Source: a virus | Lineage: Duplodnaviria > Caudoviricetes | IMG/VR virus record: IMGVR_UViG_3300013426_000026 | Location: 39,395-103,394 of that record | Direction: 5' to 3' (one strand) | Length of the DNA: 64,000 nucleotides | Part shown: positions 1 through 64,000 of the stretch, piece after piece | How the letters are laid out: each line of letters opens with the position of its first letter | Numbering within the stretch: the stretch's first letter is position 1 | Notes under the pieces: model-generated | Seen by the model: the letters and a program-made list of their open reading frames with translations, nothing else | Databases searched by the model: none | Told to the model about the DNA's origin: nothing | Program-made: the position numbers and the translations under genes

Positions 1-181
1 TGCTACTGGTGATCCTGCGACTTTCACTTTTACGCTTGATGCTTTCCCTGGAACCACTCGTTTCAATCCTACTAAGAAAGTGCTTGCTGCTGTTCAGATC
101 ATTGAAGATATTGATAACGATAGTGTTTATCGTACTCAGACTATCCATGATCCGGCTCATGACAGCTACTTTGATATTTAA
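1..181 (+). CDS. 3' end of probable major tail (tube) protein, partial
   Basis: Frame 2 reads ATGDPATFTFTLDAFPGTTRFNP...YFDI, TAA at 179-181. GDPxTFxFxLD resembles siphophage tail-tube C-termini and the gene lies upstream of the tape measure. Confidence 0.55.
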   Translation, partial: ATGDPATFTFTLDAFPGTTRFNPTKKVLAAVQIIEDIDNDSVYRTQTIHDPAHDSYFDI

Positions 182-183
182 TT

Positions 184-348
184 ATGATTATTAGTTCTAA
201 TGCTCCAAGACCTATTAAAGCATCTGAAGTAGAAAAAGTCGTAATTAAAAAGTCAAAGAAAGAGAATAAAGTTTCTCAAGAAAAAGAGAATAAAACTCCT
301 CTCACAGAGGATGAACTTATTGAAAAGATTATTAAAGGAGAGGGTTAA
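184..348 (+). CDS. small Lys/Glu-rich hypothetical protein (54 aa)
   Basis: ATG 184 to TAA 346-348, MIISSNAPRPIKASEVEK...; no clear RBS; ends in a terminator. Confidence 0.45.
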   Translation: MIISSNAPRPIKASEVEKVVIKKSKKENKVSQEKENKTPLTEDELIEKIIKGEG

Positions 349-370
349 TCCCTCTCCTTTTTTTTATTTT
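334..370 (+). terminator. intrinsic terminator
   Basis: AAAGGAGAGGG-ttaat-CCCTCTCCTTT followed by a T run. Confidence 0.8.
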
Positions 371-387
371 GTGCAAAAGGAGATAAT

Positions 388-1620
388 ATGATAACTAATG
401 TTGATAAAAATAAATTAGCGCGACGAGCTAATTCAGACCCTTCTAGATCAGTCAATACTTTAGTCTATTTAAAAAATATTTATGATAGTATGTTATCATC
501 CATACCTGCCAAATCCAGAAAATAGGGTAACAGCAAAGATACAAATGCGCAAATATTAGAAAATTTTTTAAATGGAATAAAGTATATGCAGATGCATAAT
601 GATGATAACGGCAATCCTACTATTGATGGGTATTAGAGTATTTTAAAAGAGGTCGAACAAGAATCTTTTAATTAGCTGCTTAAGAATATGGTAGAGATTA
701 ATCCTTCCTTAGCTAAATATAAGTATTTTACTTGGAGCGCGGACAGAGATAATGGGATTGGCATTCAAAAAGGTATTGATAGAGCGAGAGATGCATTATT
801 AAAAACTATACATACCGCCACGATGATAGATTAGTATAATATTACATCATCTAAAGGGTTAAAAGCAACAAAGCAAGATTATAAAACATCAAATTCTTTA
901 TTATAGATGTCTATGACAATTCCAAATTTAGATTTTAGTAATATAGCTGATAATATAGCGCGTGATTTAATTTAGAATTAGATTTATGAAAAAATGGGAT
1001 TGAGTAAACCAATTGAAAATACAAAAACTCAAAATGGTATTACCACGCATTCTTCCGCTTTTGGAGCAATCACAAATGTAGGATTAAGTGCGGAAGTTTA
1101 GTATACAAGTAATTCAACTGTTTTAAATTAGATACTAGATGCTTTAACCGAGGCTACTTTTACCACCGCTTATAAAGCAATAGCACCTAAAATGAATTTT
1201 TAGATTAACGGTATAAATCCTTATTTAGTTTTTATGAATACAGCTCCTGGTAATAGTATGATACGTAGCGGCAGATATTATAGAATGTTAAATTGTTTTG
1301 ATAGACATGATGGCGGCGACCCTGACCATTCTGAGGCTCCTAGTTATTTTTATAGAATATAGCAAATTTATGCTTTAACAAGATGGAATAATAATTAGAT
1401 TATTAGAGATTAGATATTGCAACAAGTATTAGGTAATTAGATGTTTAGCGCAAAATATTTAGTTGTTAATGACCCTAACGCTGATTAGATAAAAGTATAT
1501 TCTACCACGGATATAGTTAATGATTATTTGAGTGATTTAAATATTATGGGTAAGCTTAAAAAGTCATAGAGAGTTGATAAAGATTAGGCTTTATCCGGAA
1601 ATATTAAAATAGAATTTTAA
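388..1620 (+). CDS. hypothetical tail-region protein (410 aa, TAG=Gln)
   Basis: AAGGAG RBS, ATG 388, in-frame TAA 1618-1620; the internal stops seen were TAG. Missing from the standard-code ORF track. Confidence 0.75.
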
Positions 1621-1628
1621 AAATTTTT

Positions 1629-1657
1629 TTGACTTTGAAAAAATTTTTTGTTATAAT
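1629..1657 (+). promoter_or_regulatory. sigmaA/sigma70-type promoter with extended -10
   Basis: TTGACT-17 bp-TATAAT with TG just upstream of the -10. Confidence 0.7.
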
Positions 1658-1736
1658 ATATTTATAAAGAAATGAAAATTAAAAAATTTACTTAAATGTA
1701 AAATTTTTAAAATATAATAAAGAGGGAGATGAAGTA

Positions 1737-2264
1737 ATGGCAAAAATAGCCTTTACAAAATTATAGCTCCAGAAGAATAGTGATGTTAGAAATTGGCAAG
1801 TTAATGAGTAGACTATAGAGGTAAAATAGTATCTGCCAGTAGAACAAAGAATAGAACTTGCTAAACAGGTCATTCAACAAGTTATTGATTTCAATAATGA
1901 CTTTTTGAATGAATTCGCATTCCATGTATATATGGATTTAGCGATTGTATTTAATTATACAAATTTAACTTTTACTGACAAACAAAAAGAAGATTTGTAT
2001 AAGCTTTATGATTTACTTGCCGGTTCGGGCTTTATTGTGGAATTGAAGAAGCAAGTAGATTGTAATCAAACTGATGACTTGGAAGTATATATCTATGAGA
2101 CCTTAAATAGCTATTATAAATATCGTAATAGCGTTTATGGTATTATGAATACTATGAGTCAAGATTATGGCTCTTTAGCGGAAGACGCAGAAAGATTAAG
2201 AGCTGATCTCACTAATCCTAGTTCTTTAGGAATCTTAAAAGAAACTTTAACCAAATTAGGATAA
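1737..2264 (+). CDS. pre-tape-measure protein, possible tail assembly chaperone (175 aa, TAG=Gln)
   Basis: MAKIAFTKLQLQKNS...TIEVKQYLPVEQRIEL... joins track ORF 1905-2264 in frame; lies immediately before the TMP. Confidence 0.7.
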
Positions 2265-2302
2265 AGTATTTAAAGGGTTTCCTAAATTAATTAGGAATAT
2301 GT

Positions 2303-2336
2303 AAGGGTATGAGGATATTCCTCATACCCTTTTACT
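2303..2336 (+). terminator. intrinsic terminator
   Basis: AAGGGTATGAGG-atatt-CCTCATACCCTT followed by Ts. Confidence 0.7.
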
Positions 2337-2374
2337 TTTATATAAATATTATAAAGAGAGAAAGGAGCAAATTC

Positions 2375-5300
2375 ATGGCTAATAGAAATAATAGTGCTTC
2401 ATATGATGTAAAACTTGCTTTTACGGCTGATACTGCGTAGGCGAGACAATAGCTAGAAAATTTATAGAATGAGCTTACTAAATTAGCTAATTTTAAATCC
2501 ACAGATACTTTAACTCATGGATTAAATAAAGAGCTAGCAGAAGCATCTATTCAAGCTAATCAATTGAAGAATAGTTTAGAGAAAGCTACTGATATTAATA
2601 CGGGAAAATTAAATTTAACTGCTTTTTCTAACGAATTAACCAAAAATGGTAAAAGCATAGACGATTATAGAAAAGCTCTTGTTGCATTAGGTCCTTCTGG
2701 GGAAGAAGCTTTTTTACAATTAACGTAGAGTATAATTACTGCCGATGCGGCTTTAACCACCGGTAATAAGAAATTAAATGATTTTAAGAAAACTTTAGCT
2801 AATACTGTTAAATGGTAGATTTCTTCTAGCATGATGCATAATTTTATAGGTGGTATTGAAACGGCTTATAACTATGCAAAAGATTTAGATAGATCTCTAA
2901 CTGATATTAAAATAGTTACTGAAAGTAGTTCATAGTCAATGGCCGATTTTGCCTAGAAAGCTAATAAGGCGGCATAGGCTTTAAGTACAACTACTAATAA
3001 TTATGCTTAGGCCTCCTTAATTTATTATCAGTAGGGCTTAAGTGGTAAAGAAGTAGAGGATAGAACTGCGGTTACTATCAAAATGGCTAATGCCGCTGGC
3101 GAAAGTGCATCTAAAGTTTCTGATCAATTAACCGCGGTTTGGAATAACTTTTATGATGGTAGTAAGTCTCTTGAATATTATGCTGATGTAATGACGAAGC
3201 TTGGTGCCTATACGGCGTCTAGTACTGATGAAATTTCAGAAGGTATTCAAAAGTTTGCATCTGTTGCTAATACTATCGGTCTTAGTTATGAATATGCCAC
3301 TTCGGCATTGGCTACATTAACTGCTCGTACTCGTGAAAGTGCAGATACAGTAGGTAATAGCCTTAAGACTCTTTTCGCGCGTATTCAAGGTCTTAGTTTG
3401 GGTGAAACACTTGAAGATGGTACCGATTTAAACAAGTATTCTAAAGCTCTGATGAAGGCTGGCATTGATATCAAGGATTAGAATGGTGAATTAAAAGAAA
3501 TGAATACTATCCTTGATGAAATGATGGATAAGTGGGATGGACTTAGCCGAGCTGAACAAGTTGCATTAGCATAGACGGTTGGCGGTGTTCGCCAATATAC
3601 TCAACTTGTTAATCTTATGGAAAATAAAGATTACTTTAAAGAATTGGTTGGCGTTGCTGAAAATTCTACTGGTTCTTTAGAGACTCAAGCAGAAATTTAT
3701 GCTGATAGTTGGGAAGGCGCTCGTAAAAGAGTCTAGGCCGCTGCTGAGGGTATTTATGATAGCTTAATTGATGAAAATTTCTTTAAAACTGTTGATGATG
3801 TAACAGCCACTACTTTAAATGGTATTAATGCTATTATTACAGGTTTGGGCGGAATTAAAGGCGTTGTTTCAAGTTTAGGGGCTTTAGTATTTAATATTTA
3901 TCGTAAAGAAATATCTACGAGTTTAAATTCTTTCGGTAATATGATTTATAATATGACCCCCCAAGGACAAAAAGCAGTTGAAAATCGTAGGCAAGAAGCA
4001 TTGGCTTCTGAAAAGAAAATGTTTGAAAGCTTTTATAATAGTCCTGCAGAAGATAGAACGGCGGATGATGTGGCTCGTATTAATAAGTATCAAACAATTT
4101 ATGAATTTTCTCAAAAGATTTATGATGTATCAGAAAAATTAACTGATGAAGAAAAGAAGTAGGCCGCATAGCATTTAGACATTATAAATTCTTTAAGCCA
4201 AGAGGCTATTAAATATGGAGAAATTTATGAAAAAGCTAATAATGCAACTGAAGAAACTAGATTAAAATTATTTTAGACTATTCGGGCTAAAGAAAATGGT
4301 AATCTTTTTACAAATGTAGATGAAGAAAGATTTTTTACTGCATAGAATTAGGCGATAGCAGCGAGTGTTTATCGTAAATAGGCTTCACGGACTGGTGCTT
4401 TTGGATATAATACCGATAAAGACGATTTAATTTTTTATTTAGATCACTTAGAAAAATCAACATAGAATTTTTTAAGAGCGAATGATAATTTAATTGGCGG
4501 TGAGGGCTTTTAGAACTATCGATTAGCGGACAATGCTCAAGTTTTAAAAATAATTCAAAATTTAAAAGCTGAAATTAATTCTTTAGATAAAGATGGTAGC
4601 TTAAATAATGTAATAGATAAAATCAATTTATTAATTACTGGTGACAGAAAAATAGAAGATAAATTTAATGGCCAAGAAGGTAAAAAAGAATTAATTAAGG
4701 CTGGATTTATAGATAGTAATAATAAAAATCATTATTTTGCTGGCGTAAGAAATTTAGCTCGTAATCAAGAAGAAAATTATAATTAGAGTTTTACGAGCAG
4801 ATTTGAGAAGGTTGCTGGAACATTTAATTTACGCCCATAGGAGATAGAGGCTGTATATAATTCTATGACTAAATTATCATAGGCTGAGTATGACAGTGCT
4901 ATGGCCGCTGGAAATGTGTCTAGAGCCAATTAGATTATGGGAGAATGGCTTGATAAAGTTTCTCAAAAGACTACATCAACCTCCGAAGCTATGGTAGCAT
5001 TTGCAGGTGCATGTATGAATTTAGCCTCTTTTTCAAATTAGATAAAAGGATTTTTTGATACGTTAGCTAACCCTAATACTACTGCGTTAGAAAAAACAGT
5101 AAGTATTTTAACTTCTATTGGCATGTTAGTTCCATAGTTTATTAATTTATAGAAGAATTTATAGTCTATCGGAAATAGTAAAGTTATTCAAAAAATAAAA
5201 GATTATTTCGCTTCTTCTTTGGATACTTAGGAAACAGCTCGAAATACTACAGAAGAATTAAAAAATGCTGAAGCAAAAAGATAGGCCACTAGAGCTTCTA

Positions 5301-8300
5301 AAGGCAAAGCACAAGCCTTATAGCAAGAAGCAAGCGCTGAAAGTGCAGACACTGCGGCTACAGGTTCACGAGGATTACTTTCTAACATATCCGGAGCCAC
5401 TTCACTTGCGATTGGTTTAGGCTCTGTTATAGCTATTTTAACTCTTATTAATTAGTTGTTTGAGGCTCATAAAAATAAATTAATAGAAACTGCATAGACT
5501 AGTTAGGAATATTTATAGACTTTAAAATCAGAAATAGATACTAATAATGAGTTAATTGACAGCTATGAAGAAACTTTAAAGACTTACCAAAAGACCGGAG
5601 AAGGAAAAGCGGAATTACGAGAAGTAGGCAGTAAATTATGTGATAGCTTAGATATTGAAAATTCAGCTTTATTAATTCAGCAAGGACGGTATGAAGAGTT
5701 AGCGAAAAAAATTAAAGAAGCTAATTAGGCTAAATTAAATGGCTCAATATAGTCAGCCGACCAGGCTATTAATGATAATTTTTCCGCGGGAATTTTACAA
5801 GGTTCATACACAAAGTATAATTCTACTCAAGGAACTCATAGAATTTATAGTGGTAATAAAAATAAGTTTACTAAAGATTTTGAAATAGAGTTATTAGCTG
5901 ATAATCCTAATTTAATTGGATGGGACAATTATACTTCGATTAGTAATTCTAATGATTTTGTTAATTGGTATGAAAAAGCTTAGAATATACAACAAGCTAC
6001 TTTAGAAAAAGCCGGAAAACAAGGAATTAAAACAGAAGATATTTCTTATCTTAAAAAATTAAATGAATTTTTAGCTGATAATAAAGAATTTTATGAAAAT
6101 ACAAAAGCTTTATTAGATAATGAAAATTCTTTAATATTAGATAAAGCGTGGTTTGGTTCAGATTCAGAAAATGTAAATTCTTTAAAAGAGTATACAAATT
6201 TTCTTAAAGAATTTAAGAGTGAGACTTTAAGTTTAAATTCTGAAGATTCTGATGGAATTATTAATAGTTATTTATTTGGTAAAGAGGGTATTGGGAACTA
6301 TGCCCTTTAGTATTCTGCTTTGGAAGAGTGGTTAAAAAATGCTAATGTTACTTCCGCAGTTACTCCTGAAGATATAATAAATAATTTTTCTGATTAGGAT
6401 ATTGAAATATTATTAAATTTACGTACTGAGGCTACTGGAGTTATTAGCGGAAATGATTGGATTTCTTCTTTTTAGAATTTAATTAAACTATCTCAAAAAA
6501 TAGCTGATAATTCGCCCATTGAATTTAATATTTCAATTGCAAAAAAAGCAAAAGAAAAATTAAAAAAAGAAATGGACGAAGATGATTGGACTAAATATTT
6601 TAAAGATGTAGATATTCCTTGGGGACAAAAAGGTTGGGTTACATAGTCTGGTTTTTAGTCTATGACTGATAATCAAAGATAGCAATATTTATCATAGAAA
6701 TAGATTGAAGAAAATCAAACAAATTATGAATTAATTTAGAATAAAGATGCTTGGATTGCTAATTAGCAAAGTATTTATGATGAATTAATAGCTAATAATA
6801 CGGCTAAAATATAGGATTTAAATAATTCAGCACCGACTGATGAAGATATTCAAAGAGCACAAAATACAATAAATAATGATGAACAAAGATAGTCTAACCT
6901 TAAGTGGTTAGAAGAAATGACTAATACTTATAATTAGATTTTAGAAGATGCTGGATTAAAAGATTAGAATGCTATTGATAAAGCCTTAGATGCTAAATCA
7001 GATGAAGCAAATAATGCTTTAATACAAGCTTATAATCTTATGTCTTTAGCTTAGGCGACTGTAGATAGAGATAATTAGAATTTAATTAATGCATAGGATA
7101 CAATTTCATTATCTGAAACTTATAGTGAATTAGTTACCGATGCTGAAAAATATGGTGAACAATTAGCCTCTGAAAGAAATAATATTGAAGATTCTTATAA
7201 TGCTATTATTCAATCTTTTGAGAATTCTCGTAGTTAGATGCTTTCATCGATTAATCTTTAGAATTTAGATATCGGCGATACTATTACTGCTGATGCGTAT
7301 TCAACATTAGAGTCTTTTGGAATTCATGTAGAAGATTATTTTTCAGAAATGGATGATGGTACTTACAAATTAATTGCAAAAGCATAGGAATTAAATAAAA
7401 TTTTAGGAGTAGCTTCTATTGAAAATGCTTATAATGCTGCTGATAATTTTGTTAGCTCTATTTATAAATCTTAGAATCTTGAGCTTCCTGAAAATATGCA
7501 AATTCCGCGAGATACTTTTTTAACTATAACCAATAGTATAATAGATAAAGGTATTCCATCGAATTGGGATAATGAGTATAAGGAATCTTGGATCAAAGCT
7601 GCCGGTTTGAATGTTGAAGAGTATAAAAATAAATTGGATGAAGGCGTTGTTGAAGCTGCTAAACATTATCAAGAATTAATTAATAACGGCGATTATCAAA
7701 TCGATGTTACAGTTCTTAATTCTGATAATATGCTTGATTTAAACAAAAATGCTAAAGCTGCCGGAATAGATACAACGGATAAACGGTATACAGATGCTAT
7801 GGTTAGTATGGCTTCAGAAGCGGGCATAGAGTATGACGCTACAGTAACTGCTGTTATTGATGCACAATCAAAATATGATGAAGCTATAAGTAATTATGGT
7901 GAAAACTCAGAATTAGCCAAAAAAGCCACAGAAGATTTATCGAAAGCTCAAGATAATTTAGCTAAAAATATTCGTACTATTTAGTTTTATAAAGCAACAG
8001 AAGATTTAGCTAATTATATGAAAACTTTAAAAACTACTAAAGATAATACTGAAAAAATGACTACGGCAACTAAAGCCGCAGAAGCCATTAGTAAAGCTTT
8101 TGGTAAAACTGTTGATTCTTCTTTTGTTTTAGATAAGGAAAATTAGAAGTTAATTGATAAATTAATTAATGGCACTTAGAAGCAAAAAAATGAGGCAGCA
8201 TTTAAGATTGATTTAAAAATCGATAATACAGAATTTACAAAAGACGTGAAAGATGCAGTAAAAGATGCTTCGGGAGATGCTGGAGAAGAAATAAATAGAT

Positions 8301-11300
8301 CTTTTGCTACTCAATTTGAATAGGTAGATTTAAGTGAATCTATAACTAATGGTATGGAACAAGGAGTCCAAACTGGGGCCGATGCGGTAAGGGCTACAAT
8401 AAATAGTTTAAATGGATTAACTTTTAATGCAGATGGTTCTATTAATATGGATAATTCTTCGGCTGTTAGTGCCTTGCAAGGTCTTCAGACCGCTTTAGGT
8501 AATACTACTGGAGAAGCTGGACCATTAGCTGGTATATTAAGCAGTATTTTATAGACCAGTATGACTCTTGATTCTGCTCAAATTCAAACTTTAGTAGATT
8601 TTTTAACAGATTTATTTAATGCTTTATAGGGCGACGCAAGCGCCTTAGAGAGTATCGCTAGTAAAGGGGCTACTCAATTAACAAATGCTGGTATTGACAT
8701 GACTGGCATGGGCCCAGGAGAAAACGAATGGACTAATATTACTACTAAAGGACCTTCTGGTGGAGGTGGAGGCTCTTCCTCTAAAAAGTCTGCTTCTGAT
8801 ATAGGTAAAGAAATTCAAGATAAACGTATTGCAGTTAATGAAAAAAAGCGTGAGTTATTAGAAACAAAACGTGAAGGTGCTAATCCAGAAGATGCACAAA
8901 AATATATTAAAGAAGAAATTGACTTACTCGAAGAAGAACAATAGCTTCTTGAAGAATAGATTAAATCTTGGAAAACTTTATTAAAGACTAAAGTTCAAGA
9001 ATTTAATGCTAAACATCCAGAATTAGAAATTACTCTTGATGACAATGGCGAAATTGCTAATGCTTCTGAACTTTGGGGTAAAGTTTGGGCTGAATATGAA
9101 AAAAATATGCAAGAGGGCATGTCTGGCGAAGAACTCAATGAATGGTTTACTAAAATCAGTAATGATATTAATGGGCCTATGGGTATCCAAGAGAATATTG
9201 ATGAAAATGTCGCGGCCATTGCTTAGAAAGAAAAAGAGTAGGCTGAGCTTGAGCTTGAATCAATAACTAAAGCCATTGATTGGAAAGTCAAACAAATTGA
9301 TTTCTAGATTAAGCGTCTTAATTATTATCAAGAAAAGCTTCTTAAATAGGCTCATGGCAATAAACAAACTATTGAAGCAATGCTTGAAGGATTTGCTTAC
9401 CAAGAGCAAGAAATGCTTTAGTTGTTTGATAAAGGTGCTACATTGCGCAGTGGCATTGATCAATTAAATTCGGCGAAAGCACAATATCCAGATTATGCGC
9501 AAATGTTTGATGAATAGATACTTGATTATCAAAGTGATTTGATTGATGTTAATGAAGCTATTCTTGATTTGCGTAATGACATTGAAGACCTTGTGCAAAA
9601 TGTTATGGATTTGGCGCTTGATGAGATTGATAAATAGATAGAACGTCTTGATACTTATACATCAATGCTTGACCATCTTAATAATATTATTGATTTGTCT
9701 GGTCGTTCAATGCTTGATATGGGCCTGAAGACTTAGATTGGTGCTACTAAAGTCCAAACTATGATTGGCAAAATGACCACTCTCAAAGGTCAAATGGATG
9801 GTTTGGTTAAAGCGCAAAAAGAAGCCGAAGAAGCATTGGCCGATCGTAGGGCTGATGGAGATGAATCTTCTGTTAAGTTCTGGGAAAACCAAGTTGAGGT
9901 TATTAAACAAGAAGTTGAAAAGGCATCCGATGAATTCCTTGGTTCTTGGGAAGAAACTCTTGAAGCTGCGCAAGATTTATTTGAAATGCGCGTGGAGATG
10001 GCAATTAATACATTAAGTAATGCCCTTTCGCCCTTTGAGACTCTTGAAGATTTTTAGGATAAATACGAGAAAGCCAAAACTATTAATGACCAATATCTTG
10101 ATGATGCAGAACGCCTCTATGAATTAAATAAACTCAATCGCCAGCTCAATTTATAGATGAAAGATACTGATGACCTTTTGGCTCAAGAAAAACTTAAAGA
10201 GATTTAGAAAGAGATTAACGATCTTCAGGCCGATGGCGTCTAGATGAGTCAATATGACCTTGAGTATTTGCAAAAGAAATATGATTTACAACTTGCCGAA
10301 ATTGCCCTTATGGAGCAATAGAATTCAAAGACTTCAATGCGTTTAGTACGTGATGCCGCGGGCAACTGGACTTATGCCTATGATGCCGATGAAGAAAAAA
10401 TTGAGGATGCTACATAGAAATATGAAGATGCGGTTCATGATTTAGGTGAGTTAAGTAAAGATTATATTAATGATGTAAGTGAATAGTTAATCCAAAATTA
10501 GATTGATTTTAAAGAAGCCTTACAAGATCTTGATAAGAATTCGGCAGATTATTCCAATTAGCTGTTAGCTTTACAAGAATACTACGTTGAAAGACAAAGA
10601 TATTTGCTTGATGAATTAAATAAAGGTGTTGTAAATAGTGGCCAAACCTTCCATGATACTTTATATGGTCAAATGACTGATTTGTATGATTACAATGATG
10701 CTTATATGCAATTTGTTAATAATTCTAATATTACAATTAGTGAATTATAGACTAATTATAAAGATTGGCAAAAAGTTGTTGAAACTGCAATGAACGTTGC
10801 TGGTACGTCTTGGGACAATTTTGGTACAGACATGGGAGGAACTCTTGATAGTCTTGAAGAACATATCCAAAAGCTTTGTGATGAAATTGAAGAACTCGTT
10901 GATGTATTAATGGGTTATATTTCATAGTCTATTGGTATGGTTCTTGATTGGGAATAGAAATATTCCAAGAGAACTGACCAAGAGCTTGCCAAGAACGAAA
11001 GCTATATTGATGGTAATTTTAGTGGCGGTGGGGGGAGGTATACTGACGTTGATATGCGTACTGATTGGAATCGTGTTATAGCTGAAATTACAGCTACTGG
11101 TACCTCAAAAGATGCCTATGGTAATATTGTTACAGATATTAATTAGGCTTATGAAAATCGTTAGGCAAAGTAGGATAAGATGAAGGAAGGCGTAAAAGCT
11201 GAACATGAAAAGTCTGGTGAAAGCTTTACCGATGATGAGCAGGCAGCTGCAATTGCTAAATCCAATAAAGACGTAGCTGACGAAATGCATAAGAAATATG

Positions 11301-11692
11301 GTTCTGGCGCCGCAACAGGTGCTTATACTGGTGATTGGGGTTTTGGTCAAGGATTCGGTCCTGATAATGGCAAGTTAATTAAAGTCCATCCAAAGGAATT
11401 AATTCTTAATAAAAAGGATACTTCTAATATATTGCGCGCGGTTGATATTGTACGTAATATGAATACTTGGGTGGATGATTAGATTAAGCGCATGAACCAA
11501 CAAAGTCAATCTGCGATTAGTGATTTAATGACTGATATTATGCCTCCTGTTTATAATGATTAGCCCATTCAATAGGACGTTAAGATAGAAGCTAATTTTC
11601 CGAATGTCACTGATCATTATGAAATTGAAGAAGCATTGTCTAATCTTAGTAATGATGCTGCATAGTACATCAGCGCGAATAGAAATAGATGA
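2375..11692 (+). CDS. tail tape measure protein (~3105 aa, TAG=Gln)
   Basis: AAGGAG RBS, ATG 2375. Track fragments 3083, 3845, 7496, 8354, 8699, 9761 and 11180 share one frame and end at TAG; TGA at 11690-11692. N-terminal TP901-type TMP core (TRESADTVGNSLKTLFARI) and C-terminal ATGAYTG...VHPKELILNKKDT motif. Confidence 0.9.
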
Positions 11693-11718
11693 GGAGATTA
11701 ATTTCTCCTCATCTATTT
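11686..11718 (+). terminator. hairpin/terminator after TMP
   Basis: TAGATGAGGAGA-ttaatt-TCTCCTCATCTA then TTT. Confidence 0.6.
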
Positions 11719-11737
11719 AGGAGTGAAAGGAGATAAT

Positions 11738-14700
11738 ATGGCTCACAATAGAAAAGAAGAATATCTGGCTGTTGTAAAATAGCCAAAAGAAATATCTAAT
11801 ACATTATTAGAAACAATTGATTATATAGCGCAATAGCGTGATGCGGAATTATCTTTTGATAAAACCATTATTGCCGAAATAGTTAGTCTTAATAATGCGG
11901 ATACTGGTGAATATTTTGTAGAATATCAAAAAGGCAAATTTCGTGCTTACACACCGACTAATTTAAATTATACATACTCTAAGGGAACTAATATATATGT
12001 TAAAATCCCTGGAGGGGATTTTACTTAGAAGAAAATTATTGAAGGTAAGGTATCGGCCTCTTCTTATAGTGCTGAAGAATATGAAGCATTAGCTCAATAG
12101 GTAGTTGATATTAGTGATATTTATACTAATGCTAATGAATACTCTTTATTAGCCTATGCACAAGAAGATAGTGAATATTATCAAAAAGTAATCTATGAAA
12201 ATCCTAGTTTAGAAGAAGATATAGCATTTACTAGCTTATTGAGTACTTACCCTAATATTAAAATTTCGGCTAATTTTAGGACTAAATTTTATGGGTCTAT
12301 GGTAGCCGGTAATTATGGCATAATTGTAGATTTTTTAGAAAAAGATAGTGGAATTACTTATTCACGTAGATTAGATATAAATAATTTTTCAGGTAGTATA
12401 TACAATTATGAAGTAAATTCTCCATAGTATGCAATTTATGATATGTCAGGAATTAACCTTTTAGGTATTCAAAAAATTACTTTTTTTCAAGAACGTTTTA
12501 TTAGATATGATACTGTTTTTAATGCTTATAATGAACCAGTAGAAGTATATAATAAAGAACCAAATATATTTGTAAATAATATAAAAATTAACTTTGTTGA
12601 TATCCAAGATAGTTCCAAAGATTTATATTATGTAGGCATTAGCGCGCCTCAAGGCTTATCTTTAATTCAAGATACTGATAAAATTAAATTAACTGGCGTT
12701 TTATATTATGCTGGGAAAGATATAATGGATAAAACCAACTGTATTTGTAGATGGTATAAGCAGAATCCGTCGGTTTTATCCGGAAGTGAAAAATATGATA
12801 AAGCTGCGGGTCCAGGTTGGGAAATGATAAATGATGGAATTAATTTAAATTTTAATGAACTTATTGTTTCTGGTAAAGATGTTTACTAGCAAATGCGTTA
12901 TAAATTAGTTGTAATATATAATTCATCAGTAACTCTGAGCAAAGATGTACGAGTAGTTAAATATTATAATGAGCGCTTTACAATTATTCGAAATGATATT
13001 AGTGATACAGAGGTCAAATTGACTATTGTTGATTCATAGTCCAAAATAGAAGGCGCGGATTGGTATGTTGATTTATAGGATGGTTCTTATCTTGCTTTAA
13101 ATAAGAATACACTTGAAATAGATATTAGTCAATATTTAAGTTATGGCACAATAATGTTTTATGCCGTCGCTAAAATTAATGAAGATAGCGATGATTATGT
13201 TCCTTGCGAATACAAATTAGTTAATTATCTTAAAGATTCACCAGTACGAGTAGTATTTGATGGCAATGATACATTTTAGTATGACGAAAATGGTAGCATT
13301 ACTTACGACTAGTCAATTATGGAAATTATTATAAAACCGACGATTACTGTTGATAAAGAGAATATCGGCGTAAAAACTATAACCTGGTTTTCACCCGATG
13401 GTGCGGAATTAGTTGAATATCCTACTACTAAAATTACTAATTCTATGATTTCTAAATTATGGATTGATAAAGCCACTAATTCAGTACATTATAATATACG
13501 TCAAAAGTATTATGCTAATTATACCAATAATACTTTATCGTTACGAATTATTACTTTGGCCGATAAAGAATTTTATTTTAGTAAAGGTATTATATTTACA
13601 AAACAAGGATAGTATAAAATTAATGGTCAAGACTATTCTTTTACTATTAAACAATGTTCTGCGGATGGTAGCGAAATTAGTCAACGGCCATTAAATAAAA
13701 TGAAGGCAGAAGATGAATATGAACCTATTTATTTTAAACCTGAATTGCGTTTAAATGGGGAAATAATAAAAAATGGAACATCTTATAAAGATGAAGATGG
13801 CAATTTATTAAGTACCTATAAGATATAGATAAGCACAAAAGATATTAATATTACTAGTGAATTATCAAATGCTGAATAGAATATCTATAAAATTACAAAA
13901 GCTACTGATGATTGTGACGGTTAGTATTTTATTAAATTTACTGCCTCTATTGGATTAAGTGGCAATCAAGTAAAAAAGCAATATTTGCATTAGTATCAAC
14001 CAATTATGGTTAGTTTAGGCGCGGAAATAGATAATATCGGAACAATTTCTATACCTTCTAAAATAATATATGATGCTTCTGGTACGCCCGCTTATTCTTC
14101 ATCTACCGCAATCTCTTTTAAATATAAAACTTCTAAAAAGAAAGAAAAAGAATTAATTGGTAAAAATACAAAATCGTTAACCAGTAATATTTTTCTCTAT
14201 CCTATTACTTATGGAGATGGCAAAGGCGGATATTATTTACGTCCTGTAGATAGTTATAGTGGTGCTTACTTTGCTGGTAGCACGGACACAGTAAAAACAA
14301 CACCTATGGGAGCTTTACAGATTACTATTTCTAAAAAGGCTTATATTATTTATCCAATAGTAATGTTGACTAGTAAAGATACCGGCGTAACTGATAGTAA
14401 TACTGATGGTACAAAAACAAGTACAGTTGATGATGAAGATGCAGAAAAAACTTCTCCAGTGAATGGAGTTTTAAATATAAATAATGAAAATGGCTAGAAC
14501 ATAATTGGCGCAATAGATAAAGTTACTACTCCTGGTGCTTTTACTTAGTCTTTAGAAGGTGTAGAGTAGAATTATTAGTCCATCCCCGGATTATTTTAGT
14601 ATGATACCGATGGTATTCCTACTAATGTACTGCGCTCTGATGGATTTGTTAGATTGGGCGGAAATGGTATAGTTATTAAAGATGGAAATGTAAAAGTGAA

Positions 14701-14785
14701 TGATGCGGATATTTTAACCACTAAAAGTATTATTGCATGGATTTAGGCACATAAAGATGAAGTTAAATAGATATTAGAATTATAA
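11738..14785 (+). CDS. putative tail/baseplate structural protein (1015 aa, TAG=Gln)
   Basis: RBS and ATG 11738; fragments 12239, 12443, 13319 and 14006 in one frame; TAA 14783-14785; beta-rich, directly after the TMP. Confidence 0.75.
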
Positions 14786-14820
14786 TGGAATAGATTTTAA
14801 TCTATTCCATTTTTTTATTT
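14784..14820 (+). terminator. intrinsic terminator
   Basis: AATGGAATAGA-tttaa-TCTATTCCATT-type hairpin plus a T run. Confidence 0.75.
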
Positions 14821-14891
14821 GGTCCAAAGACGTATATTTATTACAATTGATTTTTAAAAATAAATAGAATAGAGTTAAAGGAGGCAAATAA

Positions 14892-17800
14892 ATGGCTGAA
14901 AGCACAATTAATATAAATCGAGTATATCCGCCAATTGTTGGTAGTTCTATACCGGCTTTTTTGGCTAGTGATGCTACTTTAAATATAGAATTTTCTTTAC
15001 CAAAATCATTAAATTATGATGATGTAAAGAACATATCAATTAAATTTACTCAATAGTCAAATAATAAAAGTGTTGTAGATACTGATGTATACTATGATGG
15101 TATTATTTATATGGAAAAGCCGGCTTATTCATCTACTGGTGTATATACAGTTACTATAAACAGTTCTGATATAAAATTAGGTGATACTTATGGTTGGATG
15201 GCAAACACTTTTTATAAAATTCAATTGCGTTTTGGATATAGTACTTTAAATTATACTGATAAAGTTAGTTTCTTTAAATGGAAAAAAGCTCAAAATACCG
15301 CGACGGCTTTTTCAGAATGGTCTAATGTAATTATTACGAAAGCTATCCAAGAGCCTATAGTTGATATTTTAAATAATCAAGATACTACTTCATTAGATGT
15401 TGGTTTTATCCTTGTTTCTAGCCAAAATGTAGAAAGTAGCAGATTTCCTAAATTCCAAGGCGGTTATTATAATGTAGCTGAAGAGCCTATGGATAAATAT
15501 AGATTTAGATTGTATGAAGGCTCTTATACCTCTGAATTATTACCAACATCTGACCCTTATTTGCAAACAGAGTGGTTACAATTTAATGGTTCGGGCAATA
15601 ATAAATATAGTGGTTTAGTAGAATATAGTTTTAATCAATAGTTAGATTATACTGGCTTAAAGACTTATTCAATTATTTTTGATATTATTACGGCGAATGG
15701 CTATCAAAAATCTTCTGAATTTTATAATTTTACAATTACAGAAAATTATTTAAAGCAATTTAAATCTTTGGTGTTCGTAGTTAAAGATAACACCGAAAGA
15801 ACTACTTATAAAGATTTATTCTATGTGGCGGATGAAAATAATTTTAATAATTATTTATCTTATTTTGAATTAGATGGCGTAAATCCTACTTATGATGCAA
15901 ATACTACGAACAAGGCTACTGGAGATATTGGTTATATTGTAAATGATACTGAACATCGTATTTTAACGCGCGAGATGCGCGAATAGGCTGTTTAGGATTT
16001 TAATAATCAATTGCGCGTAGATGAAAATGCTTCGTTAGAGATTTATATTAAGAATACTCCCTATTGGCAAGAAGTAGAAAAAATTGCTTATGATGAAGAT
16101 GGCAATTAGATTACTTATTATGCGCGTGAAAAGCAATATGAATCATTAGATGGTACTTTTATTTTATCTCGTGCTTGTGAAAAAGATAATTATACTCAAT
16201 GGGAAGACATTGCTGAATTTAATTGGTATAATGAAACAACTTATGATAATAAATTGACTTTGCTCTATGAAGATTTTACAATAGAAAGTGGAGTCAAATA
16301 TAAATATGCTTTATAGAAAATAAATACTGCAGGCATTCGCTCGGCTCCTAAATATGAATTTGATACCTTGGAGCAATCTCCGGAGCATTGGTCTAATTTC
16401 CAATATAGTTATATTTATAATAATGGTATTTAGGTTAGATTAAATTATGATTGTAAAATGAATAGTTATAAACATACTACTTTATTTCAAAAACAAGATA
16501 GCCTTAATTCTAAATATCCTATTATATTACGTAATGGGCTTGCGCATTATGCTGAATTTTAGCTTGGCGCAAAAATTTCATTATTAAGTGATGAAGATTT
16601 ATCTTTCTTATTAAGAAATGATTTATATGGTGGATATTTTCATAATGGTGAATTAGTTATTTCTACAGATAAATATTTGAGATAGTTTAAGCGACAATTG
16701 GAAGTTACTAGTAAAACATCACAAACTTTAATAGATGCGCCATCCGTTTTTAATAATTAGTTTACTAATGATAATATATATATGGAAAGAATATATCGAC
16801 ATTGTGTTGAGGAATTTCTTAATGATGGTGGATATAAATTATTTAAATCGGCCACAGAGGGTAATCATATTATTACTTTAACTAATGTCACTTGGACTCC
16901 TCAAGCCACTTTGGGACGTATGATTTATGATTTTAATTCTACGGCTTATGAAGTTGCTGATTGTACTCCGGCAAATATCAAATTATATAATATAAATCCA
17001 TTAGATAGTTTATCCAATAATAGTAAATTGGCAATACAAGAGGCCAATACTAAAAATAAAACAGTTATTGGGCAAATTGCTAAAGTATTTACTGGTGTTC
17101 TTGACAAAAAAAATAGTGATAATTTATAGAATATAGAAATTTTTTCTAATCCTCTTTTTAATTCAACTTATGATGATATTTATACTTCAATAAAAATTTA
17201 GGAAGAGAAAGAAATTAGTGAAGATAGAAAATATGTATTAAAAAAAATAAAAGCAATATGGATAGAAGCTTATCCAAAATTATAGCTTAAAAATAAAATT
17301 ATTGCTTTAGAAGCAAAAACAACAGGGACTAGAGTAGAAATGCTAGAAAATGCTTTAGAAATTTTAAAGTATAAATAGTTGTTAGCCGAATATGATAAAA
17401 ATTAGAGTAATGTTATTACTGTGATTATAAATGGTAAAGAAATTTCTATGTTCCCTAATCGAATTTATCATTTGGATGATGTAGATTTAAAAAATATGTA
17501 TTTAAAATTTACTAGACCTGTTTTGATAAATTATATCGCTGATTTAGAAGAAGAAGATTATCTCGAGAAGGTAACTATTGCAAAACGAGAATTGTTACAA
17601 ATGGGATAGCTTCACGGTATTTTTACTGAAACTTAGGACATATTAGATAATTATCAATTCTTTAGAAATGATGATAGTTCTATTGTTAATGAAAAATATA
17701 ATTATGGACTTTATTCTACTTTGGATGTTATGAAAATAATTAAAGAAAAAAATCATAATTATATTTTAAATGCGTATACTGATACTAAGATACCTTCATC

Positions 17801-18254
17801 TTTTGAAAAATTAAAAAATAAAATAGATGAATATTTATAGAAAATTAGAAACAAAGATGAAGAATATAGCGTTGAAAATTTAATTATTGAAGGCGTTTAG
17901 CTTTTAGAAGAATATAAACCTTTATCTAGCATTCAAGAAAATAGCCAAACAGATGTATGGGAAAATGGTAGCTAGCAATTAGTTATTTATAATTTTGATG
18001 GTATTGATAGTATTGAAATAGAAGCAGATGAGGGTACGGATTTAATGATGTATCGTTAGACTACCTATGACCCAGATAGTGGGACTTATAAAGTAGACAG
18101 AATCGGCACTCGTATTAGAATTGGTTCTACAAATAAATATGTATTAAAACCAATAGAGAATGAAGTTACGGATTTATATTTTTTATTGCCTAGTTATGCG
18201 ATTATAAATTATAAAGCAATTGCTTCAATTGAAATTAAAGGGCTTCAAACTTAA
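14892..18254 (+). CDS. putative tail/baseplate structural protein (1120 aa, TAG=Gln)
   Basis: AAGGAGG RBS, ATG 14892; fragments 15111, 15768, 16782 and 17421 in one frame; TAA 18252-18254. Confidence 0.75.
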
Positions 18255-18277
18255 CAGAAAGGAGAAAACAGGAGTTT

Positions 18278-21200
18278 ATGAGAGAATATTTAAAAGATAG
18301 TAAATTTTTATCTATGTTAGATGAAATGCGCATTAAAAAGCATTACGCTAAAATAACTGTCTTAACTTTTGTTGACGAAAAACCTCTGCGCGAGATTTAG
18401 GGTATTGCGACGGCGGGTTCAGTTACTGTTAATGGTGAAGCCTCATTACGTAGAACAATTAGTCTAACTGTTAGTAGTATCGAAGATGAAAATGATATTA
18501 CCAATATAAAAAATATTATTTCAATGAATAAAAAAGTAAAAGTAGAAATTGGTCTTGAGAATCCTTTTCGAGAATATGCTGATTATGGAGAAATTATCTG
18601 GTTTCCTATTGGAACTTATGTAATTAATCAAGCTACTACTTCTATCTCAGCCTCTTCGGCAAATATATCTATCTCTGGTAAAGATAAAATGTGTATGTTA
18701 GATGGTACCTGTGGAGGTACATTGCCTTCGTCAGTTACATTTCATGAAAGTCAATATGAAGATGAAAATGGGGATATCCGCACCGAAGATGTTCCCATTT
18801 TTACAATTATTAAGGAGTGTGTTACACATTTTGGGAAAGAACCAGAATAGAATGTTATTATTAATGATGTAGATATGACGGCTAAATTAAGTACTAAATA
18901 TATAGGTCAAGATCCAATTTGGTTTTCAAAAGATTATCAAAGTTTTATTATTAGCAAAGATGCACCAACTGATGAAAATTTTTTATAGCATAAATTTGTA
19001 TATGGCCAAGATGCTGGCTATCAAGAAACTGATTTAACTTATCCCGGCGAATTAGTATTTTCTGCGGGGGACACAGTAACTGCGGTTTTAGATAAAATTA
19101 TTGAAGCTCTTGGCAACTATGAATATTTTTACGATTTAGATGGTCATTTTGTATTTCAATAGAAAAAGAATTATTTAAATTATTATTATACACCAATTAC
19201 TTAGATTAATGATAATTATTATATAAAAGCTTTCTCCGATAGCAAATATTATTATACTTTTATTAATGCTAAGGATGCTTTATCTTATTATAATAGTCCT
19301 AAGTATGAAAATATAAAAAATGATTTTATTGTTTGGGGCGATAAAACAAACTCAGAAGGCATTACAAAAACTATTCAATATCATTTGGCGATTGATGAAA
19401 AACCTATTATAGATCTAGCTAATCAATATATGTGGGAAGTTAAAAATGGAAAAGATGAACATTGTTATTATTTGTTTGAGTATGAACGAAATAATTATGA
19501 TAATCTTCCAGAACCAAAACCAATAGAGATTAAATATGATAATAATGCCTCTGAGACTAAAGATGAAACTATTGAAAATGATATTCGTAATTATGTTGCT
19601 GAAAATCTTTTATAGAATTATTCTTTTACAACTGATGATTATTTCATAGTTTATTTTAAAGTTATTTTTTTAAATGAAATCAGATATTATTCAATTAAAC
19701 TTTAGAGCAAAGAAATAATTGAATATAAATATTTAGAGGAATATACAGAAACTATTGCTTTTACTTATTTGGCTTTTGCGGTTTATCCTAAAAAGGAAGA
19801 TGGGACAACCATTGCTGATGATGATACTTCAACTGGGGATACTTCAGGAGGCAATTATGGTGGTTTCGGCGGAGATGATGATTTTAATTAGATTTAGCCT
19901 AGAGATAATGTTAATTCAACAATATCAAGCACCTCTTCTTCATCGGCTTTATTTGGAACAAAAGATAGCGAAGAAAAGGATGAAGAGAAAGTAAAGGCTT
20001 ATTTTTTAGCAATAATTCGACGAGTTGATAATAAAGTAGAATTAGGATATTACGATAGTGAAAAGCAATGGACTAAAGTTTATGAAATAAATGAAGATTT
20101 ATCTTTAGATAATTTAGAAAATTTAATAAAAAGAATTTAGAATGGTTTTTATCTTAAAATATTGCAAGATAAAAAATTTAACGAAGAAAATAAAGATTAT
20201 GATTTTTCAATCATTGAATTAACTAATACAGTTTCTTCTATGAACAGTGAGATTATTAACTATAAACTTGTTTCTTATGATGAAAATGGGGTTTTAAAAG
20301 AATATGATTATATTCTTCCAACAGATTATGAAGAAATTAAAGATAAAGAAGATAAAATATTGTTATCTTAGGAATAGCATAATAATATAATCGCCTCTTT
20401 ATTAAAATACTATAAAGAGAATAAAGAAGATTTAATCTCTGATTTAAATTTAATTTTTGATTATGAAGTTGATGAAGAAGATAATGATAAAGATGAAAGT
20501 CAAGATAATACTGACCCAGTGATGCTTTTGCCGTTTCTAGACCCAGTAGATGGCGAAAAAGAAAATTTAAAAATATTGAAAGACGAAGATGAGTTAATAA
20601 AGTAGATATTTATTCTTCGGGATAGTGGGAATTATTTAATTGAAGATTTATTAACGGAAATTTTAAAAGCCTATAATTCTAATATAATAGATTTTCCTAT
20701 TTTGCCTGATAACAGTAAAAATAAAATTATTGTTAATATCCCAGAAGAACCGGAATTAGATTACGAGGATAATTTTTATTTTACCTTAATTGGTAGTCCT
20801 TGCGGTGAATGGCGCGAAGAGCTATTCCGGCAAGCGCTTTTAAATAATGAAAATGGCGCACAAAAAGGAGATTATGATGATGAACTTTTGGCTAAAGTTA
20901 ATCAAGAATATCTTTGGCGCGCACAGCTATTTAATCCATTAAATGAAGAATGGCATGAAGAGTGGAAAGCGCAAGTTGATATTGAAGGTGAAGATACATG
21001 GCAAGGATGGAACCCAGCTATTTATATTGACCCTAGTCTAATTACTTATTGGTTAGATTTTATTGATGCCGATTAGTTGGTATCAAATTATTCTGTTAAT
21101 TAGATTGGTCGAAGAACGAAAACTTTGACTAAGACAAATTTAAGTTTATTATATAAGTTAGAAGTTCCTGATATTATTTTCTTTGAAAATACTAATGAAG

Positions 21201-21532
21201 CGGATTCGATTTAGAAAATAGAATAGTATCAATTAGAAGGATAGGCTTATTGCGCGTTAAAACCTGCCCAAATGAAGTTGTTTAGTTCTAGTGCTACTGG
21301 TAGCACAGCTTTTGATTATATTAGAGATATGTTATATCAGTATCTTATTTATAATCTTACAATTACTATAAATTGTACGCCAAGATATTATTTGGAACCA
21401 AATAATTTAATTTACATAGATGATAAAAAAAGTAATATTAAAGGTGAGTTCGTAATTACTCAATATACTTTACCATTAACTTATAATGGTAATATGTCAA
21501 TTACAACTAATGAAACTTTAACAAGAGTATAA
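18278..21532 (+). CDS. putative baseplate hub/tail protein, DUF5048-like (1084 aa, TAG=Gln)
   Basis: MREYLKDSKFL...GSVTVNGEASLRRTISL...WFPIGTYVI...ISGKDKMCMLDGTCGG; C-terminal PRYYLEPNNLIYI...FVITQYTLPL is typical of hub proteins. Fragments 18524-21272 share a frame. Confidence 0.7.
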
Positions 21533-21545
21533 GGAGGGAAATAAA

Positions 21546-22280
21546 TTGGCTCAAAATTTTGCATAGATAGTATATAATCTTGAAGATTACAGCGGGTCTG
21601 GCGGTTTAATTTCTACTAAAAAATTTGGTGATACAAATTCATAGATTGTAAATGTAGTGTATAGTGATGTACCAGCACCTATTAAAAATTTTGATAATTT
21701 AAATGGTTAGATTACCGAAGTCATTAATAGTTTTGAAGAATATGAAAACGCTAAAATAGATATATATAATTCTAATGTATTAGGCCCATGGGAAGGCACG
21801 TTGATTAAAAAAATTGGTATTCAAGGGCCTCCTGGAACTAAATTTATTATTGGCGATAGTGGGACTACCAATAGTATGGATCATGTGATTATGATTGGCC
21901 GAACTGGCATATATGAATTAAATGATGATATAGTAATTAAAAAATTATAGTTTATTAGACCTCTCATTTATAAAATTGACGAAATTGCTAGTAAGAGTTT
22001 AACTACTACTGGATTAGCCCAAATGACGAAGGCAAGAGATGATTTTTTGGCTAATGTAGAAGGTATTTCTTACCAAGGTAATGTACCGCCTTATTCTGAA
22101 ACTAATAGTGAATATTGGGATTAGTATTAGCAATATCATAAACAATATGTTTCAGCTTATCGAAATGGTTTGGCTTTGTATTTAAAAGGCAAGGCCGGTA
22201 TTTATACTGAAGATGGCAGTAATAGTGATTTATATAATATTATAATTGATTTTACATATGAAGGAGTGAGAGTAGGCTAA
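21546..22280 (+). CDS. putative tail protein (244 aa, TTG start, TAG=Gln)
   Basis: AAGGAGG RBS, TTG 21546, TAA 22278-22280 overlapping the next ATG; contains KKIGIQGPPGTKF...IMIGRTGIYEL. Confidence 0.7.
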
Positions 22281-24853
22281 TGTATAGTTTTTATGGTGGC
22301 CAAAAAGGTCAAGATTTTAAAATAAGTCGAATTTTTTCTAACCGAGCTGTAGATATGCTTGGAGATTTAAAAATGCGATGGACATCACCAGTTGGTGTTG
22401 GCGAATATGTTTTTATTAGTTATGGCGATCCTTCATATATGAATGAAGAAGATTCGGTCTATAATGAAAATTTATAGATTGATTTAAAAGCTTCGGGTAA
22501 ATCTTTTACTAATTCTTTGTGGCAAAAAATTTATGTTGATAAAAATTTAGAGGTTTCTCCTGACTTTCCCGATGGAGACAATAATGTTTATATCTTTTTG
22601 AATCTGGACGATACAGAAAGTGAAGAATACGGCAATTCTTTAAAAGAGACATCGGATTTAGAAACTGAAGAAAACTTCGGTTTGGGATATAGATTAATCG
22701 CTTGTATAACTGGCGTTACGCCTCGTATTAGAGTTTTTCATCAAACAATTAATCTTGAAGATGGAGACCCTTATGTGACTTTGGATTTGACTAATCCTGA
22801 TACACCAAAAATTAAATTCTATTTATAGCGTGGATAGAGAATTAATGATTTATATAAAACAATGATAGGTTCCTAGGAAGAGCCTTCTATTGATTATATT
22901 GTTGATTCTAACTTTTATTATAAAGATAAAGATGGAAATAATAAATAGGCAACTTTAACAAATCCTTATGTTAATTTTAATTTGCCAAAAGCGCCAACAT
23001 TTTTTACTGGTGGTTTATTTGGCGCCGGTGCGTTATCAAGATTTCGTAATATTGGATATATTAATGATGATTTAACTAAATACGTTAGTGATGAATATAC
23101 CTTATATCAAAGTGATTGTAAATTAATTAGTGATATTAGTTGGTTTTTACGCAGAATGCTATATGCGGATAATGTAGAATATACTTATAATGAAACCACA
23201 GATACAATAATTATAGATAATGGAAATCATTTTAATTTACAACTTCCAGAAAATTATAAAGGAACTGCTTATAAATCTGGCATTTGGATTTAGAGCGATA
23301 ACCAAATTATTTTTAATATTTTAAATAATACTTCTCTTAAAAATGAAATTGCTGAATTTAGATAGAATTTAATTGATACTTATAAAATTAGTGATAATTT
23401 TGAAGATGGTGATGAAAGCGACCAAAGAACAAAATGGTATTGGATAAGACCTGAGACTGGGGAATAGATTAGTCTTTGGAATACAATGATTAACTTTTAC
23501 CCAACTTTATTAAATTCAATTCATGAATTAGCTTATGCAATTTTTTGTTATTTAATGGTTATTGAGAGCTAGACTTAGCCATTTTATATTGATAATATAA
23601 ATATTTGTAATTATTTAGTTTCTGTTTTTAATTTATATGCTAGTATAGATGTTCATTTTAATGAGATATTAGAAAAAGGATTTAAAGGTGATTTTTATAT
23701 TAATGAACCAACTGGTAAAATTTATGAGATTGCTGAGGTTGGGAAAAAATATATTATTGTTTTATATTTGGGAGCATTAACGGCGCCTGCTCCGGTTCCT
23801 GAGAATATATTTATTTCTAGTTTTTATAAAGCCAAAGATGGTACTTATTAGAAGAATCAGTTTTCTGTTTCATCATCTATACAAGAATTAAATAATGATA
23901 AATATTAGGAAATTTATAAATTTGAACTTCCTAAACTTCCCGTATCTAAATTTACTACTACAAGGACTGATAATTTAAATAGTTATGAAATTGATGAACC
24001 AGTGCCTTTAAATGAAAATGATCAGGAAATAAACGTAAAGACCCCAATGCCTATACATATTTTTACTCCCGATGATGAGTATAATATGTATATAACTGTT
24101 AATGGTGAGTTTGGTTTTAAGAAAGGTAAAAATATTTTTTCTTTAATTGATGCTCCAATAGGAAAAGGTGATTTATTTATAAATATTACATCTAATGGTT
24201 CTAGTGCGTATTAGGGTAATGTTTATCAATGTAAATTATCTTATGACGAAATTCAAGAAAGAATTAAAAATTATCAAGGCCCAACTATTACGCTTAAAGA
24301 TATCTGGGATTAGGATAATCCTCTTGGGAATATCTAGGGGCAATCTGGTATCCCTATTGCAACTTAGGTAGTTAATTTATATAGTAAATTACCGGCGGAT
24401 TTTGCGAATGATTTTGGTAATAATAAGGTTATGTATGTCGGTTTCGTAGATGGAACTACTGATAATTTTATTTATTATATTAACCCATCAGTAATAGAAG
24501 ACGACGAATTCAACTTAGAGATTTTAATTAAGAATAATGTATTAAATGGATAGCAACGTGGTATTAAAACTAGCGATGATATACCATTATTTAATATTGA
24601 TTTTAAAACTGGTAATGTAATTTTAATTAATTATTATAATTCGAATGGTACTTTGCAAAGTTTCTGGGCAGTAAAAGTTAATGGGATTTGGAATTTAATT
24701 TCATTTGCTTTAGATAGCGCTTTATCCTTTAATAATAATTAGATTATTGATTATGGTGAAAAATGGTACTCATCTTAGGGTTATTCTGTTTAGTATTTAG
24801 AACCAAGGTTATTAAAAATAGAATAGTCTTTACAATGGAAACGTTGGGACTAA
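22280..24853 (+). CDS. putative tail fibre/receptor-binding protein (857 aa, TAG=Gln)
   Basis: MYSFYGGQKGQDFKI...; fragments 22280, 22517, 22982 and 24002 in one frame; TAA 24851-24853; last tail gene before the holin. Confidence 0.6.
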
Positions 24854-24871
24854 TGAGAAAGAAGGATTTAT

Positions 24872-25279
24872 ATGACAGTAGAATTAATAGCTCAAATTTT
24901 TGAACTTTGTGTTATTCCTTTATTAGGAATTTTAACAACATTTGTTATTACTTGGCTTAATTCTAAAAAAGAAGCTTTAAAGCAATAGACAAGTAATCAA
25001 TTAGAACAAAAGTATTTAGATATGCTTGATAAAACCATTACTGATTGTGTTATCGCTATGAACTAGACTTATGTTAATTCTTTAAAACAATAGGGCAAGT
25101 TTGATGCCGAAGCGTAGAAGAAAGCTTTTACTGAAGTTTATAATAAAGTATTAGCTATCCTTGGTGATGAAGCTATCAATTATTTAAATACTTCTCTTGG
25201 TGATTTAAATGAATATATTAATTCTAAAATCGAAAAAGAAGTTAGTTCTAATAAAATTTCAAAAGAAACTGAAAAATAA
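24872..25279 (+). CDS. holin, LL-H-like (135 aa, TAG=Gln)
   Basis: Single N-terminal TM (IFELCVIPLLGILTTFVITWL) followed by DCVIAMNQTYVNSLKQQGKFDAEAQKKAF...INSKIEKEV. Confidence 0.7.
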
Positions 25280-25280
25280 T

Positions 25281-25319
25281 AAAATGGGAGAACCAATTGC
25301 GGTTCTCCCATTTTTTTTT
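25281..25319 (+). terminator. intrinsic terminator
   Basis: AAAATGGGAGAACC-aattgc-GGTTCTCCCATTTT plus a T run. Confidence 0.85.
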
Positions 25320-25447
25320 GTTTATATTTATTAATTAAAAATGTCCTTAAATTTTTCCCAAATTTTTTGGCAAAATTGGAAAATTCTTTGGCAAGAAATT
25401 TTATATAAATATGAAGGAAAGAAAATAATATAGAAAGGATTTTTATT

Positions 25448-25876
25448 ATGAATTTATATCAAGGATTTGGAAATAATACAGGTTATTATTAGCCTCCACG
25501 GCAACAAACTACTCAACCACTAATGCAATAGACATAGCCTTTTGTAGGTTTAAAGGGACGTCCGGTTTCTTCATTAGAGGAAGCTCGTGCGGCCGCAATT
25601 GATTTTGATGGTTCTGTATTTTTCTTCCCTGATTTGGCTAATAAAAGGATTTATACTAAATAGATAAATTTAGATGGAACGGCGTCTATGAATATGTATG
25701 AGTATAAAGAGGTTCCTACCGAAGCTTTTAATTCATCTAATTTTGTTACTCGTTAGGAATTTGATGAAACATTAAATGATATTAAAGGCGCATTAAATAT
25801 GATTGTTTCATAGCAATAGCAAGTCCAGTAGCAACCAATTCAAGAAGAAAAACCTAAACAACAAATTAATTTTTAA
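25448..25876 (+). CDS. cassette gene 1, Gln-rich hypothetical protein (142 aa, TAG=Gln)
   Basis: MNLYQGFGNNTGYYQPPRQQ...LKGRPVSSLEEARAAAIDFDGSVFFFPDLANKRIYTKQINLDG...FVTRQEFDE...; RBS AAGGA; TAA 25874-25876. Confidence 0.8.
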
Positions 25877-25889
25877 GGAGTAATAAAAT

Positions 25890-26126
25890 ATGTAGTTAAA
25901 TCCAATGCAATTAATTCAAATGATTAAAGGTGGGTCTAATCCTCAATAGTTAATGATGTCATTTTTATAGCAATAGAATAACCCAATAGCGAATAACTTG
26001 TTATAGATGGCACAAAATGGAAATACCTCAGGCATAGAACAAATAGCACGTAATATGTGTGCATAGAAAGGATTAGACTTTGATAAAGAATTTAGTTCCT
26101 TTAAGCAATAGCTAGGAATTAAATAA
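25890..26126 (+). CDS. cassette gene 2, Gln/Met/Asn-rich small protein (78 aa, 7 TAG codons)
   Basis: AAGGAG RBS; MQLNPMQLIQMIKGGSNPQQLMMSFLQQQNNPIANNLLQMAQNGNTSGIEQIARNMCAQKGLDFDKEFSSFKQQLGIK; codon 2 is TAG. Confidence 0.8.
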
Positions 26127-26153
26127 TATATTTTATTAAAGGAGGACATTTAT

Positions 26154-27244
26154 ATGTTCAATGCAAGTAATGGTTATAGTTTATCTGATATTGCCGCAGC
26201 GACAGGCGGTAATGGATACCGTAATGGTGATGATGGTATGTGGGGTAATGGTGCATGGTAAGGTAAAATCTGCCATGGATAAATCGCGGAATTAAGCGGG
26301 AAAGCTGAAATGCTAATCCGAACCGAAGGCTAGATTAAATTTAGTCAGGGGCAACGCATAGATGGTGAAAAGATATAATCCATCCACGAGGCCGCGACAT
26401 TTATTTAATAAATGAAAAGATATGCTGAACTAATACGAATAAGTAAGTATTAGAACTATAAGACAAAAAACTTATAGGATAACATAATGGGATAATTATT
26501 TTATTCCTTTTCTGCTTCAATGGTTGGGGCGGAAATGGCTGGGGTAATGGCGCCAACGGCGCTGGTTATCAGGGAACTACAACAAGAGAAGAATTAACCT
26601 ATGGTTTTGATATGAGTGATATCAAGTCCGGTATTAATTCTTTACAGACCGGTTTATGTAATGGCTTTGCTGGTGTTAATAATAATTTATTAACTGGTTT
26701 TGCGGGCATTACCGAAACCTTAAATGGCAATGCACGTAGCTTGCAATCTGATATCTGCAATATGGGCATGACTAATATGCAGAATACATTTGGCATTACG
26801 CAGGCTATTAATGCTGATACGATTGCTAATATGCAAAATACAAATGCTCTTTCTCAACAGCTAAATAATATGGCTGCGACAAATGCCTAGTGCTGTTGTG
26901 AGAACAGAAATCTTATTACGTCAAGCTTTGCAGATTTAAATTATAATCTTGCTACTGAAGCTTGTCAGAATCGTCAGGCAGTTAACCAGGGTGTGCGCGA
27001 TATTATTGATAATACTAATGCAAGTATGCGCTCTATCCTTGATTTCCTTGTCCAGGATAAAATTGATACTCTTACCGCTGAAAATACTAGTCTTAAGGGT
27101 CAGATTTCTCAGAACTTACAGAATGCTTATTTGATAGAACAACTTTCTCCTAAAGCACAACCTGCTTATATTGTTGCCAACCCTTATACTGGTAATACCT
27201 ATACTACTTATGGCTGTGGATACGGCTGTGGATGCAATTCTTAA
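26154..27244 (+). CDS. cassette gene 3, Gly-rich/TM N-terminus plus long coiled coil with Cys clusters (286 aa), split by a group I intron
   Basis: Exons 26154-26259 and 26490-27244. Splicing gives ...GMWGNGAW-WIIILFLFCFNGWGGNGWGNG...NAQCCCENR...YGCGYGCGCNS; AAGGAGG RBS. Confidence 0.8.
26260..26489 (+). mobile_element. ORF-less group I intron (230 nt) with variant P7
   Basis: Exon ends in U with P1 CAUGGU/GCCAUG; terminal G at 26489; P3 TCGCGG (26284-89)/CCGCGA (26392-97); P7 GCATA (26356-60)/TATGC (26421-25) preceded by AAGA; P8 and P9 hairpins. Removal restores the frame and removes a TAA. Confidence 0.8.
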
Positions 27245-27264
27245 TTTAGAAAAGAGGTTAAATA

Positions 27265-27684
27265 ATGGAAATAACAGCTAATGCTTTACAAACGGTAAAT
27301 GCCAATAGTAATGTAGTGTTTACTAATACCGCTGTTCCAGGTAGTTGTGCTATGGTACATCGTGAAGGAAGTGGCTTAGTAACTTTACGTGGCATAACTA
27401 ATCAATCTAGGGCTAGATTTAAAGTTACTTTCGGCGCGAATGTTGCCCTTCCTACTGGTGCAACGGTAGCTCCAATTTCTTTAGCAATAGCTATTAATGG
27501 CGAACCTGTTGCTGAAACTACTATGATTTCAACGCCTGCGGCAGTTGAAGAGTTTAATAGTATTTCTCGTGCATTATTCTTAAATGTTCCATCGGGATGT
27601 TGCCAGTAGATTAGTGTTGAAAATACTAGCGCTTCAGCGATTAGTGTTGAAAATGCCAGTCTTATTATAGAAAGGGTGGCTTAA
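27265..27684 (+). CDS. cassette gene 4, all-beta protein, possibly BclA-CTD/C1q-like (139 aa, TAG=Gln)
   Basis: Track ORF 27265-27609 extends through TAG to TAA 27682-27684 (...GCCQQISVENTSASAISVENASLIIERVA); alternating beta pattern. The fold assignment is inference. Confidence 0.7.
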
Positions 27685-27686
27685 TA

Positions 27687-28292
27687 ATGGAAAAATTGTA
27701 TAATATAAAGAATACTTTAATATCTTTGGTTGAATAGCAAATGGCTAATCCTCAATGCGTGGACACTCATGAAATGGGAGAAGTTATTGATATGATTAAG
27801 GATTTGGCTGAAGCTTGTTACTATGGTTCTATTGTTGATGCTATGGAAAAGACAGAAAGAGAAGAAGTTTATGGCATCGGTATGATGGATAAGGATTATA
27901 AAAAGCGTAGATATTATATGAATGATAATTACTTTGATGATAATTATTATTATGGTATTGGCGCAATGGATAACCGTAAATCTTCCAATAGTAAACATTC
28001 AACTGATAGAATGAGTTATATGGATAGCGATTTAGGATATAACGGTTCTGATTATATGGGTATTGGAGCAATGAGTGAAGACAGTAAAAAAATGGGCCAT
28101 AGTCCTTTAAAACGTAAATCTTATATCGAGAGTAAAGAAAAACATTTGGACTAGGCCCTGTAGATGAGAGAATTAGAAGATTACGCACAAGAATTAACTT
28201 CTGACCTCATGGATATGATAAAGGATGCAACTCCTGAAGAAAAACAATTATTATAGCGTAAAGTTGCAACGTTAGCAACAAAAATTGTATAA
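27687..28292 (+). CDS. cassette gene 5, helical hypothetical protein (201 aa, TAG=Gln)
   Basis: MEKLYNIKNTL...VDTHEMGEVIDMIKDLAEACYY...MRELEDYAQELTSDLMDMIKDATPEEKQLLQRKVATLATKIV; TAA 28290-28292. Confidence 0.8.
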
Positions 28293-28297
28293 AGAAT

Positions 28298-28335
28298 AAA
28301 TAAAGGGAAGCTTAATTGCTTCCCTTTATTTTTTT
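28298..28335. terminator. bidirectional terminator at the strand switch
   Basis: AAATAAAGGGAAGC-ttaatt-GCTTCCCTTTATTT between convergent genes. Confidence 0.85.
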
Positions 28336-28735
28336 AGTTATGCGTTACTTGATTAGTATATTTTTGTACTATTAGCGCAAACAACTAATCTCCCTAATGA
28401 TTTCCGCCTAAGCCATTATATGCTTCATGGTCGGCGTCTATATCACTATATTCATCAGGAGTTATAACATGATCAGTTTCTAATAATCTATAGCAATCAG
28501 CTATAAATTTAGGTCTTTGTAAAGAAAGTAAACCTTTTTTCAAAGACTATATTTCTTCTTCTTGCTAATCATGCTTTGTTTGCACTTCTTCTTGTAATTT
28601 TCTTATTTCAGCCTTTTGGTTTTCGGCATATTCATTTTTAACTAAATTAAAAAATCTTTTTAAAAACCAACTAAAAGCACCAATTACAATACCAAATAAT
28701 ATTTCTAACCAATACTGTAGGATAAATTCTAACAT
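28334..28735 (-). CDS. holin-like membrane protein (133 aa, TAG=Gln)
   Basis: MLEFILQYWLEILFGIVIGAFSWFL (TM), coiled coil, then HEAYNGLGGNHQGDQL; the YxxLGGN motif is common in Firmicute phage lysis-region proteins; GGAGG RBS. Confidence 0.6.
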
Positions 28736-28821
28736 TTATATAATTCCTCCAATATTTGTCGCTCTTTCTCATTATTATTAAAGAAAGAAATTATATAATT
28801 ATAAGGTTCCGCCCAAAGAAT

Positions 28822-29328
28822 TTATTCCCAATTTAATTCTTCTTTGTTAGATTTAAAATAGGCGGAATATAAACAAATTGCATCGCATACATCGTCATTG
28901 GCCTCTATTCCATAAGTATCTTTTACATACTAAATATCAAGCGGTTTGAGCTTTTCGCGTCTAACGCCACGTCCAGTTTTTATACCAAGCTAATGGCGCC
29001 ATTCGCTAGCCTACATAAACTCAATACTTTTGGAATTAATTTTATTATTTACAGAATGAGCGCCAAGGACAACTGACCCCTGAAGCCACATAAGTAAACG
29101 TGCTGTGTCTGAATATCCATATGCTTCTGGATGAACATCTTCGGCTATTAATTTTTCTATTTTATATTCTTTAATTAAATCTATAAGTTTACTCTATATT
29201 TTTTGAATACGAGCAACATTATTTTCTGAAGAAGCGGTAATTAATCCATAAGTAATTAAATTACCTTTATCATCGGAAATTGCATAACCTGTGGATTTTG
29301 TTGATAAATCTAAAAATAAAAAATTCAT
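28822..29328 (-). CDS. ruvC: RuvC-like Holliday junction resolvase (168 aa, TAG=Gln)
   Basis: FLDLSTKSTGYAI, LIAEDV, SEWRHQLGI, NDDVCDAICL acidic motifs; 4 in-frame TAG. Confidence 0.75.
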
Positions 29329-29377
29329 ATAAATCTCCTCCTATTATAGAAGGAGATTATTATTTATTAATTAATAA

Positions 29378-29917
29378 TTAATGACCAGTAGAACCGAAAC
29401 CGCCTTGACGAATTCCATTTGCTTTATCATCATCGGTGATAAGATAATTATAAATAATACCTTGGCCAATTCTATCTCCTCGATGAAGAATAATATCAAA
29501 AGGAGAAAGATTAATCATTTGAAAAAATATCTCACCATCATTATTTGAATTCCCATAATAGTCACTATCGATCTTACCTGACCCGTTAGCCATAATAAGC
29601 CAATTTTTAAGAGGGCAAGATGAACGGACGGAAATTTCAAGATATTGATTATCTTCCATATGACATTTCATGCCAGTAGAAACAAGAGTAGGTTTTAATT
29701 GAGATGCCTTTGTAATTTTACTAATTTCATCAAGAGTAATAGGATTTTCACTAACGGCGGTAAAAGACTTTTATTGCTCTACCATTTTAGGATAAGATGG
29801 AATTACAACGTCTTCCGCAACAGTAAAGTCATATCCTGCGCTTTTGGCGGTTTTGCGCTCAGGCATAGGTAAATTTACATCAGAAAAACGACTTACTTTT
29901 TCAAAATAAATACTCAT
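29378..29917 (-). CDS. dut: trimeric dUTPase with one in-frame TAA (29771-29773)
   Basis: KTAKSAGYDF, RSS, GKIDSDYY, GDRIGQGI and RQGGFGSTG motifs lie in one frame; the TAA falls in the variable insert after VIPSYPKMVEQ. Confidence 0.8.
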
Positions 29918-30162
29918 TATTCAACCTCATAATTAATAGAAACATGACTAATAGGTTCTTTTTCGGCATTAAACTTTTTAACTAAAGTCACTTGATACCA
30001 TTCATCAATGACCTCACCCTTTTGCTTTTGTTCTTTCTTTACTGAAGAATACTTTGCAAGTTCATATTGTTTATCTTGTTTTGCATTATTAATAAGCTCA
30101 GTGGCTTCTTTTTCAGTATTTACTCTATATACCTCAGTGGTATTAATTAAATATTCAAACAT
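29917..30162 (-). CDS. hypothetical protein (81 aa)
   Basis: Intact ORF with RBS; its stop overlaps the dut start. Confidence 0.7.
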   Translation of the reverse strand: MFEYLINTTEVYRVNTEKEATELINNAKQDKQYELAKYSSVKKEQKQKGEVIDEWYQVTLVKKFNAEKEPISHVSINYEVE

Positions 30163-30174
30163 TCCTTTTTCTCC

Positions 30175-30435
30175 TTAATTTAAATAAACATTAATTTTAT
30201 TATCACTAAATTTAGTATTTAATTGATATTCAATATTTTGTTTTAAACCTTCTCCATAAGTTTGATTACCATAAATATGGATATCACTGTCATTATATTG
30301 TTTAGCTAATTGCACCAATGTCTCATCCAAGTTCTCAAGTCGGCAAGTACAAAGCATTTTCCCCTCTTTATCTTCTGGAGATTTATAATAAACTAATTGA
30401 GTATTATTAAATAAATCAAAATAAGTATAAATCAT
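30175..30435 (-). CDS. hypothetical protein (86 aa)
   Basis: Intact ORF in a tightly packed operon. Confidence 0.65.
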   Translation of the reverse strand: MIYTYFDLFNNTQLVYYKSPEDKEGKMLCTCRLENLDETLVQLAKQYNDSDIHIYGNQTYGEGLKQNIEYQLNTKFSDNKINVYLN

Positions 30436-30437
30436 AA

Positions 30438-30962
30438 TTAGCCTTCCTTTACAAAAACAACGCCCGCGTCATAGCCAAATAAATAATAACAATTACTTGT
30501 TTTGTCCGAGTTTGTAATCCAAATTTCAATAGCTCCATTATTGTTATTAGAAATATCTTTAATATCTCCAAATTCTTGTAAATCATGCAAAATATCTAAA
30601 ACCGCGTCTGAAAATAAATTATAAGCCGTTTCATTTATGCTACTGGTTTCAAACATGGTAATATAGCTTAATTCTTTACAATATAACATTAAATATTTAT
30701 TTTTAGTCGTTTTGAAAAAATCTTCAATAATATTAAGCTTATCAAAAATTTGTTCTTCACTAAGAGGCTTCATTTGTGTCATTACTTGCTAATTTAATTC
30801 ATAATTTGTCATTTTAAGATTAATATCTTTAGTAATTATTGACCATTCTGTACCGGTCCAAGTATAATTTTGTTCATCAGAAATATTATAAAATACATCA
30901 CCAACTTGTGGAGCTTTACTAATGGCTTCATCTAAATTTTTTATTTTTCCTCGATATCTCAT
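30438..30962 (-). CDS. hypothetical protein (174 aa, TAG=Gln)
   Basis: ATG 30962 overlaps the nrdG TGA; extends track ORF 30438-30782 through one TAG. Confidence 0.7.
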
Positions 30963-31453
30963 TTATTCATCTCCTTCAAGTAAATAATATGTTGATTTAA
31001 ACTTCCCCTCATAGATAAAGTAATATCTCTTTGCTCTTGTATATAAGGGCCATCAACTAATACATCAATAGTATTTAAAATTTCTTGTAATTTGCCGTTT
31101 TCTTTTTTATTGATTAAATCTTCATAGTAATAGCCAGTCCATAAATAAATTTTTGTATTGGGTAATTTTTCTTTTACAAATCTAATAACTAATAAAGTTA
31201 ATAATTGATTTTGTTCACACAAAGGTTCTCCGCCAAGTATACAAAAATTTCTATGAACATTATTTGCCGTTAATGCCTAATAAATTTCATTAAATACATC
31301 ATTAGTGAATTCTTTTCCACCATTAAAATCCCACGTTTCAGGGTTATGGCATCCTTCGCAGTGATTAGGTTAAGGACAGCCCTAGGTCCAAAATGATACA
31401 TTTACCCCGGGGCCGTTTGCAACGTCATTGTATTTCAAATCAGCGTATTTCAT
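30959..31453 (-). CDS. nrdG: anaerobic RNR activase (radical SAM) with a 6-nt TAA-containing insertion in the CxxxCxxC motif
   Basis: DVANGPGVNVSFWTQGCP[*P]NHCEGCHNPETWDF, LGGEP, IYLWTGY, DVLVDGPY, RGSLNQ; TAA at 31370-31372. Confidence 0.85.
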
Positions 31454-32347
31454 TTAATCATCTCCTTTAAATAAATATTTAGAAGTTTCAGGAATTAAAT
31501 CAGATAAAATTATACAGTCTCGTTTTTCATAAGGTATTCTAATTAATAAAATATTATTTTCTAAACAATAGTTATCTTTTATTTTATCTCATTCTTGCAA
31601 ATCTTTAAAATCTTCTATGGTACTACTCCAAGTTGTAAATGGAGTAGTGTGCTATTTTCCATCAAACTCTATAAAGTAAGGATTTTTATTATTGTTTGGT
31701 ATATAAAAATCAAAACGTAATTTTCTTTGGAGATTTTCGGGATGAAATTCTTGTATAAATTCAATATTGTTGTTTCTTAAAATATTGGCGATATTTTGTT
31801 CACCTATGGAATAATTTATACAGCCACAACTTTGTATTTTCTAACTTTTTAAATGCTTTCCTAATATACTTTTTTGTTTTCCACAATCACATTGACAAAT
31901 CCATCTTGGTCCATTTTCATTGTTTGACCAATCTCTATCCAACACAAGTAAATGATTAAATTTCTATCCAATTAGATTATTTCCTTTTGTGTACTAATGA
32001 TGTTTTACAAAATTTCCACATGAAGTACTTGTTCCCTATGTTAGATGTGATTTATAAACTGATTTTACAATTCCACATGAACATTGGCATAAAACACAAC
32101 CTGGTTTCTAATTTTGTTCATCAATTACTATCCATTCTCCAAATTTTTTATTTAAAATACTTTTCTTCTATAAACATCCACAGCTTTTAACTCTTCCACG
32201 TCTTAATGCGGTGCCTCTAATACTTTTTATATTCCCGCATGAGCAACTACAAATCCAATGTTTATCAGGCGCTATGTTGTTTTTGTCCAAATATAATACT
32301 GTTAATAAACCATATTTATTTCCAGTTTCATCAATAAATTTACCCAT
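31454..32347 (-). pseudogene. free-standing homing-type endonuclease (three CxCxCG...SCG repeats plus a PD-(D/E)XK-like domain) with an in-frame TGA
   Basis: WICSCSCG...KSCGC repeats; SIGEQNI...RFDFYI...FIEFDGKQH...LIRIPY; TGA at 31589-31591 in QE*DKIKDNYC; sits between nrdD and nrdG. Confidence 0.65.
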
Positions 32348-32351
32348 AGTA

Positions 32352-35300
32352 TTATAAATGGCATACCCTATCTCTTATTTCATTAGTTCGGCCGTGATTC
32401 CAAAATTGAGAACCGATATCTTTGACACCCTCGGTTTCCCGATATTTATTAGGGGAATAGACTATACAATATTTATTATTATTATTATTATTTGTGGCAA
32501 AATTGTCCTTTGTTATTTCTAGCTTTATTTCCATTAGTGAATCCATACAATAGATTATCTTTATGAGACATCCATTCTAAATTATTTAAATTATTATTTT
32601 TAGGATTATTATCCTTATGATTTACATCAGATAGATGCTCTGGATTTGAGATAAACATTTCAGCTATAATTCTATGAATATAAACATCTTCTCGTTCGTT
32701 AGTGCTGTCGCATCTCATGTAAATTCGAGCATATCCGGTTTTTGTATATCTAGGAGTTAATTCTTTTGGGGATATCCATTTCGATTTGTCAAAACGATTT
32801 CGACATCCTTTGGGAATTACAGAGTATATTTTTCCATCTTTACTAATTTTATATCCTGTAAAATCTGGAATATCATACAGTTTTTCCATAATTATTATCT
32901 CCTTTCTTTATTTTTAATAATAATAATAATAATAAATTCCCTATTATAGTCGTTGAACGTTCCTCCGGCCTGGAGGCTTCGCTGCGTTTGATTGCCCAAT
33001 CTCAAATGATTTTACTATACCGTTTCCGTTGCTAAACGCCATTTATATATTCCTATATAAATTTAGTTATTTGAGCTTAAGGGGTTCCCCGCAATTTAAG
33101 GGATTTAGTGTGGACAATATCGTTTATCCACAGGTTCTGCGTGCAACATTAAGTGTTTCATGGTCTCGATTACCACAATTAGGGCAATACCATTTGAGAT
33201 TATCATCTATTAAAATTTCTCCATCGTAGCCACATTTTTGGCAATAATCAGATTTAGTATTTAATTCAGCATACATGATATGATTATAAATAAATTGCAT
33301 TACAGTTTCTACGGCCTCAATATTATTCTGAAGATTAGGAGTCTCAATATAACTAATTGCACCACCAGGACTCAATGCTTGGAATTCAGCTTCAAGAGCC
33401 AATTTATTAAAAGCATCAATTTCTTCAAATACTGGGACATGGTAACTATTTGTAATGTAATCTCTATCTTTGCCATCAAGTTTTATAAAAATATCTTTCC
33501 CGAAACGTTTTTTAAGGCAAGTGGCAAATTTATATGTTGTACTTTCAATTGGAGAACCATAGACGCTATAAGAAATATCCTCTTCGGCACGCCATTGTGA
33601 GCAAGCATCATTTAAGTGTTGCATAACTTTAAGGCCAAACTCTTTCCCACCTTTAGTATGACTTTCTCCAGTCATATATTTAACACATTCATAAAGCGCT
33701 GCATAACCAAGAGATAAAGTAGAATAATTATTATGCAATAATTTGTGAATACTTTCTCCTTGATTTAATCTGGCCAAAGCGCCGTAACGCCACAATATAG
33801 GTGAAACATCGGCAGTTGCGTGGCTTAATCTTTCATGCCTTGCTTGTAAAGCTCGATGGCATAATTCAAGACGTTCATCAAATAATTGCCAGAATTTTTC
33901 AAAATCTTTATTGGAACTAAAAGCGATATCAGCAAGATTAATGGTGACCACTCCCTAGTTGAAGCGGCCATAATATTTGTGACTAATAGGGTCGGGCGTG
34001 AGGAAACTTCTACACATATTAATCCAATATTGCTATTGGGACTGACTATATCTTCTATCTTAAAATTAAGATAGTCTTCCGCTTCGGTTTTCAGTTGCTT
34101 CGTTTCCTAAAACAACGGTGGTGCTTATCTCCACCCCTACTCCCATACATTCATCAGGGATAGTCGATACACTTTAATTCAAAATTTCAATTTTATATTG
34201 GTTTTTAATAATAAAATATGGCTCTTCCTTATGTTTATAGGCTTTTCCGCTAAAAGTTTTTTCTGATAGTTGAAAATATCGTTCGGCTTCAGCGTAGCTA
34301 TTAAATTTGTATATAGTATTATCTAATAAATTTGTTACCTATATTTTTCTTGCTCGAGCATTATTTTTATTCACACTATATTCTGGATAGTTCTCATTAG
34401 CATAAGCAATTTGCCACTATTTACGATATAGACATTTTGTTTGTCCTAAGCAACGTCGTGTAATAAAATTATGATTCGTTTCATTAAAAAAAGCCTGCAT
34501 CTCAGATATAGAATCAAAATAGTATTCTTCATCTGTATTGATATTTCTACATTTAACGGCCGTTGCCTATGGATTTTTACCCGCTTTTTTACTGCTTGAA
34601 ATTTTTTGTTTAATTTCTTTTAATTCGTTAGAAGTTTTGTATTTATAAGTATTACCGCCACTTTTAAGGCAAGAATCTGTCTCATTATAACCCATTTCTA
34701 TTGAATTATAAAAATGAATCCAATAAACTTCTTTTTGATTGAGTTCCTCTTGTGTTTCAGCGCGGTCTATTTCTATAACAGTAAAATTATTTGGGCCATA
34801 TTTACGAATTGCTCTTGCTAAATGGGTATCAATCCTATTATTAATTGTATCATAAATATGTCGCTAAAATCTTTCTTCTATTGTTTTAGAAGTTTGACCA
34901 ATATAAATTTTTTGATTTATCTAATTTGTAATTTTATATACTAGCATTTTTCTCACCTTTATATTAATGTGAGAAAGGGTCTAGTTAATTTAATTAAAAT
35001 AGTCCAAGAAATTTTAAATTCTTAGCACGGTCTCATCCTAACAGTAGGACCTAACCGTTGGCCTATTAAATTATTAATAGACACCCGCGAGCGCGGTTCA
35101 AAAGATTTTACATGAGCTGTAGTTTACGCTTACCCATGCATGGATAAACATCACCTTTTAATTCCTTCATTATTTTTTCAGAAATATAATCAGGTACCAA
35201 GCGTTTTGCCGTACATTTAGCGGCCAGCTCTGTTAAATACCAATATTTACCATTTGGAGTAATATTATCTTCTTCAAGAACATAAAGCAATTTGGGGAAA

Positions 35301-36301
35301 GCTGGAGTAATATATACACCTTTTTCATTTTTAAATCCAAGAATACGTTGATTTAAAAATTCTTCAATCAACATAGCTAATTCTTCTTTATATTCTTCAG
35401 TTTCATTCAAATACATATATACCGAAAGAAAAGGGGCTTGTCCATTTGTATTAGTCATAGAATTAGTTTGGTAATTAAAGGTTTGAACAGCATCAACAAT
35501 TTCTTTGTGTAAATCTTCTTCTACGAATTCTCTGGCTTGCTCTTTACTTAATCCTCGATATTGATATTTCTTAATATATCTTTCTTTACTACTTCTAACA
35601 AAAGGAGCCAAATGACTTAATGAAATAGTCGCTCCACCATAAGAAGAAGAAGTTACTGCAGCAATAATTTGTGTAGCAATTGTTGTTGCTGTAAGTAAGC
35701 GATGAGGCTTTTCAATCATAACACCATTCACTACCGTACCATTCTGCAACATATCATCAAGATTAATTAATTCACAATTATGTAAAGCATTTTGCGCGAA
35801 ATAATCTGCATCATGAAAATGTATAATTCCTTCATCATGGGCTTTTACGATATCAGCATCCAAAAGAAAACGTCGGGTAATATCTGTACTAACAATGCCG
35901 GCCATATAATCTCTTTGTACTGTGGTACGTTTAGCATTTTTATTAGAATTTTCATTATTCCAATAATCGCTATTTCCTTCTAATAATTCTCTGATAGATT
36001 TATCAGTGGTATTAGATTGACGGACCATTTCTTTTTTATATCTATATCTAATATAAGCCCGCGCAACATCACGTCGTTCAGAACGCATAAGATAATCTTC
36101 AATTAAATCTTGAATATCTTCTACTTCTATACTACCATCTGGACATTTTAACATCCATTTTTCAATATCATTAGCAATATCTATAGCGGTATCACTTTCA
36201 TAAAGCTAACCATCAACTTCTATAAACGCTTTATCGATTGCATTTATAATTTTGTTTTTATCAAATAAAACGACTGTGCCGTCTCGTTTAATTATATACA
36301 T
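32352..36301 (-). CDS. nrdD: anaerobic (class III) ribonucleotide reductase, 3 exons
   Basis: Exons 36301-35132, 34014-33126 and 32419-32352. ATP cone (IKRDG), PCMG|CRSFL, GRFNQGVVT (Q=TAG at 33955-57), and RRTCG-Y|IG glycyl-radical motif. Confidence 0.95.
32420..33125 (-). mobile_element. group I intron 2 of nrdD (706 nt) with HNH endonuclease
   Basis: Splits the TAT codon of RTCGY; P1 GUGGAU/GUCCAC; CAACGACTA and TATAGTC P7 strands; terminal G. Confidence 0.9.
32488..32889 (-). CDS. intron-encoded NUMOD4/HNH homing endonuclease (133 aa)
   Basis: YKISKDGKIYS...YIHRIIAEMFI...VNHKDNNPKNNNLNNLEW. Confidence 0.85.
   Translation of the reverse strand: MEKLYDIPDFTGYKISKDGKIYSVIPKGCRNRFDKSKWISPKELTPRYTKTGYARIYMRCDSTNEREDVYIHRIIAEMFISNPEHLSDVNHKDNNPKNNNLNNLEWMSHKDNLLYGFTNGNKARNNKGQFCHK
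34015..35131 (-). mobile_element. group I intron 1 of nrdD (1117 nt) with GIY-YIG endonuclease
   Basis: Lies between MG and CRS; P1 CAUGGGU/GCUCAUG; GTATCGACTA and AAGATATAGTC; terminal G at 34015. Confidence 0.9.
34174..34947 (-). CDS. intron-encoded GIY-YIG homing endonuclease (257 aa, TAG=Gln)
   Basis: MLVYKITNQINQKIYIGQTSKTIEERFQRH...AIRKYGPNNF...GYNET; NUMOD-like C-terminal repeats. Confidence 0.85.
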
Positions 36302-36397
36302 TTATTAACCTCCATACTGTAATATAGTATAGCCTTATAATAAGCTATACTATATTTAGTATTTTTTATTAATTAATTGTCCTTTTTGGGCCAAGAT

Positions 36398-36967
36398 TTA
36401 GTCCCAAAACCAAGGATGGTCCATAATCTTATCACAACATTTTAATTCATCTTGTTGAATTTCATTAAATAATATTTCCATATTATCAAATTTTATATCT
36501 TTAAAATCTTCTTCATCTGCAAAATAACGTCTAATAATTTCTTTAACATCTGGATATTCTTCTCTACTCAATTGGCGTAAAAAACGTTGTTTATCAGAAG
36601 CATGAATATAATATATTTGTAAATCAATGTCTGAAAAATTAAGTAAAGTTTTAATACCCGAAGGATTGAAAATTCCTATGTTAATTTTATTTTTATCTAA
36701 ACATTTAATGCCAGTTCCATACCACCAGTTATTAAATTGAATATATTCAAGCATTTGATTATTATTTACCATTTGCTCGAATTCTTTTTCAGAAATAAAA
36801 TGATATTCTTTCCCCTCTATTTCTCCTTCACGCATTGGACGAGTTGTATAAGAGATAATATAATTTATAGATGAATCAGATATTCTTATTACATCTTTTA
36901 AAATGGTATCTTTCCCTGACCCAGCTTTGCCTATCAATGCTATTAATTGATATTTTTTATTCTTCAT
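36398..36967 (-). CDS. gmk: guanylate kinase
   Basis: GKAGSGKDT, YTTRPMREGEIEGKEYHF, WYGT. Confidence 0.9.
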   Translation of the reverse strand: MKNKKYQLIALIGKAGSGKDTILKDVIRISDSSINYIISYTTRPMREGEIEGKEYHFISEKEFEQMVNNNQMLEYIQFNNWWYGTGIKCLDKNKINIGIFNPSGIKTLLNFSDIDLQIYYIHASDKQRFLRQLSREEYPDVKEIIRRYFADEEDFKDIKFDNMEILFNEIQQDELKCCDKIMDHPWFWD

Positions 36968-39900
36968 CTTCGGCCACTCCTTGATATCGTTCACTTCTTA
37001 ATAGTAAATCTCCATTTGGTTTAATTTCATCAATATGATACAATTGATGTCCAATTGTAGAAGCATATTTTTTAGGAATGAAATCATCGCCTGAACGAAT
37101 ACCTTGAACTACAATCATATTACCACGATTAAACCAAGATTTTTCCATAATTTTTTTAGTCCCATCTGGTTGTTTTTGCGATATTTGCTTATCAAATAAA
37201 CTAAAATATTCTTTTCTAAATTTTATATTAACAACTCCAGTTGGAGTTAATATTGTGACCATACTTTTATTTTTATTCTTGGCGATACAAGTTCCGCAAA
37301 TTTTAGATAAATAATAAATATTAATAGTTTTACCTGCCTTTGTAAAACTACGTTCTATTCTAGGCTCTTCCGGTAATTGATTAAAATCAACATACCCATA
37401 TTTTTTACTATTAATATTAGCTAATTCATGTTCGTGATAATAGAAACATAATACTTCCATTTCCCAAGCTGAGTAATTATTTTTAGAACAATATTTATTC
37501 CAATCATCTTTAAAAATTAAAGTATTTAATTTATTCAAAATTTCTTGCTTATTTTCAGCTATTTGCGCGCGATATACATCCATCCATTTATCATAGACTT
37601 TATTTTTCCATGCCTCAGTTGACATTAAATAATTAACTCTATCATTATAAATTAAATCATCTTTATCAATTTTTTGCAAGAAATTAATTGCGCGTTCATC
37701 TAATTTATAATCCGCTTTAGTATATTTACATACTGTTTTTAAGTACCGAGTAAATTCATAAATATGTAAAGCTTGTTCTCTTTCTTTTGTATCTGCTGGA
37801 AGTAAATTAAATTTCATTAATGTTGCAAGATTTTGAAGATTAAGATTGGATTTTTTATCACAAGTTTCCCAAATATACCAAGCCATACAAAGTTTTCTAT
37901 CCATCATATTATCAAAAGCTCCACCCTTAATAAGTGAAATCATAGCTTGCTTATTAGGTTTTACTTTCAATAAAAATTCCTTTAAATTCTTATAAGGACG
38001 ATGTTCAATAATTGATTTAACTACATCATCACCGACATTAAGTATACCTTTTAATCCAAAAAGGATTTGATTATTTTCCGTATCAGGAATAAAACTAAAG
38101 TCTGATTTATTGATATCAGCTAAACTAATTTTTATACCGGCTTGACGAATATCTCCAATGGCCTTGGCAATTTTTCCATAATCGGTAGAATTAGTTTTTC
38201 TTATTTTTGTTTTTTTATCAGGTAAGTCTTTAAAAGTAACTCCATTAATTAAATCATCATTTTCTGGTTCATAGATATCTACAATTTCTTCTTCACTATT
38301 GTCTTCCAGAGAGCCACTATTGACAATCAAGCAAGCGCAATTCCAATAAATAGGATTATAATGAATAACAAAATAAATCATTTGAATAGCAACAAATGAA
38401 TAAGGAAGTGAATGATTAAGAGAGAAGGCATAACCTAGCTGGGGAGCAATAGCTGTTTCCCAAAAATATTCTGCGTCATTTTTATTATTGAAACGACTAA
38501 ATACTTGTTCTTTTAATTGAGGAATTTTAGCCATTTGTTTTTTTGCTACTACTTTACGAGCGGAATTAGCTTCTCCTAATGTAAAATGAGCTATATCCAT
38601 AAGAATTTCCATCATTTGTTCTTGTAAAGGACAACAACCATAATATTTATCACAGTGTTTATGAAATTTATCAATAAGTTCTTGAGGTAAATGATGTTGT
38701 TTCATTTCTTGATCAAAGGCTTGAATACCTTGGTGTTGAATTCGATAAAATCTATCTTGCTGTGATTCTTTACCTTTTTCTGACGTAAGACGCATCATAG
38801 CATTAGCTGCTGTCATTTCCATAGGGTCTTGCGGTTTTAGTTTTTTGGCGATGGCTAACCCTACACCAGTAGAAAACTGGAAACAGTCTAATACATCTCC
38901 GGTGGCTAAATGATCCCAAATTTTTTGGTCTGTAGTATCTATTACTTCTGGATGAATATATTGATTATAAAAATCTCTTAAAGATAAGTCAGGAATTTCT
39001 TTAGCTTTTAATAATAATTCATAACAAGTAATAATTTTATCAGAAGCTTCAGTTACAAGAAAATCATATTTTGTATCGCCCGCACTTTCTGCCTGATGGA
39101 GGTCCCAACATGTAATCAAGCTACCACTGGGCGTGCGCATAAAACTAGCAGTTTCATATGGATCATCATCATAAAGAATGACTCCAGAAGCATGCGATGA
39201 ACGTTTATTAACAATGCCACCGATATAAATAATTATATCAAGTAATCCGGGATATTCATTTACTTTATTTAAAAAAGTCTTAACAGGTTTTCTATCTTTA
39301 GCTTCATTGCCATAAATAACATCATTAATTTCCCATAAAAATCCACGCTCTTGCGGGATAAGAGAAGACATATATTGCGCTTCATCTACGTCAATACCAT
39401 TTGGATATTCATCTGACCTATAACCGCGACAAGCAGTAAGAATAGCAGACTTAGTAGTTTCAGTGCCAAAGGTAGCAACCTGAATTAATCCTAATTCTCC
39501 ACGTTCTTTGCGAATAGCTTCAAAAATTGCAGGACGTTTTGAAGGAGCTAAGTCAATATCAATGTCCGTTTTTATTGGACTATATTTTTTACGATAATTT
39601 ACTGAGAGCATTTTAATTCAATTATCGCTAGAACATCTTTCAGATGGTGCTTATCTCCATCTTACATAATAGTCTCTACACATTTAATCTTCCGATTTTT
39701 AGCACGGTATTATCAATCTATCCATTCTCAGGACATAGACTCTCTTAGTCAGTTGATTCGTTCTTAAAATTAATTAAGACTTATTTCGCTGATACCGTTA
39801 GCCTGCATTAAGCAGACACCCATTAAGCAATGGTTAATGTTCTTTTTTTACAACTGCCCAACATCAATATTAGACTAGGCAGTTCGGCTCTCTCTTTATT

Positions 39901-41271
39901 CAGAAAGCGCCAATACGGAAGGCCCCAGTGAATAGGGTCAAGCTAAGTAATACCTAATAGATAATTAGACAAAAAGCCTGTAGCTGAGCCGCGCCCAGGA
40001 CCTACAATAGAGCCGCAATTCCAGAACAAATCAATATAATGTTTAAAAGTATTAAAATAAGCAAAAAGGCAATCATCCAGTTTTTTACCAATATCTTTAA
40101 TGATATCAGCTTCAATTTCAAGACGATTTAAATATATATCAAGCTTGTTTTCAGAAATACTTTTATTATACATCTTTTCTAATAAAGACATATAACATTC
40201 ATTAACCCAATAACGCTCTTGAGGGTTATTACTCATTAATAAACTACATAAAATTGGATATTTTTCTTCACGCTCACCATACCATCCACTTAATGATTGA
40301 GGATAATTAGTTACTTCTACTTTTGGAATAATTTGCTTTCTTTCGAGAGAAAAATCTTGTATTTTATTTTGAATTTCAAAAGTATTATTTAAAATTTCTT
40401 TAGCTATTTCTTCTGGTTGTTCTTCTATATCTAAATATATAAAACAAGGAGTAATTAATTCAAAAACTTCATCATAAGTCATTAAATGAGCAAATTCATA
40501 AAATTTATCAACTTCTCGTTCTCCATCTTTTGAATTTAGGTAAGCCTTATGAATTGGCCTATCTTCTTTAGTTAAATAATGACTGTCTGTCGCTACTTCC
40601 ACTTTAATATTATAATTACGACCAATTTTATAAATCATATGATTTACAAGCTTTTGATCGGACATAGTAGAAGGGGCAATCTCAAGATAAAAATCATCGG
40701 CAAATAAATCTTTACAAAAATTAAGGAAATTATCTAATTGTTTTAATGTTTGATATAATTCATATTTATTATCTTCTTCTTGGCATTTAATAATTTTTAG
40801 TAGACAAGAACCTAACTCACCACCAATACAAGCCGTAGTAGCAATTAAATGTCCTTTGTATCTTTCTGCTATTGGTTTTAATTCATTTTTTAAAAGTGGA
40901 ACTCGTTCCATTTTTCTATCAACATATAAATTTTGCCAAGCTATTGAGCTTAATTCTTTTAATGCTCGATAACCTATAGCATCTTTAGCAATTAAAATAA
41001 AATGATAATATTTTTGCCCTGTGCTTCTATCATCAGTTAAATAAACTTCATTGCCTAAAGCTATTTTAAAATTGGGATATTTTTCTTTAATTTTTTTTGC
41101 ATATTGATTTGCTATCATATGAGCTGAAAGACTTTCGTGGTCTGTAATAGCAATACCAGAAAGCCCTAACTCTATTGCTTTATCTATTAAAGCTTCTGGT
41201 TTATTTATACAATCAAGTAATCGGAGGTTCGAATACATAGTATGATTGTGACAATTAAAATAGGTATTCAA
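36957..41271 (-). CDS. dnaE: DNA polymerase III alpha subunit (DnaE-type), 2 exons
   Basis: Exons 41271-39877 and 39566-36957. PHP domain (HNHTMYS, AITDH), GPGRGSA, RAELP|DIDID catalytic motif, SSHASGV, YAFSLNHS; one TAG (GITQLDP). Confidence 0.95.
39567..39876 (-). mobile_element. ORF-less group I intron in dnaE (310 nt)
   Basis: Lies between P and DIDID; P1 CUGCCU/GGGCAG; GAGACTA and AATATAGTC; terminal G. Confidence 0.88.
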
Positions 41272-41297
41272 AATTTTCCTCCTTTAATTTATTTCTA

Positions 41298-41331
41298 TAA
41301 ATATTATACTATAATTTTTCATTAAAGGCAA
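41298..41331 (-). promoter_or_regulatory. sigmaA-type promoter for dnaE
   Basis: TTGCCT-17-TATAAT followed by ATTTA. Confidence 0.6.
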
Positions 41332-41333
41332 TC

Positions 41334-41525
41334 TTAAAAATCATCTATTTCATTAGCTATTCTATTTATAATACTGGCGAGTTCGATTAAATTTTGTTTA
41401 TAAGTAGACAAATTATTCTTTAACTTTTGATTTTCAGAACATAACCAAGTGATTTGATTTTGATTATGTTGTTGCTGTTTATCTAATTCTTGTCCTAATT
41501 GATTAAGTAAATTTTGTATTTCCAT
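41334..41525 (-). CDS. small coiled-coil hypothetical protein
   Basis: MEIQNLLNQLGQELDKQQ...; ATG overlaps the upstream TAA. Confidence 0.6.
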   Translation of the reverse strand: MEIQNLLNQLGQELDKQQQHNQNQITWLCSENQKLKNNLSTYKQNLIELASIINRIANEIDDF

Positions 41526-41821
41526 TAGCCACATTCACATTCTTCATGCGTAATTTTCATAAAATCATCCTTACAAAGAATATTTAAAGTATCTATAATT
41601 TCATCTTTGTTATTAACTACATCAATTTCATTAGGCAAATAAACCATTGGAAACCATGTTTGAAATTCTTCATTAAAATGTCCCTCTAAAATAGAAGAAA
41701 TAGCATATTGCTAATATAAATATAAAAATTTCTCATAATTTTTATTTCTAATTGTTTCAGAAATTTCTTTTCTTTCTTGTTCAGGTATCATATGATGATA
41801 CCAATAATAAATATAATTCAT
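41525..41821 (-). CDS. hypothetical protein (98 aa, TAG=Gln)
   Basis: MNYIYYWYHHMIPEQERK...; one TAG; fills the gap between neighbouring genes. Confidence 0.55.
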
Positions 41822-41826
41822 ATATT

Positions 41827-43020
41827 TCACTTCCTTATTATAACCAATTTTTTTGTAGCGCGAGTGATACCAGTATATAGCCATCTACGATGCTCATTAC
41901 TTTCAAAAGGAAATTTTTCTTCCTTTAATAAAACTTTATCCCATTCACTACCCTAGGCCTTATGTACCGTAATTGCATAAGCATATGTAAAATTATATGG
42001 CGCTTCTAAACCTTCACCTTCTCTAGCAAAGTTATTTATTGTAAATAATTGTTTTTTATCAAAAGCCTGCTCACCAGTTATGATAGCATCGTAATCTATT
42101 GGAATACTTTCAAAACGTCCATTCTCTATTTCCATACCTGTGAACATAAATTTAACTTCTTTATCATATATTTGAGGAGGGTATAAATAAGGCATTATTT
42201 GATAATTTGTAATTATTCCAATGGTACCATTGGTTAAAGCCCATTGTTGATTAGTAGATAAAAAATCCCAATGATTGGTTAATCCTATAATTTTATCTCC
42301 AACTTCTGGTTCAATTCCTCGACCTTGGCGCGATCGAACATTATTATTAATTTGTATTCTTGTTTTATTAGTTGCGCATAATATTTGGTCCGCCCAATCG
42401 TACATAGATGGTTCTAATTCATAATTTCTAAAAATCATAACATGTTCATTAGCACAAGGGAAAGTACCAATTGGTTTACCTTCCCTAATCCACATAGATA
42501 AGCGAATTATTTCACTATCTTGTGCTTGACGCATAATCTCATCAAGAAAAATATGAGGATTATCTAATATATGATTATTTTGATCTTCATAAATTGGTGG
42601 AAGCTAAAATGGGTCACCACAGGCTATTACATATTTATGATGTGAAAGAAGTAAATCCCACATTTTTTTAGGCAGCATAGAAATTTCATCAACAACAATT
42701 ACTTTATATTCTATAGGTCGTCTTGGTTTTAAATAAAATGTTCCATTTGGACGAGGTTTGGCTTCATATAATAATTTATGAGCCGTAGTAGCATTAGGAC
42801 ATCCTTTTGATTGTAAAACTGTAGCTGCTTTGCCAGTGTAAGCTACATATGCCACATCTGTTTTTGGATTAACTCCAAGAGCACTAATAATAAATTTTAC
42901 TAATGTTGATTTACCTGTTCCAACTTAAGCATAGCCAGCAATACAAGTATAAGGTTCATGGCTCTTGTATCTGGCTACGGCAATTTTCAATCCAGCATTC
43001 TATTTATCAGTTAATGTCAA
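41827..43020 (-). CDS. RecD/Dda-like SF1B helicase with a 6-nt TAA-containing insertion in Walker A
   Basis: TTG start with GGAGG. IAGYA[*V]GTGKST, AYTGKAA, VVDEISM, GDPFQLPP and HKAQGSEW (both Q=TAG), WLYTGITRA; TAA at 42925-42927. Confidence 0.85.
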
Positions 43021-43040
43021 GATTTACTTCCTCCTTTCTT

Positions 43041-43334
43041 TTATATAAAATAATCATCATTAAAATTTGCATTAAAAATTTCTAAATCGTCTTTTAATTT
43101 TGGGTTTTCGATTTCTGTGCTTGTGCTCGGCTCGACCAAACCCAATTTTTGATTACCCTTGCCCCCTCTAATTTCCACCATAGGAGGATTTTCTTCTTTA
43201 GAATATTCATATATTTTATTACAAAGTTCAACAAAAGCATTACTAGCTTGATCAGCAGTATAACCAAATTGAGCAAATTTTGTAATCATATCTGTTAAAG
43301 CAGTATATTCATTTTTATTTAACGAAGTATTCAT
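43041..43334 (-). CDS. hypothetical protein (97 aa)
   Basis: Intact ORF overlapping the upstream gene end. Confidence 0.55.
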   Translation of the reverse strand: MNTSLNKNEYTALTDMITKFAQFGYTADQASNAFVELCNKIYEYSKEENPPMVEIRGGKGNQKLGLVEPSTSTEIENPKLKDDLEIFNANFNDDYFI

Positions 43335-44034
43335 AAGCTATTGTGGCATATTCCTGTCTAATGTAACGATGTAAAATCAAGCACCTTTCATAACATGTAG
43401 CAAATGCCATTGCTACATCTTTTTCATTGTCTAATTTTAAAAATTGTTCAAAATTAAAATTATATGAATAACAAAATCCATATGTATCAAATTGAAGTTG
43501 AATATCATTTTTTAAATAATCTAATTGTCCCTTAAGGTCTTTATTCCAAACATCTTGAGAATACATTTGTGCCCATTGACAAATTCCATAAAAACCATTA
43601 CCTGAAATAGTTGTCTGCAAATTCAAGGTTCCGCCACCTACTTCGGCCATCATATTACCAAGAATGCCAGCGCATACATAATCATTCCAGCCAAGATTTT
43701 TCATATATTCCCAAATAAGAGTAGCATCTTTATATTCTAAAGTGTTCAATTCTTCTTCTACCTTATCTAGTTGCTGTTGGTAAAAATTAACAATTTCATT
43801 ATAGAAAGTCCATTGACCTTGGGCATTAGAAATTGTAGAACTAGTTTCTTCATAACCTTTACTTCTAGCCTCTTCAGCTAAATCATGTGTTAAATCTCTT
43901 TTGGAACTATATTCATTAATCAATTCAATTAATTCCCAATAATTATTAGTATTTTTTAATTTTATATTTTCAGCATTGGCGGTAATAGAACAAATAAAAA
44001 TAATAATAACTAATAAAATAATTTTATTTTTCAT
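43315..44034 (-). CDS. secreted/anchored lysozyme-like protein (phage tail lysozyme family)
   Basis: N-terminal signal peptide, coiled coil, AGILGNMMAE...GICQW...QLDYL...FATCYER. Confidence 0.75.
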   Translation of the reverse strand: MKNKIILLVIIIFICSITANAENIKLKNTNNYWELIELINEYSSKRDLTHDLAEEARSKGYEETSSTISNAQGQWTFYNEIVNFYQQQLDKVEEELNTLEYKDATLIWEYMKNLGWNDYVCAGILGNMMAEVGGGTLNLQTTISGNGFYGICQWAQMYSQDVWNKDLKGQLDYLKNDIQLQFDTYGFCYSYNFNFEQFLKLDNEKDVAMAFATCYERCLILHRYIRQEYATIAYEYFVK

Positions 44035-44052
44035 ATAATTTCTCTCTATCTA

Positions 44053-45795
44053 TTAAAAATAATAAGGCATTGTATTAATTATTTCATAGTCGGTAATAAA
44101 AATTTCAGGATTTGTTTTACCTAAAAATTCATTAATTTTACAAGTGCCAATAATATTTACTACTATACATCCCTATTCAGTATATAAACTTTCATATTCT
44201 TCTGGAGATACATTAAATTTAATTAAATCTAAATCATTCGGCAATTTAATCTTTAATGTCCCACTTGTTTCTTTTGGATAATAAATAATGTTATCTTTAT
44301 TTAATTTTAAATTCTCAATAACAACATAAGGTTCTTTAAAATTTTGGCCCCATAAATATTCATACTTCGGAATAGTTAAAATAGTATTAATATCAATATT
44401 ATTACTTTGATACACAAAATCAACCAAATAAAGCGGTTGACCATCATAATCTTTTAATTTTTCATTAGTATCTTTTATGAATTGAGATACATTGGCTTCT
44501 GGGATACGCGCTCCAAAAGCAGATATGTGTCCTTCTACAAATGTAAAATATCCAGTAGAATTAAGATATGCTTTAAAATCTTTTATAGGTGCAAAAAATT
44601 CGTAACCTCGGCCTGATCCTTCCCAATATTTAATTCCATCTTCAATAACTTCATTAAGTATTAAAGTCGGCCGTTGATATTTATTAGCAAATTCATTTGC
44701 TATTAAGCCAGTTAAATTTTTATTTACTTCATATTTCTTATCCAAAAGAACAACTAAAATTTTATCATTTAATAAGTTGCGTTCGGCAATTAATTGATTT
44801 ATAATTTCTACATTAGTATCTCTAATTTTAGTTTGTCTGGATTTAACATTTGCGCTCATACGGCAAGCCTATTCAACTATTGTTTCAAGTTGCCCACTGC
44901 ATCCACGTTTTGTTGAAGGAATTAAATCAAATGCTAAATGGTTTATCATACTTTGTAATAATACTTTACGTTCTTCAGGCTCACCTACTCGCGCGACTGC
45001 ATTAATGAGTGGCGCAATATAAAAGGCAACACCCATAGGAGTAAGATTATCATTTAATTTAAATTTATTACGCTCCATCATACCACAAATATAAGGATTT
45101 TGAGGATAAGCTAAACCAATATTAATCAAATATCGAGTTTCATATTCTCGTGTATCCATCATATCGCCAATTAACCCAAGGGCAACCAAATCTAAATATT
45201 TATTTGAATAATTAGTTCCTAAAATTTTATCAATCTAATTACAAAATTTATAAACTATAGCAACTCCGGATAATGCTTTATTTGGATAGTTATCTAATTG
45301 ATTATTAATTACACATGCGTAAGGGGATACTTGAGTGGCGTCATGATGGTCAAGAATTAAAATATCAATATTTTTATCATAAAGCGTCTTATGCTCATTA
45401 TACTGATTACTTCCTGCATCTGGAACAATAACTAATTTAACATCATCCGGAATAGTATTTAATTCAATACCGTGTGCTTTTTGAGTATGCGTTCGATAAT
45501 AAAGATTACTCTACACATAATAGGGAAATAAATCATAAAGATAATTTATTAATAACGCTGAAGAAGTATAACCATCACAGTCTTCATCAACCTAAATAAA
45601 AATTTTATCATTATTTTTTATATGGCGCGCGAGCATTTTTATTCCATCATTAATATTATTTAATTTATCATTAGGATTTACATCCTAAAAAGTTGTATTT
45701 AAAAAATGGAAAATATCCTTAGATTTAATTCCGCGGTTTTCCATTATTGTTTCTATTGGAGTAGATTTTGTTGGATTTATTAATTTATACTACAT
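44053..45795 (-). CDS. recJ: RecJ-like DHH ssDNA exonuclease (580 aa, TAG=Gln)
   Basis: VDEDCDGYTS, ILDHH, LSGVAIVYKF, GLIGDMM, APLINAVAR, GSGRG, EGHISAFG; codon 2 is TAG. Confidence 0.88.
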
Positions 45796-45804
45796 ATTAC
45801 TCCT

Positions 45805-46914
45805 TTATATAATTATTCTATTTTTATATAATTTTAAAAATATATCTGGGCCTTGATCTAATGGACTAGCTTTATAAGGAGTTATCATATCTTTATCAAA
45901 AATAAAAGATATATTGAATGAATTACCATACCTAGCTTTTATTTTTAATAAATTATTTTTTAAATGATAAAATTCATCATCACCAATTTTTTGAAATTGT
46001 CTATCAAAAGCAATAATAATATCTTCAGCACCAACTTGTCGTAATAATTCCATTTGTTGCAAAGAGATATTACTGCCACAGCAAGCAACAGTAATATCTT
46101 TATCAAAGCCAAAATAGCTTTGAAATTGTAAGCAACTCTTTTCCGCCTCTACTACAATAACTTTCTTCATTGTTTGAATATTAAATTTACTATTATTTAA
46201 ATTATATAAATTCATACCAAGAGGGTGAGTATAAAGAATTTTATTAATGCGTAATGGTCTATACTTACCATATAATTCTGCTTCTTCTTTTCCCATTACT
46301 CGTCCGCGCAAACCAATAAAATTACCATTCATATCGAAATGAGGAATGGTAATAGCATCTCCGCCTAAATAATATCCAATACAAGCTTGATCTAAAGCTT
46401 CTTGCTTTATTCCATCATTTAGCCAAGGAGTTAATTTTAAAGAATAATTAAAATTCTTTAAAATTTTATCATCATAAATTTTTAATTGAAGCGTGTTAGA
46501 AGATTTATTTTCTTCATTACCTTTATCATAATTGGCAAAAATCTTCCAATCATCGAGTCCTGATAAATCATCTTGTTCTTCTAAAGTGCCAATAATACCA
46601 AAATAATTGGCTATCCATCTTACTGCATCATTTAAATCATAAACTTTATTAGCTTGTAATTCCGCGACTTTAATTAATAATTCAAATATATCAAAAGACG
46701 GGTTCGCGCATCCAGTATAGCAATGAAATAATTGACTATTACTATAATAATACAACTTGCGTGATGCTTCTTCTGTTGGTGGATTATGACAAATTGTTCT
46801 ACTTATAATACCAAAAGAAGTATATTCTGGTTCACCATTCCACAAATCTAAAAGTTCAAATATATTTTCTATAGTTAAATTCTCTCGTATTGTTTGTTTA
46901 TCATAATTAATCAT
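45805..46914 (-). CDS. DNA primase (TOPRIM)
   Basis: TICHN...FHCYTGC zinc-binding region, IPHFD...GLRGR, VEAEKS, IAFD. Confidence 0.85.
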   Translation of the reverse strand: MINYDKQTIRENLTIENIFELLDLWNGEPEYTSFGIISRTICHNPPTEEASRKLYYYSNSQLFHCYTGCANPSFDIFELLIKVAELQANKVYDLNDAVRWIANYFGIIGTLEEQDDLSGLDDWKIFANYDKGNEENKSSNTLQLKIYDDKILKNFNYSLKLTPWLNDGIKQEALDQACIGYYLGGDAITIPHFDMNGNFIGLRGRVMGKEEAELYGKYRPLRINKILYTHPLGMNLYNLNNSKFNIQTMKKVIVVEAEKSCLQFQSYFGFDKDITVACCGSNISLQQMELLRQVGAEDIIIAFDRQFQKIGDDEFYHLKNNLLKIKARYGNSFNISFIFDKDMITPYKASPLDQGPDIFLKLYKNRIII

Positions 46915-47089
46915 TTTGAGGCATAATTAATGTATTCCATAAATCTGTATTTATTTCACTTGGTTCAAAAGCAAGAGTTATAGGATTATTATTTAAACTT
47001 GAAATATATTCGTCTGCTTTAATATCAAGTTTATATCCATATATATATTTGCCCGTAATAGGGTCTTTAAAAATAGTTAAATTCTTCAT
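46907..47089 (-). CDS. hypothetical protein (60 aa)
   Basis: MKNLTIFKDPITGKY...; coupled to its neighbours. Confidence 0.5.
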   Translation of the reverse strand: MKNLTIFKDPITGKYIYGYKLDIKADEYISSLNNNPITLAFEPSEINTDLWNTLIMPQND

Positions 47090-47271
47090 TAGAATGTAAT
47101 TACGTTTACACAAGTGCCACGAATACCAAATTCTTCATTAACTACTTTAATAAGATACTCCAGCGGATGCTTCTTAGCGAAGTCTCCCTTAGCCGTTTTT
47201 AAATACATAGAAGCCATTTCCTTTGGCATTTTATATTCAATAGTTCCATTCATAATTTTCTTTTCAAACAT
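47089..47271 (-). CDS. hypothetical protein (60 aa)
   Basis: Intact ORF with AGGAG RBS. Confidence 0.6.
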   Translation of the reverse strand: MFEKKIMNGTIEYKMPKEMASMYLKTAKGDFAKKHPLEYLIKVVNEEFGIRGTCVNVITF

Positions 47272-47284
47272 AATTCAATCTCCT

Positions 47285-49126
47285 TTAAAAAGCGCTATCT
47301 TCAGCAATTCTAATTTTTACATTTTCCATATCAATTAATTCATAACTCCAATTAGTGCAAAACATTGGAATTATACGACAACACCCCAAATCGGCTTTAC
47401 ACCATAAATAAATACCTTTATATTTACCTCGGCGGTTTTTATATACTGATAATTTAATTGTAGGTTTATCAAAAGTATTACTTTCTAATACCTTTTGCAA
47501 AGCTTCATAATCATTGTCTCTGGCTTGAAGCAAAATCATACCTACATCAACTTTCCTTTATACCTTATATTTCTATAAGGAGTAGACTATATCTTTACCA
47601 TGCTCTATGTGAGTTTAGGTAGACCGTACTTCGCTTTCGCTACTCCGCGCAACCGGATAGTCGTTGAACCTTCCTCTATTTGAGGCTCGGCTGCGAGGTT
47701 GCCCAATCTACTTAATTTTTATAACATTCACATTTAAGCTTATTTCATCTTTATGCTGTAGTTTAAGTAGCTCTAAGGGTTTTCCCGCAATTCTCGGTCT
47801 GATAATCACTTGGAATTTCTTCCAAGGACGACATAATCTTATGATAAAAATACATAAGACCAAATCTGCTATACTCTTCGCACCTCTCAAAAGATTTTGA
47901 TCTGGTGTTTCGCTATACTAATAGTCCGCATTTAATTGCGTTGCTGACATAATAAATATGCCATATTGATTACATATATCTTTTAAACGAGTAGAAAGCA
48001 TAAAAAGAATATTATCTTCTCTTAGTTTTACACCGCCACTACGTTTACTAATTTCTTCTAGAATTTTCATGCTTGTATGTATATAATCATGAACCACATA
48101 CTTTATACCATGATCACGAATATTTTTTTTAATAATATTTTCAACGTCTTGAAGAGAAAAATCAGGTAGCTCAACTATATATAAATTAGCTTTTCTTAAA
48201 ATTTGACCGGCTTCTCTAACTCGGGTTAATTCATCATTTTGATATTGTCCATTTAATATATGGTCTTCATTTACATTTGAAAGAAAAGCTAGCATCATAG
48301 TCTGAATTTCATCTTTAGTTTGCTCTGTAGAAATAAAAAGAACCGGTTCACAGCCTCCACCGGATTTAATCCAACCAATACCATCTTGATAATACTTTTC
48401 ACAAGACAAATAACAAGCATCAGCTATCATTGTTCTCGACTTGCCTACTCCAGAAGCGGCCGAACGTAAATAAAATTTTCTTAATCTAGCACCACGTGTA
48501 ACTGTATTAATCAATGGCCCAAACAAGGGTGCGCCAATTTCTGGATGTTCCAAAAGGTCATCAATCAAGTCATCAATATCATTACCAGCTTGATAAGCAT
48601 CGCCTTCAACATTAGAAATATATTGATATTTAATTTCTTCAATTTTATCATCAATTCTTTGTGCAATACGCTCAAGGGAGGCATTATCTAACCATTCTTC
48701 TTGTAATTGGTGCTTTTTAGTGTCTAAAATATTATCAGGATCGAAAATATCTTCTACATTGATACCAAATTTATCATACGCGCGCAATAAAGACATCTTC
48801 TTCAAACGACTATAATAATAATCAAAGGTAGATAAATTACTATGAGCACTTGCTTCTGTAATCCATTTATCACCTTTCTGAGAGACATAAATAGCTTGAT
48901 ACTTTGGTCTGGTACTTAAAAAATCATTTATTGCATCAAGAGTAATACTTTCCGCGCCGAGTTCATGTAATTTATATATCGAACCATAAACAACTTTATG
49001 AAATTCATTATCAAAATCGTCTTCGGTAATAGTATATTTATCAGTATAATCTAAAAGCTTTGGATTATTGAAAACACATCCAATAGTCTAAATAATAGCG
49101 GTGGGGTCTACATAGCGAGATGCCAT
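47285..49126 (-). CDS. dnaB: replicative DnaB-like helicase, 2 exons
   Basis: Exons 49126-47864 and 47554-47285. SAASGVGKSR, ISTEQ, HDYIH, SATQLN, LRGAKSIAD|KVDVGMIL, YKNRRG. Confidence 0.9.
47555..47863 (-). mobile_element. ORF-less group I intron in dnaB (309 nt)
   Basis: Exon ends GAU and the intron ends in G; CAACGACTA and AAGATATAGTC; removal restores SIADKVD. Confidence 0.88.
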
Positions 49127-49128
49127 TA

Positions 49129-49641
49129 TTATTCCTCCTCATCAAGAAAAGAGAATAGATGCCGTCTGTGCGGGGTAGCTTTAGGACGAGGTATTACTAT
49201 TTCTCTATCTTTTGGTATATAATTAATTAAAATTTTGTTTTCATTTTTCTGTTGAGCCAACCAGATGGCATAATAATAATCATAGGCTTTTTTATAGATC
49301 CAAGGAACAATAGCTATACCATCATTAGCTTTTTCTGTTGTATGCTTTTCAACATCATAAAAATATACAAGTGATTTTAAAATTCCATTATAAGTATAAT
49401 GATAATTTTCAATATAATTTTTTATTTGTTTTTGAATTCGAGGATTTACAAACTCTGTATGAAATAATTGATTTATATAAGCATATAATTTTTCTTTATC
49501 TTGTTCTTCTTTTGATAAAATTTGCTCTTTGTTATTAACGCATTCAGGATGCGCATAACGTTTTGTATTAATTTTAATAAAAGGCTACTTATCTCTATCA
49601 AAAGTTTTCCCACATATCGGGCATTTTACATTATGAGCGAT
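49129..49641 (-). CDS. zinc-finger replication-module protein, possible helicase loader (SPbeta YorH position)
   Basis: AHNVKCPICGK...RYAHPEC...GIAIVPWIY; apparent ATC start after GGTGAGG with TAA immediately upstream; lies between the Sak4-like ATPase and DnaB. Confidence 0.6.
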
Positions 49642-49735
49642 TTAATCCTCACCTCTTTACATTAATTCTATAAATATTATATCAAAAAATAGATAAAAAA
49701 TCAAATAACCTGGAATTTCTTCCAGGTTATGTATA

Positions 49736-50713
49736 TTACTTATTTACAAGTTCATCCTTAATTTCATCAATAATCAAGCTAACAAATTCAGCCTGGTCAA
49801 TTGTGGTTTCGGAAATTTTCTTGCCCTTACCGAGATACTTTTCAACAATCTTAGTGACACGAGGAGCATAATATTCAGAATTCTTTGCCATCAAATCACT
49901 TGCAATCTGCTGAAACTCATTCATAAGTCCTTCGTAATCATAAGTCTTTGTTTCAACAATTTTAGCTTTTTCATTAGTGATATATTTATTATCAGTCATT
50001 GTTGCTTCTTTATCAATTGCACGGTTCATAGCGTCTACAAGGTCCTGATAACCAAAAGGAATTACAGGGTCAATATACTTAAAACGACTCTTGCAATCAA
50101 TAGTATCATCAGGAGAACGAAGAATGAATTTACGCTCATTATTTTCAACCTGAATATAAGCCATAATATCAACCATATTCTTAATGATTTCATTATAAGC
50201 CGTAGAGCAAGAAGGAACAATCTGAGAATATTCCGTACCGTCTTTGCGCTTAAAAGTCTTATCTTTCATATGAGAAATAAAAATTACAGAGTATCCTTCC
50301 ATGGTGATAGCTCGCCAAGTTTCTTCCCATTCCTTCTTAACTTTAGCCCAGCCATTCTTAGCCCAGCCACCATCACCAATATTTTCAATATCAAGCTGAT
50401 TACAAATATATTTTTCACATAAAGAACTTGCAATATCAACTGTATCAACGATAACGCTCTTAAATCTTTCTTTGACTTCTGGCTTTTTAAGATCACGCAA
50501 TACTTGCTTTACTTCGCCCCAAGTAGTAATATCCTGTGCTAAAACGCCAGGAATAGTGGAATAACCCTTTTCAAAAGCCAACAGCAACGGGTTGGGAACT
50601 TGTGAGCCGAATGTTGTTTTTCCGGCGCCACTAGGGCCATAAATATAAACAAGATAACCGCTTAAATCACGACTGACTTTATGTGGCTGAAGAGCTAACA
50701 AATTAATTGCCAT
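49736..50713 (-). CDS. AAA_24/Sak4-like ATPase (recombinase)
   Basis: YGPSGAGKTT, LLAFEKG, VIVDTVD, VIFISH. Confidence 0.8.
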   Translation of the reverse strand: MAINLLALQPHKVSRDLSGYLVYIYGPSGAGKTTFGSQVPNPLLLAFEKGYSTIPGVLAQDITTWGEVKQVLRDLKKPEVKERFKSVIVDTVDIASSLCEKYICNQLDIENIGDGGWAKNGWAKVKKEWEETWRAITMEGYSVIFISHMKDKTFKRKDGTEYSQIVPSCSTAYNEIIKNMVDIMAYIQVENNERKFILRSPDDTIDCKSRFKYIDPVIPFGYQDLVDAMNRAIDKEATMTDNKYITNEKAKIVETKTYDYEGLMNEFQQIASDLMAKNSEYYAPRVTKIVEKYLGKGKKISETTIDQAEFVSLIIDEIKDELVNK

Positions 50714-50854
50714 TGTTCAATTTTCTCCTTTTTCTCCAAATCAAATGATTTACAATATTCATTTATAAATTTTTCTATTTCTTTATAATTTATTAAATCA
50801 TCATATAATATATTTATTTTAGCTCGATGACCTCTAATGAAGTCATCATTTTTA

Positions 50855-51808
50855 TCAGAAATTAAATCCACCATTACCTGCTGTAGAAGCAGTAGCTGAT
50901 GTAGCTGATGTCTTCTTAGAAGCAAGATAATCATCTCTACGTTGTTTAATAGTTGCAAGATAATTTTCACGTTCGGCCATAGCCTTTGTTAATTCGTCAA
51001 CCGTATAAGTACTTTCATCATCAAAGATATAAGGCTCCTTTAAAGAACCAGTGATAATGAAATCTCTATAGGTATTCTTAAACTCCTGCACTTCTGCATC
51101 ACCCCAAGAACTTTCCTTAGTAACGGTTCTAACTACAGTAGTAGAAACTTCCTTGCCCCAAACGTCAGTAAGGACAGGATTCTTAGCGGAAGCTTCAAGA
51201 CCTTCAAAATAATTCATACCGCCTTCATTAAGAACAGTATAGGTTACAGGAAGAAGTGCTTTACGGAAATCAAACACAAAGCCACTTACATTAACCTTTT
51301 CTTGAATATTCTTTTCTGGATCAGCTTCAGTGCGCGTAACCTTAGTGATAAGCATTGTAGTTTTAAACTTACAACGTTCACTTTCCTTATCATTAAAAGC
51401 TTCATTATTCATAATATGAACAAAACCGCCTTCATTACGCTTTACACTAACAAGTTCTTCAGCACCATTGCGCTCACTATAAAATTCATTAAGACCAACA
51501 GTCGTATCAACTCTAATCTTCGCAGCGTTTTCAATGCCGTCACCCATCACAGTGCCATATTCGCCATCAAGAATCTTCTTCAGAACAACAAAAGTAGCAT
51601 TAGTCTTATCCTTTGAAGTCTTTTCAGTCACATAAGTAAAATGAACCTGAATAACATTAGTCTACTTATCATCAGTAACAATACCAATAGTACCACTAAT
51701 AAAAGGCGTACCAGGATTCTTGGAATTGGGGCCGGTTTCCTTCATTTCCAGATTATGCTCATATAAATATCCTTCAATATGTGCCTCGTTAAAAAATTTA
51801 ATTGCCAT
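50855..51808 (-). CDS. putative single-stranded DNA-binding protein (317 aa, one TAG)
   Basis: MAIKFFNEAHIEGYLYEH...; OB-like beta content, flexible tail ending in F, adjacent to the Sak4-like gene. Confidence 0.55.
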
Positions 51809-51822
51809 TATAATCTCCTTAA

Positions 51823-52185
51823 TTATTCTTCAATATTAATTTCTTTACCTTTAGTAGTAATAGCATAAATAGCTGGATTTTCTTCTAATTTCTCAACAAA
51901 TCCATCATTTACCAATTTACGCATACCGCCAGCAATAGAACGAGAACTAATTTCCATGAGTTCGGCCATATCCTTACTCTTCCAACTATCTTTTTCTTCA
52001 TGCTCTTGGAGGAATTTTAAAATGCGCTTACCATTTTCAGTAAATAAAGGACTTTCAGTTTCTTTATCATCACTATTTTTAAGATAATTCCAATAGAATT
52101 CAACATCTTCATTCATTTCTACTGGATGTTTACAATTTTCAATCAAGTCATCTACAAAATCAATAAATGCTTGTTTTCTACTCAT
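51823..52185 (-). CDS. winged-helix DNA-binding protein
   Basis: ILKFLQ...SKDMAELMEISSRSIAGGMRKLVNDGFVEK...YAITTKG. Confidence 0.75.
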   Translation of the reverse strand: MSRKQAFIDFVDDLIENCKHPVEMNEDVEFYWNYLKNSDDKETESPLFTENGKRILKFLQEHEEKDSWKSKDMAELMEISSRSIAGGMRKLVNDGFVEKLEENPAIYAITTKGKEINIEE

Positions 52186-52253
52186 TATTTTATAACTCTC
52201 TTTCCTATTCTTTATATAAATATTATAACAAATTTTTGAGAGTTTTTCAAATT

Positions 52254-52901
52254 TTAATTAATTAATAATTCTTGCGCGTAGGGTAAAGTTTCAATCCATG
52301 CACAAAATTCACGCCACTCAGGAAGCCTATGATTTTTACGTTGCTTATAAATATTTCTTAAACAACGATAATTAGTTGTCATACGTGCCGTTAAAGTAAA
52401 TCCAGCAGGATTAGTATAAAGAATTTCAAGATATAATTCTTTAAGCCAATCTTCTTGCTGTTTAATTGACTCCGCATTTGCTCCATTATCAATCATATTC
52501 TTTTTAATTTCAAGTTGAGTATTATAAGCATCAACTTTTTCTTTCATGATGTCAACTACGCGCTCATCTACATATTTATTATATGCTTTATCTAAATCAA
52601 ATTTAGTAATACGATGCATGGTACTTTGTGAGCTAACAAACTCCAAAAACCGGTATCTTTCAGCTTCTACATACATTTTATTAGAACAAGTTAAATCAAA
52701 ATTAACTCGTATGCCAGTAAGGAATTGACCATGTGCCTGATTATCTTTTACACAAGCATTAATAAGAGTATTGCAACGTTTAAAATCATTATCTACTAAT
52801 TCTCTACCCTATTGACTTTCTACGTCTGTGGACATAGGGTAGCACGCCGCGATAATGCTTTCTTTTAAATCGTAAATTTTTACATTACTCACAATGTCCA
52901 T
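52254..52901 (-). CDS. ThyX/Thy1-like flavin-dependent thymidylate synthase family protein (215 aa)
   Basis: HGQFL, EAERYRF...SSQSTMHRI, TTNYRCLRNIYKQR...HRLPEW; divergent from the canonical RHRxxxxxxxSxR. Confidence 0.55.
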
Positions 52902-53182
52902 TATTCTTCATCCTCCGAAAGAGAATAGCCAATTACATTACCAAGGCATTTAACAAGACTTTCAATTTCATCAATTAAAAATTTTTGGTTATAGCCTCGA
53001 CCTTTATAAGCTTCAACATATTCAGCATAAGACATAAAATTTAAATCTTTAAATCCATAATGCAAGGCTTTTTCTTGCATCATATGAGGATTAGAACAAA
53101 CGATTGTAGCTCCAGTATCTCTAGCAATTAAAAACAGCCTACCAGTTTTACCTGTACCACGCTTATCAATAACTCTATACAT
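52901..53182 (-). CDS. small P-loop-like hypothetical protein (93 aa)
   Basis: RGTGKT and FLIDE motifs. Confidence 0.6.
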   Translation of the reverse strand: MYRVIDKRGTGKTGRLFLIARDTGATIVCSNPHMMQEKALHYGFKDLNFMSYAEYVEAYKGRGYNQKFLIDEIESLVKCLGNVIGYSLSEDEE

Positions 53183-53192
53183 AAAATTCTCC

Positions 53193-54191
53193 TTATTTTA
53201 TACTATACCCAAATTCTTTAGCTTGATAAAATTCCTGCCAATAATCTTCGCGTTCATCTAACAATGATTTATCACATTCTTCAAGAACTTCAAATGTAAA
53301 ATTTTCAGGACCAAGTTCATACATTGCTGGATAAAGTTTATTGCGAGTTGGAGCTTCTGCACCAACGCCACGTTTAATATGCTATTTCCAACGATCAGAC
53401 AATGATGTTGCCTATCCAACATAACATTTCTAATTCTCTATATTAGTAATTTTATAGATGCCAGTATGGATACCTTGGCCAATTACTCTACCAATTAAAT
53501 CGGTATAAGGTTTTTCATAATAAACTTTCCAAATGACTTTATTAATAGGTTCTGCCGAACGTAAATAAGGGATAATCGAACGAATTTTTTTAATTTCTTC
53601 AATATCCTATTCACTTAAATTTAATTTATAAAACTATTCTTTTTGTTTTACTTCTTCGGCACGTTTATTAGCTTCTACAATAGCATCTTGTTTAGCTTTT
53701 GCATCTTCTAATTTATTAAGAATTAATTTTAACTCTTCTTGCTTTTGGCTAATAGCCGATTCATATTGCTTAGCGGTTTCTTCAATTACTTTTAAATATT
53801 CCTGTTGATAATCATCCTCGGCCTATTGGTATTGTTGCGCCATACGTTCCGCCGACTAGGCAAATTTTTCTGTTGCCAAATCATTAGCTTTTTGATAATA
53901 TAACTCAGCATTTTTATTTGCTTGTTCATAACTATCATCAAGAGTTTGTTTCTTATCTTTTAAATGGTCTATATCTTTAATTAAAGAAGTATATTCATTA
54001 TTTAAATTAAATATTTCTTCATTTAATTTATTCTATTTCTATAAAAGCTTTTGCTATTCTCCGATTAAATCATTATTTAATCTTTCAATTTCTAAATTAT
54101 ATTCTTTTCTTTCTTTAATCTTAGGTTTTAATATAAAATAAATTATTAATCCGCCTAAAATTAAAGATAATATACAATAAATAATAACCAT
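53193..54191 (-). CDS. membrane-anchored coiled-coil protein with C-terminal GIY-YIG nuclease (332 aa, TAG=Gln)
   Basis: MVIIYCILSLILGGLIIYFIL (TM), long heptad region, GIYKITN...CYVGQA...RWKQH...FTFEVLEEC...ERE. Confidence 0.75.
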
Positions 54192-54202
54192 ATTAATTAA
54201 AA

Positions 54203-54232
54203 TAAAAAAGGGCAAATTTCTTTGCCCTTTTT
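54203..54232 (-). terminator. intrinsic terminator
   Basis: AAAAAGGGCAAA-loop-TTTGCCCTTTTT. Confidence 0.75.
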
Positions 54233-54247
54233 AAATTTTATATTAAA

Positions 54248-54511
54248 TTACTCTGCGTCAGCAGTAGTGTCAAGGTTCATGCCTTCCTCGGTAAGGGAGA
54301 GAAGTTTGATTGCCTTATGGGTGCCATCAGGAAGCTCGACTTCTGCAGGAGTACGAGTACCAAGGCCCTTGCGCTGAATAGCAGAAGTGAAAATACCATC
54401 AACAGTGCGCTTTTCAAGACCGAGAGCTTCAGCAACATCGGCGGCGGTTACATTCTAACCATTGACTTCCTTAAGATAATTAATAACAGCAATAGTATTA
54501 GGTTTAAGCAT
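54248..54511 (-). CDS. small HTH DNA-binding protein (87 aa, one TAG)
   Basis: MLKPNTIAVINYLKEVNGQNVTAADVAEALGLEKRTVDGIFTSAIQRKGLG...; has its own promoter, RBS and terminator. Confidence 0.75.
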
Positions 54512-54576
54512 AATAAATAATAATCTCCTTTTAATAAATAATTTTTTATTTTTTTAATTTTAAGCTTTAGCTTATG

Positions 54577-54610
54577 TAAATATTATACTAAAAAATTTTT
54601 TTAAAGTCAA
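54577..54610 (-). promoter_or_regulatory. sigmaA-type promoter
   Basis: TTGACT-17-TATAAT-ATTTA. Confidence 0.7.
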
Positions 54611-54798
54611 GAATTTTTTAGAATATCCTAAACAAATTCATCCATAAGCATTATATCTTCAAGACTATCAACATGTCCTGATAATTTCATAATTTCATCT
54701 TTTGCTTGCTGAACTTGCTTTTGGTCTTCATTGCGCTAAATAATTAGTTCTGCTTTTGCAATTTTTTTAGCTAATTCTTTTAGTTCTTTTCTTTTCAT
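54607..54798 (-). CDS. hypothetical protein (63 aa, TAG=Gln)
   Basis: MKRKELKELAKKIAKAELIIQRNEDQKQVQQAKDEIMKL...; TGA 54607-09. Confidence 0.6.
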
Positions 54799-54857
54799 AT
54801 AGAAAAAATTTTTCTTCCTTATTTACAAATATATTTTACTATTTTTTTTGAACTTTG

Positions 54858-55967
54858 TCAAAATATTGTATTCAGCGTACAATCCTTTGGATTTTTATCA
54901 TCACGGAAATTTTTAAAGAAAGCATGACGTAATGTATGGTCTTTAATTGATTTTTCCATACATTGTAAAGAAACAACTCTATTAAGATATTTTTCTGGAT
55001 GTTCTGCAAAATCTGCCCGCGATTCATCAGTCAACCCAGATGATACAGTACCTATCCCGACAATATTACCATTATCATCATAAGCGCCTATTTGAATTGC
55101 AGTTTTCCATCCATAAAAATATCCTTTTGTTATTGGTTGCCAGCCAATGGTTCCATATTGGCAAACATGGGTATGAATAGTTTCGCCATCATTTAAAATT
55201 TTTTCCCAATATGGCCAAGACGTAATTTCCTTACCCGTATATTCTTTAGTGGCATCTTCAAATCCAATAAGAATAGCATCAAGATAATCAATCTTTTTAA
55301 TTTTAATAGATGACCAAGCCGGCCTTTTATCTGGTGCATAAGGCGCAGTTTTCAATTTAAGAACAGCACCTTCTTCCCCATCTTTAAGAGCCTGCGCGGT
55401 AAAATCATAAATATTATCATATACCGCTTCGGCCAATTCCATAAAAGGATAACTATTAAAATTAAATTTATTCCAAATTTTACACAATACTTTATAACGA
55501 GTCAATGCGCCGTAAGATTGCAAATCTATTCCATTATATTTAATTACATCATGTAAATAAAAATGAACTAGATTACCTTTTTGACGATTAATCGCCTCTT
55601 CTGGTAAGCATCCCATTACTCTGGTAACATCTTTTGATGTTTTGCCTGGATAATAAATTTCACCGATTAATATTGTGCCTTCCGGAACAATTTCTAATGC
55701 TTTTTTAATATGAGGAACATTTGCCAATTTCTCTGTAAGAATACCAGTATTTTTACTGATATTCCTACTAAAAAGATACATATGATTTTTAGTTTTTTCA
55801 AACTCATACCAATATCCATCTTTTTTTAATTCGGCAAAATAGTTTCCTTCAATACATAATTGAGGAAACATATCCTCTTTTCCATCAGGTAATTTCCAAA
55901 TTTTCATTGCTTGAATACACTCGGCTTCTGGAGCATATTTATCAATAAGTTCTTGAGAGAAAGACAT
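54858..55967 (-). CDS. ATP-dependent DNA ligase
   Basis: ELKKDGY (KxDG), LIGEIY, EGAVLK, IKIKK, GTVSSGL, LRHAFF...RDDK. Confidence 0.9.
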   Translation of the reverse strand: MSFSQELIDKYAPEAECIQAMKIWKLPDGKEDMFPQLCIEGNYFAELKKDGYWYEFEKTKNHMYLFSRNISKNTGILTEKLANVPHIKKALEIVPEGTILIGEIYYPGKTSKDVTRVMGCLPEEAINRQKGNLVHFYLHDVIKYNGIDLQSYGALTRYKVLCKIWNKFNFNSYPFMELAEAVYDNIYDFTAQALKDGEEGAVLKLKTAPYAPDKRPAWSSIKIKKIDYLDAILIGFEDATKEYTGKEITSWPYWEKILNDGETIHTHVCQYGTIGWQPITKGYFYGWKTAIQIGAYDDNGNIVGIGTVSSGLTDESRADFAEHPEKYLNRVVSLQCMEKSIKDHTLRHAFFKNFRDDKNPKDCTLNTIF

Positions 55968-56025
55968 ATTTTTTTTTATCCCTTTCTGTATTTATATTAT
56001 ACAAAAAAATTTTTTGAAACGCAAA

Positions 56026-58371
56026 TCAAATTTTTGTTATTTTCTTAATTTTTTCATTTTTAATAGTCGATGAACCAATTGCAGTTCGGCTAGTGCTTAC
56101 AATATCCTTTGCGGAAATGCAAATATTCTTTTTATCTCCACAAATAAATAAATTATCTGTATCATTAACTAAAGAACCATCAATCACTTCACCAGTTTCT
56201 CCAGTAGGCTTATAAATAATAAGACCTTTACCAGCGCGTTTCTGAAGAGGAACTTCTTTAAGGTCAATTTTCTTACCATAACCATTTCGTGTAAAAACGC
56301 TTAAATAATCTGTAGTATCTCGAATTGCTAATACACAAACTACTTCATCATTCTCATTAAGATTAATACTCTTTACTCCCATAGCAATACGAGAAGATGG
56401 ACCAATGTCTTTACTATCAAAGCGAATAGCATAACCATTTTTGGTCAAAATAATTAACTGTTCTTCTTTAATTAAAGATACATTGGCTAAGCTATCGCCT
56501 TCGCGCAAAGTAGTTGCGGAAACACCTGTCTTTTTGCGCATACCAGTATAATCTTCAAGAGGAACTTTTTTAATTAAACCTTTCTTTGTGGCGAATAATA
56601 CATATTTAGCATCGGTATCTCTATAAATAGAATAAATAGTAATAACTTTTTCACCCGCAGTCATTTTTACTAAAGCCGAAATAGGCGTTCCGGCGCTTGC
56701 ATTTGTTCCTACTGGAATATCATTTACCAAAAGTTTATACATCACACCTTTATTAGTAAATAACATAAGGTTATCAATAGTATTAGTTCTAATAACACAA
56801 TGGGTAATATCCTCTTGCGATTTTACACCTTTACCATTGCGCTTTTGGATTTTAAAACTCGCAACAGGAATACGCTTAATAGTTCCGCCTTCGGTCATTA
56901 CAACTACACATTTTTCAGGCTCTACATTAATAATTTCCTTTTCGACTTTTGGATTATAATTTAATTGTATCAATTGCGTTTTGCGCGGATTAGGGTATTT
57001 TTTAACAAAAGAATTAAATCTTTCAATAAAAATTTGCTTTTTTCTATCTAAATGCGTAATAACATCTTCACAATTAATAATTGTAGAAGTCAAATCAATT
57101 TTTTCTTGATTCAATTCAATTGTTTCTAAATGTGCTAATCGTCCAAGCTTCATATTAACAATAGCTTGCGCTTGATTTTCTGTAAATTGGTATTTATCAA
57201 TAAGATTAATTACTGCATCTTTTGAACTATTACTACTTTTAATTAAAGAAATAATATTATCGATATCTTCAAGGGCTTTAATTAATCCTTCTACAATTTC
57301 AAGTCTTTTTTTAGATTTTTCTAAATCATAAGTATATTCTTTTTCAATACATTGATAATTATGATTTAGAAAAGTATCTATATAATCTTTAAAAGTAAGA
57401 AGCTTTGGCGTTTTACCAATAAGTGCATATTGATTAGCATTAAAAGTTTTCTGTAAATCAGTTTTTTGAAACAATTTACTTAAAACTAATGAAGGATTAG
57501 CATCACATTCAATTTCAATTAGCAATTGTTTTTTATTGCTTTTATTGGTAATATTAACAATATTAGTTAATTCATCTTTTAAAATTAATTGTTTAACACT
57601 TTCAATAAATGGTTCAACATAAATTTGATAAGGAATTTCAGTAATTAAAATATTATTACCTACAATTTCTGTTTTTGCTCGAAGAACTACTTTTCCTCGT
57701 CCAGTTTTATAAATAGGCTCTAATTCATTTTTATTTACAATAATACCACCAGTAGGAAATGAAGGTGCTAATTTAGAATAATTAATTTTATTAGTTTCTA
57801 AATATTCATTAATTACCTCAGCTAACTCGTCAAGCGAATGAGGCAACCAGACATTGGCAATAGTAGAACCAATCCCTTGACATCCATTTACCATAAGACG
57901 AGGATAAAGTGCAGGCAATACTTCAGGCCATTCTTCATCTTCTGAAAAATTTAATTTCATGGGCACATTGTTTTTCTTAATTCCTACAAACAACCCGTCT
58001 TCAGTAGATTTGGCTAAACGAGCTTCAGTATAACGTTCCGCTGCCGCTTCGCCACTAATTTGAATAGAGCCATTAGCTCCATGCCAATCAACTTCTGGAA
58101 TATTATTAATCCAAGTTTGAGACATGCGCGCAAATGTATCATAAATTGCAGTATTGCCATGAGGCCACCAAGAACTAATGACACCGCCACTAATTTTTGC
58201 AGATTTAATATGAGGTTTATTACTAGAATACCCTTTGGAATACATTTCCCAAAGGCATGCGCGCTGACCAGGCTTTAAACCATCTCTAGCATCTGCAAAT
58301 GCGCGTTGACTATTTGCTTCATATGAAAAATCAAGGAAATTTTGTGAAAGTTCTTGATTAATATTAATCAT
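56026..58371 (-). CDS. gyrA: type IIA topoisomerase subunit A (GyrA/ParC)
   Basis: DGLKPGQR, KSAKISG, WPHGN, AAERYTEARL, QKRNGKG GyrA-box-like motif and C-terminal pinwheel repeats; no TAG. Confidence 0.92.
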   Translation of the reverse strand: MININQELSQNFLDFSYEANSQRAFADARDGLKPGQRACLWEMYSKGYSSNKPHIKSAKISGGVISSWWPHGNTAIYDTFARMSQTWINNIPEVDWHGANGSIQISGEAAAERYTEARLAKSTEDGLFVGIKKNNVPMKLNFSEDEEWPEVLPALYPRLMVNGCQGIGSTIANVWLPHSLDELAEVINEYLETNKINYSKLAPSFPTGGIIVNKNELEPIYKTGRGKVVLRAKTEIVGNNILITEIPYQIYVEPFIESVKQLILKDELTNIVNITNKSNKKQLLIEIECDANPSLVLSKLFQKTDLQKTFNANQYALIGKTPKLLTFKDYIDTFLNHNYQCIEKEYTYDLEKSKKRLEIVEGLIKALEDIDNIISLIKSSNSSKDAVINLIDKYQFTENQAQAIVNMKLGRLAHLETIELNQEKIDLTSTIINCEDVITHLDRKKQIFIERFNSFVKKYPNPRKTQLIQLNYNPKVEKEIINVEPEKCVVVMTEGGTIKRIPVASFKIQKRNGKGVKSQEDITHCVIRTNTIDNLMLFTNKGVMYKLLVNDIPVGTNASAGTPISALVKMTAGEKVITIYSIYRDTDAKYVLFATKKGLIKKVPLEDYTGMRKKTGVSATTLREGDSLANVSLIKEEQLIILTKNGYAIRFDSKDIGPSSRIAMGVKSINLNENDEVVCVLAIRDTTDYLSVFTRNGYGKKIDLKEVPLQKRAGKGLIIYKPTGETGEVIDGSLVNDTDNLFICGDKKNICISAKDIVSTSRTAIGSSTIKNEKIKKITKI

Positions 58372-61300
58372 TGTCATTTGCCTCCTCGCTGTGCATTAAT
58401 AAATATTCTCTTCTAGGCGGAACGTTTGGGCCTAAAAGCATTTCAATTAAATTTTCAGTAGATTTTTTGTCCTCAATTACTAATTTAGCAATATTTCTAG
58501 TTTCAGGATTTAGTAAAGCTTCGGCTAATTCATCGGGGTCTTGTTCTCCTAAGCCTTTATTTCTGTTGATTAAAAAAGTTTCACCCTTATGCAATTCTTT
58601 ATACTTTTCCAATTCAATTGCATCTTTAATAAAAATATATTGATTCTTTTTAGTAGTAATTCTAAATAATGGTGGCATAGTCGTATATAAATGACCATTT
58701 TCAATTAATTCGGGACATAACCACCAAAACATTTCAATAAGTAAATTTCTGATATTTGCCCCATCCGGATCCGTCCTATCCCATATTTCTATGGGGACTG
58801 ACTATATCTTACTTAATAATTTTATTATTAAGGATACCATTTCGAGCTACGTGCCAATTAGTAGCCCTACTCTCCCGTTTCGGAGATAGTCGATACAGGT
58901 TTACCATTTAATTCCCAACGTTTTAAGGTTTTTTTATAAACAGGAACATCATTATAATAGCTATTTTGACGAACATCTCCCATTAATATCTTTTGAAATG
59001 TTCGCTGAGTAAAAATCTACCCTTTTTCATTAACTAATTTTTCATAAACTTCTGAATAAGTGTGATTAATATAATATTTTCTATATTCTAGTAGTTCTTC
59101 TTTAGTTATAAAGATATTTTCTAAATTAATTCCACTTTTATAAAAATTTTTATTTTCCTCGGTATAAACTTCTGGCATTATATATTTCCAGCTATATCCT
59201 TGCCATACTCCTTGGAATGCTGATTTAGTAATTTTGTCTTTAAAATAAGTTTCATAAATTTGCTTTTGAGATTTATGTTCCGCATAACTTTGTCGTATAA
59301 ATTCTACATCTTTTTCAGTAAGTAATGCTCTACCATTACCTTCCCCTTTAGAATTATTATATCCACCAAGTTGATTATTATACCCATTTTCTTTTGAATT
59401 ATATTTTTTAATATAATCTTGTTCTTTTTGATCTAAATCGTCTAAGGAACATTCTTCTAAAATTTCAAAATCAAACTAATCAACACCCAAAACATTTATA
59501 TAATCATCAATAGTTAATGACCGATTTTTTTTATGTTCATTAAAACGTCTTTCTATATCGTTGCTCTAACCAATATAAACTTTTCCATTATTTTTATTAG
59601 TTATTTTATATATCCCAATCATTATTATTCTCCTTTTATAAAATAATATGTTGAGATTAAATGGTCTTTCCCACGGGATTACCTTCAACTTTATTTGGTC
59701 AGGTTTCCCCGTTAGCAAAATTTCATTCCGTCTCACTCTATATGCAAATATGACCAAGACGGTTAATGAATTTTACCCAAGTGGCGAACTTGAAAAGTAT
59801 TACACAGCCAATATTACTTAGCATCGGCGGCGAGAAGTATCTTACCATAACGTAATTTTTTCTTGTCATAGATTAGTTTATTAGTTTTACTATCTAATTC
59901 TAGACCAATAGCTTTAATAAGATTAACTACTTCTTGATTAGCAAAAATTTTCTCGCTACTATTTTTATAACTTGAGATAATTTTACCTCTAACTGGAAAA
60001 ATAGCAATATGTTCTGCGTCCCGAGCTTCTACAAGACCTCCGGCAGCACTATCCGTTAATTCTTATATTTCTATAAGCACTGACTATCTCTTCACTCCAA
60101 TTTGTCAAATCATCATCGTGTCCTCTATTTTGAAATGCGTATCAATAGCATTTCTACTCCCGGTCTAACCCAGGATAGTCGATACAGCTTATTTTATATC
60201 TTTATAGGTAATTCTAGTAATGACATTATATACAGTAGACCAAGCTTTTTCTGGAGCATATTTTAACCAAACTTGTTTTGGAGTCATACCATTATCATAT
60301 TCTTTTCTCATTAAAATAACTTCTTCTTTAGTAAAGCTACGTTTATTATTAGAGGCTATTTCAGATGGATTTGCTTTAGCCTAATGAGAATGCCAATATT
60401 TATTTTCTTCAGTATGATATTCTGGATATATATTTTTCCAAGTATCAAACCACCAAATTTTTTGAAGTCCTCTTTTACTAATTTTATTCTAATACTCTTG
60501 ATAAATAGTTTTAAATGGAATATGAGCATTATAGCATTCTCTTATATATTTAACATCTTCCTCATCTAATAAAGCTCGACCATTTTTACTACCCATCCTT
60601 GTTCGGCCTGGAATTTCATCTCCTCCAGGGGTAGCATTATACCCATTAGTGTATGAGTTATAATATTTAATGAAAAATTTTTCAAGATTATTTAGTATTT
60701 CTTTACTATATTCATCTTGAGTTAATTCAGCTATTATTTCATAATCAAAATTTTCAAAACCATATTTTCTTATGGCTTGATGAAATTGACTATTATAATC
60801 ATTAGCCTATTTGTTATAAGCTGCTGATTTATGGCCGTATTGTCTTCGTTCAAGATTAATACTCTGACCTATATAACTTTTTCCATTAATTTTATTAGTA
60901 TATTTATAGATACCTATCATTTCACTCTCTCCTTTCATAATCTTTTGAGGGAGATTGTGTATTCTTTATTTAGTTTTGACCTATTTTTTTTTGATATAAA
61001 ATCTTGCCACGGGATTGACTTCACCTAAACATATTTTGACATATATGTGTAATGGTCAGCTTTCCCCGTTAGCCTATAAATAAATTATAGACCCCCTTGA
61101 TATAGGGTAAAAAGGATTAGGGCAATAGTTTACGCCTACCCTCAACAATAAACAATTCGCACTTACTTCTATCTTTACTCCAACAATCAACAAGTTTACT
61201 GGGAAGATTTAAGAATTGTTTTTTCTTTTCTTTTGGTTGTCTGACAGCTTCTCTGGCTTTACGTGCAGCTTCTCTTGCGCGACGTGCATTAAGAGCTTTA

Positions 61301-62388
61301 TCGGCAATAATCTTAATTGATTTTTCATTAAGCTCAAGCCATTGTCTAATACTTTCAGTAATCCAAGGAGTAAACGGAGACATATCTAATTTCACAATTC
61401 GGCTCTTGGTCTGAGCATCATAGCTTACTCCAGGAGTAGTAAGATTGAATACAAGATACAAACCTTCTTGGCAATCATCACCTGAAAGGTTTTCTTCTTT
61501 ATCTTTTAACCATTTCTTTTCGCGGAAAAATTTATTTAACTCACGAGTAAGAATAGTTTTAATTAATGTAATGTGCGGTCCACTATCAGTAAGTCCTGTA
61601 TTTACATAAGGAATAATAGTAGAAGTATAGTTATCTGTGTAAGTTAGCTCAAAATCAAGCTTATTTTTCCCTTCATTCTTTTTAATAACCAACCTATTAT
61701 CAATAATTTCTGTCTTTTTAACAGCGTCATTGACTAAATCGGTTAATCCATTAGCTGAATAATATTCTTCATCGTTAAGAAGAATTTTTAAACCGGGACA
61801 TAAACATACAAGAACTTTAAATAACTGTTTAATAGTATTTAAATTAACTTCAACATGGGTAAAAAACTCTTCACTGGGCATCCAACTAACTTGAGTGCCA
61901 TGTTTATTTTTATCACACTTGCCACTATTTCTTGCTTTAAAAATACCTTCTTCAAAGATAATTTCTTCAAAGCTACCATCACGCCAAGTAATCACTTTTA
62001 ACCAATGACTCAAAAAACAAGACAATTTACTGCCGATACCATTCAAACCAAGAGCTGTACCTTCATACACTCCGTTATCATCATACTTACCGGAAGTATT
62101 AAGAACGCTAAAAGAAGCTTCAAGAATAGTTTTACCATCATCTCTTACTGCGTTTGGAATAAACCCTTGCCCATTATCCTCTACTATAATGCTATTGTCT
62201 TTATTGATGTTTACTTTAATTGTATCGCCATGGCCCGCGCAATACTCATCGATGGCATTGGACACAATTTCAATAAGTAATTGAGTTGAGTATTCTGTCG
62301 AACCGCAATAAACGCCTGGTCGGAGTCTAGTGAATTCCAATGGAGTCAGTGATTGAATACTATCTTCCGTATACACTTTGCTATTCAT
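58364..62388 (-). CDS. gyrB: type IIA topoisomerase subunit B (GyrB/ParE), 3 exons
   Basis: Exons 62388-61138, 60053-59820 and 58771-58364. EIVSNAIDE, DNGQG, GLNGIG, IVEG|DSA, PVRGK, AADA|DPDG, NKGLGE. Confidence 0.93.
58772..59819 (-). mobile_element. group I intron 2 of gyrB (1048 nt) with GIY-YIG endonuclease
   Basis: Lies in the DADPDG TOPRIM motif; exon ends in U and the intron in G; GTATCGACTA and AAGATATAGTC. Confidence 0.88.
58858..59622 (-). CDS. intron-encoded GIY-YIG homing endonuclease (TAG=Gln)
   Basis: MIGIYKITNKNNGKVYIGQSNDIERRFNEH (Q=TAG); the ORF runs into the intron core. Confidence 0.85.
60054..61137 (-). mobile_element. group I intron 1 of gyrB (1084 nt) with GIY-YIG endonuclease
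   Basis: Lies in the EGDSA motif; P1 AGGGU/GCCCU; GTATCGACTA and AGATAGTC; terminal G at 60054. Confidence 0.88.
60189..60920 (-). CDS. intron-encoded GIY-YIG homing endonuclease (243 aa, TAG=Gln)
   Basis: MIGIYKYTNKINGKSYIGQSINLERRQYGH...AIRKYGFENF...GYNATPGG. Confidence 0.85.
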
Positions 62389-62857
62389 TTATATCCACTC
62401 CTTTGTGTAAATTAATTGGATCAGTTTTACCAGTAGCAATCATGTCAGCCAATTCATTACCATTGATGCCAGAATGTCCTGCTACTTTACGTAAATCAAT
62501 CCTATATCCTTTTTTAACTAAATCATAATAAGCTTGAATTAAATCAAGATTTTCAGGAATTTTTTTATCACTTTTACGCCATCCATTATTTGCCCAACCA
62601 TACATCCATTTTGTAAATGTTTGATGAACATAAGAACTATCTGTATATACAATTGGCGTAAATCTAGGGTCATTACCATATTGAATCATTGCATAAAGAA
62701 CAGCTTTTAATTCTTGAATATTATTTGTAGTATTAGTTTCCCAATGGCCATAAGCATCTATTAATTTACCATTGTCGTCACAAACTACTACCCCATATCC
62801 GCCTTTATTATTTGTTTTACCGTTTTGACTACAAGCTCCGTCCGTATAGATAATCAT
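62381..62857 (-). CDS. rnhA: ribonuclease HI
   Basis: IYTDGACS, TTNNIQELKA, YTDSSY, KVAGHSG...NELAD; ATG 62857 overlaps the upstream TGA. Confidence 0.92.
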   Translation of the reverse strand: MIIYTDGACSQNGKTNNKGGYGVVVCDDNGKLIDAYGHWETNTTNNIQELKAVLYAMIQYGNDPRFTPIVYTDSSYVHQTFTKWMYGWANNGWRKSDKKIPENLDLIQAYYDLVKKGYRIDLRKVAGHSGINGNELADMIATGKTDPINLHKGVDINE

Positions 62858-63444
62858 AAAGACGGTCCTCTCTGCCAATCATGAGGATGTTCGGTGCGAT
62901 ACTGCTGAACTAACTAATTATAAGTTCCGCTTAAAAATTCTTCATTAATAATTGCTTTTGGATTAGTATGATACTTCTTTAAAAAGACTAAAATAACATC
63001 GACAAATTCCTTCACTACTGGATGCATAAGAACGTGTTTACGTTTCTCAAGCCACCATTCATATTCTTTTGTATAAGTAAAATTAGAACCCATATAGGCT
63101 CTGGCTGCGCCAAGAAAATCACAAATCATTTCTACACAATCTTCATAAGGCATAAGAATTGCGCTAGGATGTCCATCGCCAATATTATCAATCCAATATT
63201 CCCAATGATGTGTATTACGCCCTTTATGATGTTGCCAAGCTTGGCTATAGCCATTTACATCTTTACAATTATCAATAGGACTTCTGGTTCCTGTCCAATA
63301 CTTGCAACTTTCTCTAAATTCAATATTAGAAAATTTAGATAAATCATGTTTAAATCCTCGCCAAGGAATACCAGCCATTTTACAATATCTATTAACCCAT
63401 TTCTTATGCGTTAAGACTGTCTTCAAATGGTTGAAGTAATTCAT
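62854..63444 (-). CDS. HD-like (DUF5662-type) protein (196 aa, one TAG)
   Basis: HKKWV...KHDLSKF...WQHHKGRNTHHWEYW...EMICD; extends through TAG to a TGA overlapping the rnh ATG. Confidence 0.7.
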
Positions 63445-63637
63445 CAAATTCAGTCCTTTCCTTTATAATATCAATACCATCTATAAACCTATTATGAATA
63501 ACTATTACTTCATTATTAGGAAAACTATTTTGTAATTGTTGAGCTATTTCCCTAGTTTCATCTATTGTTAAATTTTTATTCATATAAGCCACAATTTTAT
63601 CATTTTTATTTAATATTTTATAATCCATACTCTTCAT
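63404..63637 (-). CDS. hypothetical protein (~77 aa)
   Basis: Intact ORF downstream of a sigmaA promoter. Confidence 0.55.
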   Translation of the reverse strand: MKSMDYKILNKNDKIVAYMNKNLTIDETREIAQQLQNSFPNNEVIVIHNRFIDGIDIIKERTEFDELLQPFEDSLNA

Positions 63638-63643
63638 ATTTCA

Positions 63644-63717
63644 ATTATACTAAAAATTTTTTTAAAAGTCAATTAACGTATATTGCCCTTGACAAAGAAA
63701 AAAATTTTGTTTATAAT
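63644..63717. promoter_or_regulatory. divergent sigmaA-type promoter pair
   Basis: Minus strand TTGACT-17-TATAAT (63672-63644); plus strand TTGACA-17-TATAAT (63689-63717). Confidence 0.7.
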
Positions 63718-63782
63718 ATATTTAGAAAAAATAAATATTATTATTCTCTCTTATATATATTATATAATATAATATTATAAAA

Positions 63783-63818
63783 ATAAAAAAGGGAGATTTT
63801 ATCTCCCTTTTTTATTTT
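63783..63818. terminator. bidirectional intrinsic terminator
   Basis: ATAAAAAAGGGAGAT-ttt-ATCTCCCTTTTTTAT. Confidence 0.85.
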
Positions 63819-63821
63819 TAA

Positions 63822-64000
63822 TCAATCGGCCACCGTAATTGCGAGTTTGTTGTCGCCAAAAGTAGCTACCCAATCTGTCGCGGTCGGGTAATTTTTGCGA
63901 ATGTAATCAAGCTCAAGGTCTGCTTTCACCTTGGTATAGCGCATAAGTGCGTCCTTATAAAGAGCAGTTGTCCGCGCAAGATTTTCAGTTGCGCAATCAT
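63822..64000 (-). CDS. 3' end of hypothetical protein, partial
   Basis: ...DCATENLARTTALYKDALMRYTKVKADLELDYIRKNYPTATDWVATFGDNKLAITVAD, TGA 63822-24, then the terminator. Confidence 0.55.
   Translation of the reverse strand, partial: DCATENLARTTALYKDALMRYTKVKADLELDYIRKNYPTATDWVATFGDNKLAITVAD

What the first reader, a model, noticed from the sequence alone, without database searches (positions are those of the whole stretch)
26260..26489. Minimal group I intron with non-canonical, covaried P7 in an uncharacterised membrane-protein gene
Seen: a 230-nt ORF-less insert with P1 (U-G splice pair), P3, a P7.1-type insertion, P8, P9 and a terminal G. Its P7 is GCAUA/UAUGC, whereas the other six introns here have the canonical GACUA/UAGUC. 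The G-C pair of the guanosine-binding site and the bulged C (CAAC-GCAUA) are retained. Unspliced mRNA stops at TGG-TAA right before the TM segment. Established: phage group I introns mostly sit in conserved DNA-metabolism, terminase or lysis genes. Inference: a divergent subfamily that standard covariance models may miss. Its presence implies the WW-IIILF site is highly conserved, and splicing could gate the cassette.
Basis: partly seen in the sequence, partly recalled or inferred. Interest (0 to 1): 0.7.

Follow-up and report, generated by a model that had tools for sequence, protein, structure and literature searches.

The report
ORF-less group I intron, variant P7
A 230-base self-splicing-type (group I) intron really does split a conserved phage membrane-protein gene between two invariant tryptophan codons; it belongs to a very common phage and Bacillota intron family that the standard Rfam model misses, so the biology is ordinary but the annotation gap is real.

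Summary
Window 26260-26489 (+) is an ORF-less 230-nt insert. Removing it joins GCATGGT|GGATAATT and restores ...GNGAW-W-IIILFLF..., exactly as in hundreds of uninterrupted homologues and in intron-less DNA (L002).

The insert has every sequence-level hallmark of a group I intron:
- P1 with a U.G pair at the 5' splice site
- P10
- P3, P4, P5, P6/P6a
- a P7 pseudoknot with the G-C pair and a bulged C
- P7.1, P8, P9, P9.1
- a terminal G

All helices are backed by compensatory changes in 60 relatives: 95.9% of cells are paired, against 74% when shuffled. P7 = GCAUA/UAUGC is correct. Within the same family it covaries with GCGUA/UACGC and with the canonical GACUA/UAGUC.

The intron is not a rarity. 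Its 16-nt core occurs in more than 104 IMG/VR stretches and many Bacillaceae genomes, in nrdE, terminase, capsid, tape-measure, topoisomerase and RNA-polymerase genes. Same-site relatives carry HNH homing endonucleases.

Rfam RF00028 reached threshold on 0 of 20 members, while it found neighbouring canonical introns in the same loci. A model built without the window scores it 216 bits.

Nothing supports a "splicing gates the lysis cassette" role, because close relatives lack the intron. Splicing itself was not tested.

Verdict: a new member of a known kind, of low to moderate interest.

The parts
26154..26259 (+). Exon 1 of the membrane-protein gene (35 codons plus the first base of Trp36). 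Unspliced, it stops at TAA formed across the 5' splice site.
   Evidence: homologues
26260..26489 (+). ORF-less group I intron, 230 nt, IA2-like, without P2
26254..26277 (+). P1: exon CAUGGU (26254-59) pairs with the guide GCCAUG (26272-77); U26259.G26272 lies at the 5' splice site
   Evidence: the guide covaries with the exon in 10 same-site introns
26268..26271 (+). P10 half of the guide (AUCU), pairing with the 3' exon GGAU at 26490-26493
   Evidence: P10 is 4-8 bp and covaries (GGAU/AUCU, GGUU/AACU, GGAUCAUC/GAUGAUUU)
26284..26351 (+). P3 5' strand (26284-89), J3/4 AAUUAAG, P4 (26297-300/26317-20), P5 (26303-05/26312-14), P6 (26323-24/26350-51), P6a hairpin (26328-35/26339-46)
26352..26360 (+). 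J6/7 CAAC with bulged C26355, then the P7 5' strand GCAUA (26356-60); G26356 belongs to the presumed guanosine-binding G-C pair
26361..26384 (+). P7.1 hairpin (GAUGG/CCAUC) with the conserved loop UGAAAAGAUAUAAU
   Evidence: 4 of its 5 pairs show compensatory changes
26392..26414 (+). P3 3' strand CCGCGA (26392-97) and the P8 hairpin (26398-402/26410-14)
26415..26426 (+). J8/7 AAAAGA, the P7 3' strand UAUGC (26421-25) and U26426, which closes P7 with A26354
26432..26489 (+). P9 (26432-36/26447-51), P9.1 (26456-62/26471-77), the tail GAUAACAUAAUG and the terminal (omega) G26489
26490..27247 (+). Exon 2: the last two bases of Trp36, the transmembrane segment IIILFLFCF, a Gly/Trp/Asn-rich linker, a long helical region with a CCC motif and a Cys-rich tail; it contains one TAG read as Gln

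Best explanation
Window 26260-26489 is a genuine ORF-less group I intron of the phage IA2-like type. After transcription the RNA folds into the usual two-domain core: P4-P6, and P3-P7-P8-P9 with a P7.1 hairpin.

Its internal guide (26268-26277) pairs with the last six exon bases to form P1, with a U.G pair at the cut, and with the first four bases of exon 2 to form P10. A free guanosine bound at the G26356-C26425 pair of P7 attacks after U26259. The terminal G26489 then takes its place and the exons are ligated. This rebuilds Trp36 and yields a 286-aa membrane-anchored protein.

The intron is a selfish element, the endonuclease-free form of a mobile intron that occupies this same site in related phages with an HNH homing endonuclease. 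The P7 sequence GCAUA/UAUGC is the hallmark of a large, conserved intron family. It is a compensated variant of GACUA/UAGUC, not a defect.

Shown here: the exact insert, the restored frame, all helices with covariation, and family membership. Inferred: that the RNA actually self-splices, and that it uses guanosine.
For: - Uninterrupted homologues and intron-less DNA define the junction exactly.
- RNAalifold on 60 relatives recovers P3, P4, P5, P6, P6a, P7.1, P8, P9 and P9.1 without guidance, with compensatory changes in 37 of 45 pairs.
- With the P7 pseudoknot added, 95.9% of cells are paired, against 74% in shuffles and 32-42% when partners are slid. Forty of 51 pairs show double changes.
- P7 is paired in 60 of 60 sequences. 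It covaries at three positions, and the wider tally agrees: CAAC|GCAUA-UAUGC-U 108, CAGA|GCAUA-UAUGC-C 33, GCGUA-UACGC 5, GACUA-UAGUC 2.
- P1 and P10 track exon changes in 10 introns at this same site, and all end in G.
- The leave-out model scores 216.5 bits, E 2.7e-52.
- Same-site relatives carry HNH_3 / I-HmuI-like ORFs.
- Against L001, the intron differs at 4 of 230 bases. All four lie in P6a: three are stem changes that keep the pairing and one is in the loop. The exons differ at 70 of 864.
- Intron-dense crAss-like phages and about 206-nt phage introns with splicing seen in metatranscriptomes are already published (PMC7886860, PMC12880540).
Against: - No RNA data or splicing assay exists for this locus.
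- Rfam RF00028 gives no match even at E<=10.
- The pair next to the guanosine-binding pair is C-G here instead of A-U in the RF00028 consensus. Its effect on catalysis is unknown.
- P6 (2 bp) and part of P7 are invariant in my sample, partly because the search patterns fixed them, so those pairs carry no covariation signal.
Confidence: 0.92

Rival explanations
1. The intron also works as a regulatory gate. Unspliced mRNA stops before the transmembrane segment, so the rate of splicing would time production of the membrane protein and of the neighbouring lysis-type genes.
For: Unspliced RNA ends at UGG-UAA just before the transmembrane segment. A holin-family gene lies about 900 bp upstream (PHROG 13712).
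Against: Of the 45 homologous loci where both exons were found, 34 have no intron here, including relatives at 87% protein identity. The same intron family sits in unrelated genes such as nrdE, terL, capsid and topoisomerase genes. Same-site copies carry homing endonucleases. No sensor domain or extra conserved element was found in the 230 nt.
Confidence: 0.04
2. The insert is a decayed, splicing-dead intron remnant, and the membrane-protein gene is a pseudogene in this phage.
For: It lacks a homing endonuclease and P2, and it is not recognised by RF00028.
Against: Every core helix is intact, and it scores 216-222 bits against the family model, among the best members. Both exons are open and conserved. 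A related phage (L001) keeps the same intron with only compensatory stem changes plus one loop change.
Confidence: 0.04
3. The GCAUA/UAUGC family is a functionally distinct subclass. The changed pair next to the guanosine site would alter cofactor affinity or specificity, or create a need for a protein helper.
For: The P7 variant is nearly fixed across hundreds of copies. Among ten classical intron-bearing phages the best family-model scores are only about 32 bits, for Twort and PH15. The P7.1 loop repeats the J8/7 motif UGAAAAGAUAU.
Against: Members with GACUA/UAGUC and GCGUA/UACGC share the same scaffold, which suggests neutral compensated drift. The G-C pair and the bulged base are retained. 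No experiment addresses this.
Confidence: 0.08

Closest known systems
Subgroup IA2 phage group I introns, e.g. Staphylococcus phage Twort orf142 introns and the PH15 lysin intron
   Same: Same order of helices, with a P7.1 hairpin between P7 and P3', P9 plus P9.1, a GAUAACA..G type 3' tail, a J6/7 ending in CAAC, small size, and a location in a phage protein-coding gene. Twort and PH15 give the only significant family-model hits among ten classical phages (32.2 and 31.8 bits).
   Different: Only distant: about 32 bits against 100-220 bits for true family members. From my memory of the published Twort sequence (not checked here), its P7 is the canonical GACUA/UAGUC; here it is GCAUA/UAUGC. The window copy has no P2 and no P7.2.
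Group I introns of intron-dense crAss-like phages (Delta/Zeta groups; Yutin et al. 2021, PMC7886860) and the roughly 206-nt introns of gut Jug phages (PMC12880540)
   Same: Gut phage with TAG recoding of late genes, many introns per genome, and short ORF-less forms. For Jug phages, splicing was seen in metatranscriptomes.
   Different: The crAss-like phage introns were found through endonuclease domains (Yutin et al.) and the Jug phage introns through subtype covariance models. This particular gene, site and P7 variant are not mentioned in the passages I read. I could not run the subtype models.
Bacillus cereus-group chromosomal and prophage group I introns (nrdE, nrdF, tape measure, terminase; Tourasse and Kolsto 2008, PMC2504315)
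   Same: Same kinds of host genes as other members of this family (nrdE, tape measure, terminase). HEG loss leaves small ORF-less introns, and P1 adapts to new homing sites.
   Different: I could not check whether any of the published B. cereus introns belongs to this exact family. SPbeta, whose introns are their listed relatives, has no member.
Rfam RF00028 Intron_gpI
   Same: Same RNA class. RF00028 finds one canonical intron in this window (47563-47857, 66 bits).
   Different: No hit on this intron at E<=10. 0 of 20 family members reach the 50-bit threshold.

Membership tests
Group I intron | P1 helix between the 5' exon end and an internal guide, with a U.G pair at the 5' splice site | tested here: met
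   CAUGGU/GCCAUG with U26259.G26272. The guide covaries with the exon in 10 same-site introns.
Group I intron | P10 pairing of the guide with the 3' exon, and a terminal (omega) G | tested here: met
   GGAU/AUCU, with covariation up to 8 bp in L025. The last base is G in all 10 same-site introns.
Group I intron | Conserved core helices P3, P4, P5, P6, P8 and P9 in the canonical order, supported by covariation | tested here: met
   The RNAalifold consensus has 37 of 45 pairs compensatory. 95.9% of cells are paired against 74% in shuffles.
Group I intron | P7 pseudoknot across P3, carrying the guanosine-binding G-C pair next to a bulged nucleotide | tested here: met
   G26356-C25425 equivalent pair G26356-C26425 is invariant in 60 of 60. 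The bulge is C (50) or A (10). P7 is 100% paired with three covarying positions.
Group I intron | Guanosine- and Mg-dependent self-splicing that ligates the exons | not testable with these tools
   No RNA data. Only the frame-restoring junction is shown.
Subgroup IA2 (Michel-Westhof / GISSD) | Extra P7.1 (and P7.2) helices between P7 and P3', plus a P9.1 extension | tested here: inconclusive
   P7.1 and P9.1 are present and covary. P7.2 is absent in this copy but present as an optional hairpin in other members. Subtype covariance models are not available here.
Rfam RF00028 (curated model membership) | Score at or above the 50-bit gathering threshold | tested here: not met
   No match at E<=10 in a 2-kb search. 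This reflects the model's limits, not the RNA class: 0 of 20 relatives pass while neighbouring canonical introns score 73-117 bits.
GCAUA-P7 phage/Bacillota intron family (defined here, models R1 and R2) | Full-length match to a family covariance model built without the query | tested here: met
   216.5 bits, E 2.7e-52, covering model positions 1-212.

The most novel reading that the evidence does not exclude
The GCAUA/UAUGC-P7 introns form an unrecognised, very abundant subclass of IA-type group I introns. They would have a changed base triple next to the guanosine pocket (C-G instead of A-U) and a conserved P7.1 loop that repeats the J8/7 motif. Current Rfam-based annotation overlooks them systematically in phages from Bacteroidota, Bacillota and Proteobacteria hosts. 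Their altered pocket could give different cofactor kinetics.
Probability: 0.12. Interest if true: 0.55.

Novelty: new member of a known kind. Interest (0 to 1): 0.3.

Why it matters
The practical value is for annotation. This gene is called as a 35-aa stub plus a 210-aa fragment, and the same happens wherever this intron family sits: capsid, terminase, tape-measure, nrdE, topoisomerase and RNA-polymerase genes of cultured and uncultured phages. RF00028 does not see the family, so a dedicated covariance model such as the one built here would repair many split phage genes. It also gives a clean natural example of compensated change in the helix that holds the guanosine site. Finally, it shows a homing site inside a transmembrane-segment codon pair (WW) rather than in an enzyme active site. 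It does not change what is known about how group I introns work.

Tried and rejected
- Rfam on the window at gathering and at E-value thresholds gave no hit on the insert.
- An alternative P7 using the AAGAUAUAAUC motif at 26370-26380 was rejected. Its would-be partner GAUUA lies in the variable P6a stem, the helix order would be violated, and the motif turns out to be the conserved P7.1 loop.
- I looked for a characterised family member in ten classical intron-bearing phages: T4, SPO1, SPbeta, Twort, K, K1E, PH15, Tuc2009, phiKZ and 0305phi8-36. There were none, only about 32-bit distant hits in Twort and PH15.
- For the host protein's function, Pfam, PHROGs and the ESM Atlas gave only 'unknown'. 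The AlphaFold model had pLDDT 50.7, too poor for a fold search, so none was run.
- Literature searches for the phiR1-37 topoisomerase intron and for P7 variants found nothing specific.
- I could not link the family to the published B. cereus introns, because their sequences are not at hand.
- A first intron comparison with L001 was off by one base and was redone.

Full report
**What is there.**
The plus strand of the first 28 kb of the window carries late phage genes that need TAG read as Gln. One small ORF (26154-26261) reads MFNASNGYSLSDIAAATGGNGYRNGDDGMWGNGAW and stops at TAA. From 26492 the frame IIILFLFCFNGWGG... is open to 27244. It overlaps the 210-aa ORF that gene callers report. If 26260-26489 is removed, T26259 joins G26490 and G26491 to make a Trp codon, and the two parts are in frame.

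**The insert is real and its ends are exact.**
A search with exon 2 found more than 5000 relatives. The best full-length ones (283-298 aa) read ...GNGAWWIIILFLFCFNGW... straight through. In an alignment of 20 diverse homologues W35, W36, I37, L40, F41, L42 and F43 are invariant.

Among 80 related viral loci, most have exon 1 directly abutting exon 2. L002 reads GCATGGTGGATAATT at the DNA level. L001 has the same 230-nt insert. L025, at only 60% protein identity, has a homologous 236-nt insert at the same phase.

**It is a group I intron.**
By eye the insert has all of the following:
- P1 (CAUGGU/GCCAUG, with U.G at the splice site)
- P10 (GGAU/AUCU)
- P3 and the J3/4 strand AAUUAAG
- P4, P5, P6/P6a
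- J6/7 CAAC
- P7 GCAUA, then P7.1
- P3', P8 and J8/7 AAAAGA
- P7' UAUGC
- P9, P9.1 and a terminal G

The strand folds better than its shuffles (z = -3.6).

The decisive evidence is comparative. The 16-mer CAGGGGCAACGCATAG occurs in more than 104 IMG/VR stretches, and a second core 15-mer in 114. I aligned 60 ORF-less relatives.

RNAalifold, which knows nothing of group I introns, returned P3, P4, P5, P6, P6a, P7.1, P8, P9 and P9.1. Compensatory changes were present in 37 of 45 pairs. I then counted pairs with the P7 pseudoknot added:

| Measure | Value |
|---|---|
| Cells paired, real alignment | 95.9% |
| Cells paired, column shuffles | 74.0% (0 of 500 shuffles reach the real value) |
| Cells paired, partners slid | 32-42% |
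| Pairs with double changes | 40 of 51 |

At this very insertion site, ten introns show the guide sequence changing with the exons:
- For P1: GCUUGGU with GCCAAG, GCAUGGU with GCCAUG.
- For P10: GGAU/AUCU, GGUU/AACU, GGGUUAU/AUAACUU, GGAUCAUC/GAUGAUUU.

All ten end in G.

A covariance model built without the window sequence or its closest kin scores 26281-26489 at 216.5 bits (E 2.7e-52). It hits nothing else in the window.

**The P7 question.**
In the 60-sequence alignment P7 is paired in every sequence and the G-C pair is invariant. The closing pair is A-U (50 sequences, bulged C) or G-C (10 sequences, bulged A). The two inner pairs vary in a compensated way.

Over 206 sites the tally is:

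| J6/7 end and P7 5' strand | P7 3' strand and next base | Count |
|---|---|---|
| CAAC, GCAUA | UAUGC-U | 108 |
| CAGA, GCAUA | UAUGC-C | 33 |
| CAAC, GCGUA | UACGC-U | 5 |
| CAGA, GACUA | UAGUC-C | 2 |

So the canonical and the variant P7 coexist on one scaffold. This is direct evidence that GCAUA/UAUGC is a compensated variant of GACUA/UAGUC. One caveat: the first search pattern contained the 5' strand, so its near-fixation is partly by construction. The second pattern did not contain it.

**Rfam.**
RF00028 finds one canonical intron in the window (47563-47857, 66 bits). It finds nothing at the insert, even at E<=10 in a 2-kb search. On 20 family members in all, none reaches 50 bits, and two have weak overlapping hits of 19-25 bits. 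In the same loci RF00028 scores neighbouring canonical introns at 73-117 bits.

That a single Rfam model does not capture group I diversity is already stated in the literature (PMC6125680). Subtype models exist, but I could not run them.

**How common, and where.**
- The family model hits at least 45 of 80 bacterial loci that carry the 16-mer. They are mostly Bacillaceae, but also Clostridium, Gemella, Lachnospiraceae, Lutibacter and others.
- There the intron splits nrdE, tape-measure, terminase and lysin-type genes.
- In cultured or named phages it lies, unannotated, in these genes:
  - the RNA polymerase gene of Aeromonas phage AhC3_1 (139 bits)
  - the topoisomerase II gene of Yersinia phage phiR1-37 (127 bits)
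  - the capsid genes of crAssphage cr128_1 and bajarodcaudo virus 1
  - the tape-measure gene of C. difficile phage phiCD211, right next to an annotated Intron_gpI feature
  - the terminase regions of Listeria phage LIS04 and Exiguobacterium phage vB_EauM-23
- Ten classical intron-bearing phages have no member. Twort and PH15 give distant hits of about 32 bits, which points to an IA2-like kinship.
- This phage record (103 kb, estimated 56% complete) has only this one strong copy.

**Mobile or regulatory?**
Same-site introns of 740-800 nt in other phages carry HNH_3 / I-HmuI-like endonuclease ORFs. The ORF sits in the P8 loop in L105 and L174, and in the P7.1 region in L100. The window's copy is therefore the endonuclease-free form.

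Between the window and L001 the intron differs at 4 of 230 bases. All four lie in the P6a hairpin: the three stem changes keep pairing (A-U to G-C, G.U to G-C) and the fourth is in the loop. The exons differ at 70 of 864 bases. This fits selection on the RNA fold, recent lateral spread, or both.

Of the 45 homologous loci where both exons were detected, 34 lack the intron. A built-in role in timing lysis is therefore unlikely, and nothing in the 230 nt looks like a sensor.

**The host gene.**
No Pfam, PHROG or Atlas annotation goes beyond 'unknown'. The AlphaFold model is poor (pLDDT 50.7). It predicts a short N-terminal part, one membrane helix (35-45) and a long helical region (77-254). A holin-family gene lies upstream at 24872-25279. 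I leave the function open.

**Known context.**
Intron-dense crAss-like phages with recoded late genes are described (PMC7886860). So are gut jumbo phages with thousands of roughly 206-nt group I introns whose splicing is seen in RNA (PMC12880540). HEG loss and adaptation of P1 to new sites in Bacillus prophage introns are described too (PMC2504315).

**Verdict.**
This is a correct and careful observation of an ordinary kind of element. The part worth keeping is that a very abundant intron family with a compensated P7 is invisible to RF00028. Self-splicing remains untested.

Noticed in passing
window 32480-33140, 33934-34354, 39468-39888, 47563-47857, 58690-59110, 59972-60392 (all minus strand): Six further group I introns with the canonical GACUA/UAGUC P7, several with endonuclease ORFs. 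Only the one at 47563-47857 reaches the RF00028 threshold (66 bits).
   Followed up: partly
L032:1417-2489 (also L033, L069): The same membrane-protein gene has a second intron site in other phages, at the invariant QCCC motif. A roughly 1.07-kb insert there holds a related group I core (R1 76 bits; RF00028 45.6 bits, below threshold).
   Followed up: partly
L105:7855-8418, L174:5459-5932, L100:873-1358 (minus strand): Same-site introns carry HNH_3 / I-HmuI-like endonuclease ORFs in two different loops: P8 in L105 and L174, the P7.1 region in L100. This suggests independent endonuclease-gene gains.
   Followed up: partly
window 26366-26376 and 26413-26423: The 11-mer UGAAAAGAUAU occurs twice in the intron, once in the P7.1 loop and once as the end of P8 plus J8/7 plus the start of P7'. 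Both copies are conserved across the family. The meaning is unknown.
   Followed up: no
L417:1327-1577 (Clostridium phage phiCD211, NC_029048 about 28617-28867): An unannotated family member (98 bits) sits directly upstream of the record's annotated Intron_gpI feature inside the split tape-measure gene, so two introns lie in tandem.
   Followed up: partly
window 1-28300 (+) versus 28300-64000 (-): Late plus-strand genes need TAG=Gln (up to 95 TAG codons in one 3127-aa ORF), while minus-strand genes have few. No suppressor tRNA was found in the window.
   Followed up: no
L097:2780-3845 and L143:638-1704: Three group I introns lie within about 1 kb. One is of the GCAUA family and two are of canonical type, which shows how densely these phage genes are invaded.
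   Followed up: no
G000:C1:22355-22528 (outside the window): A weak family-model hit (20.6 bits, E 8e-4) lies elsewhere in the same phage record, probably a distantly related intron in the packaging region.
   Followed up: no

Follow-up and report, generated by a model that had tools for sequence, protein, structure and literature searches.

A stop-containing gap that recurs in phage nrdG genes belongs to a homing-endonuclease cassette and may be crossed by a short ribosomal hop

How can a gene carry a stop codon in the middle of its iron-sulphur motif and look otherwise intact? The question is raised by nrdG in a 64,000-nucleotide stretch of gut phage DNA (IMG/VR record IMGVR_UViG_3300013426_000026, positions 39,395 to 103,394; hereafter the window). 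The gene runs on the minus strand from an ATG at 31453-31451 to a TGA stop at 30961-30959. Around its Fe-S motif it reads GGC TGT CCT TAA CCT AAT CAC TGC GAA GGA TGC, with the codon for the first cysteine (Cys1, TGT) at 31378-31376, a CCT at 31375-31373, the TAA at 31372-31370, a second CCT at 31369-31367 and the end of the motif at 31349. The CX3CX2C signature does not lie in one uninterrupted frame: what is encoded is C-P-stop-P-N-H-C-E-G-C, and the canonical spacing appears only if 6 nt are skipped. The initial annotation had placed a CCT-TAA-CCT in this motif, at 31361-31384, and had described an insert of exactly 6 nt whose removal gives C-P-N-H-C-E-G-C. Both points were borne out, the TAA lying on the minus strand and the same 6 nt being absent from 58 uninterrupted relatives. 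The parts of the gene are as follows.

31373..31453, minus strand: nrdG part 1, codons 1-27, from the ATG to the proposed take-off Pro codon CCT, including Cys1 (TGT, 31376-31378) of the radical-SAM motif
31367..31372, minus strand: six extra bases, TAA (31370-31372) and the second CCT (31367-31369, the proposed landing codon), absent from the 58 uninterrupted loci
30959..31366, minus strand: nrdG part 2, 135 codons and the TGA (30959-30961), with Cys2, Cys3 and the remaining activase, open under code 15

The same 6-nt insert can alternatively be placed as CCT TAA at 31370-31375. As a simple tandem duplication it fits poorly (CCTTAA against CCTAAT).

On either side of the insert the gene closely resembles its uninterrupted relatives. 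The residues of part 1 up to 22 are identical to those of an intact NrdG (P0004), part 2 shares 94% identity with intact NrdG proteins of 162 aa, and with the TAA masked the gene matches Pfam Fer4_12 (PF13353) over profile positions 1-137 of 137 (E=5e-39). The 58 uninterrupted loci, which come from IMG/VR, metagenomes and public assemblies, have CX3CX2C, or CX8CX2C in one distant clade (L011, L042-L044 and L051), where the longer loop (GCQKALDGNPCPGC) is written in sense codons.

The 6-nt insert is real, inherited phage DNA. It is present in Logan contig L055 (SRR1747051), which is 99.976% identical to the window over 8.4 kb, and in Logan contig L140 from the unrelated run SRR29834447, at 97.2% identity. 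That an assembly or sequencing error produced 6 nt absent from the phage DNA is next to impossible, given that both of these assemblies, which were produced from different runs and with a different assembler, contain them, one in a background only 97% identical, and given variants at the same nrdG site in seven more lineages. Among 5.8 billion proteins there was no intact NrdG more than 94% identical, and identical neighbouring genes were found on 7 contigs. An exact-pattern scan of IMG/VR, where near-identical records may be missing, returned for the window's version of the site only two chance matches, both outside nrdG.

Could the TAA be a sense codon in this genome? The phage uses code 15: we counted 411 in-frame TAG codons, and nrdG itself holds two TAG codons read as glutamine in addition to its single TAA. 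Because TAA ends 88 of the 108 called genes (TGA ends 20), it must be regarded as a genuine stop here. Reassignment of TAA as well (code 6) was rejected, since sense TAA would fuse genes throughout the window. The 103-kb contig (56% complete) carries no release-factor gene, no tRNA gene and no suppressor tRNA. It had been proposed that a hop would tie NrdG synthesis to release-factor status and so add a second recoding layer to code 15. This rationale lacks support and is also unnecessary: L177, a phage that reads TGA as tryptophan, has the same interruption, and the nrdG genes of L159 and L160 are interrupted though their nrdD has no in-frame TAG or TGA.

The context that best accounts for the insert lies immediately upstream, where the space between nrdD and nrdG is taken up by a further gene, HEG3.

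31454..32347, minus strand: HEG3, a free-standing homing-endonuclease-like gene (by PHROG matches) between the nrdD stop and the nrdG start
31344..32329, minus strand: shared mobile block, comprising nearly all of HEG3 and nrdG nt 1-110 with the insert; 3 mismatches in 986 nt against L140

HEG3 (~0.9 kb) matches PHROG families of HNH, homing and intron-encoded endonucleases (E=2e-39 to 6e-22), and a comparison with Pfam gave no significant match (best DUF2726, E=0.09). Its presence is polymorphic, with sharp borders. The nearest relative, L057, which is 94.5% identical downstream, has neither the 0.9-kb HEG3 segment nor the insert in nrdG, and its nrdD stop overlaps the nrdG ATG. Between the window and L140, which represent two different phage backgrounds, the block is 99.7% identical, as against 89% on its 3' side (28 mismatches in 265 positions) and about 94% on its 5' side (8 in 125). 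From this distribution of mismatches it follows that HEG3, the 5' end of nrdG and the insert move together between diverged phages. The insert is thus part of a homing-endonuclease cassette directly upstream of nrdG. Within the window HEG3 has an in-frame TGA at codon 253 (31589-31591), inside the nuclease domain. The PHROG matches extend beyond this TGA, and the HEG3 of L140 (P0134) is intact, with 297 aa and a sense Arg codon at the same place. The window's copy is probably a pseudogene in decay, with the gap retained, much like mobA in T4.

The history of the cassette bears on how selection at this locus is to be read. The 99.7% identity to L140 marks the cassette as recent in the window's lineage, and the intact downstream reading frame of the window is therefore, taken alone, no sign of selection after insertion. 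Close relatives without the insert, together with relaxed selection on the gene, had been named beforehand as the outcome that would speak against a functional bypass. Endonuclease-free relatives do lack the insert, whereas nothing points to relaxed selection, dN/dS being 0.07 for part 2 of the window's nrdG compared with L057, its nearest intact gene. Against L057, synonymous divergence of nrdG is saturated over 31274-31453 (dS about 2) and 0.47 over the remainder, and the segment after the insert is closest to another phage, L001. Such a mosaic 5' end is to be expected from co-conversion with the cassette.

Farther upstream, nrdD is in three pieces, split by two endonuclease-bearing inserts that resemble group I introns.

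32352..32419, minus strand: proposed last nrdD exon (..YIGSQFWNHGRTNEIRDRVCHL, TAA 32352-32354), matching the uninterrupted nrdD C-termini of L057 and L380
32420-33125, minus strand: nrdD insert with an HNH gene (32488-32889), at one boundary between nrdD pieces
about 34015-35122, minus strand: nrdD insert with a GIY-YIG gene (34174-34956), at the other boundary

The boundaries lie at conserved ..CMG/CRSF.. and ..RRTCG/Y.. sites (slashes mark the junctions), and the nrdD stop sits 4 nt before the HEG3 ATG. As in group I introns, a T precedes the 5' junctions of the inserts, and the last base of the first insert is G; an Rfam scan of 28000-43000 found no group I intron or other family. The earlier impression that nrdD looks functional holds insofar as the gene is intact in the window, although only as three pieces with two inserts between them. 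A DnaE-like DNA polymerase, also on the minus strand, is represented by two adjacent open reading frames (482 aa and 884 aa; 36957-39611 and 39823-41271) about 210 nt apart, and may represent a split gene or one that a further small element interrupts.

Is the interruption of nrdG peculiar to this lineage? All HEG3 homologues with 63-80% identity occupy the space between nrdD and nrdG, and in L163/L167, L176, L177 and L285 the same spot is taken by a GIY-YIG-type endonuclease (the endonuclease genes of L163, L176 and L177 match GIY-YIG). In every locus found with an endonuclease of either type at this spot, nrdG is interrupted right after Cys1-Pro, and neither type stands immediately upstream of nrdG in any of the 58 uninterrupted loci. 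A search for HEG3 homologues in IMG/VR gave 80 loci, at most 51% identical and none adjoining nrdG. Loose pattern scans yielded mostly chance matches, and a filter on downstream NrdG similarity kept L163, L167, L176, L177 and L285 among the matches listed. A scan of IMG/VR for the 7-nt pattern gave no match. The stop-containing sites read as follows.

Window, L055 and L140: CCT TAA CCT, 6-nt gap
L160: CCT TAA CCT, 6-nt gap
L163 and L167: CCT TAA CCT, 6-nt gap
L176: CCG TAA CCG, both Pro codons changed jointly
L285: CCA TAA CCA, both Pro codons changed jointly
L177 (TGA=W phage): CCG TAA CCT, difference at the wobble position
L174 and L175: CCT TAA CTT, C-to-T at the middle position, which could still pair as G-U
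L159: CCT TGA A CCT, 7-nt gap, reading frame resuming in the +1 frame

Conserved or covarying codon-stop-codon inserts in related nrdG genes, which the initial annotation had named as a check on its reading, are therefore present in at least eight interrupted lineages, with CCT/CCT, CCG/CCG and CCA/CCA among their flanks. The stop stands directly 3' of the first Pro codon in all eight (TAA in seven, TGA in one), and the flanking Pro codons match exactly in six of the eight distinct interrupted genes (CCT/CCT four times, CCG/CCG and CCA/CCA once each). Each of the four Pro codons is found at this position among the uninterrupted alleles. Since the flanks of interrupted genes stay matched through T, G and A, they covary as expected for a take-off and landing pair; the covariation amounts to two double changes, set against a single wobble mismatch and a single G-U case. 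L159, a single contig, has 136 open codons after its 7-nt gap, in the +1 frame set by the second CCT, and because the downstream reading frame is shifted in this way readthrough is unable to rescue the gene. When the gap is removed, each of the eight interrupted genes, which share 46-71% identity, encodes a full-length NrdG that retains every conserved motif and is free of further lesions.

Two further groups of loci combine a HEG3 homologue with an altered nrdG. In L152-158 (11 contigs; L152:3392-3900) the nrdG that follows the homologue (80% identity) has a 6-nt insert in sense codons, TGT CCA CAT TCT CCT CAT TGC, which encodes C-P-H-S-P-H-C and hence CX5C. These genes have ATA in place of the ATG, and CFNKETW at the conserved CHNPETW. 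In L380 (1443-1656) a homologue of 68% identity, representing a cluster of 157 sequences, precedes an nrdG that reads GGC CCA TAG CCT, with Cys1 changed to Gly and the Gly of the C-x-G-C stretch changed to Asp. The L380 gene may be a decayed copy or may come from a TAG=Q phage, and the cassette lineages of both L152-158 and L380 may be decaying.

How, then, might NrdG be made from the interrupted gene? We consider it probable that a programmed short translational hop operates here, within a mobile cassette like that of gene 60 and mobA. HEG3 has inserted between nrdD and nrdG and travels as a block with nrdG nt 1-110 and the insert, which falls in the Fe-S cysteine motif, where nrdG is most conserved. 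By analogy with T4 mobA and gene 60, the insert would break the endonuclease's own target and so shield a cassette-bearing genome from cutting. A ribosome reaching the first CCU with UAA in its A site would be slow to terminate, the peptide ending in Pro and the stop being followed by C. The peptidyl-tRNA(Pro) would leave this CCU and pair again at the identical codon 6 nt downstream, after which decoding would continue at AAU. Nine nucleotides would then specify one proline, and the product would be the normal 162-residue NrdG with C-P-N-H-C-E-G-C, its junction peptide reading ...QGCPNHCEGCHNPETW. Since NrdG acts as an activating enzyme, even a small amount of it might be enough. The minimal CCT-to-CCT bypass originally proposed for this gene gains its support from the relatives, through their intact reading frames, their covarying codons and the 7-nt gap.

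We looked for signals at the nrdG site that might assist such a hop. Hopping should be favoured by a peptide that ends in Pro, by a C following the stop and by a purine-rich AGGG/AAGGA 3-4 nt upstream. All three are present in uninterrupted alleles too, and for this reason the Shine-Dalgarno-like stretch is no dedicated signal. Single-sequence z-scores and consensus folding revealed no dedicated stimulatory RNA structure: the site has a weak 7-bp hairpin (z = 0.41; consensus -5.2 kcal/mol, no net covariation support), which is inherent to the motif because of its Gly-Cys-Pro and Gly-Cys codons. Part of the codon matching could stem from the origin of the insert, such as a 3-bp duplication flanking TAA. 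Of 152 stops that join long open reading frames in the genome, six have matched flanks, and homology on both sides was found only at nrdG; by a rough, uncomputed estimate, matched flanks would arise by chance at about 4% of stops in an AT-rich genome.

A second site in the window has a comparable interruption.

43020 to 41827, minus strand: Dda-like helicase gene, TTG start 43020, stop 41827 (PHROG E=2e-81)

Its Walker A motif reads GGC TAT GCT TAA GTT GGA ACA GGT AAA, with the TAA at 42916-42918. This is a 6-nt stop insert, encoding G-Y-A-stop-V-G-T-G-K-S, and it was missed by a screen for matched codons because its flanks are GCT and GTT. Relatives have either an intact motif (GYAG[ST/V]GKS) or one of the following stop-containing gaps.

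6-nt gaps: GCT TAA GCT; GCC TGA ACT; GCC TAA ACC
7-nt gap: GCT TAA G GCA
5-nt gaps: GCT TGA CT or GCT TAA CT

Behind every one of these gaps the downstream reading frame follows the shifted frame. In five genomes with a common 5-nt gap, the 364 downstream codons show dN/dS of 0.015-0.098 at dS up to 0.64. Such purifying selection behind a 5-nt gap means that translation must cross the gap, which readthrough cannot do. The landing codons are less strictly matched than those of nrdG, and no endonuclease gene lies directly beside the helicase site in the window. Taking both sites together, we lean slightly towards a more general proposal, that phage homing-endonuclease cassettes carry 5-7-nt stop gaps in conserved target motifs as a form of self-immunity, and that these gaps may be crossed by unassisted hops between matched codons.

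Two other accounts of the nrdG locus have to be weighed against a hop. The gene may simply be dead, inactivated by the stop insert of a selfish cassette, with host NrdG activating the phage NrdD or with the class III reductase being dispensable. We think this unlikely. It is consistent with the recent arrival of the cassette in the window's lineage, with the in-frame TGA in HEG3, with close relatives that have neither endonuclease nor insert, and with the changes at conserved NrdG residues or loss of the ATG in L152-158 and L380. A dead gene would not, however, be expected to stay free of a second lesion through about 160 codons in each of eight diverged interrupted genes, to keep covarying Pro codons on either side of the stop, or, in the 7-nt variant, to maintain an open frame downstream in the shifted register. 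Only rarely, too, would a random killing insert preserve the frame and have the same codon on both sides. Moreover, the window retains an intact nrdD, though one that bears two introns, and the helicase offers a parallel in which strong purifying selection acts behind a frame-breaking gap.

The alternative that the ribosome recodes the site by other means appears distinctly improbable. Readthrough of the TAA, combined with a +1 frameshift at CCT-TGA-A in L159, would give a CX5CX2C activase (C-P-X-P-N-H-C), and since the Cys1-Cys2 loop varies naturally in length (CX8CX2C in L011, L042-44 and L051) such a product might work. A CX5CX2C is indeed encoded in sense codons by L152-158, and in L159 both the +1 shift and a hop would lead into the same frame downstream. 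Yet this account requires two different mechanisms at one conserved site and leaves the matching, covarying Pro codon after the stop unexplained. Furthermore, no suppressor tRNA is present on the contig, TAA is the main genuine stop of the genome, and the sole lineage with a sense-coded CX5C has lost its ATG and has odd residues in conserved blocks.

The pattern's recurrence in about eight distant phages suggests that ribosomes hop at this site in nature, an event previously seen only in synthetic constructs. If this is true, programmed bypassing needs none of the elaborate signals of gene 60, and the 9-nt site would offer a simple natural system in which to study the release of peptidyl-tRNA and its re-pairing on mRNA. 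It would also mean that selfish endonucleases can invade the catalytic motifs of important genes at little cost, and the window would contain two representatives of a first natural 'stop-hop' family, at the Fe-S motif of nrdG and at Walker A of the helicase. Full-text literature searches returned no description of an interrupted nrdG. On public contigs no gene is called over this nrdG. Gene callers leave such genes uncalled or truncated, and the metabolic potential of phages is therefore under-counted.

The closest precedent for the proposed hop itself is synthetic. In E. coli, engineered stop-hops between matched codons have been described (Weiss, Dunn, Atkins and Gesteland 1987; O'Connor 1989; both as cited in PMC5009743), and unassisted hops in this organism have been characterized as low-level. 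As in those constructs, matched codons flank the stop in nrdG, 9 nt would specify one amino acid and elaborate signals are lacking. Unlike them, the nrdG arrangement is natural, recurrent and tied to a mobile element; the same 2016 recoding review (PMC5009743) knows of no natural stop-hops. Among natural systems, the byps of Magnusiomyces mitochondria are described in that review as having an unused codon in the A site (Lang 2014; Nosek 2015; cited in PMC5009743). They resemble the nrdG insert in being short mobile inserts in coding regions that are corrected at translation between matched take-off and landing codons, and differ in that the nrdG gap has a stop in the A site. The byps inserts are 27-55 nt long and belong to a mitochondrial system, and they are not known to be tied to endonuclease genes. 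With the +1 frameshift of prfB (RF2), nrdG shares an A-site stop preceded by a slippery codon in the P site and a purine-rich, Shine-Dalgarno-like AGGG/AAGGA (Gln-Gly codons) 3-4 nt upstream, although re-pairing in nrdG would take place 6-7 nt downstream rather than 1 nt.

T4's own nrdG is not known to be interrupted. In T4-like phages mobC and segH are free-standing endonucleases between nrdD and nrdG, and the intergenic site thus holds interchangeable endonuclease families there as it does in the relatives of the window; in contrast to the window, the passage describing mobC and segH mentions no nrdG interruption. The most extensive likeness is to T4 gene 60, whose insert protects against the endonuclease MobA, according to the summary of Huang 1988 and Bonocora 2011 in bioRxiv 10.1101/2022.08.31.505936. 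The comparison sets a T4 system against one in which bypass and cleavage protection are putative, deduced by comparing sequences. The nrdG gap has 6-7 nt, as opposed to 50 in gene 60, with no detectable dedicated stem-loop and no known nascent-peptide signal; the take-off codon is Pro CCN rather than Gly GGA, the gene and the endonuclease family differ, and nrdG is not split. What the two have in common is a free-standing endonuclease directly upstream of a conserved gene, a stop-led noncoding insert that lies tens of nucleotides into that gene and moves with the endonuclease, matching take-off and landing codons, an endonuclease that has become a pseudogene in some carriers while remaining intact in others, and the occurrence of the same gap in the company of different endonuclease families.

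Follow-up and report, generated by a model that had tools for sequence, protein, structure and literature searches.

A phage helicase gene carries six extra nucleotides, TAAGTT, within its Walker A motif (P-loop), and this coding gap is likely the immunity scar of a homing cassette, expressed by a short stop-hop in which peptidyl-tRNA-Ala would move from GCU to GUU, six nucleotides downstream (+6). Comparison with relatives argues strongly that the gap is functional, needs to be skipped exactly and travels with an HNH endonuclease cassette. The cleavage specificity of the nuclease, the immunity of the carriers and the hop are inferred. A second gap of the same kind was found in nrdG of the same phage, next to a nuclease gene of its own.

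The helicase gap and its family

The DNA analysed here, referred to as the window, is a low-GC (30.5%) phage fragment of 64,000 nucleotides, taken from a viral record of 103,394 bp whose completeness was estimated by CheckV at about 56%. In this genome TAG is read as Gln, as the conserved Gln residues of the helicase motifs LTDKQ, GDPFQLPP and HKAQGSEW are encoded by TAG, and TAA is the main true stop. Reassignment of TAA was rejected because most long open reading frames end in TAA once TAG is read as Gln, and a suppressor tRNA was rejected because no tRNA genes were found in the 103-kb record. Several group I introns are present in the genome (e.g., 47563-47857). The search of INPHARED gave no close cultured relatives, with identities of at most 40% for the helicase and at most 47% for the HNH nuclease. 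When GTDB genomes were searched with the pattern of the 5-nt gap, 16 random matches and three true ones were obtained, and all three true matches were MAG contigs with the labels Clostridia, Clostridium sp. or 'Mollicutes', which hints weakly at a Bacillota host.

The helicase gene is Dda/RecD-like and lies on the minus strand (43020..41827), with a TTG start at 43020, placed 8 nt after AGGAGG, and a TGA stop at 41829-41827. The interrupted site reads GGC TAT GCT TAA GTT GGA ACA GGT AAA TCA, with the stop at codon 32. Its first segment (42928..43020, minus strand) covers codons 1-31 and includes the context GGC (42936-42934), TAT (42933-42931) and GCT (42930-42928), the last being the putative take-off Ala codon. 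The coding gap (42922..42927, minus strand) consists of the stop TAA (42927-42925) and GTT (42924-42922), a near-cognate candidate for the landing triplet. The second segment (41827..42921, minus strand) resumes at GGA (42921-42919), continues into GTGKS and extends to the TGA stop with two in-frame TAG codons for Gln. The TAA GTT insertion is thus present on the minus strand as the initial annotation had described it, and omitting it gives the P-loop GYAGTGKS that had been predicted, which is the form found in 51 uninterrupted relatives. The read-through protein was matched by the Pfam families AAA_30 (E 6e-19) and UvrD_C_2 (E 2e-18). With TAG as Gln and the gap skipped, all motifs of SF1 Dda/RecD-like helicases are present, namely Walker A, Walker B (VVDE), GDxxQLPP and motif VI (T.HKAQGSE), in agreement with the earlier statement that the downstream motifs are intact. 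The structural matches of the helicase were PDB 9kwf_B and RecD2 (3e1s). Since the alignment of GYA--GTGKT of 9kwf_B against GYAxVGTGKS of the window leaves TAA GTT unpaired, these six nucleotides correspond to two extra P-loop codons. No known RNA family was found at the gap site.

A protein-seeded search of IMG/VR gave 26 helicase relatives, 24 of which cover the site, and an interruption directly after GYA was observed in 10 of these 24 loci. Pattern scans recovered true helicases with a 5-nt gap (n = 35) or a 6-nt gap (n = 14), as well as 17 matches to the 7-nt pattern, among them L110, which actually has 8 nt. After de-duplication 82 distinct gapped helicase alleles were collected, all of them having at least 100 open downstream codons or a GxGK[ST] start, and the gap always follows the same Ala codon. 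The interruption is therefore not unique to this genome, a case that the initial annotation had allowed for. The gap is 5 nt long in 39 alleles, 6 nt in 14, 7 nt in 15 and 8 nt in 14, and TAA or TGA stands directly after the Ala (GCN) codon in 82/82. A scan allowing 3-9 nt in the GGC context found only 5, 6, 7 and 8 nt and no gaps of 3, 4 or 9 nt; a GCN-like triplet at the end requires a gap of at least 5 nt and is impossible with 3 or 4 nt. The frame-preserving 6-nt insert that had been emphasised initially is therefore a feature of the window and not a property of the element, as most relatives have 5, 7 or 8 nt.

Simple read-through cannot serve as a general explanation, because the length of most gaps is not divisible by three. 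For the in-frame 6-nt gap of the window, read-through would also give a full-length protein, which is a point against the hop at this particular site, and the read-through P-loop A-x-V-G-T-G-K-S formally fits [AG]xxxxGK[ST]. In each gapped allele examined the downstream reading frame was open only in the exact-skip frame, and it was at least 280 codons long in 56/56 tallied gapped alleles (290-400 in one check). The dN/dS values between gapped genes were 0.01-0.13 over 30 upstream codons and 0.05-0.2 downstream, summarised as 0.05-0.15 for the two sides, and these low values on both flanks suggest that both pieces of the helicase are translated in those frames. The earlier view that such an insertion is not random decay is thus borne out by the number of gapped alleles, by their stop-initial form and by purifying selection on both flanks. 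When 107 distinct helicases were placed on a tree, 16 or more changes of gap state had to be assumed and the length classes were interleaved, with ungapped helicases nested among gapped ones as close kin. Since close kin interleave in this way, the gapped and ungapped products should be equivalent.

The HNH cassette beside the helicase

The gene order around the helicase is conserved, with RecJ-like and lysozyme-like genes upstream and Pol III alpha downstream. One neighbour family occurs at gapped loci only, an HNH endonuclease of 175-190 aa (phrog_2255, E 6e-23) whose gene ends a few bases before the helicase start, and clustering of the neighbouring reading frames gave no other family of at least five loci restricted to gapped loci. 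By tblastn an HNH gene was located within 900 nt upstream at 21/69 gapped versus 0/46 ungapped loci, distributed over the length classes as 6/29 (5 nt), 1/12 (6 nt), 7/14 (7 nt) and 7/14 (8 nt).

The clearest picture of the mobile unit came from two phages, L088 and L093, which share a tract of 739 nt that is 100% identical and extends from -726 to +12 relative to the first gap base. The tract contains the HNH gene and helicase codons 1-31, followed by the gap TGACC and 8 nt beyond it. Outside it the flanks are 40-85% identical and the C-terminal parts of the helicases are 50% identical. Judged from this identity, the tract is a recently transferred cassette with the coding gap as its 3' edge. 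It was also observed that over the 27 upstream codons gapped pairs show fewer synonymous differences (0.59) than ungapped pairs (0.74) while the downstream values are equal, and that the nuclease identity between clades (0.63-0.73) exceeds that of the helicase C-terminal part (0.42-0.57); both observations fit the picture of a transferred cassette. The initial annotation had raised the question of a mobile element at this site in relatives, and what they carry is an HNH cassette ending at the helicase gap (21/69 gapped loci). One of its three readings, an insert linked to homing endonucleases and skipped during translation, is supported by the distribution of the HNH gene and by the 739-nt tract, and it complements the bypass reading.

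The TAAGTT of the window would accordingly be the 3' edge left behind by a homing-endonuclease cassette after its entry into the 5' end of the helicase gene, the intact form seen in relatives consisting of a free-standing HNH gene, helicase codons 1-31 and then a 5-8-nt gap in the P-loop DNA. The nuclease presumably cuts uninterrupted alleles at the conserved P-loop site, the cassette would be copied in during repair, and carriers would owe their immunity to the gap, as for mobA/gene 60 of T4. Cutting and immunity are suggested by this T4 precedent and by where the gap lies, in the DNA that is most conserved within the gene. Beside the window helicase neither a nuclease gene nor a relic of one was found, so that the cassette origin of its gap rests on the relatives; in this phage the nuclease gene has probably been lost later, leaving the gap alone beside the helicase.

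Take-off context, landing triplets and alternative explanations

Synonymous codon choice immediately upstream of the stop differs sharply between gapped and ungapped alleles. The codon at -3 is GGC in 54/56 gapped versus 9/51 ungapped alleles (Fisher 2e-18), the take-off Ala codon is GCY in 55/56 versus 19/51 (Fisher 6e-13), and the Tyr codon between them is TAC in 45/56 versus 19/51 (Fisher 1e-5). In phylogenetically independent pairs GGC went with the gap in 8 cases and against it in 0 (median p 0.008), and GCY in 7.4 and 0.1, respectively. The synonymous sites neighbouring GGC-TAY-GCY vary freely. This conserved stretch upstream of the stop is probably a take-off aid, and its spacing recalls the prfB site, where a G-rich sequence is followed by a 3-nt spacer, the shift codon and the stop. 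The GGC context could instead be inherited cassette sequence kept for the nuclease. No conserved hairpin was found by RNAalifold in 23 diverse gapped genes, apart from a trivial GGC/GCY pairing of 3 bp that shows no covariation, so that no mRNA stem-loops of the gene 60 type were recognised at the helicase gap, and no Shine-Dalgarno-like signal was found around the gap.

The triplet before the resume codon depends on gap length. In 5-nt gaps it is ACY throughout, the A being the last base of the stop, and all of them therefore have a first-position mismatch. The 6-nt gaps end in GCW (5), ACY (5) or GTW (4), the 7-nt gaps in GCN (9), GTA (4) or ACN (2), and the 8-nt gaps in GCN (11), GTN (2) or TCC (1). 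A GCN landing is thus found in 20/29 gaps of 7-8 nt, and a true Ala landing codon is more frequent where the gap length allows more freedom. At least one of the first two landing-triplet bases matches the take-off codon in 82/82 alleles, and in the window the landing GUU matches the take-off GCU at 2/3 positions. The departures from GCN are nearly all its two transition neighbours, which would give A-C or G-U wobble-type pairs with the anticodon of tRNA-Ala.

These regularities can be accommodated by a short hop. In this view, peptidyl-tRNA-Ala would occupy GCU in the P site while the A site holds UAA, which is decoded slowly. The tRNA would let go of its codon, the mRNA would shift 6 nt forward, and the tRNA would pair anew, this time with GUU and through a G-U pair at the middle position, after which decoding could resume at GGA to give the normal GYAGTGKS loop. 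A bypass with a GCU take-off and a near-cognate GUU landing, as proposed in the initial annotation, is accordingly the best-supported mechanism, as the 5-8-nt gaps have a stop at their beginning and a GCN-like triplet at their end and both flanks are under purifying selection. Against it stand the landing mismatches in the window and in all 5-nt gaps, the negative search for a hairpin or a Shine-Dalgarno-like signal, and the low efficiency of synthetic stop-hops in E. coli, which is roughly 1% or less.

Several other explanations have to be weighed against the hop. Each length class could have its own recoding event, with read-through of 6-nt gaps, +1 frameshifting at 7-nt gaps and -1 (or +2) frameshifting at 5- and 8-nt gaps, so that the product would carry 2-3 extra P-loop residues (GYA-x-[A/T/V]-GTGKS). 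Frameshifting by +1 is also promoted when a stop codon occupies the A site, as happens in prfB, and the extra residues encoded by 5-, 6- and 7-nt gaps would be x plus Ala, Thr or Val in a loop A-x-x-G-x-G-K-S that formally fits Walker A. We nevertheless consider this quite improbable, as three mechanisms at one site would have to swap freely along the tree, where the lengths are interleaved, and no slippery re-pairing is possible from GCU to CUU or UGC. In 8-nt gaps the loop would become L-K-A-G-T-G-K-S, whose first position is non-canonical, the precise loss of the gap in close kin, which gives GYAGTGKS, would imply repeated indels of 2-3 residues in a catalytic loop, and a P-loop insertion of this kind is found in no solved homologue. 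Read-through in nrdG would moreover turn its CxxxCxxC motif into Cx5CxxC. If instead the gap were a tolerated nuclease scar and both helicase and nrdG were knocked out, no full-length protein would be made. The true stop (TAA) at helicase codon 32 is in line with this, and a second helicase is possible because the record is only about 56% complete; the gapped gene is the sole AAA_30 helicase of the 103-kb record. A dead gene would not preserve the leading stop and the GCN-like end triplet, and the skip-frame downstream reading frame, kept in 82/82 gapped alleles, together with strong purifying selection on both sides makes a knock-out very improbable.

Exact removal of the 5-8 nt from the RNA, by a micro-intron or by editing, would explain all length classes, and group I introns do occur in this genome. 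No splicing system that takes out 5-8 nt is known to us, no conserved structure was found around the gap, and the leading stop and the GCN-like last triplet point to the ribosome and tRNA-Ala rather than to an RNA-processing enzyme. A split protein produced by termination and reinitiation would have to start at the resume codon GGA or GGT, which is no start codon, and would have its P-loop divided between two chains (GYA and GTGKS), which is implausible. Removal from the RNA and a split protein are together scarcely credible. The gap might also be kept mainly as a regulator of expression that throttles the helicase and NrdG or makes their synthesis depend on the activity of release factors during a TAG-recoded infection, with an origin in nuclease immunity being secondary. 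The gap outlasts the nuclease, with 48/69 gapped loci lacking an HNH gene, the conserved GGC-TAY-GCY shows ongoing selection on the site, and both gaps of this genome lie in early replication or nucleotide-metabolism genes. Such regulation is not required, since close relatives that share the gene order commonly have uninterrupted alleles, and the cassette evidence already covers origin and spread; we therefore regard it as unlikely to be the main reason for the gap. It concerns only the benefit of the gap, and a hop would still be needed.

The nrdG gap and known bypass systems

The stop-hop proposed for the helicase has a counterpart in nrdG, where the site reads GGC TGT CCT TAA CCT AAT CAC TGC. 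The first segment (31373..31453, minus strand) runs from the ATG start to the take-off Pro codon CCT (31375-31373), which follows GGC TGT, and is matched by Pfam Fer4_12 (E 5e-39). It is followed by the coding gap TAACCT (31367..31372, minus strand), consisting of the stop TAA and a putative landing triplet CCT identical to the take-off codon. The second segment (30959..31366, minus strand) resumes at AAT and runs to its stop. Without TAA CCT the CxxxCxxC motif is restored, and nrdG of the closest relative is gap-free (QGCPNHCAGC). Directly upstream of nrdG lies a free-standing HNH/homing endonuclease gene (31589..32347, minus strand), matched by phrog_374 (HNH endonuclease, E 1e-39), phrog_9084 (homing endonuclease) and phrog_7140, which presumably drives the nrdG cassette. 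Compared with the nearest genome, similarity begins exactly at the landing codon (31369) and next resumes at 36029.

The nuclease on the nrdG side and that on the helicase side show no kinship (BLASTP E 3.2). The initial annotation had also considered the footprint of one mobile element with a GGCTRTSCT target; this was not supported, and two independent elements appear to have used the same trick in one phage, because the two nucleases are unrelated. The 12-nt stretch at the helicase stop matches that of the nrdG site at 10/12 positions, as stated previously, and a scan of the window placed the pattern GGCTRTSCTTAA in exactly two places, the helicase and nrdG sites, where 0.02 would be expected by chance. 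The claim of a shared GGC context holds for the helicase family, while for nrdG it rests on a single case of GGC at codon -3 in a genome where GGC makes up 24% of the Gly codons. No other nrdG-type gaps with an N-H-C continuation were found by pattern search of IMG/VR. A junction scan of the window genome and its two closest relatives found only the helicase (3/3 genomes) and nrdG (window genome), and when GGC and a landing match were required, a scan again yielded these two sites, together with noise from alternative frames, e.g., around 25600 of the window.

A wider generalization is put forward tentatively. Natural and efficient short stop-hopping may be a general expression strategy that allows homing cassettes to place immunity gaps of 5-8 nt within the catalytic motifs of essential phage genes, driven by a minimal and previously unrecognised take-off signal (GGC, a 3-nt spacer, a GCY/CCU take-off codon and the stop); on the sites collected here this is possible rather than probable. 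If true, it would generalise the idea known from gene 60, that of a selfish nuclease immunising its own copy of an essential gene through ribosome hopping, with two unrelated nucleases and two genes involved in a single genome. If the hop is true, about 80 independent natural variants at one codon, graded from 5 to 8 nt and with cognate to near-cognate landings, would form a natural mutational series in which the rules of take-off and landing and the re-pairing of the P-site tRNA are directly testable. A literature search found no published description of these helicase and nrdG sites, and gene callers will label both genes as broken.

Natural bypass systems are few: gene 60 of T4 and its homologues, the byps of Magnusiomyces and, as a candidate, the terminase of phage Hau3. 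The T4 gene 39/mobA/gene 60 cassette reportedly involves a programmed bypass of 50 nt, which Huang in 1988 and Bonocora in 2011 are said to have described. Gene 60 is part of the MobA element in T4 (bioRxiv 10.1101/2022.08.31.505936). As in mobA/gene 60, the HNH gene found here stands directly upstream of the interrupted gene, the mobile tract spans the nuclease gene and the 5' part of the target and stops at the coding gap or shortly past it, and the nuclease is often lost while the gap stays. The stop immediately after the take-off codon is also shared with gene 60, and so to a degree is a candidate landing triplet that matches or nearly matches the take-off codon. Unlike gene 60, the gaps are 5-8 nt instead of 50 nt, the target gene has not been divided into two, the take-off tRNA would be Ala (GCY) instead of Gly (GGA), no take-off or 5' stem-loop was detected, and the landing triplet is often matched at only 2/3 positions. 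The helicase-side nuclease has no demonstrated kinship with MobA beyond the HNH fold, and the targets are a helicase P-loop and the Fe-S motif of NrdG instead of a topoisomerase.

Stop-hops are documented in synthetic constructs, and a 2016 recoding review states that no natural in-frame stop-hop was known (PMC5009743). The nrdG site, CCU UAA CCU, has exactly the design of the synthetic E. coli stop-hops (Weiss, Dunn, Atkins & Gesteland 1987), whereas, unlike those engineered sites, the sites described here are natural, are conserved across deeply diverged genes and lie in essential catalytic motifs. In the gene that codes for the terminase in Streptomyces phage Hau3, gaps of 10 nt and 7 nt follow the rare codon UUA (PMC10732093); these too are short natural gaps in a phage gene that were argued from junction conservation, and for Hau3 there is partial experimental support. 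In Hau3, unlike here, a hungry sense codon triggers take-off, a regulatory role was proposed, no homing cassette is involved and three genes are known. The mitochondrial byps of Magnusiomyces capitatus (Lang 2014; Nosek 2015, as cited in PMC5009743) resemble the present gaps in being numerous short mobile inserts that are bypassed with two-out-of-three matching of take-off and landing. They differ in being mitochondrial and 27-55 nt long, with an unassigned codon in the A site and no associated nuclease, while the helicase and nrdG gaps of this phage are 6 nt long, begin with a stop and would both descend from homing cassettes.

Variation of the proposed hop site and its association with the nuclease gene

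The gap in the P-loop codons of the Dda/RecD-like helicase gene, which starts with a stop codon and spans 5-8 nt, differs even between near-identical phages. In two such pairs, L085/L086 and L098/L112, differences fall inside the hop site. In one pair, GCT..TAACT corresponds to GCC..TAACC, so that the third bases of the take-off codon (the Ala codon before the stop) and of the landing triplet (the three bases before the resume codon) shift jointly. In the other pair, TAAAGCT corresponds to TAAAACT, and the landing triplet is changed from GCT to ACT.

Among the helicase relatives from IMG/VR (loci L017-L233), the HNH gene accompanied half of the gaps that are 7 or 8 nt long, but for gaps of 5 or 6 nt the share was only about 17%. 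The landing codons of the 7- and 8-nt gaps were true GCN in most cases. The more common occurrence of the HNH gene with longer, GCN-landing gaps suggests that new cassettes bring longer, matched gaps, which then shorten once the nuclease is lost.

Gapped alleles on MAG contigs and a further hop-like pattern

Gapped helicase alleles were also present on three contigs of GTDB MAGs (L200, L206 and L210) assigned to Clostridia, Clostridium sp. and 'Mollicutes'. These contigs, one of which is 175 kb long, are likely phage contigs that were binned together with their hosts.

The pattern GGC NNN NAT TGAT TTT, open on both sides, occurs at about 25600 (+) and is kept in the window genome and its two closest relatives, G001 and G002. 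Since its frame differs from that of the 142-aa ORF at 25448-25876, it probably represents noise from an alternative frame of a Gln-rich gene.

TAG codons, a further nuclease gene and probable introns or inserts

TAG=Gln codons were spread very unevenly between 1-28300 and 28300-64000; for example, the 3127-aa ORF at 2309-11692 has 95 of them, and the replication genes have 0-7. No tRNA genes were found in the 103-kb record, which therefore carries no phage-borne suppressor.

A second small nuclease gene near nrdG (32488-32889, (-); Pfam HNH_3 and NUMOD4) lies two genes upstream of it, within a 4.7-kb stretch (31370-36028) without nucleotide similarity to G001, the closest relative.

A group I intron (RF00028, 66 bits in Rfam) was matched at 47563-47857 (-), where it overlaps the 503-aa ORF at 47615-49126 in its 5' portion. 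DNA polymerase III alpha is encoded by two ORFs (36957-39611 and 39823-41271, (-)) separated by about 211 nt, with the domains divided into PHP plus the NTPase start and the NTPase end plus finger and HHH. Between them there is probably another intron or insert, although Rfam gave no match there.
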